Shown here: in pieces, positions 1 through 64,000 of the stretch | Layout of the letters: each line of letters begins with the position of its first letter | How positions within the stretch are numbered: the first letter of the stretch is position 1 | DNA from: Microthyrium microscopicum | Lineage: Eukaryota | Direction of reading: 5' to 3' | NCBI GenBank assembly: GCA_010405405.1 | Contig: MU004239.1 | Span: 1,116,001-1,180,000, forward strand | Length of the DNA stretch: 64,000 bases | The notes under the pieces: model-generated | The model's input: the letters and a program-made list of their open reading frames with translations, nothing else | The model's database searches: none | What the model was told of the DNA's origin: nothing | Translations under genes and position numbers: made by a program

Positions 1-282
1 GCTGTTTCTTGACTTGGAACCAAAAAAGTCGTATTTCCCATCTTATTCGAAGGCTGCCAAAGAATGCGATGGGTGGGTTACGGTTTTGCCACGAAAAGTC
101 AGGATGGTCTTCCGCTACATTTCTTGACGATATCCGATGAAACCAAAAATTCACATCTCTGCCATCGCATTGGATGGCTCCCATCAGATGCGATAGGAAT
201 TTCAACGATATCATCCAAAGAGGTTGATGGTCTTTTCGAAGCGGGTCAGCTCCAATCTTGACCTTGTACTGACCATCTTCAG

Positions 283-2712
283 GCGGCCAAGTACTTGAGC
301 GCGTGGCGAGAGTTGAATCGCTGTTAGAGAGTCTGGTAACAAAACTCGACCAACATGTCAAGTATACTGGGAACTCGAATGGATTGGAGATACCGAAGTC
401 TGAGGGAACCGTATCCTTGTATGATACTCGATCAAAAGACTCCATAGTGCCCTCTGTATGTGGTCCTCTTCCATGCATGCATCGTAGCTCAATTCCTAAC
501 GTTCTGTCTATAGAAACGACCCCTCCAACAAAATAAGGAGCTTAAGGTCTGTGAGCTCAAAGTCTGCGAGCAGATGCCCACCCCTGAATCTTCTATTGCA
601 ACACCAGGAATTTCGACCTCTGGAGATTTTGAATATATGAAGGTAAGGTTTCCCCTGTGGCATCACATTTCTGATCTCAAACGATGGAATCCAAAATCAC
701 AAGATCTCCCATCGCACTCGATGCCTACCACGCAATGCGTTTCTGTATGAGTGCTATGGCTCCATCGAATGCGATGCGTGTTCCACGTTTCTGTGAAGGA
801 AATATCGAATGGCCTGTCCAAGGCGTGTTCGTTTTAATCGCAATCTTATACTAATACATCTCAGTTATCACAAACCCTACTTGCAGCATTCCCGTCACAA
901 AATGATATCGACATTCTTTGCAAGTCGGATTATCAAGCGACTTATTACTTTCACAAAATAATGACTAATGCGGACCATGGTCTCGATCACGAGGCATACA
1001 ACTTCGTCGACGAGCTAGCTCAGATACCAAGTCCTTCCACACATCCAGTTATGATTGCTAAACGCATGCTGATATTTGCATCGTTCTTACAATATTTTCC
1101 ACCTCACACGGTAGCAGAGCTCAGCGAACCGGCCTCAATAGTTATCAAACGACTGACTGATGCCGCTATTCAATTGGTGACCACGAATGACGATTTGGTC
1201 GACTGTATGGAGGGTTTGGAATGTATCGTTTTGGAAGCATGTTTCCAAGCCAATGCTGGCAACCTTCGGCGATCTTGGTATGCTCTGAGGCGAGCGATGT
1301 TAACAGCTCAAATCATGAAGCTGGATAAAGAAAATCAATCGCCGAGGAGGATCGATCCGAGAACCACGGTTGATCCTAAGTTTATGTGGCTTCGTCTGGT
1401 AATCATTGATCGATTTCTCAGCCTTATGCTTGGTCTTGCCGAAGGAAACCCGGGCAAGCTTTCATACGAAAATCTCAGCGCTGCAGATCCAAGGACACAA
1501 CTGGAGTTCATGCAGGCTGAAATCATTGGCCATCTGATCAGGCGAAATGCAACTGATCCATTGGCGCAAGATGTCCGCACGACACAAGACCTCGATGCGC
1601 AGCTACTACGTGTAGCGAAAAGCATGCCTGAGGAGTTTTGGCATCCCCCAAACTTTTCTATCCTGGAAATGAATTCTCAAGATGACTTTTCGGAGACGAG
1701 GCGTCTTGGCTATCAGCTTCATCATTTCAATCTTGTTCATTTGCTTCACCTGCCGTACTTGCTTAGTAGCAATGGCCACAGCTATGACAAATACGCAAAA
1801 TTTACGTGTATCAACGCGAGCCGCGAAATTCTTAGCCGATTTGTTGACTTTCGAAACTTTCACAAGTTCACGACCTGCTGCCGGACCGGCGATTTATTTG
1901 CTTGTAAGATATTTTCCAGTTTTAAACCCCATTTCTATACTCCGTCTGCTGGAATCAAAGACTTCTATATATATAGTATCTCCCATCGCATTTGATGGCC
2001 ACCATCGAATTTGTTCCTGCTCGAGTGCTATGGCGCCCATCGCATTCGCTGGCTACCATCAAGTGCGCTTCGGATCGAATGCGTTTCGGATCAAGTGCTA
2101 TGGTTTCCAATCAGCCCTTGATAAAACTCTTCTATAGTCTTACGCTAACAATTTTTAGTAATGGCAGGAATCACAATTCTCATCTCTCACATAGATGGAC
2201 ATCGAAATCCCAATCCCACGGAAAATCTATTAGCGCATCAACGACTGAGCGATCGTGCTATAGTAGAGCATGTGGTTGCAAACATGAACGAAGTCGCCAT
2301 GAACTCCGACGACAAGCTCTTAGGCAGGAACGCGGATATCTTGAAAGGCTTGCTCAAATGCGAAAGAGCAGCCGTGGATGACGACTCGTATACAGCCAGT
2401 TCTGCTCTTTGTTGTTTGGAGCAAGAATTCAATGCACTCCAGACTCCGATATCTTACTTTGGAATGGCCAAAGTCCCACTACATGTGGACAATATCCCAC
2501 TTCCAGTCAATACTTCGAACGATGTCTTTTCATTTGCTGGTCCACGACAGCCCTCCAGCAATGGCTTACTCCCTATGCAATCACAGCTCAGTTATCTTCC
2601 AGCAGATCAGCAAACACTGCATCCGAGTCTAACAGATACCATGCAAGACCCAATGTTTCAAGGTGTCGATGCTATGTTTTTTGACGGCGTGACGCGGGCT
2701 GGATGGCTCTGA
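283..2712 (+). CDS. Fungal-specific transcription factor (middle homology region), 5'-truncated by the window; probably Zn2Cys6 type. Exons 283-455, 514-642, 865-1903, 2159-2712
   Basis: The spliced frame is continuous across GTATGT/GTAAGG/GTAAGA..YAG introns. It gives a coiled coil ERVARVESLLE, then LLAAFPSQNDIDILC, NAGNLRRSW..LRRA...AQ.M and DRFLSLMLG, typical of fungal TF domains. The Zn cluster exon is not in the window. Confidence 0.75.
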
Positions 2713-2806
2713 GAATAGCATAGGGAATGTCAAAATACTGTCATCAAAGCAATCAACTTAGGTAGTCGTTGGTGGGGGGTATGTTGAGATCAATAGCCAA
2801 GTTCGC

Positions 2807-3148
2807 AAGGCATCGTCTGCCTCGAGGTTTGGCGGAGCCATCATGATCTTTGTTGTATGCACCTTCCCTTCTCGGTGGTTGTTCCTGCTATGTTTCTGTT
2901 GTCGGTTTCAGCCTAACTGGCAGTTGCTCCCAGTACGAGACGAAGTCACGATCAGACAATGGAGTCAATGTCCCACCGCACACTACCGGCCTCTTCAAAC
3001 TTCCTCTTCATCTCCTCTATCTCGCTTCCCTTCGCCTCATGAGTCAACTTTATCTGGTTCAGTCAATTCTAGATAACGCTGAAATGCTGAAATTCGTTCC
3101 TGGACGAGAGCTCGAACAGGGTGACCTGCGGAAACTCTTCGACGAGCT
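2807..3148 (+). repeat. Degenerate partial duplicate of ~4262-4645 (upstream region plus first ~22 codons of the neighbouring gene)
   Basis: DNAEMLKFVPGRELEQGDLRKLFDEL vs DNVEMLKIVPGQEFEEGDPRKLFDEL. Upstream blocks also align (caaggcatc..gtctgcctcg..ggagcca; gaagtcRcgaYcaga). Confidence 0.85.
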
Positions 3149-3365
3149 TGCAAGCAGCAAAACCATTTCAAATCCGCAGTGCCGGTATCTCGCCCTACAA
3201 TACGAATTGATATACTGCGATTGTAACGTTTCCGCTGGACATGAACACCAAGCACAACGGCATTGCAAGTGTCGCAAGGTATCACATCCTCAAAGTCTTA
3301 ACTCATTACTCGACTTAAAGTTGTTGTAAAGTTCTATGGTACAAAATCTGGAAGGTGCTAGGTAG

Positions 3366-4133
3366 TCACTAACGGCATGTCAAAATAAATGGCGTGCTCC
3401 CATCAACTCTGATGGGTACCACCAGCGCTGCTAACCAAAAGCTGCTTAAATTCCGCTCGTTTCCACACGTCCTCATCTCCTGGATCATAGTTCACTTGGA
3501 CTTCTCTCTTAACGATTCCGTCTTGAGGAAGATAGAACTTTCGTCGAGCTGGGAGTTCGCTGTTTATCAATTCTCGCATGAGGACGGCAGGTTCTTTAAG
3601 AGGCCTATGTAAGTATTAGTGAGTGAAATGGCTACAATCGACACCTTGACTGAATAAACGGCAGCCTCCCATCGAGTGCGATGGCCGCTATGGCACTCGA
3701 GGGGAGGATGGGCAGACGGGCAGAGAACTTACGTTGGCTCGACCACCTTGATGACGCTGATTTGCTCGCGAAGAGATCGCCATTTCTCCGTGAAAACGTT
3801 CTTGGGATCTTTTTGCGGTAACTCTTCCAGCGTGTGGTCTTTTGAAACTACTGCTGGTGTCTGACGCGGTCTCGCTGCCGCGACTTTTGGCTTCGATTTC
3901 TTTTGCTTTTTGGCAACAGGCATATCCTTTTTCTTTGCTGTGGACTTTTTGCGCTTGCCACTAGGAGCATCAGACTCGCAGGACGAAGCAGAAGCAGATT
4001 TCTGGGTGTCATCATCCTGGGCATCAGAAACTGCATCGTACTCATCGTCGCTTTCCTGCGCAGGGTTCTTTTTCGTTGCGGATCTAGTCTTTCTCCCGGC
4101 GGTCGCGGCGGTAGCCGCCTTTTTCGGCACCAT
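3366..4133 (-). CDS. Hypothetical Lys/acidic-rich, probably nuclear protein. Exons 4133-3733, 3604-3436 and possibly 3368-3366
   Basis: ATG at 4133. Intron 3732-3605 (GTAAGT..CTAAT..TAG) keeps the frame open. A possible second intron 3435-3369 sits just before TGA; unspliced, the frame stops near 3403. Confidence 0.6.
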
Positions 4134-4581
4134 GGTCGACTTTGATGGCAATGCGGATAGCTATGAGTGGAGGTTGAGAACTGAGGAATATGAAGATGTC
4201 GATGATAGAGTTGGAGAATTTTGCAAGTGATGGTTGTGGATTTTTGTGTGGGAGTGGCAGGCAAGGCATCATCCAGTCTGCCTCGCAAGATATGGCAGGA
4301 GCCACCGTTTGTTTTTTGAATGCGCCTACCTGTCTTGGTGGTTGCTTCCCAACTTGTTTTTGTTAGGTGTCAGGAAAGGCAAGCAAGCACTGAGCAGGCA
4401 GTCGCGACCAAACCAAGGTGAAGTCGCGACCAGAGTTATTTTGGCATTGTGCCCACCACCCGGGTTCTCCATCTTCTTCACAACTTACTCTATACTTCAT
4501 CATCATCCACCTCCCTTGAACCATATAGCCGTTGGCTCCATCACCATTTTGTTAGCTCTAACAATTTCGGATAACGTTGAA

Positions 4582-5557
4582 ATGCTGAAAATTGTTCCTG
4601 GACAAGAGTTTGAAGAGGGTGACCCGCGGAAACTCTTCGATGAGTTGTTGCTCGCAGCCTATTACCACAACGAGCATTCGAACTTCGATGCGGCGATTAT
4701 GCAAGTTCAAGCAAACTTGCAAGTTCCTGGTCTTTCGACTTGGTATAAATGCGCAAATATGATCATCGGGCTCGACTCAAAGGCTGCCTGGGATGAGGAA
4801 GCAGACTATTGGTACCACGCGCTACGCGGCGCCATCGCGCGTTTCGATGTTGAGATCAAGGGAAAGCCTGAATTCACTGTGCTTCTTGATGATCTGCGCG
4901 ATTGCTTGGATGATCTCACTAAACAACGTGAAGAAGAGGGCGCTGACCAGCCTTGAATTCAAGACCCGTCGTTCGATGAAGCGTTGGCGCAGGTAAGCAT
5001 TTGCCAATGACATCTTTTCTCTATCTGGATTGACACCGCTTCAGCAAGCCTACGAGGATGAGAAGACATCGTGGGATCGCGAGGAGATGGCAGTACTTAA
5101 TGAGGAGTTCGCAGAACGTCAACGCGAAAAGGCTGGTGCCAAAGCTGCTAGAACTGATCTCACCGAAGAGGAGAAGAATTATAAACCCAAGTCGCTGGCC
5201 GAGAGACTGGGCGGAAGTGCTGTGAGCGAGGGCCACAAGCCTTTCAAATCTCCGATGAAGTCCAAACCCGATCTTGACCCTCCGCCAAAATCCCCCCTCC
5301 CGACGCGACTCGTTAGCAACAAGAACGCCGTACCCAAGAGTCCCAAAACAATTGGACGTACCTCAAAGTTCGAAACCATAGATACATTGCCTGCCATCTA
5401 TGACACAAAGCCCCGCAAAGGTCGCCGAGAGTTGAAGAAGAAGAAAGGCGATGCTATCGATATTCGCGAGATGTGGCACAATGATGAGTCTGGCGAGAAG
5501 GGCAAGAAGGATGACGAGACGAGTGCGGATAGCGAGGGGACTGCAGAAGACCGGTGA
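4582..5557 (+). pseudogene. Hypothetical protein with one in-frame TGA (4954-4956). Exons 4582-4992, 5045-5557
   Basis: The frame continues past TGA for 12 codons to a GTAAGC donor at 4993. Splicing to the CAG at 5044 joins it in frame to the 5045-5557 ORF. Confidence 0.55.
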
Positions 5558-6923
5558 TCTTATATCGACGGTTGAAGAGAGTTCTCTTTCTTGGGGGATG
5601 ATACAAGCGTGAGGATCATTGGTAATAGCTTTCAACAACAATCTGTTCCAATTTCTAAATGGCACGTTCCTCATCCTGAAAAATATCACTGCGGCCATAT
5701 AATAATACTGCCTGATCAACACACATGCCGGTGTCATCTCATGTCTGGCGCGTGCGTGCCTGTTCTACTGGTTTTGTAGAAATCGAAAACCAGTTTCTGT
5801 CCATCAATTTTGTACTCAACAATGATAAGTTAGGTCTATTCTCATCGGAAATCTGCGGGTAAAATAGGAGCTACTTCTCGGCCATCCGCTTTGAGAACGA
5901 CCTTGGTGTTATTGTATTTGCCTGCTTAGGTAGCCTTGCAATGAGCGGTGAGTCATTGCAAGATGGTGCCCGATGCAGTAATTGACGCCGACGTGATAGT
6001 CACTCAGGGTATGGAGAGAATGATTGAGGGGCCGAAGTCTTGGAAGCAGACAAGGCAGACTATCAAAGATATGCGCGGCAATGCTGCATGTAAGACCAGA
6101 ATGTACCTTATTTTTCGAGGATATTCTCATGATTGGACAACTTGTCTCGCAGCTTTTTTGTGTCTAACTTTGATTCCAGTGGTAGGGAAAGAAAATAGGT
6201 ATTGCACATGTGCACCTAAAAGGTAGCTCTAAGATATTCTCTGTGCTGAAACTTTTGGAATGTGGTTGATTTTTAGAACAGGGTGCAAGGGTCCAGAGAT
6301 AGCCAGCCCAGACAAGCCAAGCTCGTGAACCCTGCAAGCCACATGTTTCCTAGCGGTGTTAGCCCACGCTCCGCTCATATGTCCGACGTCCGTGTGGACT
6401 TGATCTGGCTGTTCTAACGTGACTCCAATCATTTGGAGCGAACGCGCCAACAACTCCTTCTCAACCATTTCGGACAATACGGAATACGGTACCTTGTGCA
6501 TTGATGATATCACCCTTTCCATCGGATCTAACCGGCTTCAATCATAACACCATCGAACCGAGTCTTGATCAAGCTTTGATGCTCTGGATGAAAGTTGCTC
6601 CGATGGATTGGTTATCCTCTTTGTCCTGGATAGGGGCATCTGCAGGAGCTTAACGTTATTGTGTCTTCCTCCGCCGAATTCGGGAAATGCCTTACTATGA
6701 TTGCGGCTCTGCTTTCTTCTTTGGTTCAAGATGTGTTCGATCTACAATCTAGAAACTAGCTAAGTTTGTCATGAAAGATTTCCTTTCTTCTTATAAACTC
6801 CGCTCGATTGCCTGTTTCTTGTTGTTGTAGGTATCAAGACTTCATTTCACAAAGCCCTTTTCGGCATCAATACTTCTTTTAATACTTCAACAATTCAAAG
6901 GTCCTGCGCTAGAGTGACCCATA

Positions 6924-9023
6924 ATGACTTCTGATCAATTGTCCAGTCATGGTCCTGGTGATACAGAGAAGCAGTTCGAAAGCGGTATCACCACACCAGA
7001 TCTTGTTGGGGACGAAAAGCTCAAGCATCATGACCAACAAAAAGAATTTGAAGATGTTCAAGTCAACGACCTCGCGGCTTCCGACGAAGAGTATCCCACC
7101 GGTAGAAGGCTCGTCCCCATCATTGTGTCCTTAGTCCTTTCAGTCTTCCTTGTTTCATTAGACATGGTAATTGTCACCCTCACTGGCCGCGAGAGGAACA
7201 CTGAACTGATTGTCTTCAGACCATTGTAGGCACCGCCATTCCAAAAATCACAGATGAATTCCACGGCCTGGATCAAGTAGCCTGGGTAGGTCAGCCACTT
7301 CCTGTAACTCAGCTTCATTGCTAATCGGCGACAGTACGGTGCAGCATACTTCATGACGTTTGGTGGCTTCCAATCAGCTTCCGGGAAGTTTTTCAAGTAT
7401 TTTCCGTTGAAAGCTTCCTTCATTGGCTCTATCGGCATCTTCGAGCTTGGTTCATTAATATGCGGCGTGAGTAAAAATTTCGGTGACGTTCATTGTCGGG
7501 CGCGCAGTGAGTGGTGTTGGAGCCGCTGGCATAGCGACCGGTGCCTTCACAATGATCGCGTTCGCAGCAAAACCTGCTCTTCGACCAAACATGATGGGCA
7601 TTGTTGGTGCTGTCTACGGGCTTTCCAGTGTTATTGGGCCCATCCTCGGTGGTGTGTTCAGCGATAAGACAACCTGGCGTTGGTGGTATGTTTTGGATCT
7701 TACTCACCTTCGTCAACTATGTGACTGACATTTTAGCTTCTTCGTCAACCTGCCTGTCGGAGGTCTCTCTGCCATCTTGATTTTTATCTTCTTCAAGACG
7801 CCGAAACATGCCAAAGTCGTACCAGCGACTCCCAAAGAAAAGTTCTTACAGATGGATCCTGTTGGACTCATTTTGATCATGGCCGGCATCATCAGTTTCA
7901 TACTCGCCATGCAGTATGGAGGACAAACACACCCATGGAAGAGCAGCGTTGTGATCGGTCTACTCGTCGGTGCAGTTCTCATTTGGGCTGTTTTCATAGC
8001 CTGGGAGTCCTGGCAGGGTGAACGCGCCATGCTGATTCCGCGTCTCATGAAACAGCATCATATGTGGCAGCCTTCCTTCTTCCAATTCTTCTTCGCCGCC
8101 GGCTACTTCGTCCTCCTATATTACCTACCGATCTACTTTCAATCAGTAGATAACGCCACACCAATCCATTCAGGCGTGCTCAACCTGCCGCTAGTGCTCG
8201 GTATTGCGCTCGGATCCACTGTGTCCGGCATCATTGTTTCTAAAACTGGACATGCTGCGCCGTTCATGATGCTCGGCGCAGTTATGGGTACTGTTGCTTC
8301 AGGTTTGATCTACACTTTCGACATCGGCACAGGCTCTGGCAAATGGATCGGATATCAAGCCTTGTATGGCATATTCATGGGAATGGGTTTTCAAATGGCT
8401 ATCAACATCGCGCAAGCTAGCTCAAAACCAGAGGATATCTCGTCAGCTACCGCGATGGTATTCTGTAAGTGCTTGTCGTGGCCGCTCAAGAAGTTTTTCC
8501 CATTACTAATACACCTACGTAGTTTTCCAAACAATTGGCGGTGCATTTGCTATCTCTGCTGCACAGTCAGGTTTTGTGAACAGGCTGCTCGGTGTTTTAC
8601 CTACCAGCGCTCCAGGAGTGGATCCCATGAAAGTTATAGCCACAGGTAGCGATCCCCATATAACCCCATCCAAGGTTGATACAGCTCCTTTTGGCTTTGG
8701 AAAATATCTTTTCGTAACTTTATACTGACAAATTAGGTGCTACCGAAATCAGGCACGCTTTTTCGGCCGGTGATGTGGCCGGTATCGTCCAGGCATACAT
8801 GGCGTACGTTTTCCTCTTATATTGTGCTTGAAGGACCATTGCGATGGTTTTTCGATTGCTCACCGCTCTCATACGCTTTGGCGATCTTACACTAACAAAT
8901 CTTAGGGGAGTGAAAGTTACTTTCATTATCATGATCGCTCTATGCAGCACTACAATCATTGCCGCATGTATGGCCCCATGGAAGCGCATCAATGCCGAAT
9001 CGTTGAGTGGTGGCGTTGCTTAA
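6924..9023 (+). CDS. MFS drug:H+ antiporter (DHA2, 14-TM), with an apparent +1 frameshift at ~7479
   Basis: Motifs LVSLDM|TIVGTAIPKITDEF, FELGSLICGV, IVGRAVSGVG, GPILGG..TWRW|FFVNLP and YYLPIYFQ; several canonical introns. AAT-T-TCG at 7476-7482 breaks the frame. Confidence 0.85.
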
Positions 9024-9333
9024 GTTTTGATGATATACAAATGCTTAGCCAAGGAGTTGGGGAAAGTTTAGGTAGCCGCTCTTGTGGGGCGAGTTTGTGC
9101 TTCAATATCCAGAAGTATTGTGCTCATGTAATCTTACATCCAGTAGACTTTTATTTTAATGGCAATGTCTACTTATGCATATGGAATGTCTAGGTATATT
9201 TCAAGACACGATGTTGTTGGTGTTGGAGACTTGCACAGAGCTAGATCCTGCACGTGGAAGATCTGCGGCTAGTTCCGATTTAGACTAGCGTACCAGCCAA
9301 TGGTTATCATCTTGGTCTTTTTACACTCAAAGC

Positions 9334-10738
9334 TTATGCCAACTCCAACTCCAGCAGTGAGTCAAGACTTTGGGGATGGCTCCAGATACCAACAAGCTTC
9401 AAGCCAGCGCCCTCGTACAGTGCCCGATGTTCCTGCTCGGTTCGATGGCGAGCCCCAAGACTGGCCATGAGTTCCCAGTCGAGACACGCTGCAAACAGAA
9501 TGTCAGAATGCGTGCAAACCATGTTCAATCAAATCACTCACTCTGTGGCCATACTGCGCCTTGATTCGGTACGACGAAATCATTGATCAAGATCTTCGAG
9601 TACCTTGGTGTCATTGCCACAACGATCGACTTGAGAATTTGCGTGTTCACTTCATCGTTCCAGTCCTGAATGATGGAATGAAAGTAGTATGCGCGCGCGC
9701 CTAGTGTTCAATGTCAGCGTACGAGCAAGACAATACTACGCAACCTCACCTTTCACCGGTTGCTCTGTCAGGAAGTCATGAGCCATCCTTTCAACTTGCG
9801 GGTTGACTTGTGCAATGTCGACAATCTCTGGCCGATCCTGGAGTACAAGCTTGCCATGTATGTCACTGCCAAAATGTTCTCTCAAACCTTCAATATCGTG
9901 ACCAGTTCCGCCACCCACATCGACCAAGAATGTTTCATCCTCATTAGCACCAGCAAGAAGCCTTTCTTTGACTGGATAGTACTCCTCCTGGAACCATCTT
10001 GGTCGTCCTTTACTCCATGCGCCCATCATGCTCGCGAACCTTTGGCCCATCAATGGCGCAGAACTTTGGAAATACTCAAACATGTGTTGGCCCTTGCATT
10101 GATACTTATGCTGAAATGGCGAATTCAAACCAGTTGTCGGTAGCTTGTAACCATTCTCCTTGAAGAATGACGGAATGCCGACGTGCACAGGCTGAAAATC
10201 GTCTTCGATGAACAGTAGCGAGTCTCGATAGGCAGACTCCGTGAAGCTGTTAGAGAAGAGGGTAGGTGCAAAGGTGTCTGGACCGGTTTCGTGAACTGTC
10301 CCCATCGCAGCAAGGTGTCGAAGCATTCGTGCTAGCAATAGATATCAGTCAGAATGTACAGCTATCCTACGAGACTCATTTATTCTGTGTGGAGACTTCA
10401 CGAGGTCCTGCGGTACAGCACTCACCAATAAGCAGCGGCTCAGCTTGAGGTTCGCATTTGGATGCGATCAGCTCGCTCTTTTGTCCCGCTTCATCCCCAG
10501 AAGCCAGCGCCTCGAACAGCTTAACGTCAATGCCAGTTCGAATGATGGAGTGATGGCATGGTTCTGCCCAGAGTAGCCTCAGCATACTTTCTGTCGGGTG
10601 ACTGAGCTCGCTGATCAATTGAGAACAAACGCCCAATAGTCCTTCCCGTGATCCTGCTTCACCGGATTTGTACAAGTCGCCAAGTTTCGTCAGCTGTTCA
10701 ATGAGAGCTATACTGGCTTGCGATGCTTGTGATGCCAT
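9334..10738 (-). CDS. O-methyltransferase-fold protein (Methyltransf_2). Exons 10738-10426, 10331-9750, 9700-9542, 9488-9334
   Basis: SAM motif LVDVGGGTGHD, LVLQDRP, HDFLTEQPVKGARAYY, and an N-terminal dimerisation/HTH region ARMLRHLAAMG; three canonical introns. Confidence 0.9.
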
Positions 10739-11802
10739 TGTGATGGGACGACACGTTCGAGAGAAAAGCTCACGATCAGAGAGAATCAGTTGTTCTGCAA
10801 AGATAACGCAACTTTAAGCTGGAAAAATAACATCAGCATCTAGGATCTGCACGCAAATAGTTTGAGGGGGTCCAGATGCCCCCACCCAACCTGCCTCATG
10901 CATGCCGTCAAATTGCTTCTTCCAGAGCGACGACATCGAAGCACAACAATCGGCCCACCTTGGTTCACGCACGATTGACTTTGTCCCAAACAAACATATG
11001 AACACCTGGTGTCTGAATTCAGCTTGCAAGAACGATTCCAAGTATCTAAATTGATGAGGTAAAAAATCGAAATAGTTTCGTAAGAAACTCCATTGCTACC
11101 TAAATTTTCCATTTTCGAAATCATAGCGCATGCATACCTGTTGGGCTACAACTCCAGATACATTTTGGGAACACTACCGCAGGTTTCACGGTCTTCAAAA
11201 TTGATTGTTCATTACGACTCATGAACAAGGTACTGTCTGGTGAAAATGAAGAAAAGTTGAGCAGCTCAATTTCTACGATACTGAAGCAAGCTCTCTATAA
11301 TGTAAGCTAAGCGACAAGATATTGGTAAGCAAGGGTTGAATGATGTCCTCTTGCTCTCACACAAGAGAATCCTTTATTTTGGGCTGTGTGTACCAGTGTG
11401 GCAGGTCAGGGGTACAGGAAGACATTGCATGCCATCCTGTCAAGCCTGTGTCTTGCGTACATCTCAGCACAGCCTCAAGCATCGGTTCGCTGTAAACGTC
11501 TATAAAGTTAGGTATTATAGCTGGGGCCTGCAACTCTCAAGCGGGCTATAGACCCCCTGGAGGCCGTTCATGCAAATTACACTGCCACACATGTTGGAGA
11601 TCATGCACAACGACAGGGTGTAGCAACTGTGCCGCAATTCCTCGACCACAAAAAGGTAAAATAGACGTCGCTGAAGCGGCGTTATTTGAAGGATCCCAAG
11701 TCGGCCCCCTTCGAATAGTCATTATAAAAGAGCTTGAGATCGACTGCTTTGTTCGTTCCTATTGCTCGTTCACCTACGACACTATCGCTTAAGGTTTACA
11801 TT

Positions 11803-13315
11803 ATGGATTCTTCATTCAAGATGACATCCCCTTCCAACATCCCTGGGGTCAAAGATCTTCGTGCTATTCTTCATTTGAATAATCCAAGCTCAGCTCTAAC
11901 AAAAGAGTTCAACACGCGATTCAATGCATTCAGGAGACAATATGTCACTGCCAAAGGTTTATCAGGTACCGAGTTGTACCATTGGAATTCTCCAGATCAC
12001 CAACGGGACCTGTCAGTGATGATCAATCGTTTTCTGGCGACCCCTAATTGCGCCAACCGCTTCTGGGCGGACAACACGCGCGACGGCACAGTTGAAACAA
12101 ACTCAGATAGGCCTATCTACACCAGGGATCGATCTGTGTAAGTTCTGATTTCTTCTCTAAGACTTGGTACTGATCAGCAGAAGCATTAAGAAAATATTGA
12201 TGCAGCTTGCATTTAAATTGAACCTATAAGATCATCGCAACTCCCAACGTAGACCAACAAAAAACAATCCGGGAGACGCCATGCGTAGGGTTGGTACTTC
12301 TTCGGCAGATCCAATTGTGTTGGATGATACTGCTGTCATAGACTTGCAAGATAATCGACAAGACTTGGGAAGCGTCCCTAGCCCTCGTGACGCGACTACT
12401 AACATTTCAGAGAAAGAAGCAGTAAGATGCCGATAGCCCCGAATGGAAAATAAATGCTATTCGGCTAATTTTTACCTTCAGCCATCACAGAATTTTAACC
12501 CAATATTGTACGAAAGTAGCTCAGAAAATGATCAGGACATCCCAGTTTTGGCGGGAAGAAGACCCAATTCCACCGCAACAATGCCTATTCCTGCGGCGAA
12601 GAAAAGAAAAGAGCGAGAAACAGATCCGCAACCTCCAGGCAAGAATCGCATCAAGCGTCCTTATAAGAGAGTAACCACGGGCCAGGATTTTGAGAAACGC
12701 ACCTCTGGTAGAATCCGCTCAAAGCCAGTCAAGACTGGATTTCTTAGCTTCGATCAGCTAAATGATGCAGATTTGGATCCCGAGCCACCCCACTCTGAGG
12801 ATGTCAGGGACACCACTGAAGTCCAGTTTGATATTGGCCGCGAAGCTACATTACTACAATCGCCAGAACCAACAGCTTCGACGTTACCTCCAAGGGCGTC
12901 ATTGAAAATGCTCTACTTTGTCAAAATACGTGGATCTGTAGCCGGTTATGAAGCTTGGCACTTCGAAAATGACCGGTTAGTAGATAAAACATTGAAGGAG
13001 ATACTGGAAAACCTGCCAGCGGCCCACGTGGCCTCTGAAATATGCAGTCTGGGTTTCAAACTTTCTAAAACTGAGGCGGATCTTACCACAGCAAACGATG
13101 AGTCGTTTCAGTGTGTTGTGGGACGAGACGATGAGGATGAATTCAAGTTTCTCAAGATGAACCCAATGGTTAGCCTGATCCGAGGTTGGCTTGCAAGAGC
13201 GAACACAGCTCCGTTGAAACTAGCAATGGAAATTGTGCCTGTCTATAAAGAAGAAACCAAGCTGAACCAGCGCAAGGGGCCCTCAGGTAGCCAAGAATTT
13301 TCTTTCGACTGGTAG
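11803..13315 (+). CDS. Hypothetical protein, 3 exons (introns ~12138-12183 and 12422-12481)
   Basis: TATAAAA at ~11723, ATG at 11803 and GTAAGT/GTAAGA donors linking open frames. Basic KKRK motifs; no family recognised. Confidence 0.55.
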
Positions 13316-13868
13316 TTATTGAGGCGTTTTACATGACTTCTGTGTGGCTATTTCTAAGAAAACTTGTAGGCATTCGAGTTGTAGAAGAAGTGATGTGATT
13401 ATGTTGGAAATGATGGATAGCTATCCAGGTACCTAGAGTAATGAATATTAGACGATTTCGAAAACACCCATATCTGAACATGTGCTTATACAGACAGCAA
13501 ATACATCCCAACTTCTTTCCAAGGAAAACAATACAGTCACAATCTTCGAAAGGCTCCTTCTATTTATAACGCCACGTTTGCGGCCGGCTAGCGGGCCGAG
13601 CCTAGACTAGGCTGTTCTGGTGGGTAACTAACAGGTACCATTCGTCCAATCACGAGCAAGTACGATCACCGGCCGAACAGAAGATACCGCAGCGACGATT
13701 TGAATATTTCATGTCCAGACGCGAAGTCTGTTTGTTTGCGTGAGAATATTGGAACTGCAGAGTAAGGCTTGAAATTTCAAATATTAAATTTACATCTTCC
13801 GCCGTAGACACGAACTACCAGCTGTCTGAATCCTTCCTAGCATCCCTTCATCCACCGCTACGACACAC

Positions 13869-15762
13869 TTAGTAGTACACTGGGTGGTTTGGATCAGTCA
13901 AATCGAAGATAACTGAAGAATGTGGACGCGCGCCACCCTGAAGCTGTGTTAGTGTGAGTGCTGAATGCTGTACAGGAAAACTTACACGACTGGTTGTGAA
14001 AATGGATTCAAAGTCGATTGTTCGGTTGAAGCTCACTAATTTTCAGTTAGAAATAATATCACAAGGGGTTGGGAGGATCATTTTTACAGCTTCCATCACT
14101 TCTGATATCAATCCAATGGCCCTTGTAGTCACCGGGTGTGTTGAGGACAGAGATCTAGAGTTGAGTTAGTATGTATAAAATGGTCAAAATCGGGGTTACT
14201 CACATCGCCGGCTTGAACGAAGTAGCCGGTAACAAGCAAGTTCTTCTTGTCAGGGCTGATCTTGACGTAATGGGGTCCGATAATAGGCTGGATTTCGTTG
14301 GGGTCATCAAGACGCTTGGGGTTGTTCAAGTCGGAGATATCAATAGCCGCGACGTGGTTACCAAGAGTGATGGTGAAGTAAGCGAATTTTCCGTCATCAG
14401 TGATATCAGAGTAGATTGCGACAGAGTTCTTGGCCTAGGAGAATAATTGTTAGTGTAGTTTCATGGTAATTGGACAGAATGTTTTATCTTACCTTATCAC
14501 CAAGGTCAATGAGGAGCTCGGCAACACCTTGTTTGCCAGTGGCATCGCGTCGGAAGGGATAGATGATCCAGACTTGACCAAGACCGACTGCGGTGGCGAG
14601 AGCAGCACTTTCCTTGTTGCCAGGAATGAATTTGACATCTTGAATTCCAGCGCCATCTGGGATGGTTATGGTGGAAAGGATAGTGCGAGTGTCCAATTGC
14701 CAGAGACGAAGAGTGTTGGCCTTCTGGATTCCGGCAGTTGGCTTGAGAATGGTGATTGGGACAACAAAATCAGAGGTCAGCATGATGTTGGCGTTGAAGT
14801 CAATGCTAAGACCGTGAGGTGAGAACTGTTCCTCAAGAACATTGAGGGTACTGTTGACATCTTCGGGCCACTCGTGAATGATGTTGTTGTTGGCATCGGT
14901 CTCAATAAGACGACCAGGGCTTGTTCCGACAGCACTACCCATGTATGTAATGAAGAAACCGCCATCTGGCTTAGCGCGGATCTCATCAGTGATAGAGCCA
15001 AGGATACCACGGTTGGACTTGAGGAAGGTAGGACGGTAAGGGTTGGACACGTCAAAGTAATAAGCAGTGTCTTGAGTCTTGAGCAAAGACAGAAGACCTC
15101 CGCCAACTAAGGTCTTTCCATCCTTGGATGGTCCAAGATGATGGGGAGAGTTACCACTGGATGGGACATCAGTGAGGGTGATGATTTGACCAAATGTGTC
15201 CTTGTTTCAATTATTATTTATCTCTCAAAAAGAAAATACATTGAAACTTACATCATCGAGACTGGTAGTAGCCAAGAAATCCTTGTGGATATTGTCACCA
15301 GCACCAGTCCAGAAATAACCGATCTAATAAGGATTAGCTTCATTACGAATATGGGTATTTTCAGCCGCCTACCTTCTTTGGTTTGATGTTCAGAGATGTG
15401 AAAGGTGGGCTGTCGAGAGGTGGTGTAGGAACTTGAAGGATTGGCAGTGGGGGAGCATTAGATGCCAAAGGCTGAGTAACGCCTGGAATGGATGGAATCA
15501 ATGGAGGCAATGAGATATCAATGGGAACTCCAAGGAGACCTCGCTCTTTAAGTGAGCTACCAGTGGGACCAGACAAGAAGTCGCCAGAGTTGGGCAGTGG
15601 AAGTCCAGCTGGCAAGATGTTTAAGTCTGGTAGACTTGGTAGGGGAGGCTCGATAGGAAGAGCGAGTAAGTTTCTCTTCTCGGTGGAAGAAACGACTGGG
15701 CTGGCTGCAGCTGGCAAAGCCATAACTGCTGCGAGCGCAGCGTAGGTAACGAGCGGAAGCAT
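13869..15762 (-). CDS. Secreted selenium-binding protein 56 / methanethiol oxidase-like beta-propeller, multi-exon
   Basis: Signal peptide MLPLVTYAALAAVMALPAAAS and a Pro-rich pro-region. KDFLATTSLDD-DTFGQII..VPSSGNSPHH resembles SBP56 DFLATVD..TYG.VI..P..GDELHH. Also FSPHGL..D....M.TSDF, GPHY and a C-terminal ARPH. Confidence 0.65.
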
Positions 15763-17301
15763 ATTGAAAAGCCAAGGTATCAAAAGAACGATAAAGGCAA
15801 AAGCGAATGAATGAGTTGATATGAGCGGTAATGAGTGAGTTTAGGATCAGCACAGCTGCCTATTTATGTATCTCAAGAACCCCTATGCTTTTCCTCAGCA
15901 TCTTCCTTTACTCTCTTGATTTCAAGTCGAACCGCCTCGCGATGATGACCAAAAGCCATCTTCTTTCGCCATTCTGTCTTTCTCGTTCCAAAAGATGAAA
16001 TTCTGACCTTCTTCAAATTACAACAAGCCAGAGGCTTCCTAGCCAAGACCGACGAACTGACGATGCGGGATAGAGTTGAAGCAAGAAAGAGCCAGAAAGA
16101 GCAAAGATCGACAGGAACACATCCAACCCGGGTTGAAGTTGGAAGCTGAATTGTCCGTAAACACCAGGGGCAAGCTATACTCTGCGCCACTCTTACTACC
16201 ACGGACACATAGTTTGACCAGAAATGGCATCAGGTGCCGTGAAGAAGCCAGATTCAGAAGAAACGATCTGCCGCAGTCGTCCCAAACTGGGATGACCAGG
16301 AACCCATCCAGAGATTCGGTAACAAGTGCTCATCGCCATGTTGCGCCCATCAGGCGAATAAACGTTTCGAAACTCATCATTTGCTATGCGTCAGTAATGA
16401 TGGCTTGGTGGAATTGTATACGGAGCAGTCTTGGTTTGATATGACAAGACATATAGTCTATTCAAACCCTGTTTGTGTCTACTATCTTGATTGATAGAAG
16501 GTATAACGAACTCCAATGCTTGATATTATATCATGCAGTGTCTGGAGAAGAAGCTACGCCTCCGGGTACGGCCCGCACAGATGAGGTTGTCCATCTGCAG
16601 GGTCTGATCGATCGCCAACGCTAGAAATTCATTAGTTGACAATTGTTTTTCACATTAGATCTCACTTTACACATTTTAAGCATTATAGCCGCTATAAAGA
16701 TTATGTTGCTTGGCAATAGAAGACCATTGGAGAACTGGCATGAAGTTGGCCACCAGTCTGTGCTTTCTCAGCCTTCCTGCGGGAAGAACAACGAACATCT
16801 GGGGCTGTATCACGCCATTTTGATGCTGATGTGGTGGAAATACCAGCAACGAGAGAGCATTTAATGCCAAGTGTGCCCAGACTCAGCACGACATGCAAGC
16901 CCAATTGTGCATTTTGATATGTTTTCGAATGAAAACTCGCATCTGAACGGCAAGGATCGCCGTAGCCTTGCCTATTTCGAAAAATGCTGTCCTCAGAAAA
17001 CTCCAACCTTCAGCCTGAGAGGTCTTAATTCACGATGACCAACAACCTTCCGCGCTGGCTTGCAGCTTGTTTTCTTGGCAACTCATTGCTCACAACTGAT
17101 ACGAAAGGCGTCAGTAAGGATGGCGGGAAGATCTCAATATTCATGCAATTGGTGCAGGTTGGAGCGTGAACTGCAGACATTGGACAGCCTTAGCTATTGA
17201 AAATAAAGCCAGTGGTCGGACTTTGAAAAGTTTCGATTTTTCATTGCTGCTTGGTTCTTTTGCTTGCGTCTGTTCGATTTTCTCTCATTTCATCATTTGC
17301 A

Positions 17302-18791
17302 ATGAAGCTCACCACCATCGCAACCACGCTGTTGCTAAGCGTAGTACAAGCCAATGTTGTGAAGAGAGATGCTCAGTTTGCGCAGGGCGAGCCAGTCGAT
17401 GCTACGGGAAAGGGTGGTCCAATTTTAGGTACGAGGAACATGGCCTCTGTATTCAATATTCAAGTAACTGATGTCCTGATAGGTGGCACCAACAAGCAGA
17501 TCGATCTCCAGAACCCTGATGGTCTAGGAGCACAATCTACTGACAACGGAATTGTGCCAAACTTGAAATGGAGCTTCTCTGATTCCAAGACTCGTCTTCT
17601 CAACGGAGGCTGGGTCCGTGAACAAGTCATCACAGATCTCCCTTCATCGCATGATATTGCCGCAGCGCAACAACATCTCAAGAAAGGAGCTCTTCGTGAA
17701 CTTCATTGGCATCGTGTGGTAAGTCCTGTACTTGAACTCATTATTCACAGTTACCTGATAGTTTAGGCCGAATGGGGATTTGTTTACAACGGATCCGTTG
17801 AGATCTCGTCAGTTGACGAGAATGGTAAATATGAAGTTGCCACTCTCAACTATGGAGATATTTGGTACTTCCCCAAAGGTGTTGCCCATACCATCCAAGG
17901 CCTTGCCGATGAGAACGAGTACCTTCTTGTCTTTGACGAATCCAACTTTGACGCTGTTGGTACAACTTTCATGGTTGATGATTGGTTAGCACATACACCA
18001 AAAGGTAAGCTTCTTCCTCTGGACTCTTCTTGAGGTTGAGTTGCAATTATCAACGAACGTTAACATTCCGAGCAGATATCATTGCCAAAAACTTTGGCGT
18101 TGACCCAAGCACCTTCGCCAACCTGCCAACAGCTGACCCATATATCCTACCCGCCAATGTCAGCAAGAGCACTGTCAGCGGTGGAGGAGGAGAATTGACT
18201 GGCAAAGAAACATATGTGTACAGAACTCTTAAATCGCAGCCTGAGCCGGTGCCAGGCAACGGTGGAACTTTCTACAAGATTGACAGCACGAATTTCCCTA
18301 TTAGCAAGACTTTGGCTGCGACTTTTGTCACTCTAAAGCCAGGTGGACTTAGAGAGCTCCACTGGCATCCCAATGTAAGTCATCTCCCCTATATCTCAAA
18401 AGAACTCTTGAACTAATCGGAAACAGGCTGAGGAGTGGCTATACTTCCACAAAGGTCATGCTCGTGCCACCGTCTTCATTGGAAACTCTAATGCCAGAAC
18501 TTTCGACTTCCAGGCCGGTGACACTGCAGCATTCCCAGATAACTCAGGGTATATTCACATTCACATCTCGCACTGCCTTCATTTCTAACCGCTAGTAGTC
18601 ATTACATTGAGAACACCTCTGCAACCGAAGACCTCGTCTGGATTGAGATGTACAAATCAGACCGCGTCGCTGACATCTCTTTGACTCAATGGCTAGCTTT
18701 GACACCAGCTGATATTGTGGCTCAGACCTTGAAGGTTCCACAAAGCTTCGTGGAGCAATTGAAGAAGCAGAAGCAAGTGCTTATCAAATAG
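17302..18791 (+). CDS. Secreted bicupin oxalate decarboxylase/oxidase
   Basis: Signal peptide; two cupin Mn sites (RELHWHRV-AEW..HTIQG and RELHWHPN-AEEW..HYIEN); PNLKWSFSDS; five canonical introns. Confidence 0.92.
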
Positions 18792-19475
18792 ATGGAGTCA
18801 TTACTTGTTCTGTAGTAGATGTTGTGGAATTGTTTGTTATATCAAGTTCAACCAGTTGTGATGGTTGATGTTTGATCATTCTTTTATACGCATTAAAATC
18901 TAATTATAATGTATTCTCTTTTATACCAAATCCCTCGATGCAGTAGTAGGGATCTCCGAACGTGAGACACTGGTTTCGCCGGATCTATCCTGGATATGGC
19001 TCTTCATGCGAGCTCTTCATCAACATATAACTTCCGTCCATTCATATCTTCATACACTCGATACAAAGTATGTCCAGATGACTTGGCATGGTAGAATTTA
19101 AAAGGCCATCGAGGTCGCCGGATTGTTCTTGCTGTCAGCTCAACAGTGCGTCAAAATGCCCAATTCCAGTTGTTTCTGCATAGATCAAGCGCATTGGTAA
19201 AAGGTTTTGGATTTTCACGAGGTAAAGACTGTAAATATATGGATATAAATGCAAGCAATTTCGGTTTTTTGTAATCACCACACATCCGTGGGCGCGTAAA
19301 GTAAATGTATGTCTGGCGACGTTGTTCTTCCATGCGCCCCTTATTTGCCCTTGTGTTGCTGCCCAAGCCAATTTTGCACCGGTTGAGCGGCGCCAGTCTA
19401 ACGCTCTGTAGACTTTAGTTTCACACAAGAGGTGACAGTAACTAAAAGGGGCAGCTCGAAGGTTGGCAGCTAATT

Positions 19476-19730
19476 CTATAAAACATGTTAGCAAAAAAAC
19501 TTTAAAGAGTCGAGTGGTAGGGAAGCTGACCTATTCTCCGAATTAACAAGGCTTGTTTAAAGCCTGGGCGCGCCCGGATTCCTGATCGCCGTTGTCGTAC
19601 TACTAATGGAACCAGCAAATGCCGCTTTGCTCTGAGCTAGACCAAGTGCAAGCGGGCGCGAGACGCCGTCGGAAGGAGGTTTTCTATCCGGTGAAGGAGC
19701 CTCGCTTTCGGCGAGGTTGCGAATTTGTCA
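19476..19730 (-). promoter_or_regulatory. eRF1 3'UTR regulatory module: UGA-CAA stop, 56-codon in-frame extension to TAA (19559-19557), and 3'UTR intron 19530-19476
   Basis: Read directly: TGA CAA ATT..., an open frame to TAA, then AG|GTCAGC..GCTAAC..TATAG| 26 nt after that TAA. Confidence 0.8.
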
Positions 19731-21149
19731 ATCTGCGAGATTTATTAGCTACTTGCATTGCCCATAGCACTTCAAGAATCCTACCGTCATCATCATAGAA
19801 CTCATCATCGTCGTCGAAATCAGCCAATTGCTCAAAATTGAGATTGTAGCGCAGAATGCCGCCAATACCACCGAAACCTTTGACAAACTGGTTGCCCTCG
19901 GAAGATCGATCGGAGACAAATTCCAGTGTCGCACCGAAATTTTGGTAGTTCTCTGCCAACCACTCCAAGAAGGGCATCTGCTCAACAACTTCCATTTCTT
20001 GACCACTTTCTTTGTCCATGAACTTGGTGCGATCTTGCTCATCCTGCTTGGTAGTGTTGATAATGAAATTGGTTCCAGCGGCGTTTTTCAGAGTCCAGCG
20101 AGTCATCTCCAGATTCTCAAATACAATAAGCGTCTCGCAGGCACCAGCCTCCATTGCTTTAAGAGTATCATCGATGCCGTAACAAACTTTTCCAGTGTTC
20201 TGACTAATCTCATCGAAATAAGCATTGATGAGCTTCTTTTCCTGGATAAACTTCACGTTACTGAGAGTCTCGCCGGACAGTTCGATTGCCTGGTTGAAAC
20301 CGTTCTCGCCACCATAGGAAACGTCGACAATTTTGATGACCTTGGATTGCAGACGGTTATCAAACAAATCGGACTGATTGAGATCGTTTTTGAAATCAGC
20401 CGATCCGGCAAGGATAAGACCAGCAACATTGACTTTATCATTGGTGATGAAATTCTGCACAGCTAGCTCTGCGACTTTTCGGACATAGTTGTGACGCTTT
20501 TCCTCTCGAAGACGGGCGAAACGAAGGGCAGATTGACCACCACGACCGTGCTTCTTGGGCAAATCAACCGAAAACTTGTGAACAACTTCGCGAGTGTTGC
20601 CTGAAAGGGTGCCGAAGAGTGATCCGCTACCATCCATGATGATGAATCCAAACTTCTGATCAGAGTCCAACAACTCGCTCAATGCTTCAGTATGGAACTT
20701 GTTGTCGCAGAGATATAGGGAAGTATTGATTGGCTTGAAAGGCTCAAAGTCAATGTTGATTTTTCTTTCCTTGCCTTCTGAAGTAATGATTTCACCACAG
20801 TAGACAACAAGGCCATTTGGCGGGACTTTGGAATATAGTTTCAGACGCTGCTGGGTGGAGGTGATGGCGGAGAGGACTGAAAGACGATTGACGCGAGATT
20901 TGATGTTGGAAGCTGTTCCGAACTCTTCAGCCAACATTTTGGCAGCCCGAGAGACCTGATCCTTAGGTGGAATAATGAGGGATATCATGCTTGTGCCATT
21001 ACCGCGGCTAGGTAAAATAGTTAGCACTAGGCTCGAACAGTGAATGCTGGGAAAGGAAAAACGTACGCAGCCTCTAGACGCTTAATGAGCTTCTTGACCT
21101 TCCAAATCTCAATGTTCTTCTCCGCCTCGTTGGGCTGTGGGGCACTCAT
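19728..21149 (-). CDS. SUP45: Eukaryotic peptide chain release factor 1. Exons 21149-21067, 21007-19785, 19732-19728
   Basis: GTSMISL, TASNIKS, YLCDNKF and GGQ motifs. Splicing the 52-nt intron 19784-19733 gives ..FYDDDD-TGA. Confidence 0.97.
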
Positions 21150-21997
21150 GATGAATTATGCTTTGGGCGGCCGCGCTGAGGAGCACCCTGTGTGACGTGG
21201 AAATTGAAGGGTTTGGCAGACAGTTCTGACGGTGCGTACAGCTATCGTTGGAAGTAGGGCAGCGGAAGAATTGTTCGCAGCCTATGGGCGGTGGATGTGC
21301 CTTTTTAAGGCACTGCGAAAGACAGTGGAGAAGCGATGAAGAAGCAAGAAAGTGTGAGATCGGGTGACGTCCAAGTTAGTGATGGCGAGAATTTATTGTT
21401 GGCTGATTAAGCGCATAGTTGAGGCCTAGCGTCACAATTTACCTACGGAGTAATGACGCCCGACCAGCCTGATTTGGTAGATAGAGTAGCTTACACCTAG
21501 GGATCAAGCTACTATATTCCAGAGCAATAGATTACACACGGCATGCAGGACTTTTAACAGGACTTTTAGAAAGAAGATCCGAAAAGAACCGTAATTATGA
21601 CATGAAAAGTCAGGTGTGGCGCGGAAGTATCACCAGCCACGAACGCCACAAGTAATCCTCATCCACCTGGGCAATGTTCGAAATATTCAGAGAGAGTCAT
21701 GAGAACTCGTCGACACTATGAACTTTCCTCAACTCCAGTACGGACCTCTGCTCACCCGTCATTGTGCAAGTAGCATGTAGGATATGCGCATTCCAGTTTC
21801 ATGAAGAAGGCGCCCTCAATAGAATTTGAGACTGATAAAGGCATTTTACCAAGGACTTTTCGATAACAGTCAATGATATATGGGTACTACAGACGCGTTT
21901 GCTATGCCATTCTCTCGTCAAGAGTGCATGATCTATTTCACTGCTCCTGAAGATCCTCATTAGGACACCCATTTGACACATATGGGCCATATTAACG

Positions 21998-24168
21998 ATG
22001 TCATGGGAGAGGCGGGAGAGGCGGCTCTTCGCATGGAGAAACCCATTCACCAGTGTTCAGCACCTTCAAGTAGGATTTGAATTTCTAGTTGAAGCTTCTT
22101 GAGCTAATCTCGAGTAGAATGTTGCCCAAAAGCGAGTTCATCTTTGCAAGGCGAGCTAAGGCACCAATCTGGCGTTAACGGAGTCTAATCTAGCAGTAGG
22201 TGCTTGACAGTTATTCCTTTGATTGGCAAGTTTTTGCCGTCGCAGCCTCTGGATTCTTCACGGACAGTTATAATCTCTTCGCCACCAACGTTGTAAGGAA
22301 CCTTTCCCAATGCACATGAAAACTCTATTGTTACAAGCCACGCCTCCTACGGAACATTTTACTTTCATGGATTTCCACATGAAACGCACACCCTCTCGTA
22401 GCATATCTCTCGTTGAAGTACGCTAATGAGGAGTTAGATACTTCCAGCGCTGGCCTATGTATACTGGCCAACGGCTACAAGCACTGATAGGGAAGCTACT
22501 ATCAATCTAGTCACATTAGCATCTGCCACTGTAGGGCAGCTGCTATTTGGCTACCTAGCAGATCGATACGGACGGCAGAAACTCTATGGAGTTGAGTTGA
22601 TATTGGTCACCGTTTCTACACTAGGCTTGGCTCAGTGCTCTTATGGCGTGCTGAAATATGATGGCACCACCTCCATGTCCATCCTTGGTTGGATCTTGTT
22701 CTTTAGAACCATTATGGGTTGTGGTATCGGAGCTGAATATCCTTTGAGTGCTGGAATATCTGCAGGTTTGTTTCATCAATCTGGTTTTTGGAATTTGCTA
22801 ACGAATGGGTAGAATGGTCATCATCTCGATCAAGAGCGCGAATGCTAGCAGCTGTGTTCCTCATGCAACCGCTCGGTCAACTCGCGGCTTATGTTGTTGG
22901 CACAATAGTCCTTGTTATCTTGAACCGTCACTATCAACTAGACACTCTTATGGACTCCAAGGATGCAGCACCGATCATTGACGTCTTCTGGAGATGGGTG
23001 ACCGGAATCGGGGCATTACCAGCACTGATCGCGTTGGGCTTTCGACTCTCCATTCCAGAGTCTGGACGCTGGCGACTTGATGTTCAAGGACAGGCTGATC
23101 GAGCTATTCTAGAAACTCATGCACACTTTGGGACGATGACAAGTTTATCGCTAGACGACGATTTAGAGCTCCGAGACAATTCGAGCGACATTAACGTCGA
23201 GCATGAGGCTTTTGGTCACTCTCCGCAACAAATATCGGGTTCATACCTAGCAAGGTACTTGTTCACGGATGGGAACTGGAGATACCTTGCGGGAACGTCA
23301 TTATGCTGGTTCATAGTGGACTTTGTGTATTATGGCCTTCAGATCAATAATCCGCGCTTTTTGGCAAAGTTGTGGAATAGCCATTTACCAAATACCAGAG
23401 TCACCACAACTCCAGCCTGGCTTCCGAATCCTCTTTACTGGGATCCAACGACGTCGCAACCAACAGTTACAATCTACCATGTCCTCATGGAAAACTCCCG
23501 GCACGCCATGATTTCGGTGTCCATAGCTGCGGTTTTGGGCAGCCTTCTTCTGATACAAATCATCGACTATGTGTCTCGACGAAAGTTTCTCATCTGGTCG
23601 TTCCTCGGACTCGCGGTCTTAACTGCTGCTATGGGAGTGAGCTATTTGTATACATTCGGCACTTCACACTACTGGATCACGCTCACACTATTCGTACTTT
23701 GTCAGTTCTTCTTCAACCTCGGTCCAAATACTTTGACGTTCATTGTAAGTCTCAATTACACGCCACACTACCACGAGCTGACAAATACAGATCCCAGCGG
23801 AAATATTTCCCACCCCGATCCGTTGCACCTGTCATGGTATCTCTGCTGCAGCAGGAAAGTTGAGCTCTGTGATTGTTCAATCGATGCTCATACGCTTGCA
23901 ATTTGGAAACCACTCATTACGAGACCTGGATTCGAATGGCATGGGCTGGATGCTGATCATATTTTCTACAGTACTGCTTCTTGGGGCCTTTTGTGCTTGG
24001 CTGTGGATTCCAGAAGTACAGAGCAACACGAGACTGGAAGGCAGCTGGATCCTACCATCCAAGTCTCTCGAGGAGTTGGCTGTCGGCAAGACAAGAACAG
24101 AGAGGGAGGCTATAAACGGCCTTGACGGCTTAAGGAGGCGATTCAGAGCTGCTACTAGCCCGAACTAG
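21998..24168 (+). CDS. PHO84-type phosphate:H+ symporter (MFS). Exons 21998-22069, 22118-22150, 22200-22292, 22438-22765, 22813-23744, 23791-24168
   Basis: ASGFFTDSYNLF, FGYLADRYGRQKLYGVEL, GIGAEYPLSA..SAEW, AAVFLMQPLGQ and FFFNLGPNTLTFIIPAEIFPT..RCTCHGISAAAGK. The first two exons are less certain. Confidence 0.88.
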
Positions 24169-24923
24169 TACGCGCGCGGATGGTAGATTACGGCGGCGAT
24201 TTGGTCTTACTGCCGGCTCAACTTAAGATCTTCGAATCAATCAACAAATCAATTATATCAAATGGCTTTGAACGGAGCTTCGGCCTCAATTTCAGGCACT
24301 TATTCGCCGTGCCCAATATCACTCGCGTCAATAATGATGCAGTCCCTATTTCACAGCCGCCGCAGTGCTTCCAACACAATGAGCTTGATGCGAGTGTTCT
24401 AGAAGCAAAATTACGTCTGTTCTAGCATGCTGCATGATTATCAATCATCAATTCAAATTTTGGGGCGCCTTTTGATATTGGCCTAGCCGCCTGGAGGCCT
24501 GACCAAAGAGGCCGCTTCAAGTATCACCAGTGCCAAGACGCTAGACCTTTTCGGGAATGGCAGCTCAACCTTGAACCTCCCTCACCTCACCACTGCTAGA
24601 CGTGTGCATCTGCATCGCGCAAGTGACTGACTACACCTTCACGTCACAATTCCATCGACGACGGCCCTCTTACACAATTCCTTTCTTCCTCTTCTCTGGC
24701 CATCGTTCCTCCAGCTTTGTTTCCCCCGGCACCCACCTTTTCCACTCTCTCCACATTTTCATTTCTCTTTTCATTGACTTGCTATTGTCCAACTGGTCAA
24801 CTATCATCAGCCCAACTAGCCGTCCAAAGCGATCGTCTTCTCCAGTATACGAGCGCAACATCATCATTCCCCTCGCGCCCATTTGGGTCCTTCGATTTCC
24901 TTTGTCTCTAGCTGTCAGCTATC

Positions 24924-27900
24924 ATGGCGCCGAAAAGAAAGAATAACGATTCCGCTGCTGGCTCCAATCGACCTTCTCCACATCGCCCACAAAACCTTGA
25001 CCTCGCACGGCAATCGCAAAATGATTCCAATGGTCGCAACACTCGTAGAGGAGGACCCAATCGGTCTTCGGGACGTACAGCAAATTCAGCCAAGGCCCCG
25101 ACTACTTCTTCAACTCCTACACCAACTCTACCTGCAAATACCGAAAGTCCTACCCTTCCCAAGCCTGCTACACCCTCTCTACAAAAGCCTTCCACTCAAG
25201 CTCCGGCTCCGGTAGTGAAGCCCGACACACCTGCAAACACCGCTCCGGCCGCGCCTGTATGGATCAATACCTTACCATTCTATCCCGAGTTCGTCACCAA
25301 GGAGCGCATTGCTCAATGGAAAACTTCGGGTCGCAAGTTCATTCATGAGAAAGGTGTAGAGCTGCTTGCCTCTGGTGATAACATGGATATCAATCCTCTC
25401 TTCATCGAAATCATGCGTGCAGCTTTTCTTGAACGCTTGGATCCTGTGCTTGCCGGAGATGTCATCAAAGAAATTCTGAAAGAAGACAAAGCTCCTCGCG
25501 ACTATCGTAGTCCTTCTATCTTCTTCATTGAAGTGTTCAGCAATCTCACAGAGGCCGGCTTACCAAATCCATCAAAGGTCTTCGCCTTTCTAGAAGCGAC
25601 CGGCATCTCTCCATCAGACATGCGCGAGCGGTTGGATATAAGCACGCTCACACAGCTAGGCATGGTCCGCCAGAGTTTCTCCCAGTACGGAACTCGACAC
25701 TCGACCAATGTCCTATACAAGCAGACGACCTATAACATCTTGCGAGAGGACACTGAAGGTTATGCAAAACTGATAGAAGGATACTACAAGGCTGCATTGA
25801 GTGGCCCACCAACTGCTGAACTAGTCTCGGATGCCTTCCAAAAAGTCAAATCTCTTATTGGGGCGTTCAATCTTGATTCAGGTCGGGCACTGGATATCAC
25901 CTTGGATGTTTTCGGAGATCTCTTGGTCGCACGCTTCCGATTCTTCGTGCGCTATCTTCGCGCGAGTTCATTCTGGCCCCCATCCCGAACAGTGGAAGGA
26001 ATTGATCGTTACGATCCAGGATTTTCGTCCTTACCTTGGTGGTCAGCTTTAAGCTACCCAGGAGATTCGTCGACTACAGAAGAAGACAAAATCCGCCTTC
26101 AGGACCTGAAACAAAAACGCGATGTTCATTTTTGGGATCGAGTTCGACGCTTGGGAATTCGTGCCTTCTTTGAGTTAGGTGGTCGCCAAATTGCCTCCGA
26201 TTTCGAGATTCAGCAAGCTGAAATGTCCATCGACAGCCAAGATCTCGATCGCGTCTGGATAGCTAAAACCAAAACATTTCCTCCAGAGGGAAATAAAATG
26301 GCTGCGCAGTTATTGGGCAATAAGCTTCGCGGCTATGCCTCTGGTGACCGTGAAGAAGGCGCGCAGATTCCCGATAATCTGATCTGGCTCGCTACATTAC
26401 TCGTTCATATCGGATTCATCTCTCTGAGAGATCTGTATCCTCACCTCTACCCTCTTGAGGGCGATTTGGAAAAAGTCAAGGCCCTTCTTACCAAAGAAAA
26501 GAATGAGCGCGAGTTGAAGAAGCGCCCAGGCGGCGGAATGAATGCTCTTCTAATGGCTGGTGCTTTGCCTGATGACACCAACTCTGCGCCTTTGCGTCTT
26601 CGGGAGGTGGAGCGCAAGCCAGCGGCTCAAGCCGACTCTCAAGTCCCCAAGGAAGAGGCAGAGAAAATACCGGAAGAACCGCGAAATCAAAAGCTTCTTC
26701 TTCTTGAAAGCCTTCTGTTGATAGGTGCCATTCCTGATGCATTGTTCATCATTGGCGAACATCCTTGGCTTCTTGAACTCTGCCCTTCTATTATGCAGTA
26801 CATACATCGCATTCTTCACTACTCCGTTGCGAAAGTCTATGACTCAACCAAAGAAGCCTCCGAGATCAATATTTCTGAAGCTCAGAAAGACCACGTCATG
26901 TCTGAGCCATCAGCTTTCCCTCGTAATTCTCTCAAGGCTATCAGCAGTGAACCTCGACGAACCAAGAGATGGGGTAAACTCGACAGCTTCGATGCATCCA
27001 AGGAGGCCGACTATAAGTTTTACTGGGAAGATTGGTCTGACAATGTTCCTATATGCCAGACTGTCGACGACATATTCGCTCTTTGCTCCACTTTTCTCAA
27101 CTTGTCCGGTGTACGGATTGGCGAGGATGTCGAGCTTTTGACTAAACTTGCTCGTATTGGCATCACAAGCATCAATGAAGACAATTCTGAGGCTAACGTT
27201 GAGCGCTGGGTTGATCTTTGTAAGCGCATCCTTGTTCCGGCCCTTAGTTTCACAAAAAGCAATCCTGGAGCAGTCAATCAAGTATGGGACCTTGTGCGCA
27301 ACTTCCCTATTGCAGTACGCTACGGTATCTACACAGAGTGGTTTCAAGGCACAACTTCCAAGCTACCAGCGCTCAAAGATCAGTTTACTCTCGCGGAGGC
27401 AGAAACCAAAGACATTCTGAAGCGAATCAGCAAACAAAACACAAAGGAAATGGCTCGGTCCTTGGCCAAGGTCGCCACATCTTCTCCTGGAATTGTTTTC
27501 CGCGCCACTCTCAACCAAATCGAGGCGTATGGAAATCTCATTCCTGTAGTTATTGAATGCGCCCGCTACTTCACCACCATGGGCTACGATATCTTGACTT
27601 GGTCTATTTTAACCGCCTTGGGTGGTGGTTCTCGCAGCCGGATGCAATCTGATGGTATGCTCACGAACCCATGGCTTAGACAATTAGCGAGCTTTGCCGG
27701 AGATGTTTGCAAGCGCTACACTGTCATGAACCCGTCCCCCATTCTTCGATATGTCGCAAATCAGCTTGAGCATAAGAAGTCCGAAGACTTGGAAATCCTC
27801 CAGCAGATAATATCTTCAATGGCAGGAATTCGACCGGAGAATCTGTTCAGCATGGAGCAGGTACAATACTTAATGGGCGGCAAAACCTTCCGAGACAAAG

Positions 27901-30900
27901 TACTCCAGGATCTACAAGACAAGCGTCATGATCCAAAGCTACCTACCAAACGTCTCATTCGATCACTCCAAGAATCCGAATTAGTCGCCCCGCTTCTCAT
28001 TCTCTTGGCTCACGAACGCGAATCTTACATCTTTCGGCCGTCAACAGAAAACATGCCAAGCAAAGTGCTGTCAAAGAACGCTGATAAACTTCATCACGCT
28101 TTTGTTCAATATCTGGAAACCCTACAGACCAACTTGTCAATTCAAGATTTCAGTGCCACGATACCTGCTGTAGATCAATTGATCAAGCAGTATGGCATTC
28201 GTCCACCTATTGCTTTTCTCATCTCACGCGATATTCTGCGACAACGTCTAGAAGAGCATAGACAGGCTGTCAAAGCTGCCAAGCTGAATGGGAAAGTTGA
28301 TACACCCAATGATGGCGATCTTGAGATGGCAGATGGCAACAAGACCGGGCAAGAAGCTGTACCAACCGCAGCATCAGCTCAGGCCGATGACTTGGAGGCA
28401 AAAAATACCGAAATCTCCAATGGCGACGTGACTATGAAAGACGTCTCTGCTTCAAGTGCTACCCAAACTTCTGTCACACCACCATTGCTCCGAGACCCCT
28501 CAATGACCTCCCTTATCGACAAGATGCGTGGCACCTTTGAACCCAACTATGAGGATACCATGAGTGTTGCATTTTACGTCTGGTTCTGGCAGCTCAATAC
28601 TACGGACTTTTACTGGCCACAGAAGTCTTATGACATGGAGCAAGCCAAGATCAAAGACCGAACAGATGAATTGAAAACCGAGCGACTACCTGGCACAACT
28701 AAAGCCTCCCGCGATGCAGAAATTGTCAAGCTCAACGCTCGCAATGATGTCATAATCAAAGAAAAGACGGCTCAGGCAATGCATATCACAGTCGTACGAC
28801 GAGATCTGCGAAAGGAAAAGGATACATGGTTTGCTCACGTCTCCCTCAGTGATAGCAAAACCCTGTGCAACAACATCATTCAGGAGCTCATTCTTCCTCG
28901 AGCACTGCTTTCTCCTTTTGATGCTCTATATGCTTGCAAGTGGATCTTTTTGATCCATGCTCTAGGAACACCCGGCTTTCGTACCATTCACATTATTGAC
29001 AAAATGTTTAACACGAATTTCCTCACGAGTGTTATCACCTCGTGTACAGCCCGGGAAGTCGACAATTTTGGTTGGTTTCTCAACGAACTCTTGTCAACGC
29101 TTGCAACCTGGCACACCAAACAGAAACCAATCCGCGGCTCTAACGAAAAGCCTAAGGAACCCACCGACATATACGAGGAGCAAGCGATAGGAACCAAAAA
29201 GGATCTCTCTGGTTTCTGTACCAAAGTCAACGACGACATGTCGCCAGCAATCCATCTCTCCTGGCAAGACTATCGTCGTCTTCTTTTCAAATGGCACGGT
29301 CAGCTGCAAACCAGCTTAACGCAGCTCTTGACTGCTGGTGAATATATGGGCGTCCGAAATGCAGTTTCTGTTCTCAAGGTCGTTCAAGCACAATATCCGG
29401 CGACTGCGTATCATTACAATAAATTGAAGGTCAACTTGGAAAGTCTTGTTGCCAATGATCATAGAGGAGATGTTCGACTGGTCTCAGACTCTTGCTTGTC
29501 CGAGCTTAAAAAACGAGAAAAACTCATGGTCACCTCTGATTCTTTCCGCACTTTGGCTGACAACGCGAAACCTTCCAAGTCTGAATCAGCACAGCCTTCA
29601 AACACTGAGAAGAAAGACCTCAATCCCGCTGTCCCGGAGTTCAAACCTACCTCTACCATGTAAGTTCACGGGTCTTTGATTTCAATTCGCATTCTAACCT
29701 GTTCTAGTGACTCAAAAACAGCCCCGTCGAGCTCTGGAGAGGTTGAGGACGGTGAGATTGATGACGCGAAGAAGGCAGCGATTCAGGCACTAGCCAATTC
29801 GAACGCTGCAAAGCCTGATACCTCGATCCCCAAATCTGCGGACGTCAAGGATGCTCCGGTTGAACCAAAGGAAAAGCGCCCAGAAACAAAATCTAGTGAG
29901 AATACTCAGTCAGCATCTACAGCTAGACAAGAAGTGCACAAGTCACGACGAGCAGGCGACAATTCGAACTCGGTTCCAATAAATCGCCAAAATAACGGCG
30001 AAGCATCTTCTCGCAATGGAATGCGACGTCCTGGCTCTCAATTACCACCACCGCCTGCTCAGCACGCGCTGCCTCGTCGACCTGATGGCGAGATCCCCAA
30101 GGATCAAATCACTCATCACTCCAATGAACGTAACAAAGAGAGACCCAGCTATGGAAACGATTCTAGAGGACCCGAGGCTCCACGCGATGCCCCTCGAGGT
30201 CGCATTCAAGATCCTGCAGGACATCGGAGCCAGAATAGAACTCCTGAGCCTTCTGTCGCCCGTGGGAATCGAGATATGTTGCGCGAGCCGCCTCGAGATG
30301 CTCATCCTCCGCGAGATCCTTATCCTCGTGATCCATATCAACGAGATCCTCGGGAAACAAATCTACGAGATCCGCGAGATGCCCATGTACGCGATCCTCG
30401 AGATGCACATGTACGGGACCCTCGAGAGACACACGTACGAGATCTTCGGGATATGCATCAGCGAGATCCGCGAGATCCTTATTCTCCACGCGATCCTCAC
30501 TCATCGCGAGAAAATCATGCTATGCGCGATAACCACCCTCGAGATGTTCCCCCTCCACGAGAGACCCAAGCTTCACGCGAATCGCATGTGTCTCGAGATG
30601 GAGCTATTCCCCGTGATCCACATGCTTCACGCGACGCTCGCGAACCTCGAGGTCCCCCTCCAATGCGTGATACTCGACAGAACATTAGAGCGCCTGATCA
30701 AGTAGAATCTTCAGCGCCAAAAGACCGTGGATATGACATGTCTCGCCTACACCCTGATGGAAGTCGACCACAAGCCACAAGTCAGCGACAGCGTGATCCC
30801 CCTCCTCCTCCACCTCGCGAACCACCAGTCAATGCTGAACGCGCCGCAATAATAGATCACGCACCATCTGGACCCCGATTGGATAGTCGCCGAGGCGATT

Positions 30901-31817
30901 TGTTCCAGCAGGCCTCCAAACCTCGGGCCCCACTGGATCCACGAGACGGACGTCTATCTGGGCAGGAATTTGCAGGACCGCCTCGCCTCCCAGCTTCCCA
31001 AGATCCCAACTATGGACGTCTTAATCCAATTCCCGATGCCACACCTTCTGGACCGCGCTCTCGTCCAGCCCAAGGCGCTCGTGGTGGACGAGTTCCGCCA
31101 TCACCAACTACAGACCGTCCTGCCTATTCTGGGCCACAAGGTCCTGAGTTGGGTGGTGGTGGAATTCATCCAAGCCGACTAGGCAACATACCAAATGACG
31201 GTCCAAATTCTCAGGCGTCGTTACCAAGTCCAGTAGGACCGCCTTCAGGACCACGTGGTGGCCGACAGCCTGCTGGCAATTTCAATTCTGGACCTGCGCC
31301 ATCGGGTGGTCGTCGGACCCTCCAGAACCTGAATCAGCATTTGCAGCAGGCAGGAGGACGACCAACGGCGCCCCAGCAGCAGGTGCCACAGCCATCACGG
31401 CGACAGCGCTCGCGATCACGTAGCCCTCGCCGAGAGCGGGAGGACCATCGTGTCCGAGAAGAGTTGCCTCCAACGGATCGTGACTCCCGTCGCAACACCC
31501 GCGGAGCCACTCGAGATGGTCGGGACGACCGAGAACAAGAACCAACCTCACACCGTCGCGACAATCGACGAGGACGAGAAACTAGAAACAATGGTGACAT
31601 GGCTCGCGCACCCCTTCCCCCACAGCAAGTACCACCTCCTCCCCGTGGCATGCCACCTCGAAATGGCGAAATGGATGGTCGAGGACCATCGCGTGGTAGC
31701 GGTGCAAATGAACGACGTGATGATGGGCGAGATGGACGAGATACTCGCAAACGTACTCGCCAGGCAGGCGCCGAAGATCCGCATGCAGACAACAAGCGAC
31801 CACGACGAGGGGATTAG
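24924..31817 (+). CDS. THO2: THO complex subunit 2. Exons 24924-29659, 29708-31817
   Basis: LYKQ..YNILRED.EGYAKL, LIGAFNLD.GR.LD..LD, KDILKRISK, QIEAYGNLI, FY..FWQL and YMGVRNA..VL; long Arg/Asp/Pro-rich tail. Confidence 0.93.
30292..30650 (+). repeat. Coding minisatellite in the THO2 tail (RDP/RDPRDAHV repeats)
   Basis: Repeated cgagatcc/cgcgatcc units encoding RDP..RDPRDAHVRDPRDAHVRDPRETHVRD. Confidence 0.8.
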
Positions 31818-33121
31818 GACTCTCCGAGCTCACCATCGCGAAAGTCTACGGATGCTGAACTGGAGCAGCCGCCTATTGATGCGCCGTCAAAGCCACAAAA
31901 GAACATGCGCAAGCGACAGCATCGTCGGCGATCATGATTTTTGAAAAATTGTAGATGAAGCATACATGCCATGGTGTTATTGGGTAGGAACAGGCATAGC
32001 CGGTGCATTGTCAAGGCGTTTGTGTTGAGCGGTGGAGATTCAACTTGTCTTTTTGTAATTATAAATACTACTTTGTGATGGAGCATTGCACAGGTGTTGG
32101 CGGATTATTTGATGGGTTTGCATAGCTTATTGTAGGAGATACCACTCACTCTGCTTTGGAATATATGGCCTTTCTACTTCCATCTTCATGCTTCTACTTC
32201 GATGAATAGCCGGTGTCGTAAAAATGATGAAGTGTAGCAGCATATCCACTCCCGTGTAAAAAGTAACATTGATTTCAATATGCTTATGTTCTCGCAGGTA
32301 CCATGTTTGGTTTCGCAACAACCAAGGAGATGGGCAGAGGCTGCCCGAACCTGTTCGCAATCCGCGATGGCTACCACCGGCTCAACTAACAAGAGCATAC
32401 TTATTCCCCAATCTTGAACGATAACAAACACTACTCAAATAGTCTATGTTCGATTTCAAGTGCGACCGTTACCTTCACAAATACAAATCGAAAGACCGGA
32501 CTTGCAAGGATATCTTATAAAGCCTCTGTCCGTCAGCACACATATTTCAGGCTTGTCAAGGATACTTACTTGTAGCTACTCTACCCTTGATAACACTGCC
32601 TTGAATCTTCGAATACGCTCAGCCTCCAAGTTTACGTAGGTTTAGATCCGGAATTGGGGTTCCGCCTAAAATCCATGTAGCTGAGTTATAACTTCCGCTT
32701 GACCTATTCGTTCCTCTTTTCACCTGGCTCGGTCGCAGTTCCCTTGGCAAATCTTCTGCTTTTCTTTTCCGAGGATTCCTGATAACCTGAGAGAGTATAT
32801 ATGAGCTGGTCTTGGACAACCAAAAAATACGTGCCAGACATAGACCGCAGATATCTAACCTACAATGCTGGTGCTGTCTGGCCTATCATGGACCAAGCAT
32901 GCTGTAAGCATGTACTTTAAGGCCCGCTTACCGCCGATAGATACGTGGATTGCAACATGTCTAATTCTAAGCTTGTTCTATCCTTACACCCTTCCCAGAC
33001 CGAAACTCAAATAACATTGAGACTTTGCTCTTTCTTGTTGGGTCTGTTCTGCTCGCTCTGGAATGCTCAAGCGACTCCCTCTTTCTTATTCTTCATCCTT
33101 CTTCGACAATGATTATGTAAC

Positions 33122-34260
33122 ATGTTGTTGCTGGCCTCTGTCTTCTTTTCTTTCATTGCAACATTTGTCAATGTCTTGGCTATCACTGTTACAGCACCAT
33201 CGCCAGGCGAGCAGGTATCTCTTGCGAAACCTTTCATGATTCGATGGGCTTTGGATAGGTAAACCAGACTACCTCTTTGTTCTTCAGCATACTAAGCTCA
33301 TATAGTGGTGATCCCGCGCAAGTGAGCATCGACTTACTCAACTCATCAAATATTGTCGCAAAGCCTATCCTCGAAAATATCGCACACAGTCTGAACGCCA
33401 GCGAACTTGGAGCCAACATAACATGGCCATTCAATATTCCGAATGAGACCGCTACTTACCAGTTATACTTTATTGCTGCGGCCTCTGGTAGCGATATCGC
33501 CACATCAGGCATCTTCAGCCTGACGCTTCCTCCTGGAGAGAACAGAACACAGGCTGCAGGAACCGTTGGACCCTACGGAACGCATCCCAGCACAGACTTT
33601 CCTCCCAGCGCGAAGGAAAGTCGTCTCAGCAGCAGAGTAATTGCAGGTATTGTGTGCAGCTTTGTAGTGCTGTTTTTGGTGGGAATATTCACAGGATGCT
33701 TCATCTATCGCAAAAGACGGCATGTGCCCGCCAAAGAAGAAGAAAACAATGAAATTGGGAAGCCGGAGCTTGACGGCAGCAGCCCCAACGAAAAGCGTGG
33801 TACTCTCGATACCATGGCCAGTGCAGAGATTGGATCAAGCGATAAACCGTTCAACTACTTGCGATTCGAGCTTCCGTCTTCGCCTCCAATACCGCCGGTG
33901 GAACTTCCAGACAATGAAATACCTGCCTATGAAATGTCTTCTGCGGCTGACACTTCTACAATTCCCGACACAGAAGAGAAATCTTATGAAGAGCAAGATA
34001 GGCTTGATGTTACCCTTACAACAGAGACATCAGAAGGCATTCGAAACCACGTCCAGTCACCACAATCACGAAGTATGAGCATTAGCTCTTTGTCAAGTGG
34101 AACGAAATTTCCGTCAGTATCTCTTCTTAACAGCTCGAAACGAGCATCCTTGATTTCAACGTCACCTTCGATATTAACACCGCGAAGGGCCTCTACTTTT
34201 GCCAAAGCGTTGGAGGAGATTGTAGCAGAGGAATTCAGGAGGAAAGATTCCGATGAATGA
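33122..34260 (+). CDS. Type I membrane protein with a Kre9/Ser-Thr-rich-like ectodomain. Exons 33122-33258, 33306-34260
   Basis: Signal peptide, ITVTAPSPGEQV...F.IRW...SGDP, TM segment VIAGIVCSFVVLFLVGIFTGCFIY followed by RKRR, and cytosolic ELDG/ELP motifs. Confidence 0.7.
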
Positions 34261-34770
34261 ATTAATGATGACTTGAAACTCTAGCAGAGCTTAAATGAGA
34301 ATTATACGGCAGATATGAATGAAACAAAATGCCGTGAATTTAGTGTATATGTTTTGTTAACAGCTCTAGTAGAGGCAGTGGAATGAGGTATATTTGTCTC
34401 ATGCCGTCACTGAGCTTTTTCGAGACCAAATAACTGAATAATTTCTCGTTAAACTGTGCAGCTCAAGCTTGTTCTCTATAAAAGCTTTATGAAGAAACTA
34501 TAGGTCTTGAATGCATTATTTGATAGATTTCTCCCAGTATTACTTGTCTGTTAGCTGGGAGTTGAAGATCACGGAGGTCTATTTCACTGGCAACTTCAGC
34601 CCACTGGCTCGATTGGACCAACACCAAAAATTCGACATCCATCAATTTTCTACACTTAAATTCCTTCCACACCTTTCACATTGCTAGGAATAGATAATCA
34701 GGTAGATTTCAAGAGCTTGGAAACGACATTGAGGTGCATCAGTCCACGAAAGAGGAACGCAAACTCCACC

Positions 34771-35955
34771 ATGGAGCAAAAAGCCTCCGTCCCAAAATCA
34801 GTCACAGAAGCCGTCCTAAAACCATCAGAAACCCTCCCCGAAGACACCCGCCAAGTCCAAGGCATTGACTTCAACAACTATGCCAACCGCTCCATCCCCG
34901 TCGACGACCTCGTCGCCAGCATGGCCAACATGGGCTTCCAAGCCACCTCTCTCGGCGAAGCGGTCCGCATAATCAACAACATGGTAAACACGATCCTCCC
35001 AAACACCCCCAAAGCCCCTCAGAAAAGACATGTAATATGTTAACAATATACATAGCGCTCCTGGCGTGATCCCGAAACAAACGCCAAAACCACCATATTT
35101 CTCGGCTACACCTCCAACATGATCTCCTCCGGACTGCGCGAAACCTTCCGCTATCTCGCGCAGCACAACCACATCAGCGCCATCGTCACCAGCGCTGGCG
35201 GCATCGAAGAAGACTTTATCAAATGTCTCGCGCCCACCTACCTCGGCTCCTTCAGCACGCCTGGCGCCAGTCTACGGACCCGCGGCCTCAACCGCATCGG
35301 CAATCTAGTCGTGCCCAACAGCAACTACTGTGCCTTTGAAGACTGGGTCGTGCCTATCCTCGACACTATGCTCGCTGAGCAGGAAAATACTGCAAAGTCA
35401 GAGCACCCGATACGATGGACGCCGAGCAAGGTTATTGAACGCCTGGGGAGGGAGATTGACGATGAAAGGAGTGTTTATTATTGGGCAGCGCGGAATGGCA
35501 TTCCCGTGTTTTGTCCAGCCCTCACAGACGGATCGCTAGGCGATATGCTGTATTTCCATACCTTCAAATCCTCACCAGCCCAACTCCGCATCGACATTGT
35601 AGAAGATATACGGCGCATCAACACCATCGCTGTGCGCGCTAAACGCGCGGGCATGGTTATATTGGGCGGTGGCGTGGTGAAGCATCATATTGCGAATGCG
35701 TGTTTGATGCGGAATGGCGCGGAGAGTGCGGTGTATGTGAATACGGGGCAGGAGTTTGATGGTAGTGATGCGGGCGCGAGACCGGATGAGGCGGTTAGTT
35801 GGGGCAAGATTAGGATGGATGGGGAGAGTGTGAAGGTTTATGTGGAGGCGACGGTTGCGTTTCCGTTGATTGTGGCGGCGACTTTTGCGAAGGGGCAGAG
35901 TGAGGCGGCTGCGGAACCTGCGGAGCGGAAGGATGAGGAGGTTGTGCAGATGTGA
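34771..35955 (+). CDS. DYS1: Deoxyhypusine synthase. Exons 34771-34983, 35056-35955
   Basis: [47 protein letters not shown] and [17 protein letters not shown]. Confidence 0.97.
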
Positions 35956-36497
35956 GATGACTGGGAATGAGATCTTGATTGTTATATGATGAGCTTTTGA
36001 AGTGATGGAGAATGGTGATTGTTTGGTTTGCATTGTAAGCGATAACTATAGACTCATGCGGGAGAATAAAGGACCAGCGTAGCAGTGACATATAAGAACG
36101 GAAAGTGGTAAAAGAGGAGTATTTCGATCACATACGCTACTATGACTTTGTCATTGATGATGATGTATCTGCTCCTGGCTCCATAGTTTGAAAGAAAGAC
36201 AAATAGGTCTTACAGTCAAGGAGTACCAGAACAATGACCTATTGAAAGAAACAGACGACTTTTACGTATTTATATTCAACATACCACAGGTAGTAAGTAT
36301 CAGAAGCAGAGATACAAGTGAGAAGGAGAAGGTTGACGCTATCTTGCACTCACTTCCTATCGTCAGTATTTGGGGTATAAAAGGCTTTGCCCATCGCAGA
36401 AAATGCTCTTCATTACAAGCACAATCCCATACCTAAACCATAACACTAAAAGAAAACCTGATACGCCAAGAGTACGATCAAGAACAAAAACAACAAC

Positions 36498-37499
36498 ATG
36501 TACGGCAGCTCTCGCATGTTCCCCGGCGCTCAGCGCTCCACTGGACCCGGAAACCAGTCTCTTGCTCAACTAATCACGGCAATCCACATTCGCATCAGCC
36601 AGATCGAAACGGATTCAGAATACCTCGACTACTACCATGAAGCAAAGCAGGACTGCCACTTTGGCGGACCTAGCCCCATTGTGATCCAAGAATTACTATC
36701 AGCTGAGCGCCGACTCATCCAAGCAGACCCAGAGCTCACAGCCATGTTGGCGGATGCCAAAACGCGCTTGACGCAGATCATCAGTTCTGGAGACACCAAG
36801 AAGATCAAGCGTGCGAAGAAGCACATGGTCTTGTTCTTTTCTGCGTTTCGCGGCCAGCCGGAGTACGGCTTTGTGGTAGATGTGCCGGAGGTTGAGGGTG
36901 CTATTCTGTATGCTGGGTTGTTGGGTATTTCGCGTGGTGAGTTTATGGATATGATGGATGGTCAGAACGAGCTCTTGGAGTTTGACGATAGTGATGATGA
37001 GGTTGCTGGAACAGCGAGTGCCGCTGGTGGACGTGGTGCTCCTTTTGGAGATGCTGGTCGTGGTGCTGGTATGCCTCCACAAGGTATGTTTGGTGCCAGC
37101 GCTGCTCATGGTGCTGGTATACCTCCAGAAGGTATGTTCGGTGCTGGTGCTGGTGCTGGTGCTGGTATGCCTCCGCAGGGTATGTTCGGTGCTGGTGCTG
37201 CTCCTGGTGCTAGTGTGCCTTCACAAGGTATGTTCAGTACTGGCGCTGGTGCTGCTGGTGCTGGTGTGCCTCCACAAAGCATGTTCGGTGCCAGCCCTGC
37301 TCCTGGTGCTGGCATGGCACAGTCTGGCCCAGGTATCCCATCCGCTGGGCTCAATAGCTCTCGAGCTCCAATGTTTGGAACAGGAGCAGGCCGTGGAGGA
37401 GCCGGAGGTCTTGGAGGTACTGGAGCCCGCGGAGCAGGCCGTGGAGCAGCTCGTGGAGGGCGTGGCAATTTTGGTGGTTTTGGAGGTTGCGATATGTAA
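36498..37499 (+). CDS. Hypothetical intronless protein with a helical N-domain and a Gly/Ala/Met/Pro repeat plus RGG tail
   Basis: 333-aa ORF preceded by TATAAAA at ~36377 and a good aacATG context; five GAG(M/I/V)PPQGMFGA-like repeats. Confidence 0.7.
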   Translation: MYGSSRMFPGAQRSTGPGNQSLAQLITAIHIRISQIETDSEYLDYYHEAKQDCHFGGPSPIVIQELLSAERRLIQADPELTAMLADAKTRLTQIISSGDTKKIKRAKKHMVLFFSAFRGQPEYGFVVDVPEVEGAILYAGLLGISRGEFMDMMDGQNELLEFDDSDDEVAGTASAAGGRGAPFGDAGRGAGMPPQGMFGASAAHGAGIPPEGMFGAGAGAGAGMPPQGMFGAGAAPGASVPSQGMFSTGAGAAGAGVPPQSMFGASPAPGAGMAQSGPGIPSAGLNSSRAPMFGTGAGRGGAGGLGGTGARGAGRGAARGGRGNFGGFGGCDM

Positions 37500-39161
37500 A
37501 TCAGCTTCCTATCGCTGGTGATTTCCTGCTGCTCCAGAGTTGGTATGCCAATGCAAACAATAAGCTGCCGTTCATGGCCTTAGCAGTAATAACAATGCCA
37601 TTTGAATGACACTAAACGGTTTCTGCCAAAATGCCATCAAGAAATCTACGTGATTTGTTAGCAGCATCATTGTTTGTCAACTCCTGTTTATCTTAATAAT
37701 TCGCTCTCCCGATCATCAAACCAGTCTACCCGGGACGTCTAATCAAGAAGAGATGCAGGTACGGCACTGAAGCAGGTGGAAATAGTGAATGGCAAAGGCA
37801 CGATGCAGTTTGAGCAAGTGGCGTCCACACCGCAAAGAGGGAAAAACGTGGGAAGAAGCATCGCGATGGCCAAAATAGGAAATAGCAGGGGTTGCTAGTG
37901 GAGTTGCGGATGCAAGTGGCCGGCATCCGATGTGACAAGCGGCAGGGGCGGTGAGGGTCATTTTGCGAATGCGTTGAAGAGAATATTCTGGAAGTGGGTT
38001 GATTTGGAAGTGTCAGTTGTTATTCAAGTAAATACCTTTTATGAGCTGAGTTCATAAAGAGGATAAAAAATGAGAAGTGTTGTTTTGGTGACATGTGATT
38101 GGATCTTGTACACGACTTTAACTGTTGTCTCCAATGAATTATGGTTTCTTGGATCGAATATTAGGCGGTACTGCAAAATTGCCTTGCTTCGAGAGACATG
38201 TTCAGGGACTATCGGACTCGGAAGAAAAGTCTATATTAGTGTACCTAACTATTTGCATATGTCTGGTGTGGTAGAATAGTTATGATGGCAACTATCTGTT
38301 AGAAGATGAGAGATGGCCAACTTCAGGTCAAGGAAATATACCCATACAGGGTAATGATTCGGATTTTGGTCGATATAATCTACAAGCCTTTATATTTCTT
38401 GAGAATGACTGTTCCCGTCGCGTCAAAGACTCAAAGTAAAGAGCAGACCGGAATCACGAATGTCCCAAAGTAGACAGATGCTTGAACCCTGTCAATTAAT
38501 AGACGGTGCCAGCCAGCAAGAAGCTCCCACGCATTTCTTGACGCACCACTGCATCTACTGATCTCCATCACTTCCACTCACTCCATACAATTACTTATGC
38601 CATTTACTTGATATCACTCCAGATCAACTGCCCATGATAGCCTTCTACAACTTCATTACCAACTACCACCCCATTTCATCTTCTGCCTCATACAAAATAA
38701 CCACTGGAAATATATCCTGATCGTCCAAGGCAGCGTGAGGCCGCTTGTAACCGTTTCTACCTTTTTGTATTAGTGGACAGTAGACTGCAGGCAAAGGCCA
38801 GATCCTGGTCCCAGCCTCACCTTCTGAGTCTAACTCTACTACCTCCAAAGCCTCCAAAGCCTCCAGCCAGCAAATAATCCCCTCCAACATCCAGCAAGAG
38901 CCGCATCTGCCTTGCACTTTCTCTCCTCCAACTACAACTCTACATCTTTCCATCATTACTGCCTAATCGTTGCCTTCTACTCCATCATCCTGCCCTCCTA
39001 CCTCATTTACCTATCTACAACATCTACACCTGCTTCAACCTATCCGACTCCTCTACTTCACCACCACAAATCCCACCACATCTTCATACCCCCACTGTAT
39101 CTTCCCCACCCACCAGGGCATATCCTTCCAGTATCATCAACATCTACTGAGAACCACAACC

Positions 39162-42100
39162 ATGGACGACGCCGAGCCTATGGATCTCGCCATGAGCTCC
39201 ATTCTCCCTCCTCAAAACCCCACGTACGTCAGCTCGCCCCAAACCCCGTCTACTCTCATCCAGTACGATATCTACCAGCTGCTATACTCAGAATCGAATG
39301 CTTCATATATCATAGTATGCGATGATCGGATGACTTTCTTACGCATTCTATTGGAAATGAAGCTTTCGACAGCGGAGAGTAGTAGCTGTTAGATGTCGTT
39401 CTGGATTGGAGCAAACCAGTTGCGCTATTCTGAAAGTTGGAGCTCCCAAAGCTGATCATTCCTTAGTACTACCACCGATCAACCTACACAGACTACCCCC
39501 CCTCCAGGTAACCAGCTTCTATATCACAATATTGCCTGTGAAAGGCTAGCTAACATCATTGTAGCATCGAATCAACATGACGACGATTGGGTGGACGATG
39601 ATGCTATGGACACCACGCCCGACGGATCTCCAGGTCCCGCTCCCCAAGAACACAGCACCTCCCCTTCATCCCCTCCAGCACAAGCCCCAGCAGAAATACA
39701 AACAAATGGCCAAGCCACACAGCCTGTAGCTTCGCAAGATGGATCAACACCAAGTTCTGGCGAAAATGCTGACGAGGGTGAAGATGCGACCTCAAGTGAA
39801 GACGAAGATTACGATGATGAATATGATGAAGAATGGCATGAGATTACCGAAGACATGTCCGTTCCTACTGAGCAGGAACTAAAAGAGCTCAAGGACGAGA
39901 TCAGTGCCAAAGATGATCCGCATTTCATGAAACTGCTCACTCAGAGCCTCGACGATCCCCAAGTTCAGCCGGGAGAGTTTGGCAAGATTGACTGGTTGAT
40001 AGACCGATACAATGGAACGCGGGAGAACCCCAACAAGGAGCTTTTAATGAGGTCTCCCGTGACACGAGTTGGAGGCTATGACTGGCAGCTCAAACTCTAC
40101 CCTAGGGGTAATGACACTGAATATCTTAGCGTCTACGTCGAGTGCGTCAGTGTCTCCAATAAAGAGAAAATGAAGGAGAAGGAGAAGGAAAAGGAAAAGA
40201 CCGGCGCCAAATCCAAGTCGAGACGAGGCTCCAAAAAAGAAACTCACCCAAAGACACAAATATCGATACCAGCTGTGACCAATCAGCACACTCCTCTACC
40301 TCTCCTGGATCCGAAACCCATCCCAAAACGACCCAGCATTGCAGCATCTGTGATTGTAGTAGTGTACAATCCAGACGAGCCTCGAGTACACCACCAACGA
40401 TCGTGCCTACATAGATTCTGCCCCAACTCATCAGATTGGGGCTGGACGAGATTTTATGGCCCCTACTATGAGATAGGGACTCGTCAGCGTGGACAGCGCA
40501 CTGCTCTCTTGAGAGGTGACAAGTTGGCGGTGACTGGATTCATTCAGTTGATAGAAGATGAAACCGATGGCAAATACGAACATCAAAGCAGAGAAAATCC
40601 ATGGGACTCGTTTTCAATGTGTGGTCTACAGAGCATGATCAGTGAGAGGTTGCCGCAGTCCACGGTACCGGCTCTATCTGCCTGGTTGTTGGCCAAACCT
40701 TTCCGAGAATTCCTTTACCGGACTCCGACGCCGGATCCAGACTATGACCATCATGGAAAACCAATGCCCATGGTTAGTGGTTTGAAACTACTTTTGGCCC
40801 AGCTACGAACCCCTGTGCCTATTGAGCCAGAGAGCAATTACCGTACTCCCGTGGATATGGATCCAATTCGTGTTGCACTTGAATGGTATGGGATCGAAGA
40901 AATTCTTCTCAAATGCGATGTAATCGAACTTTGGGAGGTAATACGAGCACAATTGAAGGAAGAACTCAAAGACACGCCGTTTGAAAAGGAGCTCGACTTG
41001 CTCTTTGGCACGGAGAGAAGTCGGACAACTGACAAGGCCCACTATTCTGTTCTCGTCAAGGACGCTGGTACGATGCAAAATGCAATTGATCAGTCCCCCG
41101 ATCTCATCCCGGAAGACTGCGAACCTCCTCGAATTTTGCACATTGAACTCAACCGTCAACACTTCAACGAAAAGACTCGCACCTGGCAAAAATTGTCTGA
41201 CAAAGTCACTCTCGATGATCATGTTGACGTCAATGGCCAAAGCTACACCCTTTATGGTTTCATTACCCACGATCGTGACCTCCAATCATGTCTCTTTTCC
41301 ACAATCGTTCGACCAAATGGTCCAGGCACTGGTTGGTATCAATACAATGACCGAAAGAACTTGTATGACACTAGAGAAGAGCGTCTAGTGCAGCGTCTTA
41401 CAAACAAGGAGGCCATTGAAGCTCACGAAGGCGGCAAACCAAAGAAAACTGACGATCCAGAACCCAACGTTGCTTACATTGCCATTTACTTCGCCGATTT
41501 CCTTGGTGAAGACGCTTTCAATTCGAGTGAACCGCACTGGTAAGATTTCATGATCCGAATCAGTTCATGATCTGTCATTGATCCTACGCTGACAATTTTT
41601 AGGGATCCCGCTTGGATATCGCACTACCTCCCAACCGCATATGATTCTGAGACTGGTAGTCCCATACTCACAGCCGCTAAGGAGGCAGAGCTTGATAAAA
41701 TCCAAGCACCAATAAAATTGGAGGTCCTAGCCATCCATTCTAAGGCATTCCTGCGATGGCAAGGGCCTGGCATAATAGACATCTATGACGACGGACCGAA
41801 CAACAAAGCGGACATGATCAAATTCATGGTTGATGAGACCGCAAGCGCCACTGATGTCCGTGACAAAATCGCCAAACACGTCCCAGATATCAAAGACGCA
41901 CGACAGGTCAAACTCTGGCCCTTTGATCCACGCGATGGTGTCCAATTCTCACCTGTTCTGGCTCGAGATGATACTTCCAGCAAACACCCCTTTGGAATCA
42001 TAAACCCTCTCACACGCGATCCATCCCAGAAGTCAAGTCAGCGATGGGTATGGTATACTCTTTTGGATGATTCGCAATTGGAAACTATGAAAAAAGAAGA

Positions 42101-43547
42101 GGAAGATAGGAAGAAGAAGATTGCTGAAGCCAAAGCGGCGGCGGAGGCTGCTGCTGTTGCGGCTGCTATGACACCACCTCCTACTGCAGCACCGGCGCAA
42201 CCGCCACAAACCAACGAAGATACTGTCATGTCGGATGGCGATGAGGCTCCGACTCATGTTATTGCTCATTTGATTCCTGCGCCTCCTCATAATGCGGGAG
42301 CTAGTAAGTTTCCCTCATATGACAAAGTCCTGACCAAGATATTGGCTACCATCACCTTTTATCGAGAGGAGACAATCAATTCTCTATTGCTTTCGCAAAG
42401 AGAGAAGGCGATGTTAGCCAATCATCGAAGTAGATAATCATAGCTGTCGTTATTTCCTGTGGTTGATAGAATAAAATGCTAACAACACCCAGGCAGCTCT
42501 TCTCGAACACCGAACAGCAGCGTTCCACCTCCGCCATCAACTTTTGGAATCGGAGGTCTAATTCCACCTGCTCCAAGCGGCTTTCCGGTTCATGTCTCTG
42601 GCTCACTAGACCTGACGCCTGTCTTGGGAAGTGGCATGCATCTCGACCTAGGATTGGACCGTGGCTGGAAAGATTTTATGCAAATCAACCCAGAAAACCC
42701 CGAAATCTACTTCTTCCTCAAAACTTGGGATCCATACGAGCAAAAGCTCACTGCTATAGGCAGTTTCTTCGCCAAACACAAGGATCGCGTCGATCACATC
42801 ATCTACAAGGCGCTGCGAGTCCACAAAGACCCTCCACTCTCCATATGGGTCGAAAAGGCCATTTGGTCCGCTGAGACCATCCGTAGACGCAAGACATTTG
42901 CAGACATGGGTTTGCGCACCGGCTGCATCATCATCGTCCAGCCCAAACCCTTTGCCGACGAAGACGAGGCGAGCCAAACTATCTTTGAAGCGGGCGGCTT
43001 CCCTGATCTCAAATCATATCTCCGCCGCTTCGCAAAAGACGCCGCCTTTCCCACGCGTCGCGATTCAGCTGCCACATATACACTCTCCTACCTTGGCACT
43101 GAACGCTACGTTGGCCCACTCCTACATCATGAGCCGCACGGCTATGGTTCGCGCCTATACTTCTCAGGCCATCAATATGAGGGTATGCTTCACCTCGGCA
43201 AACGCCATGGTCAAGGCCGCATGACCTTTTCGAACGGCGACGTCTATGACGGCTCTTGGGCGCGCGATGAGCATTCCGGCCAAGGAACATACACCGAAGC
43301 TGCGTCCAAGAACGTATACGAAGGAGGCTGGCTGAACGGTCGACGGCACGGCGAAGGCGTCACACGCTGGCAGCGCGCGGAAGAAGGCGATAAGATCTGC
43401 CGCGTCTGCTGGGAGGAGGTTGCTGATGCAGCGCTAAATGACTGCGGACACGTCGTTGCGTGCATAGCATGTGCGAGACGAGTGGACGTGTGTCCGGTCT
43501 GTCGACGTAAGGTGTTGAGTGCGTTGAAGTTGTGGTATGTCAACTAG
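39162..43547 (+). CDS. MATH + degenerate USP + MORN repeats + C3HC4 RING protein. Introns 39224-39466, ~39508-39564, 41540-41602, 42304-42492
   Basis: MATH motifs VGGYDWQLKLYPRGNDTEYLSVYVE and HRF....SDWGWTRF; USP-like P..LHIELNRQ.F and Y.LYG...H...WYQYND; MORN YEG....GKRHGQG; RING CRVCWE..A..DCGHVVAC..CA....CPVCR. Confidence 0.85.
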
Positions 43548-44371
43548 GATGGCGCGGGCTGACAGGTTGAACTGGGTGAGACTGAAGATATTGTTAGGTA
43601 GGAAACACGAAAGTAGATTGCGTACGGGTTTTGCTATGATCTTGGGAAATTCCTTTTAGTTTGGTGTTTTGAGCGTTGATGGGGGTATACCCTTGTTGAA
43701 AGTTGTTGTGTTTTCTTCCTACTGTTTGGTATTGGTAGATAGGATGAATTTATATATGATATTTTTCCATCAAATAAGATGGCTTCCACTAACCTCCTTC
43801 GGATCACTCACTGGCTGAGATCTTGCGATTTACTTTCTTACTAGTTGATTTCACACATGAAATGAGATAAGCCCACCTTTTGCTTAAGAGCGTTGATGGC
43901 AGTCATCAGAGTTGACAAGTGGATGAAGAAGGCGCGTTGATCAGATGAAGATGTACCTACATATATGAGGCTCTGCTTGAGGCGCCAAGGCGAGATTGTC
44001 ACCCTAGCGCCTTGCTTCCTTAGGCGCTAATACTCCAACTTCACGGCTAGACCTCATCCACTGAGACGACGGCCTCTCACTACCCGATTAGCAGACAACC
44101 TTCTTTCATCTTCACCAACACTTATTCCCAAACTTTGGCTCTCTGCCTTTTGTTCTTCTAGCAATCGCTCACTTGATCTGCTTCTTGTTTTCTACCTCGA
44201 CTCCCATCTCACTAATTCACCCTTGAACTTGTCCACTCCTCCTCACTTACCGGCCTACCCACTTTATCGCCCAAAGTCTCACCTGTCATGCGCTACATCC
44301 ACTTCTTGCCTGCTCAGCTTTATTCCCCCTCATAGTTTTCGGGGGTCAGAGAATACAGGCACCCGCTCACC

Positions 44372-46355
44372 ATGGCTACGCCTTCATCGCCCTCGTTAAC
44401 ATTGTTGCAGGATGAGATAAATCGACGGATCAGTAGACTTGTGAACACCGATTTACGCATACTCTGTCGCGAAGAAAAACTTACGGTCTCGGGCAAAAAA
44501 GCCGACCTCTTGGATCGCATTAGAGCCAAGGCCCAAACCTTAGTCTCCCAAGGCGATCTCAACGCTCTGAGTCTTTTAAGATTTAGATCAGAGCATCCTC
44601 AACACGCCGTGCGCAATATTGCCCCGCCTCCCATACCTTCCTATTCCAACTCCAATTCCCATTCAGACCGATACGCCCCTCATACTACCTTCAGTACTCC
44701 CACTCATACAACCACGATGGTCGGACCCCGCCAAAACATGACTTTCAAACCATCGGCGTTCTATACGCAACAGCGTGTATTAGGACAATTCGTTCTCGCA
44801 GTGTGCCAAAACCATAGGAACGTTATGACACACTCAATAACGCTGTCAACGTCAGACGCAAATCGAATGCTCAGCGATCAAACATGTCGAGTCTTACTGT
44901 ACGGTGCGCCTAAAAACAGCTCCCAACCAGCCGACATTGCTTTTCCACAGCAGCTAGAATTGAAGGTCAACGAGCACGAAATCAAAGCCAATACTCGTGG
45001 AATCAAGGGCAAGGCGGGCTCGACCAAGCCAGTTGATATCACGGCTTTTCTGAAGAAGCGGCCAGATGGCCAAGGATCGCTGAACAATAAGATTACAGTA
45101 ACCTATGCACTTACAGAGAAGGTAAACATCCATCACTGACCTATCGGCATTTTCCTATTTCATCAATTTCCCCTTTCTTTTGGCTGTCGTGTCTCATGAA
45201 CCACTTTAGGCTGTTCCGATCCCCGGCAGAAAGAGTTGCAAGTGCTCGAACAATAACGTCCAGCGTTCCTTCCTCTATATACCTACTCGGTCACTAACAT
45301 CATTTAGCCGTTTCAAATGATCGTATACCTGGTGGAAAAGGCCACCATTGACTCATTGAAAGCTCAGGTCCAACTGCGCGCAATATCAAAGGACCGTGTG
45401 CTGAAAGAAAGTAAGTTGTCATAAAACTGAATACCGGATCGCCGCTAATCTGGTGCAGTGCGCTCGAAAGCAGAAGACCCCGATCTTGTTGCGACGTCAT
45501 TCGTCATGTCACTAAAAGACCCTGTGTCGTTTCAACGCATCCAAATCCCATGTCGAGGGTCGCTTTGTCATCATACACGCTGCTTTGACTTGGGTACTTA
45601 TCTAGAGATGCAAGAACAGGCTCCGCAATGGGACTGTCCAATATGTTCCAAGCAGGCCGCCTTCTCGGACCTTGCAGTGGATCTGTAAGAATGTGAACTA
45701 CGTGCTAGGAGTATAAACTGACTTGTCCAGATATGTCAAGGAGATTCTCGATACTTCCAAATCGTCTGAATCTGTTACCATCGAACCTGATGGCAGATGG
45801 GCCGATGAAGTCGCTGGAAAGTCTAATCGAAATAGTTCCAATCAGGAGAAGGCCACCATGTACGATGACGATGATAGCGACGACGACCTCGTTGAAATAC
45901 CTGGCCCTCGATCGAACCTGGTGAAAGCGGAATCCCCGTATACCCCTCTGTCCCTGGACCGCACACCTGTTCCGGACCCAATACAGAGCAACAGGCCATC
46001 CAAACGCAAATCCGAGGTTATCGACCTGACCATTTCCGATGATGATGATGACGAGCCCATCGCCAAACGTCGTCAGTTCGCCAATCCTTCGGGTTCTCGC
46101 ATGTCCCTACCGTACCAGCAAGTTCCTTCCAGCATCCATCGCAATCCGCCATCCATATCTTCCTATGAGCCCCTATCTTTTTCCTTTACAAATTCTAACT
46201 TGCCGCGAACCACAGGACTCCCAAACCAGTCTAGCTTGAATCCCATGGCTCCGGACTTTCAGCGTCCCACGCTTGCCCAGAACTATCATCGGACATCTCC
46301 GTGGCAGCCGAACAATAATACTGGCAGTAACTCTTACCCTAATGGACGGTATTGA
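44372..46355 (+). CDS. SIZ1: PIAS/Siz SUMO E3 ligase. Introns 45122-45307, ~45410-45458, ~45685-45730
   Basis: SAP L..LCREEKLTVSGKKADL; PINIT IAFPQQLELKVN..NTRGIKGKAGSTKPVDIT; SP-RING SLKDPVS..RI.IPCR...C.H..CFD...W.CPIC; SIM VIDLTISDDDD. Confidence 0.93.
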
Positions 46356-46989
46356 TGGCAAGCGCATAACAAAGATTGATTGGCGTTCTCTCATCAACTT
46401 TGCTGGCTCCTACAAACGCTACTACATTAAAGTCCTATAACTATAATTGCATTCAACAGAGTTTGCCAGTCTTCACGCCGTTCGTGGCACTGAGCGCACT
46501 CCATACCAAAGCGTCTTCTGTGGGAGGCATCAAAGTCGATACCAGCGCAACTTCTATGAGAGCCATCAAAGTCGGCAGTGCACAGACCATATTCTAATAC
46601 CCCCTTCTTCTTTTGTTGTTATCCACTTTTATCTACTAGCATGGCGTTTCTACTCACGGTTTCTTCTATGGGAAAGCATCATTTGCATGGGAAAAAAATC
46701 CACATAGCCCTGGAGTTGGACGGTCTGCTGTTTTTCTCTCTTTCCTCAAAGCCCACGAGACAATGGCACATTGGCTCAACAGACTTTTGCACTCCCTCAT
46801 TTTCTTCTGTAAACAGATAAAAGAGGTTTGTGTGTGCGTCTGAAAAGTGCGTTGAACGAGCAAGACGGGTAATTGATGTTGGGAGAGTATATGTATTTTA
46901 GAGTGTCTGGAAGGACATACGAAGGCCTTAATGACAGATATATATTACTTCATTGGCATTCTTTTTTTGGTGTTGCTTACTACTTGTTA

Positions 46990-47614
46990 TTATAGGCAGC
47001 TTTGAGAACGGAGCGGTTGAAGGGTGGGGACGTTCAAAGTCGTAGGACAGTTCAGGATTCCACCATATCTTGCATTCAATCGATGAAAGAGCTTGCATAC
47101 GGAACTGAACTTGCAAACGATATCTGGGAGGTCCAGAAACGGAGTCAAGCAGAGACGCTCTGGGAAGTACACTTGTCTGGGATCTGAACTACCGAGGAGA
47201 TCGCTGCACAGCTTCATAAGGCTAATTCATGGATGAGGAAGCCGTTCCAAACACCTTTGTCGAAGACTATGCTGGCTCTAGTCATGAGCGCCAGTCTGCC
47301 TATGACTGGCAGGTCGAATCTCAAGATATCTATATCGAGTGGGAAGACATTTTGCAATTATGGCTGATACGGTGGCCGAACGCGGCCTTTATTGCATACT
47401 TCCTCCGACCGCAACTAAGGATGATGTGGTATTTGTCTTATCTGGCGCTACAGTGCCAATGGTTTTCGGGCAAGAGAGCCGTATAGAATGGGATCAACGA
47501 CTCTTGATCAGTCGTTGGTCGTACAGATTTATCGGAGAATGGTATGTTATTGAAAGCCCAGAAATATGTTTAGATGAGACTAATGAAGCTCTACTTATGT
47601 TCATGGCATCATGA
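46990..47614 (+). pseudogene. Remnant of a HET-domain protein C-terminus
   Basis: YCILPPTATKDDVVFVLSGATVPMVF...YRFIGEWYV resembles the HET C-terminal motif GL.P....GD.V.VL.G..VPFVLR...Y.LVGECYV. Upstream frames are broken and there is no HET N-domain. Confidence 0.6.
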
Positions 47615-48091
47615 AGGGGGCAGTTTATATCGGTAGCACGTACGGTGAAGAGAAGAACATTACAATCATTTGGCCGTGGTTCTAGTCGATATTGGTCGAG
47701 GCGAAATAGTTTCAACTTATTGTAGTAGCAAACGATCAGACGGAGGTATATCTGTAGTCTTCGTCGAGCACTACTGAACTATTGGCTCATCGATGCGACT
47801 TGTCAGCAATTGACTTGATAATCGAAATCTGGAGTGTTAACCTACCTTTACAATACATCTCAATCTTGATTTTATCTTCCATTTCGAAGTTGGGAAATGG
47901 ATTTAGCAAGATGAGGGCACTTTGGGCTTAGTGGCTGTCCCATTCACGTTTAATCTATTTTCGGGTACTATCGAAGGAATTGATTGACCTTGCTCTGATA
48001 GGACTAGCAGACAACTTCAGCTTATATTTCAGGTACATATTGGAATGACTCGGTCACCTCCATAGGTTTTTCAAGAACGAGAGAGAAGAGA

Positions 48092-49542
48092 ATGTTACTT
48101 CAGGCTAGTTTGTGTGTTGCGACGCTCGTTTTGCATACTCTTGCAGCGCCTTTGCAAGACGGACAGCAATGTACCAATCCACGGATAAGAAAAGAATGGT
48201 GACTATAGCTTTCAGTTCCATTTACAACATGTTTGCTGATTAAAACACTAGGCGATCTCTCACAGTGGATGAAAGAGTTAAATTCACTCAGGCTGTCAAC
48301 TGTTTAATGTCTTCACCTGCCAAGTACAAGAATTATTGGCCAGTGATAGAGAATCGCTATGATGACTTTGTCGCTCTTCACGTCAACCAGACTGAGCAGT
48401 GTAAGCTCTCTCCTCCCTCTTTACTAAACCATATACTCATTGTCTTAGCTTCTGTCGGCTGGACAAACCCCGATGGCACACCCGGAAGCTTCACGCCAGC
48501 CCACAGCCACCATGCACCCGGCTCGACAATGGAATCGGACGACGTCCACGGCTCAGGAAGCATCCTCCCCTGGCACCGCTACGCTATCACCGTCTATGAA
48601 GACGCACTCGTAAATGAATGCGGCTGGACAATGGGCGTTCCCTGTACACCACCCATCCCTCACACCCTTCTCATTTAACTATTCATACTAACTCTGCCGC
48701 AGACTGGAACTGGCATCTCGACACCACCCCCGCCGGCGGCTCCTGGCTACAATCGCCCATCTTCGACCCAATTTCTGGCTTCGGAGGCAACGGCGCCGTA
48801 GTTCCCAAACGCGGTGCCTCGCCCTACCCAGTGACAGGCACAGGCGGTGGTTGCGTCGCAACCGGGCCGTTTGCCAACCGCACCATCCGCGTCGGCCCAT
48901 TCGGGAAGATGGTCGCTAATAATACACGCTGTTTACGGCGGGATTTCAACCCAAAGGTGGCGGAGAATGATGCGACCAAGAAAGTGCTAAGCCGCATCCT
49001 CAGGTCGAAAAACTATGCCGAATTCTGTTTGAGACTGGGAAGTCTGCATGGGGTGGGACATAGTGGTATTGGTGGCGAGGTCAGTATTTTGCGAGGGGAG
49101 GTTTGTAAGTGAGTGAGTGCTAATAGCGTGGTAGATGGGCGATCCGTTTAATAGTCCGAATGAGCCGTTGTTCTTTTTGCATCATGCGAATCTGGACTAC
49201 TTGTGGGCGCTGTGGCAGGAGCAGGATCCGAAGAGGCTGAGTGATTTCAGTAAGCAAAGAGGAGAGGAGTATGGTGCTAATACGAGGTTGGAGATGGGTG
49301 TTTTGGCACCGGTTAAGTTGGTGAAAGGTAAGGTCTCTGTGCTTTTGCTCAAGAACGATTCTGGTGTGCTGAGATAGCATCTTGATACATGGAGTCCATT
49401 CTCGCATCTGCTGGTCCGCGGGATTTTCAGGAGATGTTGTACTGACAAGTATGCAGAAGTTATGGATACCCAGAATCGCGATCAAAAAGGATCGCTTTGT
49501 TTCAAATATGAGGGTTTGTCGGTTGAAAGTTATTCTTTCTAG
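48092..49542 (+). CDS. Secreted tyrosinase / type-3 dicopper protein, multi-exon
   Basis: Signal peptide; CTNPRIRKEW|RSL; NRYDDFVALH and VHGSGSILPWHR (CuA); PYWNW; FGGNG; LHGVGH and SPNEPLFFLHHANLD (CuB); LCFKY. Confidence 0.92.
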
Positions 49543-49783
49543 GTAAACAACTGGTAGAATCGAGGTTTCTGTGCTTCCATGAGAAATTGTAACGCCCTTT
49601 TGAATTTTTGGAGATACTCTGACAAATACAATTGTTCGGAATATTGAGATGAAGTTAAGATGTTGGTGGAAGCTCCTGCATATCGAAGCGATCCTGACTT
49701 CACTTCTCACCTCTCAACTACAATCGATCCAAATCTATATTAACTCCCTATCATTAGCCCATTTCCCATCTCCTGAAGCCATA

Positions 49784-50332
49784 ATGACCTTCCTTGATAA
49801 CTTACTATCCCGGAAAGGATCAAAACCCCATCTATATCTTGCGCTGTACGCCAGGCCAAAACACCCTGATGTTCATCACCAAGCACTCATCATCGCCCCC
49901 AAGAACCTCACTGCTCCATTGATTGAGATACACAAATTTCATGTGAAGAACACTTTACAGATTCAGGACAATCAGCCACTGCAGCCCTGGGTATATGAGG
50001 CATCAACGATATCCTCTTTGGCAAATGAAGATCGACTTCTAGTTCTAGTCTGTATAGCGAAATTGAAAGGATCAATTGAAGAACTGTAACGATCGTTCTC
50101 TCAAGTACCGATATATCAAAAAGATGATCCAGACACCGAGAAGGCTCGCAAATTCGATTGTGCCAGTTGGGTTGCTGACGCAATTGATGAGCTTTACAAG
50201 ACCGAGCCAAGGTTAATTTCGAACCTTTCCAGCCAGTATAACTTGCAAGAGAAGGCGTATAAGTTCGTGAGAGATCTCCAGGATAGAGATTACAGATATA
50301 TCATTTGTTGCGGTCATCTGCGGTCACAATAG
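49784..50332 (+). pseudogene. Conserved fungal hypothetical protein with one in-frame TAA (50087-50089)
   Basis: LYLALYAR..HHQALIIAPK..FHVKN..RLLV..IAKL..EEL*RSFSQVPI...DDP....FDCASWVADAIDEL. The family-like pattern continues in frame after the stop. Confidence 0.6.
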
Positions 50333-51211
50333 AATACTGAAAAGATGAGAGAAAGTCACCTTACGCCCAACAGCCAGGTCTTTACGTGCATTTCCCTTCC
50401 ACAAAACTTCAACAGAGTGTTTCGAATGCAGGATACGGAACTTCTCAATCAAGTTGGGGAGATCCATTCCATAGCAGGTTTTCTGAAGAAGTCGAGCAGG
50501 CTCTCCAATATCAACTTCAATCCCGGGAACAAGATCTCTTGGAAGCAGTAAGCTGATCGTTATGACCGTCCCTGTTTCTGCACCCCGAGCTAACATGACA
50601 AATGTTTTCTCAATGACTGGATTAATCATGTCAAGAAAGCCTTCCTTCTCACCTCCAAGGGGTGCTTGGAGATAAGGATGGCGAGGATATAGCACTCTCT
50701 CGTATGTGGGGTTTTTGAGAACGCGTTGTCCGTCTGCCTGCTGCTGAACCTGACAAGGCTTTGCAGCAAATATTTGAAGGTGTTTGAGGTATGTTCGATT
50801 ACGTCCAATACCATCGAGCCATGCTACTACAGTATCCCAGTCATGAAAACAATCGAAAAGAAAACGATTTTTGGAGTAGAGATACTGTTCTGCCTCTGCT
50901 GCAATCGTTTTGTTGCCGGCAATCAACAAGTCTTTGCAGACGTGCTGAAGGCTTTGGCTCGTAGAAGTGTGGTCTTGAACACGATAACGAAGTCTTGTTG
51001 CTGGACGGTCAACATCCATTCGCATCTGGTCATTACACGGATTATCCCATGTAACGTATTCGGTGCGCAATACACCTGCCCACGAGATGATGGCCCCGGA
51101 AGATACCAGGACAAGATGGTATATCTGGTCGCGAACCTCTCTTGGCAATGATTAAAAGGTAATCCGAGGGATGTACAGCATCAGGGCGTGATAATGATTA
51201 ATGCCCACCAT
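50324..51211 (-). pseudogene. F-box-like N-terminal motif protein with an in-frame TAA (51154-51152); 3' end uncertain
   Basis: ATG at 51211 ...ITF*SLPREVRDQIYHLVL; later EAEQYLYSKNRFLF and WL..IG.NR..LKHL.I. The stop interrupts the F.SLP.E.R..IY motif. Confidence 0.6.
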
Positions 51212-51994
51212 GTTTATTGGAACTATATAGTGAGCTGAGAGTGGTTCAAATCCTGCTGATAATTAGAACATATGCTCTTCGAGTACCTTAACTGTTACGA
51301 TGGTTAATATGGTGGCAGATGGAGCATCCCAGGCTTGTCAATACGCGTTGAGTTCGAACTGTACAGTCTTGTAGCTCCCGTTGATATGTATTAAATTTAG
51401 TGAAAAGTCAAGGACTTGAAAAGCACCGTGGACGTTGAAACTGAAGCCCGAAAGAGCAAAAAGATGCCAACTCCCGACGTCGGAAATCTTCAAGGTCCAA
51501 CGCCACCAAATCTCCCCCTTCAGAACTGACAGGTCTAAAGATGTTATGATTGGAAGAAATGGTTTGGCGCTTGGTCTTCAGGTACGCCAGGGGTTGGCTA
51601 AGCACCAGTAGCACCGTAACGGTCTTCATGCTAGTTGCCGATCACCATTCAGCCAATTATATTCCCACAAAATCTCCTGAATGGTAAAATCCGGTCCCCT
51701 AAAACGCATCATCACCACCAAGTGGCTACCAGCCTTTCCTAAAAGGGCGATTAGTCTCGTGTAAGTACGGTGTAACGTTGTAAAGGGATCGGTGGGATGT
51801 ATTTTTGGCAGGCAGCCTTGTCTAGCGCCTAGAAAAGCGTCGAGTCTATCATTTCTTAAAGAAGATGTCCTTTCTCTTTTCTTGACATATTTTTTCAGCA
51901 AACAAATTCAATTCAGTTCCAACTCAGTCACTCATTCAACCCATAGTTTCAATCTTAATCGATTTCCAGCCTTAAAACAACGAAAACTATCATC

Positions 51995-52757
51995 ATGTTC
52001 ACCAAATCTATCGTTGTTGCTGCCATTGTCGGCTCAGCGTTTGCCGCTCCTCAGCCAGTTGCGGATCCTATGCCTGACTATCACATTCTTGAAATCCGTC
52101 AGGGTAAGTCTTCTCGAGAGATAAATCATTCGTTCCTCTTTCGATCACCAAAACTGACAACTCCTAGTGGCCTCTTCCGCAACAGCCCTCGCCGGCTCCG
52201 CCGCGTCTGCCTGTGTAGTCCCCAACTCCATCCTCTCCCTCATCACCAGTGTCCCAACCGCACCTGCCGACCTTACAGACGCCATCCTTTCGCAAACCAA
52301 CGCTTGCAAGCTCAGCTTCACCGGCTCTCTTAGCTCCGAGTACAAGAGCTATAGCAGCGAGGCCGTCAGCTGGTTCAACGCCAACAGCGCGGCTTTGTAT
52401 GGATGGGAATCCAGCTTCATGGCCAACTGCCCCATGGCCACTAGCCTGATTGGCACATCCACCGGTGTTGCTGGTGTATGCTCGACTGCTATTGCCTCAG
52501 GTGCCAGTGCTGGTTCCAGTGCTAGTTCAACTGCGAGTGGAAAGGCTAGTGGAAGTGCGACTGGCACCTCCGCATCCGGAATGGCTTCAGGTACTGCGTC
52601 TGGTAGTGGAAGTGCGGCTTCTGCCTCGGCAGGCTCATCAAGCAGCAATGTTACTACCAGCAACGGTGCTGCTGGAAAGGCCGGAGATGCCAACTCGGCT
52701 GTTGCGGTTGGTGTTGCGGCTATTGCTGGTTTCGTTGCCATTGTCTCCATGCTTTAA
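51995..52757 (+). CDS. Ser/Ala/Gly-rich GPI-anchored cell-surface protein, one intron (~52104-52167)
   Basis: Signal peptide, small Cys-containing domain, S/A/G tail, and omega site N-G/N-S followed by a hydrophobic C-terminus. Confidence 0.85.
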
Positions 52758-52933
52758 GCGTAGAAAAGTTGTACTTCATAGACGCTGATTGAAGGTCGAC
52801 GTTCTTGTTTATAGATGGTGTTAGCCAATTGGTATGATTTATAATAGAATTCTTGAAAGATGTAAACCTTGCTCGTTGAAGCTACTGGCGTTAAGTTGTA
52901 TCATCTCGTGGGCTGACCTGATAGACGTTCATC

Positions 52934-54861
52934 TCAAATGGAGTGGCCGATTGGAAGACCGGCGACGAGCCCAAATAAGAAAGATGCAAGAAACACAAGC
53001 CATCGGCTTTTGTTTGTTGATCCTATCAAAAGCGCGAGCGGAACTCCAGCCGCAGCAAACACCCAGAGCAACAAAGACCCGCTGAACGCAGCTGTTGTAA
53101 GTGCCAGGAGTATACCAAGGCCCATCAGGAATAGCATAGCAGTCAACCAGAAAGTCCCAGACTTGTGCCAGGTACGATAGCTTTGCAGTTGTGTTTTGAG
53201 ATGATTTAAGAGAGAATAACGAGGCCCAGGTTCGGAAATACTAGTTGGAACAGAACCGCCTCGAGTGTTCTTATTCAGAATGATAGCCTCGATCTCGGTT
53301 TCAGAAAACTTGCTTGGGTCCTTCAAATCCTCCGGTAGTTCTTGCGTAATTGCTTTGCTGAGCTCTAGAATCGCTTTGTAGTCCCCGGTGTCGCTTTGAC
53401 TGTGACGAAGCTTCCATGCCTGTTGAGCTTTGAACCACACGAGCCAAGTTGCAAGTGTCCATACTACTAATAAGATGATAAGAATAGTTAACAGGAGCAG
53501 AGAAAAGCCCCACTGGTATGAGGTCTTGGATATGTCCTGACAAACACTGTTCATTTCAATGTAAGTCCCATTGTACGCCTTGTTTGTTTTCAAGTCGTAC
53601 AGTAGTGGCGCAGGATATTGCTCGTTATCGCCTGGCCTAGAAATGTTCAAAGTGGGAGCTGGTAATGTGTAGTTTCCGAAAAATGAAGTAATGTTCAATA
53701 CGTTATCTGGCGTGTAAGGAGGCATATAGGCGTAGGTAACATTTCTCCACTGCCTTCGATACTGTTCGCTAACCCAACCGGTGTCTGCATGGATTTAGTA
53801 GCTGCTAAGACAAAGTTTGAGACTTTGAACTTACAATTCCCAGTTTGTCGGTAGAGAACACATACTGAAGAGTTAGAATACTGGCAACCTTCACTGACTA
53901 ATACAATCAGTGATCAGCACACTTCTGTCGCAAGAACTGTATTAGACTTACTTTTGTTCGTGAGACCAGTTTGATCTGACGATACAACCATGGTATCGTT
54001 GCTCATGCCTATTCTTTCACCATCGTGAATTATGTACTCAACCGTGGAGAGGCCATCAAAAGAAAGACGAGAGCCGTCCACAACAAGGCTTGGATTGATA
54101 TCAGAACTGTAAGATGTCATGGCGCTGGATATCGTGGAGAAAGACAGTATAAAACCAGAGGTTGCCAAAATCCATATCATGATTGACTTGTTTTTCAGAG
54201 CTCGATAGCGGATCCAATACCATGCAAGATGAGCTGTTGACGCGAGACTAGGTCCAGATTGAAGGAAAATCGTTCGGTACATTGGTATCGATATCTGCTC
54301 GGCCGCAAGCTGTGAGCTAATGTAAGATTTCATAACTTTGTAGGATAGGAATCCAAGAATTGCCTGGCCACCTCGACCGACAACCTATAGACTGTTAAGA
54401 TCCGAAGTCCAGAGTGATCGGCTTGTTCTTACAAGGTCCCAACAAATGTCTATGATTTTGGCCTGTTTGAAGGATAAACCTTGACCAGCAATAAGTGAGA
54501 CGTCAAACAAGCTGGAGAGAAGCCATGGGTTATAGGTAGGCCCTTGGTGGTCATTGGAATTTGTGAATTCTGCTAGGGAGAATGTCCCGTCTGGTTGGCA
54601 TGGCAGATTGTAACTTAGATATTGAGGATAAATCACATAGTTTAAACAAAAGCCAAGAGTAATCAATCCGCTGAGCCAGAGCAAAATAAGGACTGGTGTC
54701 ATTGATGGGACTAGGTTAGAAGGCTTGAGATCTCTCTTCAAATCTTGCCACGCCGCTTTGAAGGTCTCTTTCCAGTTTTGTCGGCGAAATATAGTTGATG
54801 ATTCATCATGTAATTGATTGTAGGAGGCCGTGGCCTCCACTGTTGTGGGAAGGAAGGCCAT
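52934..54861 (-). CDS. Multi-pass membrane protein of an uncharacterised fungal family, 4 exons
   Basis: AKIIDICWDL|VVGRGGQAIL, SAMTSY and CQ....YQWGFS..L; three GTAAG introns keep the frame; several TM segments. Confidence 0.75.
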
Positions 54862-55948
54862 TAAATAATTCCAATCCTGAAAGAGGACTTGAGTTGGCAA
54901 TTTTGGTCATAAAGTCGTGAAATGGAGGAAAAGAGAGCAGCAGCGTGATCATTTAAAAGTTGGTCACTCTCCAGAGTCAGAATTGACGTCTGAATGTTCT
55001 CAAGATAACCGCCGAATCCTTCGTTCATGCTGGCGCAAAGCAGCACTTCTAAGTGGTCGTGCCGTTGTACGATCAGGCAGTGTCCTGCAGAGCCTCCTGC
55101 ACCCTGGCTCCGCCTCAACTCAAGCGGATACAATTGGTGAGCGAGACTTATGTTGAAACGAGACTATCAGCTGTACTATGCCTCCTGGATTATATTCCAA
55201 TAAATCTTGGAGTCATATATTCGGGAGTTGAAAGCTTGAAAGTTTTGAATCAAATGGGCTCTCCAGAATTCACATCTTGATGAGATTAAGCAACGTTGGT
55301 AGTTAGAAGCGGAATAACGTACTAACGCAATCTTCTGACCACCACCCTGATTTTAGAACGGTGTTCAGCGAAATAGCAAAATCGCAGGCTCTAGAAGTTC
55401 AGAAAATGCTTATGCGGCGAAGTCATAAGGCTGAGTGAAGAAGGGAGTGCACACATTGAGTCTAGCGTCGGATAACAACGGGACTGGACAATCTTTGATC
55501 CGAACTGCCCAGCAAGGCAAGGGCGCAGCAACTTGAATGTTTGGCCCTAGAGCCCCCGTACAGTTGGTACCCAAGCTGGCCGCTCTGAAATCCACGCAAC
55601 GACACCTGTCACCCAACCAAATCCATCAAAATCAACCGCTTAACCCGTCCGGTCATTTCCAAAAATTATATCACTGCAAGCGCAAGTCTCTGCTTGTCCT
55701 GCCTAGCAAAAAATAAAAAACTGAAAGCCCGGCGTTGAGCCAGAAAAGCGCGCGGAAGAGTTCTGGTGGATGCCGACACCAAACAAACCCCGCCTGCTCA
55801 CTGCTGCCTGGTTACGCTGCACCTCAAAACTCTGCAACCTTTGCCAAGCCCATCGGTCACCCCCAACAAATCGCCTGGCTGTCAACAGTCGTGCTTGCCA
55901 GCGTTGAGCGATTAAATTCGCTTCAACTTTGAGAAATACCCATAAATT

Positions 55949-57903
55949 ATGGCTTCACAACGTGCTGCTGGCGCTCGATTTCGCCAACGGAAGCTCTCGG
56001 TGAAGCAGAACCTCAGTATACTTCGTGAGGACGAAGTTGAGGCCACGTTTGACGATGAGGCTCAACGCAACATCCCAAAGGTGGAAACTGGTGTTGAGGG
56101 TCATGAAGAAATGGTATGTACTCACCTCCGATCTGGTCACTTTTGATATTTATCGCGACCTCATCATCGCGAATAAATTCACGTGACCTTGTTAAACCTC
56201 CTGAATTTGCCTCCCAATTGGGGTTAGCGCAACATGACTTTGGACAAGATGCTAACAACAGATGTAGGAACACCATTTGCAAGCAGTAATATCCTCTCAC
56301 GCTGCTGGCAATGGCAAGGCAGCATACATTCCAACTCCTCCCACCAATGTGTCAAGTGTGCATTATGATCGCCTATACGCACCAAGGTATCAACACCCGC
56401 AAACTTACATCAGATTTTCCTCCACCGTTGAAGATTCTACTGGCAGTCCATATTGCATGACCCAAGAAGATGAGCTCTTCCTTGCCACTCTCAATGCTTC
56501 GTACAAAAAGGCCTCGGCCAAGCTGCCAGGGCCATGTACTGAACTTCAATTCGAAGAAGTCATGAGCTTTTTCGAAGAAAACTCTTCAATCAAACAGCCA
56601 TATGCAACGCTGGACAATACTCCGGTACTGCCATACAGTGAAATGGAACAATCGTTCGATGATACCATTGATCCATCTTCCAGGCTTTTTGCAAAGGACA
56701 TTTATGACCATTGGAAACAATGTCGTCTTGCGAAAGGAAACCACCCACTGGGCTCTGCTTTGAAGTTCGAAAGAAATGCCGATACTGATGAAGCTGATCC
56801 ATATGTGTGTTTCCGTCGTCGTGAGGTACGACAAGCGCGAAAGACTCGAGGACGTGATGCACAGATAACCGAGAAGCTCAAGAAGATGCGTGCAGAGCTT
56901 GAACAAGCAAGACAACTCATGCATCTTACCAAGCAACGTGAACATGGCCGTCGAGATCAATTGGCTATTGATCGCCTGATTTTTGAACAACGTTGTGCTG
57001 TCAAGGAAACTAAGCGGAATCTTGGCATCAAAGGCAACGACCAAGACCTGGTTAACCAAAAGGTGAGAATACTCCTGAAGTTGAATGAACGTTTGCTGAC
57101 AAGGTTTGTAGCCAGTGGAGAAGCCCGCGAAGCCAGATCCTACTATGGTTCGTATGCCTGGTATGCCACCCAAAATGCACATTCGACCCGATGCCCGGTT
57201 GCAAGACCACGACTTGGTGCTCTTGTCGGATGAGCGCAAGAAGAGAGAATCCGAAGTTGAAACCGTCATTCAAGACAGCATGGCTAAGCACCGTACCTGG
57301 AACAATGATTGGGTCGACAACACCTGGCGGCCAATCACCCCTCCCCTCGACACCAATTCCAACTCTTCCTTTCGTGCAGCGATTACAGAATATCTTCCAA
57401 CTCCTCCTGCCTCAGCGACTTCTGAACAGTCCGCAGAGGGAGCTGCAGTAGATGGCCAGTCAACGCACACCAAGCCCAAAGAAAAGGCTTTTATTCCCTT
57501 CCGTTACGACTCCCCACCAATGGAAACGCCGGTTGCCAGACCATCATTCCGGAGACGCATGGGCCGAGGAGGGCGCATGTGGATTGACCGTCGCGGGCTT
57601 GCCCGCACACCGAACATGAACGAAGATGTCGAAATGTCGGACGCCTGTGTGGCCGAGCGCTACCAATATGATCAAGACAGCGACGACGAGCGCGAGGTCT
57701 ACCACACTGACCCATACGACAATGGCAATCTCCGCTACCGTATAAATTATTCTCAGCCCCAACCGGACCAGGCTGAACGGCAGCGTAGAGCACTGCTGGA
57801 GTCGCAGAAACGGCAACAGCAAGCAGCGAACAGCCACTTACCAGCACATGTCGTAGCGCAGCAACAGCAGCAGGTCCAGCGAGCGTTGACGGCGGCGAAG
57901 TAG
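55949..57903 (+). CDS. EPL1: Enhancer of polycomb-like NuA4 subunit. Exons 55949-56113, 56268-57062, 57112-57903
   Basis: RFRQRKLSVKQ.L.I, VETGVE..E|EHHLQ, YIPTP, YIRFSSTVED, DPYVCFRRREVRQARKTR and FRRR.GRGGR..IDRR. Confidence 0.95.
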
Positions 57904-59079
57904 TGTCATCTCCACATACTTCCGCTTTTGGAGGAAGAGTAGACGATCGAACTGGACGAATATTGATGAGGCGGTGGAGGCGGCTTGTATTCTAGGATGG
58001 ATTTTAGGTTTTGATTGCACCGATACCCCTATTTGTAGTGGCGATGGTCTTTTACTGTCGTCTTGCGTTTGAGGGTGGACAGCTTGCTGAGGCAAGGTGG
58101 TCTGCTCAATGTATTATTATGATCCTGCTTGTCTATCCCGATTGCAAGTGATTTGCGTCGTGTGTTCTTGCGTAGTGAGTCTGTTGCGGATAGCATTTGC
58201 ATGAAAAGCTTATCGCCAGACTACGTGCCTCTGATTATCCTTCGAGCTGGTGCATAACCTCTGATGGGCAGTAAGACAAAGTGTCATCTTGGACTCGACA
58301 GCGCATGAGATGGATTGTGAGGGGTCGTCGTGGGATGGAGAGTCTGGGCGGTAGTTCTTAGAAAGGTTGCATAAGGAGCTATGGGTCAGCAAACAAGCGA
58401 CAGAGAGGAAGTACATGCATGAGGAGAAGCAGGTAATTTTGTGCTCAGTGGGTGAGTGCCAAAGTGGAAGTTGTGAATTTCGGCAGTGAGCTGTGAGGCT
58501 GTCTGTAAAGAGATACGCTTGGCATGGCTAAAGCTCGGCTTGATGGAGTATGCACGAATCCAATCTTATCCATCTTATCTCTCGTCCTAGATAAAGGACC
58601 CGCTCCAGCCGCTCCCATCAGCTTCGCTGGCATCCACGAACGCTTCTCAATACGAGGTGGGATGTTTTCTAATATTTTCGCTAAAATTCTCGGTTCTGAA
58701 AGCCATATATGGTAAATACAGCACTCGATAGTAGAGCGTATAGTATGAGAGCCATCTAAGTCGATGGGTGCAGGCGCAATTATTTTGTCCATCTTGTCTT
58801 GTCGTCTTGAGAACGGGACGTGGATAAAATGCCCACTCTCAGCCTGATACACTTTCGAACAAAAAGCATACTATTATTTATGCATTTGTGCAGTCACAAA
58901 TTCACTATCAGTGCCCAGCCTCCCAAAGATAAACAAGACTATAAGGCCGCCACCATTTTCAAGCCTGCTCATCATGCAGCGTGTCCTCGCCCTTTAGAGC
59001 TCAAATTTCACTCCCTCATTTTTGCGTTTCAAAATGTTCACAAACCCTTTCAACATCCATTCGCATCTCGAAACCAACT

Positions 59080-60166
59080 ATGACTGCCGTCGGCTCAATA
59101 CCGCAGTCTCAAATTACAGATTTGAGCTATATTTCGGCGTTTAATCGGGGCCCCTTAACAACCTTATTCAAGCCTCCAGCGACGCGTCATGCACTGCCAC
59201 GCTTACATTTCAGAGCTCTGAAATGTATCACGGACATATCAGGCTCTATTATGTCGACACGAGCTGTTACCCTCCAATAACCACTGGAAATATTGAAGGT
59301 TCTGCTGGTTGGGACGCGTTTTACTGTATGACTTTGGGATCCAAACCTTCAAGCAGGCGGCAGTAAACTCAACACTAACCTTCCCATAGATAGTCCCGGA
59401 TTATGTCCATCAGGCTACACCACATGCATCGTTTTCAACTCTTGGTTTCCAGGGTATTCTGATACACTCCTGCTGAACCCCGATACGACCGCAGCTGTAT
59501 GCTGTCCAAGGTATTTTTCGATTGAGGGACATTTCAGGCTTATTCTCATCGAAACGCAGTGGCTACACTTATACGACTTTCGGCCATTTATGTGGATCTT
59601 CTGTCTCGAAGGGAGAAGTAGTGGACTATTTCGCCGCCTCATTAGTAGGTGCTGGCTACTCGCTCACACATATGCACAGTACATTCCCTACCGATACAAT
59701 AGTTCATGGCGATGGTGTTCCCATCATGTGGCAAAGTTCCGACCAGACTGTTCTTGCCAGTGCAACAGCAGCTACTGCTTCAAATACTGCCACATCGACT
59801 ACTGGTACATTAAAGACCGGTACAACAAGCCAGTCCAGCACAAATGATACCAATCCATCATCCGCATCAGGAGGTGGGCTATCAAAGGGCGCGTCGATCG
59901 GCATCGGCGTAGGCGCAGCAATAGGTGTATTGATGCTTCTTGGTGTGCTATTGTTGTGTATAAGGTCGCGTAAGAAGCGATCGCAGCCTGTGATGCAGGC
60001 TCAAAGTCAACAATATTCGATCGAAGCAGACGATAAAAGACAGCACATGGGTCCCATGCCAGCAGAGATGGCGGCACATTCACAGTCGTATCAACATCGG
60101 CATGAACTACCTACCATGTACTCCCAACCTGCACCTGCAGAGCTGGAAGGTTCAAGATGGCAGTAA
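59080..60166 (+). pseudogene. Type I membrane protein of the GPLTT..PP.SC/YSPG.CPSGY family with a 5-nt frameshifting insertion at 59179-59186
   Basis: N.GPLTTLFKPPA in one frame, then SCTAT..SCYP..Y|SPGLCPSGY..CCP|SGY in a shifted frame; PIMWQSSD, GLSKGASIGIGVG TM segment and AEL motifs. Confidence 0.7.
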
Positions 60167-61088
60167 TAGCTTTAATATCCACGATTACCTAAGGCTCGAA
60201 AGCTGTTCGTGGGGAAAACTGTACAGTTTATCACAGCCATGGTGTCAAAGCTCTGAATCAATTCTCAACATTGCACTGGAAGAGTTCTACCAGTCTAAAC
60301 ACTCTTTATGGCACTCAACACACTCGATCCCGTTGCGTGTTGTGTGGGAGCCATCGAAGTCGGTGGAGGCACTCTCGTCATTTCCTATTCGTTGACACTC
60401 GAATATCTTAGTGTAAACATGTAGATCATTGCACCTTTTATGCATCTAGTAGCATGATGTGGCCGCGTCAGCCATATTGTCCATCGGTTGAGTGTATTTG
60501 AGAAATGATATCAGGCTGAATCTTATCATATCTTTCAATCTCTCGTGGCCCCCACGTGGCGTAGCGCCGATTCCCAACTTCATCTCTAAAGTTTAATCCC
60601 TTTAACTTATTCCAACTACACCTCATCCTTCCAAAATATTTGTCTTAATGATTTTACAGTATATGATCTATGCAGTGCCTGCACATATCTATAGCTCCTT
60701 CTTACCGCATCCGCATGAGTAAAGGCCGCCAAGGACATAACGTTATGCGCGAACTCACGAAGAGGCTATGTCCGTGCCAACATGCCGTCGGCATTCCGAT
60801 TCCGTATGCGGCGTACTGGACATTTTTCAAAGGCCCTTGACTACAGTAGATCGCGATACATAACGTATCATGACGACACGACTTTGTCAAGCTGAATGTT
60901 CGTGCTTACCGTCGGCATGTAAAGTACGCCTGTAGATCCAATGGGAAATCTTGCTGCCTAGCGCCATCAAAAGTCTATATATCAACTTCACCCCAGATTC
61001 ATTCCCAATGACTCGCAAGCATTTGATACCAAGGCCCTTTCCATATCTTCCCCTGTGTGAATTCATACATCGCAAAATTTAAATCATC

Positions 61089-62444
61089 ATGCCCCAATCA
61101 ATCCTCATCATCGGTAACTCCATCGCCGGCCCAACCCTTGCTACTTTTCTGCTTCTCTCATCCTTACCTGCATCTGAAAAGCCGCACATCACCATCCTTG
61201 AACGCGCACCCAACATCCGCGTTCATGGGCAGAACATCGACATCCGCGGCGCTGGACTCACGCTGCTCCAGAAACTCGGACTCGAAGCTGTTGTCCGGGC
61301 GTCCACTACTGGTGAGGCTGGCGTACGAATTGTAGATGATCAAGACCGCACATGGGCGGCCTTTCCTGCTGGACCGGGCGGTAGTGGGCCCACAAGTGAT
61401 GTCGAGATTCTACGGGGACGATTAGCAGAGATATTGTACGAACGGAGTCGCACAGTCAGCGAGGAGGTGAAAGGCGAGGGAGGACACGGGATCGAGTATC
61501 TCTGGGGCGACTTTTTGACGGACATTGAGCAGAATGGAGAGATGGTTGATGTTGTGTTTGCAAAGAGTGGAGCGAAAAGGAGTTTTGATCTTGTGGTTGG
61601 TGCGGATGGACTGCAAAGTCGGACGCGGAGACTTGTGTGGGGAGATTATGGTGAAAGCGAGCGGGTCAGGAAGTTAGGGATGTATGGTGCGTTCTTCAGC
61701 ATGCCAGTTGGAAAGACTGATAGTATGTGGAGACGGTGGTATCATGCGGCAGGCAGGAGATGGATCATGATCAGGCCAGATGAGCAGAGAGGGCTGACTA
61801 CGGTTTTCATGGCTACGATTAGCGATGATAAGAGATGGGCGGAGGCTGCATTGAAGAGTCGAGCAGGTCTTGATGGCCAAAAAGCTTTGATGAAAGAGTG
61901 CTTTCAAGATGCTGGTTGGGAAAGTGAAAGAGTATTGAAAGAGATGGAGAGTACGGAAGACTTTTACTATGATATGATTGCACAAGTAAAGATGGATAAA
62001 TGGAGCAAAGGGCGAGTAGTACTTTTGGGTGATTCTGCGTAAGCCTTTCACTCCTCACACATCATCGAACACTGGCAAATTGTTGACTTGATTCCCAGAT
62101 TCTGCGCTTCTCCAATATCTGGAATGGGAACTACGTTAGCAATGACTGGCGCATACAACTTAGCTGGAGCACTCACGCAGCATCCTGATGATCCAGAAGC
62201 TGCATTTTCTCAATACGAGAAAGCGCAACGGCCAATCGTCAACAGTGCACAAAAACTAGCCCCTGGCTTTCCACACCTGATCACTCCACAAACGCCATGG
62301 GGAGTATGGATCCTTCATGCCATCATGTGGATCATATATAGATCGAGGTTGATCGATCTGCTCTCAAAAATTGCGGGGCCACCTGCAGGTCTTGCTCCCA
62401 TCAATGACTATGGATTCAAACAGCTGTCTGATATCAGTTCGTGA
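61089..62444 (+). CDS. FAD-dependent monooxygenase (FAD_binding_3), one intron (~62039-62098)
   Basis: ILIIGNSIAGPTLA, GQNIDIRG, EILRGRL, DLVVGADGLQSRTR, WSKGRVVLLGDSA|FCASPISGMGT. Confidence 0.92.
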
Positions 62445-62447
62445 ACA

Positions 62448-62636
62448 GGAAAGCGACACGCTGGAAGAGCATGAGCGCCATGTCCCTCAGGTCTGTGAGA
62501 AGCTCCAGCAAGCAGGGCTCTACTTGGATATAGATGAGTGCGAATTTGCTGTCCAGCAATTGAAATATCTCGGAACTATCCTTTCACCTGACGGGATTCA
62601 AATGGATATGGAAAAGGTCGATGCGATTCTCAATCA
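62448..62636 (+). mobile_element. Ty3/Gypsy reverse-transcriptase C-terminal relic
   Basis: SDTLEEHERHV.QV..KL..AGLYLDIDECEF.V..LKYLG.ILS.DGIQMD..KV.AI matches the Gypsy RT region just after YxDD. No YxDD, LTR or integrase is visible. Confidence 0.85.
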
Positions 62637-63674
62637 TATCACCATACTGCTATCAGTAACCACGTCAGCTCCGCGACCGTGACATGAACAGTGTTCTTTT
62701 GAGTCACTATGTTCTCCTGAGTATATCTCAATCCTGGGCTTGTGATGTGAGACCACAAGATCATGATAGTTTCAGTCTTTCAGATCTTGATTCTTGACAT
62801 CGTTCAGGATTACGCCGACTGATATTGATGTTGCTTAGGATCACACTGCCACGTATGAAGGAATTGCGGATGCGGACCTGATTTTCCAAGACTTTTCAAC
62901 TTTTCAAGAGCAAAATTAGTGGTAATCAAAAAAATTTCAAGGCTACCTGAATCTTGAGCTGCTTTCATTAAATGTTACGTCTTCAAGTGCGGATACTAGC
63001 TTCCAGGAACGCCGTGTATGTTCTTGCATAGTCTCACGCACTAGGTCTGTGGATGCTCGGTCTTTTGCTCTATCAAGACGGAATCGTTTTATAGATTAAA
63101 AGGCTATAACTCTCTTCACAAGCCAATGTACAAGCATCCCTTCAGATGGAAGAGGCACAGAAGTTTGCTGCGCAAGTGGGATGTGAAAATTCCATCCTGC
63201 GCATCCTAAAGTGACCATTGGCTGGTAATAAGATGCACCGACTTTTGATCCTTTGCAGTGATGTGGATTATTATCTGGAGAGATATCTCTAGGTTGCTAG
63301 ATAAAGAATGCGTTTTCCAGCGGCGAGAATGGCTCGGAACTAAAATTGACTCTTGAAGCCTACACTCGCCGCCCAATATTGACAATTATCGTCATAATCA
63401 TGGTAGTATTGTTGCCATCATGTCTGCCGTTTTGATCCTGGCGAATCCAAAAATCCCCAAAGCTTGGTATTAGGCAGAATGCAAGAAGTGACAACTTGGA
63501 GAAAAGACTTTCCATATGCGTAGACATATACGCTTCAACCTTGAGATGGAATCCAGAGGCAAGCTCATCTAAAGCCATTGAGAATGGTCTTGAAAAGTAA
63601 CCGAACCGCCAGCAGGTTCAGTGCTTCATTATATCCATCACCTTAGAAACGATAGCAGAATAGCGTAACTCAAA

Positions 63675-64000
63675 ATGCTATTTTCTTCTAAACTCTTTTT
63701 ATCTTTGCTCTTGCCAGTCTCGAACTTGGCCCAGAATTGTAAATATCTCATCAACTCAATTTATCTCGTTTTCTTGGTCCGCTAACATCCTTCCAGTCTC
63801 ACCGCCAGGAACAGCTACACCTGCGGCAGCGGATGACTTCAACTTGACTGCCTTTTACTCGCAGTATGCCAACGCAGCTTATTGCAGGCAAAATACTCAG
63901 CTGGCTCCAAGGGCAGAAACATCTCTTGTCCTAACGGACAATGCAACGATGCTCAGAGTGCTATCATTCTAGATACGTTTGACAAGTACGAAGCCAGTAT
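63675..64000 (+). pseudogene. Secreted class-3 lipase 5' end (runs off the window) with an apparent 1-nt frameshift near 63895-63902
   Basis: Signal peptide, an intron, then FYSQYANAAYCRQN. The expected G..ISC..G.C...A.I...F segment is in another frame, and the original frame stops at ~63970. Confidence 0.6.

Follow-up and report, generated by a model that had tools for sequence, protein, structure and literature searches.

The window analysed here, by which we mean the whole 64,000-nucleotide stretch of Microthyrium microscopicum contig MU004239.1, opens within a Zn2Cys6 fungal transcription-factor (TF) gene. The visible part of this gene (283-2712, plus strand) was delimited with a spliced transcript contig and ends in a stop codon; its exons occupy positions 283-455, 514-642, 865-1903 and 2159-2712. 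A search for homologues returned 180 proteins at E≤1e-10, the best of them 51% identical over the whole 346-aa exon, and the best 120 of these 180, as listed, include many with a Zn(2)-C6 fungal-type name or with PF00172/PF04082. Clusters in the ESM Atlas carry Fungal_trans, and a Pfam search gave no match at E≤0.01. The host gene belongs to the Zn(2)-C6/fungal-specific transcription-factor family. Its zinc-cluster exon lies upstream of the window. Next to it, on the minus strand, open reading frames delimit a gene for a lysine-rich orphan protein (3403-4133), for which Pfam, PDB and the Atlas gave no match; the only relative in the databases is P0241, a protein model annotated for this gene in the species itself, whose 3' end differs.

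Splicing was read from run X5, which was typed as RNA only by the guess of the tool, and which we take for cDNA given the precise absence of four canonical introns from its contigs. Three of these, all GT..AG, are in the TF gene: a regular, motif-free intron of 58 nt (456-513), intron B (643-864, 222 nt) and intron C (1904-2158, 255 nt). Another X5 contig skips 3605-3732 (128 nt), whose CT..AC ends place this intron, D, on the minus strand. The TF transcript contig begins at 281, so that a further intron, A, ends at 280-282 and starts before the window, which holds its 3' part (1-282, plus strand). The introns originally predicted at 643-864 and 1904-2158, and the 128-nt one of the neighbour (3605-3732), are therefore spliced exactly as proposed, and only the putative last intron of the neighbour, around 3400-3415, was not seen spliced, as an X5 contig runs unbroken over 2159-3604. 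Read from this continuous RNA contig, the neighbour gene has its last ~16 codons and stop inside an 84-bp element described below, whereas the P0241 model would put 3400-3415 in an intron of roughly 430 nt. The introns that carry the motif discussed below measure 128, 222, 255 and >282 nt, against 58 nt for the RNA-confirmed regular intron and 44-64 nt for 18 short introns of the window, which are heuristic, unverified predictions; that the hosting introns are longer than usual is thus borne out. Two properties of introner-like elements (ILEs) are accordingly found here, namely spliceosomal removal at canonical sites (the skips of 222, 255 and 128 nt) and a length above that of the regular introns of the same genome.

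The palindrome CCATC-N6-GATGG, to which the original prediction had drawn attention, is far more frequent in the window than in shuffled sequence, with seven matches against 0.15 expected, a number that none of 100 shuffles reached. Relaxed scans of the window agree: CCATCGCATTCGATGG with up to 3 mismatches gave 20 strand-matches (0.57 expected) and CCCATC-N6-GATGG with at most 1 mismatch gave 23 (1.25 expected), the latter falling on nine distinct sites in the first 3.7 kb versus six in the remaining 60 kb. Sites are concentrated within bases 1-3700, with copies at 38-53, 57-72, 162-177 and 181-196 in intron A, modules at 709-724, 749-759 and 762-777 in intron B, and seven modules or half-modules in intron C (1983-1998, 2002-2010, 2021-2033, 2037-2052, 2056-2067, 2074-2083 and 2090-2103). 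On the side of the neighbour gene, copies lie in intron D (3669-3684) and in the 84-bp element (3400-3415). Every copy and half-copy that had been claimed is present where it was placed, that at 62-72 included. The motif had been described as resident in introns and absent from exons: it does occur in introns A to D and the scans found no site in the four TF exons, but weaker sites exist elsewhere in the window (43767, 45778, 58752 and 62397), that at 45778 being probably coding, and the copy at 3400-3415 was not seen spliced. The six central bases of the palindrome vary freely and its stems co-vary as hairpins.

Comparison of the introns shows that the repeated unit is much longer than the 16 bp initially proposed, the 16-mer forming only its core. 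B can be aligned collinearly with C starting at base 1 of either intron (97/138 identical), and A and B share 72 of 93 positions. The core of B (704-776) matches that of C (1978-2051) with 75.7% identity over 74 nt (E 7e-10), and 117-192 of A matches 665-739 of B with 70% over 77 nt (E 4e-5). Outside the core, the leaders of B and C align with z 4.0 and those of A and B with z 3.8, scores reached by 2 and 5 of 1000 shuffles, respectively. The 3' parts show no significant similarity, since shuffles reach the score of the A-B pair in 87 of 1000 cases and that of the B-C pair in 908, and among 153 control-intron pairs 19-129 score equal or higher. Introns A, B and C are therefore homologous to one another beyond the motif, with conservation reaching 40-70 nt past the palindrome; the similarity extends over the 5' 60% of the intron, including the splice-signal side at the 5' end, and not demonstrably the 3' part. 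The 58-nt intron has no sequence similarity to any of the three.

Some of the introns are also repetitive internally. Intron A contains two diverged tandem units (15-73 and 138-197, 70% over 61 nt) spaced about 123 nt apart, and intron C a stretch of 54 nt duplicated in tandem (1983 and 2037), seen as two direct-repeat families (D1, D2) with a spacing of 54. These duplications, together with a 43-nt joint elsewhere in the genome, are what could be said for a pattern arisen by chance or by minisatellite expansion in place, independently in each intron. We give this explanation almost no credence: the shuffle controls rule out chance, Tandem Repeats Finder detected no array in positions 1-4500 except two unrelated short ones, and independent origins leave the collinear homology between separate introns unexplained.

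A related core is found in intron D of the neighbour gene, where a hairpin with 24-nt arms (3662-3685 with 3687-3710) includes the motif at 3669-3684; this inverted repeat (I4) is 83% complementary. Positions 3669-3701 correspond to the inverse of 2020-2052 in intron C at 85%, and, judged by its flank, the copy in D is antisense to its gene. Further, 3653-3684 resembles 3384-3415, with z 6.6 and none of 500 shuffles scoring as well. The latter positions belong to the 84-bp element (3371-3454, no strand assigned), which bears the hairpin CCCATCAACTCTGATGGG at 3399-3416, was delimited by the depth and the loose contig ends of DNA run X1, and resembles the cores of D, C and B with z 6.6, 4.6 and 3.7 (overall range 3.3-6.6). 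Since 3371-3454 was not seen spliced and the copy in D is antisense, the family is not intrinsically intronic.

In order to place these sequences in the genome, we used the 201 contig pieces of run X1 that matched the 4.5-kb stretch. The 84-bp element is highly repeated: the bin 3301-3450 has a summed word depth of 15,389 versus 103 for single-copy flanks, and base 3416, a G in the window, is C in 55 DNA contigs and 32 X5 contigs. Loose contig ends disagree before 3371 (0.39-0.53) and agree behind 3454 (0.77); position 3371 is a true terminus of the family, other copies run on past 3454 and the window copy is truncated there. Within the window, blastn detected a diverged copy in non-coding DNA (46364-46424, plus strand) and weaker ones at 43874-43915 (minus strand), 58611-58647, 32366-32403 and 62393-62424, the two best having 72% identity over 61 nt (E 1e-5) and 78.6% over 42 nt (E 3e-5) and the remainder E values of 0.03-0.5. 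A tRNA-derived SINE was rejected as identity of the element, as ARAGORN found no gene and hence no tRNA-like head in the window, and positions 1-4500 gave no Rfam match at E≤1. A joint that goes back by 43 nt, a tandem duplication, was observed at another locus.

The intron cores themselves are related to this genome-abundant repeat, and the bins that contain them have 2-4.5 times the single-copy depth. Single X1 contigs join ~148, ~195 and ~1999 to 3371, and 3408 to 3667; at other loci, therefore, intron-type segments adjoin those of the 84-bp type. The sequence of the loose ends before 691, and of those before 1976, is like that of the A and B leaders. These observations bear on whether one TF intron might simply have been duplicated locally, by lariat reverse splicing or recombination, with no mobile family and with the likeness to the 84-bp element reduced to a shared hairpin module. 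The strong clustering of sites (nine in 3.7 kb, six in the other 60 kb) would fit such an origin, as would the few genomic contigs that match intron-type cores, only about five extra ones at ≥80% likeness, and it would explain why a survey found nothing in this species, given that within-gene similarity was discarded there, according to the excerpted text of that survey (PMC12130899). We nevertheless regard local duplication as improbable, because contigs from other loci have the leader-plus-core architecture, the contig joints link both types of segment, and a related core is present in the unrelated neighbouring gene.

To see the introns in an evolutionary context we compared the TF gene with homologous loci. 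All five loci that cover the B junction (..EYMK|LSQ..) read through it without a gap (L001, L002, L003, L005 and L006), and so do all eight that cover the C junction (..DLFA|LMAG..; L001-L006, L008 and L009), L002 and L003 being counted separately with identical matches. In L001, L005 and L006 a single uninterrupted match extends across the position of A. At both junctions, B and C are seamless with respect to the homologues, with no residue gained or lost. Conversely, the two closest loci (L001 and L005, about 52% identical) share the position of the 58-nt intron, with an intron of the form GTAAGT...CTAAC/CTGAC...CAG just before the same (K/Q)RP residues. The palindrome had no match in nine of nine loci.

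The original prediction had offered, as one of two possibilities, a cluster of binding sites for a dimeric protein that recognises DNA or RNA and might be the TF itself. Retained in the introns, the sites would serve regulation. The palindromic symmetry and the many copies in and beside a single regulator gene are in its favour. We consider it very unlikely and set it aside: conservation extends well past the palindrome, the genome is rich in copies of a related 84-bp element, the six central bases are free while the stems co-vary as hairpins, and the homologous genes have no such sites. Moreover, Zn2Cys6 proteins usually recognise sites with CGG half-sites, and the motif has none.

Introns A, B and C are thus absent at all covering loci, a comparison that does not polarise gain against loss. 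In a tree of TF homologues the window protein is sister to the clade that holds all the DNA-verified loci (weakly, SH-aLRT 80), and with these loci all in the sister clade one stem loss per intron is as parsimonious as one gain. The three introns might accordingly be ancestral, lost in the sister clade and lengthened here by insertion of a MITE- or SINE-like hairpin repeat that also entered UTRs and intergenic DNA. Several observations suit such an invasion of old introns besides the equal parsimony: the repeat also occurs outside introns (3371-3454, not seen spliced, and weak copies downstream of open reading frames), the 3' intron parts have no detectable homology, the copy in D is antisense, and the survey, in its excerpted part, scores the species of the window at 0 introner families (PMC12130899). 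On the other side, the collinearity of B and C from base 1 leaves almost no 'old' 5' intron sequence, and the internal unit of A retains at the aligned place a splice-site-like GTCAGG (near 97-102, aligning with GTAAGG, the 5' splice site of B). The invasion also requires three separate insertions in one gene, each beside a 5' splice site, no target-site duplications were seen, and the sole demonstrably old intron (456-513) has no copy. On balance we hold it to be a doubtful explanation, though one to be taken seriously.

The ends of the introns were examined for traces of insertion. Read from the sequence, introns C and D have no direct repeat of ≥2 nt at their borders, and at intron B the exon and intron ends have only AG in common. 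No terminal inverted repeats >7 nt were found in the introns; a 7-nt complement of the own 5' splice site is present in B and C, near the branch point and exactly 22 nt from the 3' end in both. An introner of the TIR DNA-transposon (MITE) type was rejected, neither such terminal repeats nor target-site duplications being found. In folding comparisons intron C reached z -3.6, with none of 200 shuffles folding as well, and B and D each -1.8 (-2.7 for the core of B, 700-785), against -0.4 for the 58-nt intron. The idea that the introns stay splice-neutral by folding is plausible on these values and weakly supported, as the z values are modest and two of eight folded sub-segments are ordinary (1-134, z -0.35; 1975-2110, z -1.15).

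Taken together, the data lead us to favour, somewhat above even, the reading in which introns A-C are introner-like elements that carry a 5' splice site of their own, stem from a dispersed hairpin repeat and were gained in this lineage. The family is dispersed, B and C (introner-like copies by both their splicing and their mutual homology) match from base 1, and the homologues have no intron at the positions of A, B or C, so that the introns look like the element itself and not like its hosts. The other possibility raised by the prediction, an intron-resident micro-element loosely like introners, is hence supported in a stronger form than was proposed. CCATC-N6-GATGG would form the stem at the core of a two-branched family of short repeats rich in hairpins, in an ascomycete genome that is apparently of a Dothideomycete. 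One branch would be the element of at least 84 bp, highly repeated and located in transcribed non-coding DNA. The other would be an intron-shaped unit that starts with its own 5' splice site (GTAAGG/GTAAGA) and continues through a leader, CATTTCT...GATGGAATCMAAA, and one or more palindromic modules to a branch point and 3' splice site; its copies would be introns A, B and C, with a related core in D. The most likely history would be lineage-specific intron gain through multiplication of this introner-like element, in which seamless gains, free of target-site duplication, preceded a tandem duplication of modules within the introns and a decay of their sequences. Gain would then be the direction of change, and copying by RNA-mediated reverse splicing may be preferred to cut-and-paste because target-site duplications are lacking. 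Introns of this genome normally measure about 50-60 nt, and the hairpins may fold the long ones and bring their splice sites together. A more specific version can be put forward only tentatively, namely that a branch of a non-intronic repeat acquired splice sites and a branch point and multiplied locally without target-site duplications, producing the three TF introns and perhaps one of the neighbour, with the modules serving as self-folding devices.

The creation of introns by repeated elements is a known and rarely caught route of intron gain, the birth of spliceosomal introns is still debated, and the origin and copying mechanism of fungal ILEs are unsettled. The locus offers a compact test case, with three related, RNA-confirmed long introns in one gene that are missing from all examined homologues. 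The same gene retains a shared, old, motif-free intron, and the three long introns are built on the hairpin module of a highly repeated element. If whole-intron copies occur genome-wide, ILE-bearing fungi would include a lineage scored negative, diverged families would be seen to evade similarity-based surveys, and ILEs would have a candidate progenitor in a dispersed hairpin repeat; if none occur elsewhere, we would be dealing with an ordinary short repeat lodged in introns and UTRs. Should the repeat-branch version be true, the locus would connect, as a case caught in the act, a dispersed repeat with the emergence of fungal ILEs, in a genome surveyed as introner-free, and the modules would permit the splicing of introns with four- to fivefold the usual length.

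Several known systems invite comparison. The MITE- and SINE-like repeats of fungal genomes are short, non-coding and dispersed; the 84-bp element is likewise short, non-coding, hairpin-bearing and highly repeated, and lies in UTR-like and intergenic DNA, but differs in that searches for terminal inverted repeats, target-site duplications, a tRNA-like head and an Rfam match were all negative. An earlier survey of introners was reportedly made in 2022. In the excerpted text of the survey considered above, introners are widespread in ascomycetes, about 82% of those confidently classified belong to the TIR DNA transposons, whose hallmark is the target-site duplication, and the family table labels elements as carrying or co-opting splice sites; the species of the window is the one listed there with 0 families (PMC12130899). 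As described in that text, transposon-derived introners share with the present family the occurrence of copies both as introns and elsewhere, and differ by the terminal inverted repeats (none >7 nt here) and target-site duplications not found at this locus. The sister (stw)introns of Hypoxylaceae, as portrayed in the excerpted account, are proliferated, sequence-similar introns with a strong internal symmetry that could yield double-stranded intron RNA, and they are seamless and have no flanking short duplications, all as here; their 45-55-nt terminal inverted repeats, their donor-disrupted nested intron and their place in Sordariomycetes set them apart, by description, from our introns, with internal modules of 16-35 nt and a terminal complementarity of 7 nt (PMC8469720).

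Fungal introner-like elements in Dothideomycetes are said to have been studied by van der Burgt et al. in 2012. According to the published accounts, as excerpted, the ILEs of this class are mutually similar spliceosomal introns, longer than regular ones and with predicted stable folds (Collemare et al. 2013; 2015, PMC4457414), which are gained at new positions, sometimes two per gene, and decay into ordinary-looking introns (PMC4457414). An ILE family would comprise tens to hundreds of near-identical copies as introns of unrelated genes. The present family differs in that only three to four diverged copies in two adjacent genes are shown here (three related introns in one and a related core in the second, 70-77% identical), in a homology that covers the 5' 60% of the intron, and in a non-intronic relative that is highly repeated. 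The likeness, drawn from the description of ILEs in those excerpts, is that of mutually similar, long introns, in part with modestly stable predicted folds and putatively at new positions, in the same fungal class.

Every copy and half-copy of the palindrome CCATC-N6-GATGG listed in the original prediction was found where it had been reported. The excess over shuffled sequence that had been anticipated is also present, with 7 occurrences in the 64-kb window against 0.15 expected, a number reached by 0 of 100 shuffles. Searching the window for the 16-mer with up to 3 mismatches gave 20 strand-matches (0.57 expected), and CCCATC-N6-GATGG with up to 1 mismatch gave 23 (1.25 expected); of the distinct sites of the latter form, the first 3.7 kb has 9 and the other 60 kb has 6. 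The four exons of the plus-strand transcription factor (TF) gene contain 0 sites, in agreement with the motif lying outside them, and Tandem Repeats Finder detected no array in the introns. A second flavour of the palindrome, GAGCCATC(R)AAGTCG(A/G)TGG, each copy of which is preceded by TGAGA or TGGGA, occurs in non-coding DNA at 46500-46590, 58740-58770 and 60340-60370 and may form a further subfamily within the same hairpin repeat. Two coding-looking tandem repeats, both unrelated to the palindrome, lie at 37052-37316 (48/96-nt period, GAGAGMPPQGMFGAG-like, in the ORF 36462-37499) and at 30322-30476 (24/48-nt period, in the ORF that follows the THO2 gene).

The splicing evidence comes from run X5, whose RNA label is only a guess of the labelling and which we read as cDNA since four canonical introns are absent from its contigs with exact boundaries. 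An 8,271-nt X5 contig, with no mismatch to the window, skips 456-513 (58 nt, motif-free), 643-864 (222 nt, intron B) and 1904-2158 (255 nt, intron C), all GT..AG, and a separate X5 contig skips 3605-3732 (128 nt, CT..AC, intron D, in the minus-strand neighbour), so that the three motif-bearing introns of 222, 255 and 128 nt are borne out by their exact removal. Since the 8,271-nt contig starts at 281, the end of a further TF intron (A) falls at 280-282 and its start upstream of the window. Runs X6 and X7 had identical sequence at low depth and thus supplied no relative in which presence or absence of the introns could be compared. The putative last intron of the neighbour near 3400-3415 fared less well: an X5 contig is unbroken and unspliced over 2159-3604, although P0241, the database model of the neighbour, implies an intron there. 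The C-terminus of P0241 takes 31 residues from ~2946-3036, for which the last intron would be ~430 nt long (roughly 3037-3466) and have weak splice sites, GTGTGG and AAG; the RNA contig supports instead a read-through ORF (3403-3470) with its stop inside an 84-bp element (3371-3454). That a single X5 contig spans the last TF exon, the intergenic stretch and the 3' exon of the convergent neighbour indicates that the two transcripts probably overlap at their 3' ends, unless they were merged in assembly.

The plus-strand gene is a member of a conserved family of Zn2Cys6 fungal transcription factors that are ~740 aa long; a homologue search returned 180 proteins at E<=1e-10, the best at 51% identity, and Atlas agrees. 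The neighbour is a lysine-rich orphan whose sole database relative is the species' own model P0241. Pfam gave nothing below E 0.01 in the TF exons, the neighbour exons or the flanking ORFs; the lysine-rich exon had a Dehydrin match that stayed below threshold. Recognition of the neighbour in Atlas was below threshold, the nearest clusters being bacterial beta-lactamase fragments; in PDB one of its exons had no match and the other only immunoglobulin noise (E>=0.07), and no synteny with it was seen in nine metagenome loci carrying TF homologues (L001-L009). One of the window's ORFs encodes a deoxyhypusine synthase with 100% identity to a protein filed under Microthyrium microscopicum, the next-best matches being other Dothideomycetes at 84-86%. 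On either side of the orphan gene lies a 79-nt direct repeat (3072-3150 and 4570-4647, 87% identity), both copies in plus-strand ORFs with the common peptide DN.EMLK.VPG.E.E.GD.RKLFDEL, which suggests that the 5' part of the downstream gene was duplicated locally around the orphan.

The likeness between the TF introns extends beyond the motif. In-window blastn aligned B 704-776 with C 1978-2051 (75.7% over 74 nt, E 7e-10) and A 117-192 with B 665-739 (70% over 77 nt, E 4e-5). The leaders outside the core are also alike, between B and C (z 4.0, a score reached in 2 of 1000 dinucleotide shuffles) and between A and B (z 3.8; 5 of 1000), while the regular 58-nt intron showed no likeness to the leaders of A-C in the same shuffle test. 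In an end-to-end alignment, B 643-780 and C 1904-2055 run collinear from intron base 1, with 97 of 138 aligned bases identical, and an internal unit of A aligns with B at 72 of 93, placing a degenerate GTCAGG of A opposite the GTAAGG of B. Within C, 54 nt are duplicated internally, and A contains a tandem duplication of ~123 nt. For the 3' parts, likeness was not significant against shuffles and control introns; the controls were the 18 candidates of at most 64 nt from a heuristic predictor that gave 62, many of the long ones inside ORFs and clearly false, and the other 44 were discarded. Judged from these alignments, the palindrome is the core of a longer unit. The other possibility raised in the original prediction, a clustered binding site, is not supported.

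The last 21 nt of intron C (2138-2158, from branch point to 3' splice site) are identical at 19 of 21 positions to 41582-41602, where a predicted 63-nt intron of a USP7-like gene ends; in the comparison of test introns with the 18 controls this match was by far the top (score 17, next-best 12). Like B and C, the predicted intron also has, at a distance of 22 nt from its 3' end, a stretch complementary at 6 of 7 positions to its own 5' splice site, and it could be a decayed family member or a chance likeness.

We compared the spliced TF by tblastn with the nine metagenome loci, retrieved with an alignment of TF homologues. The junction of B (..EYMK|LSQ..) is unbroken and ungapped in L001, L002, L003, L005 and L006, that of C (..DLFA|LMAG..) is unbroken in L001-L006, L008 and L009, and the position of A is crossed by one continuous match in L001, L005 and L006, so that the presence/absence comparison that had been called for finds no counterpart of A, B or C in any locus covering their sites. 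The closest loci, L001 and L005 (~52% identity), have an intron just before (K/Q)RP, at the same residues as the 58-nt intron of the window, and the palindrome is absent from all nine loci (0/9). The motif-free intron is therefore old and shared, and the three motif-bearing ones occur, among the genes examined, in this lineage alone. In a maximum-likelihood tree a weakly supported node (SH-aLRT 80) makes the window TF the sister of a clade with all retrieved loci, and for that reason parsimony alone cannot separate three gains from three losses. Homologues from Mytilinidion, Exophiala and Aspergillus make up the outgroup branch of this tree. The main rival account, in which old introns were invaded by the repeat, would place A-C before the ~50% protein divergence of these genes; introns of that age should not stay 70-77% alike from base 1, which favours gain over loss, and we consider this account unlikely. 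The most likely reading, which we hold with moderate confidence, is that the lineage-specific introns arose from a diverged family of introner-like elements that is akin to a dispersed hairpin repeat. The intron-resident micro-element of the original prediction is thereby supported, in a stronger form than was proposed.

The dispersed repeat is represented in the window by the 84-bp element at 3371-3454, which holds the palindrome copy at 3400-3415. From DNA run X1, possibly the run from which the window itself derives, 201 contig pieces were placed at >=80% likeness. Summed depth in the bin of the element was 15,389, against 103 for the single-copy flanks, which points to something like a hundred copies or more, depth not being copy number; bins with intron cores had 2-4.5 times single-copy depth. 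Base 3416 is C in 55 DNA contigs and 32 X5 contigs and G in the window. The loose contig ends disagree before 3371, which is therefore a true terminus, and agree beyond 3454, so the window copy is truncated. Single contigs join ~148, ~195 and ~1999 to 3371, and 3408 to 3667, showing that intron-type and 84-bp-type segments are adjacent elsewhere. Likeness to the element was found in the cores of D (z 6.6, 0/500 shuffles), C (z 4.6, 1/500), B (z 3.7, 3/500) and A (z 3.3, 3/500), and the copy in D is antisense to its host gene. By blastn, weak copies lie in non-coding window DNA at 46364-46424, 43874-43915 and further sites. Rfam gave no match in 1-4500 at E<=1, ARAGORN found no gene in the whole window, and an exact scan of metagenome contigs with a 20-mer of the majority form of the 84-bp hairpin gave 0 matches. 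On the same X1 contig a second, inverted 84-bp copy sits ~1.4 kb before base 1 of the window, within the 8,271-nt X5 transcript contig holding the TF exons; two inverted copies thus bracket ~4.8 kb with the TF gene.

The junctions of the introns are seamless in the tblastn comparison with homologues, with no residue gained or lost. C and D showed no target-site duplication, and nothing like terminal inverted repeats was seen except for 7 nt that are complementary to the 5' splice site of the same intron. In B as in C these 7 nt sit at a distance of exactly 22 nt from the 3' end and form the closing helix of the minimum-energy fold; fold z scores were modest (C -3.6, B -1.8, D -1.8; regular intron -0.4). 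Copying at the RNA level is the putative mechanism that we infer.

Among titles and the openings of abstracts, no paper was found tying Microthyrium microscopicum or Dothideomycetes by name to introners. A 2025 survey of annotated genomes gives 0 introner families for Microthyrium microscopicum; its pipeline clustered annotated introns at e<1e-5 and required at least 4 genes of different paralogy groups (PMC12130899), rules that would leave out a set of three diverged copies within a single gene. Fungal introner-like elements are described (PMC4457414) as exceeding regular introns in length, folding stably, being recent gains and decaying fast, and the introns here show, wholly or partly, the traits of greater length, of splicing, of partial homology over the whole intron and of absence from homologues. 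The insertion and fold profile is less similar to that of TIR-transposon introners (PMC12130899) than to those of fungal introner-like elements (PMC4457414) and of the symmetrical Hypoxylaceae introns (PMC8469720), both of which it resembles.

Follow-up and report, generated by a model that had tools for sequence, protein, structure and literature searches.

A fungal eRF1 locus with the layout of a readthrough-plus-NMD feedback module and a conserved hairpin behind its stop codon

The closest described system to the locus reported here is erf1 of Neurospora crassa, for which Kurilla et al. (2020, FEBS Lett 594:3504) state the same circuit in the title of their paper, as cited in PMC10578600 and PMC9809470. 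The reference lists of these two articles also cite Zhang and Sachs (2015, Genetics 200:1133) for NMD associated with 3'UTR introns. In plants, according to Nyiko et al. (2017, PMC5397192), the eRF1-1 mRNA is protected by readthrough of its stop codon, and abundant eRF1 means less readthrough and more NMD. The original prediction for the DNA studied here had pointed to both precedents, N. crassa and plants, and was right to do so, as PMC5397192 and the title of Kurilla et al., cited in PMC10578600 and PMC9809470, attest. Stimulation of readthrough by RNA structure has been described for viral type II signals, found in alphaviruses and several plant viruses, in which a stem separated from the stop by a spacer of 7-8 nt raises readthrough 3- to 14-fold (Firth et al. 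2011, PMC3159437). A further parallel is the +1 frameshift of bacterial RF2 (prfB), where a release factor likewise senses its own abundance at a weak stop in its own mRNA (PMC5397192, same portion). In the RF2 case, however, recoding yields the functional protein, whereas here termination would yield the protein and recoding would protect the mRNA; moreover, bacteria lack NMD.

The window, by which we mean the whole 64,000-nt stretch of DNA that was analyzed, comes from a filamentous ascomycete-like fungus and carries on its minus strand an eRF1 gene with the parts that these reports would lead one to expect. We consider it likely that this locus is a negative feedback module combining readthrough and NMD, of the type of N. 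crassa erf1 and plant eRF1-1, and by analogy with those systems readthrough, sensitivity to NMD and feedback would be expected in this organism as well. Gene identity, splicing and distances are direct observations in the window, and its relatives show deep conservation of the context of the stop, of a hairpin, of the open frame and of the spacing between stop and junction. The N. crassa circuit, judging from the title of its description, involves the same gene and the same named parts, in what we infer to be the same fungal subphylum, and is most likely the direct ortholog of the one in the window. The circuit is already published for N. crassa and plants, and the locus is a further, ortholog-like member. 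The abstract of the N. crassa study is said also to propose similar circuits in many fungi.

Comparison with plant eRF1-1, as described in the available text of PMC5397192, shows likenesses and differences alike. Both have UGA followed by CAA, a 3'UTR intron more than 50 nt past the stop (130 nt in Arabidopsis, 197 nt here) and the next in-frame stop just before that intron (less than 25 nt in plants, 26 nt here), and the plant model, in which readthrough clears the exon junction complex, is the one that would apply here. In plants, however, the hexamer CAAUCA is almost invariant, whereas the fungal loci keep only the C at position +4 together with the hairpin; plants possess a second, unregulated eRF1 paralog; and the plant extension is described as unconserved and free of motifs, while the fungal relatives conserve its last 7 residues. 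That plants and fungi share almost the same geometry prompts one to ask whether the circuit is old or arose convergently, the latter being the view of the plant authors, who regard theirs as an independent invention (PMC5397192).

The eRF1 gene and the splicing of its transcript

All three eRF1 domains were found by Pfam in the minus-strand gene (eRF1_1, 5e-25; eRF1_2, 3.7e-47; eRF1_3, 1.9e-34), each far beyond the cut-off, as befits the eRF1 gene that had been proposed from the letters of the sequence. The gene has three exons, with its ATG at 21149, and its features, together with those that follow the stop codon, are:

21150..21336, minus strand: 5' UTR; the RNA contig ends at 21336 and continues into sequencing-adapter letters
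21067..21149, minus strand: eRF1 exon 1 (ATG at 21149-21147; 27 codons plus 2 nt)
21008..21066, minus strand: intron 1, 59 nt, GTACGT..TGCTAAC..TAG, skipped exactly in the contig from run X1
19785..21007, minus strand: eRF1 exon 2, containing all three eRF1 domains (Pfam)
19733..19784, minus strand: intron 2, 52 nt, phase 1, located 2 nt upstream of the stop codon, skipped exactly in the X1 contig
19727..19730, minus strand: putative leaky stop, UGA then C (UGA-CAA-AUU), read from the sequence, with TGA-C kept in relatives
19560..19727, minus strand: candidate readthrough extension of 56 sense codons, ending in NPGAPRL
19557..19559, minus strand: second stop, UAA, 26 nt before the exon junction
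19476..19530, minus strand: 3'UTR intron, 55 nt, GTCAGC..TGCTAAC..TATAG, skipped exactly in the X1 contig with at least 202 nt matched on either side

Exon 3 supplies the rest of the final Asp codon, and a run of Asp residues (D D D D) precedes TGA (19730-19728) and the CAA that follows it.

Evidence for splicing came from two public runs, X1 and X2, placed on 18900-21500, neither of which is labeled as RNA in its record, X1 being only guessed to be so. A contig from X1 (4063 nt, word depth 821.5) aligned with zero mismatches and skipped exactly 19476-19530, 19733-19784 and 21008-21066. The ends of these skips read CT..AC on the plus strand, that is GT..AG on the strand of the gene, and because the skips are exact and have such ends we take the contig to be spliced minus-strand RNA. 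Since a single contig skips each of them exactly, all three introns are spliced out of the RNA, and the assembled molecule from which the 3'UTR intron is missing also carries the eRF1 coding sequence. The locus adds, with RNA evidence for splicing, another fungus with the layout of the circuit known from N. crassa and seed plants. Run X2 contributed a single piece of 171 nt (19972-20142, depth 2.9) within the coding sequence only. At the 5' side, the end of the X1 contig and the adapter letters next to it suggest a 5'UTR of 187 nt, and no upstream ATG was seen on reading 21150-21336. At the opposite side the contig extends about 1770 nt below 18900, where it has probably merged with the transcript of a convergent cupin gene. 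Contigs of this kind drop rare variants, and isoform ratios, the poly(A) site and the level of expression are beyond their reach. A long 3'UTR past the second stop could itself invite NMD.

The layout agrees with the original prediction in every coordinate given for the minus strand, namely the TGA-CAA stop (19730-19725), the 56 codons, the TAA at 19559-19557 and the intron at 19530-19476, and recomputing the distances again placed the 3'UTR exon junction 197 nt after TGA and 26 nt after TAA. The check by RNA that had been suggested for the introns was positive for the 3'UTR intron and for both coding introns, all exactly skipped in the X1 contig. Of the two objections that the prediction had raised against itself, one, that 19530-19476 might not be spliced, is countered by the X1 contig, which skips that interval, and the other, that polyadenylation might occur upstream of this intron, is in effect answered by the fact that the intron-skipping contig carries the eRF1 coding sequence. 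All the geometrical premises of the circuit are present in the window: the stop is UGA-C, the extension behind it is open, and a 3'UTR intron that is spliced lies more than 50 nt past the first stop and 26 nt past the second.

If the locus works as we propose, ribosomes reaching the weak UGA-C stop would be subject to competition between eRF1 and near-cognate tRNA, with the conserved hairpin, 11 nt further on, lying at about the mRNA entrance of the ribosome. When eRF1 is plentiful, termination would win, and an exon junction complex deposited approximately 20-24 nt upstream of the junction, at roughly 170 nt past the stop, would stay in place and mark the mRNA for Upf1-dependent decay. When eRF1 is scarce, more ribosomes would read the 56 codons up to UAA, 26 nt before the junction, and the front edge of such a ribosome would sweep the complex off, allowing the mRNA to escape decay and to yield normal eRF1 in later rounds of translation. 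The net effect would be homeostasis of eRF1 and of termination efficiency. Such a control would be of general relevance, as the abundance of eRF1 sets stop-codon fidelity throughout the cell and its regulation is a basic homeostat.

Stop context, open frame and stop-to-junction distances among related loci

Taken alone, the 56 open codons of the window are not remarkable. By our own arithmetic, at a window G+C of 47.6%, the chance of 56 open codons is approximately 0.95^56 = 0.05, and open frames of 44-131 codons are also found nearby, figures for which an ordinary 3'UTR with a fortuitous open frame and intron would account. Such an explanation is contradicted by all the conservation results below, as well as by the published orthologous circuit, and we regard its probability as negligible. 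The extension matches no Pfam family, and of the 6 positions of the plant consensus CARYYA only 4 are shared by the hexamer that follows the stop, CAAAUU. What raises the feature above chance is conservation: each of 49 close relatives has TGA-C, all 53 distinct sequences keep frame 0 open for 48 codons or more, and every one of 56 loci has a hairpin at a fixed distance. Decoding of the UGA as selenocysteine was also considered and rejected, as fungi lack the machinery (PMC4207609, in the part available).

These relatives were obtained by searching metagenome contigs with the C-terminal 200 residues of the protein, which gave 592 pattern matches, 442 of which encode a relative; the best 80 of the 442 were compared, and 79 were usable, L068 being too short and left out. 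The related loci, which appear Pezizomycotina-like from their sequences, are metagenome contigs and are not phylogenetically independent. Intron positions in them follow from our own GT..AG heuristics; in 20 of 56 loci the stop was placed by assuming a GT..AG intron at the phase 1 position of intron 2 of the window, and in one locus (L042) its placement was corrected by hand.

Among these best 80 of 442, the 49 loci with an identity of 73% or more all have a TGA-C stop, in the form GAT-TGA-C, while the 30 loci with lower identity comprised 6 with TGA-C, 1 with TGA-T and 23 with TAA or TAG, mostly followed by A. In the 55 TGA-C loci plus the window (n=56), the triplet after the stop was CGG in 23, CAA in 12, CAG in 11 and others in 10, only the C at +4 being constant across relatives. 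The weight that the original prediction had placed on UGA-CAA is hence borne out for the +4 C, which is kept, but was too narrow as regards the CAA triplet, present in 12 of 56. The position of intron 2 (phase 1) is reused in 20 of 56 TGA-C/T loci and absent in 36, where the acidic tail runs directly into the stop.

Frames were counted in 53 distinct TGA-C/T sequences, the window included, after removal of 2 duplicates and skipping of 2 loci at contig ends. Frame 0 after the stop has 48 or more open codons in all 53 (median 74, maximum 198), while the same is true of frame +1 in 4 of 53 (median 16) and of frame +2 in 3 of 53 (median 5). For the 3'UTR introns of the relatives we used our own scored finder, in place of a plain regular expression that returned many overlapping candidates, and retained 32 distinct loci scoring 12 or more. 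The predicted junctions are without exception at least 134 nt past the first stop. After in-silico splicing, the next frame-0 stop falls 0-35 nt before the junction in 17 of 32 loci and beyond it in 13, the latter a difference from plants in that the extension crosses the junction; in the other 2 (L025 and L040) the stop is further upstream, and in both a lower-ranked candidate intron fits. A stop either just before or past the junction would let a readthrough ribosome cross the site of the exon junction complex, and this arrangement is seen in 30 of 32 loci for frame 0, in 0 of 32 for frame +1 and in 1 of 32 for frame +2. The geometry, whose conservation had been proposed as a check, is thus kept in these metagenome relatives, as the circuit would lead one to expect, and in frame 0 only. 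Independent evidence of splicing in other species is provided by two cDNA-like contigs: L031, whose gaps correspond exactly to the 54-nt GTAAGT..CTGAC..CAG intron of L038 and to the 58-nt intron of L028, and L022, which lacks approximately 50 nt at the predicted intron of L019, even though this last alignment is less clean.

It could be argued that the 3'UTR intron simply makes the mRNA a constitutive target of NMD, that readthrough is irrelevant, and that open frame and stop context are by-products of conserved RNA elements. The hairpins could indeed serve another purpose, and Zhang and Sachs reportedly described NMD due to the erf1 3'UTR intron without invoking readthrough. In N. crassa, NMD elicited by 3'UTR introns requires factors of the exon junction complex (PMC10578600, in the part available). 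Such an explanation, however, does not accommodate a frame 0 that is open in 53 of 53 sequences while frames +1 and +2 close early, a next stop that tracks the junction in 30 of 32 loci versus 0 and 1 of 32 in the other frames, a UGA-C kept in 49 of 49, or the synonymous-only change at the end of the extension (described below), which points to translation, and we deem it very unlikely. Comparison of about 55 related loci shows that selection keeps the stop context, the hairpin, the open frame and the distance from stop to junction together.

RNA structure behind the stop codon

Three elements of predicted structure lie within the extension:

19700..19716, minus strand: hairpin 1, CCUCGC / 5-nt loop (CGAAA) / GCGAGG, starting 11 nt after the stop (MFE fold)
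19670..19690, minus strand: hairpin 2, with base CGGA/UCCG (RNAalifold consensus of 19 sequences)
19658..19664, minus strand: strand c (GUCUCGC), a potential pairing partner for the 3' arm of hairpin 1 (19705-19699)

Neither this structure nor the conserved end of the extension was part of the original prediction, and both are additions to it. Hairpin 1 is the MFE fold of the first 48 nt, with an energy (-12 kcal/mol, z = -1.3) that is not unusual by itself. All 56 TGA-C/T loci nevertheless have a GC-rich hairpin of at least 5 bp whose start lies 12-17 nt from the stop, counted from its first base, and none of the 23 loci with a different stop has one. The pattern CCUCG[CU]-N4-9-[GA]CGAGG occurs 48 times on the plus strand of the loci (309 kb), in every case at offset 14 from the stop, and once in the 64-kb window, where the reverse-complement reading of the same palindromic site matches as well. 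One pair of the stem varies (C-G in 36, U-G in 7, U-A in 6). Covariation within the main group is weak for the structure as a whole, as the stem is nearly invariant, and 13 of 500 shuffles attain its score. In other lineages, differently built stems occupy the same place, namely GGCUCC/GGAGCC in L052 and L065, GGCUC/GAGCC in L053, L056, L009 and L010, and stems of 8-9 bp in another clade. Support for hairpin 1 as a conserved, predicted structure is made up of the one varying pair, its positional conservation and these alternative stems elsewhere. The outer pairs 13-48 and 14-47 of alignment A1 were rejected as part of a general hairpin 1 stem, being mostly unpaired (in 28 and 42 of 53 distinct rows), and alignment A4, in which the 3' arms of divergent hairpins are out of register, was left out of the pair counts.

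The base of hairpin 2 shows a compensatory change, from CGGA/UCCG in the window to CAGA/UCUG in relatives, and reads CACUC/GAGUG in a further clade. Strand c, which is CYUCGC in relatives, could form with the 3' arm of hairpin 1 an alternative long helix (b-c) that encloses hairpin 2. In the alignment, 82% of the cells of this helix are paired, versus 37-51% when the partner is slid, and 0 of 500 shuffles reach any of the measures; its pair 35-78 is A-U in 9 sequences, C-G in 6 and U-G in 1. In constrained folding, on our own reading, those main-clade sequences that were folded adopted the long helix when their first 20 nt were blocked, and in 8 of 17 sequences it forms even with those 20 nt free. 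A covariance model built from 19 sequences returned 51 primary hits in 373 kb, all starting at the stop and nowhere else, although 19 of the 51 are its own training set and match by construction.

The resemblance to viral type II signals, which consist of UGA-CGG or UGA-CUA and an extended 3' stem-loop (PMC3159437, in the part available), lies in the UGA-C, with CGG as the commonest triplet among the relatives (23 of 56), and in a conserved stem-loop region within about 100 nt of the stop that shows compensatory changes. The two differ in the spacer, which is 11 nt here (9-14 nt in relatives) and 7-8 nt in the viruses, and in the first stem, of 5-9 bp as opposed to 12 or more (PMC3159437); furthermore, this is a cellular gene, and the readthrough product is probably not the point.

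A separate possibility is that the structured region binds a protein or causes pausing, and in this way acts directly on termination or NMD, for example by slowing termination in favor of Upf1 recruitment. That two alternative pairings of one strand are both supported suggests a switch rather than a simple roadblock, and the 11-nt spacer exceeds the 7-8 nt of viral stimulators. The hairpin, however, co-occurs with UGA-C and a long open frame in 56 of 56 loci versus 0 of 23, which is the signature of a readthrough stimulator (PMC3159437), and we would give a pausing element of this sort scarcely any weight. The comparison of the related loci yields a compact sequence rule (UGA-C, a hairpin at +11, and a frame 0 open to within 35 nt of a 3'UTR junction) that could help annotate eRF1 regulation in fungal genomes, a kind of regulation that gene callers ignore.

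No relevant Rfam family was found at the locus. Two C/D snoRNA-like Rfam hits below threshold overlie the GAT/GAC-rich codons of the acidic tail and intron 2, and were dismissed as chance (20-21 bits, versus gathering scores of 45 and 85).

The end of the extension

Between close pairs of loci the extension shows no codon-position bias, its conserved 5' hairpin region and its end aside. L004 and L005 differ at 38, 32 and 42 first, second and third codon positions of the extension, versus 3, 3 and 61 in the coding sequence, and L017 and L019 at 2, 4 and 2, versus 2, 2 and 44. By these counts the bulk of the extension appears to be spacer, as in plants. Its end shows a different pattern. In 11 of 12 loci of one clade this end keeps RPSPLRS, encoded by 9 nucleotide versions in which all 11 variable nucleotide columns are synonymous, including a serine switch from AGC to TCG, whereas no conservation is seen in the residues immediately before it. 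Another clade keeps TLRLSRL in 6 of 7 loci, with the Arg codon being AGA, AGG or CGA and the stop TAA or TAG. Because selection on a peptide requires that the peptide be made, these patterns suggest, albeit indirectly, that the end of the extension is translated in these relatives and that readthrough occurs there in vivo.

The terminal tripeptide is -SRL, -ARL or -AHL in ten loci, -PRL in the window, and -TAS or similar in another large clade. The consensus of the type 1 peroxisomal signal is [SAC][KRH][LM], which fits the ends of the ten loci. The window's -PRL does not conform to that consensus, nor does its UGA-CAA correspond to the UGA-CU(A) context, and CUG follows the stop in only 3 of 56 relatives.

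These findings bear on the possibility that the main purpose of the arrangement is a C-terminally extended eRF1 isoform carrying a targeting signal or a degron, with protection from NMD as a secondary or additional effect. The peptide-level purifying selection at the end of the extension (TLRLSRL in 6 of 7, RPSPLRS in 11 of 12) and the PTS1-like tripeptides of ten relatives would agree with such an isoform. Peroxisomal isoforms made by readthrough are moreover known in fungi (Stiebler et al. 2014, PMC4207609), and they share with our loci the UGA-C and, in the 10 related ones, the [SA][RH]L-like end. The motif in those cases is however UGA-CU, as opposed to UGA-CG or UGA-CA here, and the window's end is non-canonical; with a large clade ending in -TAS or similar, the loci have no one signal in common. 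The remainder of the extension, furthermore, is devoid of codon-position bias, as the counts for L004/L005 illustrate, its plant counterpart is described as unconserved and inactive (PMC5397192, in the part available), and the stop-to-junction geometry would be left without explanation. We therefore consider an extended isoform unlikely as the main purpose of the locus. The main text of PMC4207609, as available, does not name eRF1.

A broader proposal, which we put forward only tentatively and would not expect to hold in full, joins a three-strand RNA switch behind the UGA, setting the competition between eRF1 and tRNA, with an extension end that acts as a peroxisomal or degradation signal. 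In the switch as modeled, GCGAGG would pair either with the upstream CCUCGC, forming the hairpin at the ribosome entrance, or with the downstream CYUCGC, forming the long helix. If this were true, the conserved last residues would remove extended, possibly interfering eRF1 from the cytosol. In the literature that we searched we found neither a stem-loop behind a fungal eRF1 stop nor eRF1 among the proteins with a readthrough-generated PTS1, and Kurilla 2020 and the Nyiko 2017 supplements may bear on both points; as far as could be searched, the RNA switch and a functional extension end are absent from print, even though Kurilla 2020 might hold them. Worth following at this locus are the structured element and the conserved end of the extension, and the hairpin arms, strand c and the last residues of the extension offer targets for mutations directed at the sensitivity of the feedback.

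Age of the module and the ends of the extension

Four of the more distant eRF1 relatives (L052, L053, L056 and L065; 63–67% identity), all cDNA-like contigs, probably belong to another fungal group. Their eRF1 frames also end at a TGA-C stop, which is followed at an unchanged distance by the hairpin GGCUC(C)/(G)GAGCC and, adjoining it, by a second hairpin with compensatory changes (CCGUCC/GGGCGG, CCUCCC/GGGAGG and CCAUCC/GGGUGG), and their extensions are 90–118 codons long. The module may thus predate the group to which the window belongs.

Sequence comparison of the related loci shows codon-level signs of peptide selection at the extension ends. The readthrough extension terminates in -SRL, -ARL or -AHL in L008, L011, L017, L019, L020, L022, L074, L021, L042 and L046, and in -PRL in the window (19560–19568, minus strand). 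In a different clade of relatives the motif RPSPLRS(V/M)(M/T)T(A/T)S is kept at this position. Guesses at what these ends do include peroxisomal targeting and action as a degron.

Splicing around the two stops

The last coding intron of eRF1 lies just ahead of the first stop:

19733–19784, minus strand: last coding intron of eRF1, phase 1 (G|gt...ag|AT TGA C), two nucleotides ahead of the stop

Among the best 80 of 442 relatives, 56 loci have a TGA-C/T stop, and an intron at the identical position is present in 20 of these and absent in 36. If this intron were retained, the eRF1 frame would continue to a TAG at 19686–19684, 153 nt upstream of the 3'UTR junction, and this form would likewise be prone to nonsense-mediated decay (NMD).

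In several relatives (L008, L017, L019, L020, L016, L021 and L074), the second stop, TAA, at the end of the extension is embedded in GTAAG. By its score this sequence is a candidate alternative donor that would use the acceptor of the 3'UTR intron. Splicing from this donor would remove the second stop; in the cDNA-like L022 the donor is not used.

Neighbouring genes and snoRNA-like matches

Two frames flank eRF1:

about 17227–18791, plus strand: gene convergent to eRF1, two Cupin_1 matches (1.1e-08 and 3.2e-07)
22438–22812, plus strand: divergent open frame upstream of eRF1, MFS_1/Sugar_tr transporter matches

The convergent gene has a signal-peptide-like start and resembles a secreted bicupin. 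About 680 nt separate its stop from the 3'UTR junction of eRF1, and since the spliced RNA contig of run X1 appears to extend from eRF1 into this gene, the 3' ends of the two genes may overlap.

At 19726–19812, minus strand, two C/D-box snoRNA models of Rfam (sR1, 20.3 bits; TtnuCD22, 20.8 bits) give matches below threshold, which cover the GAT/GAC-rich codons of the eRF1 acidic tail and intron 2 and probably result from TGATGA-like repeats.
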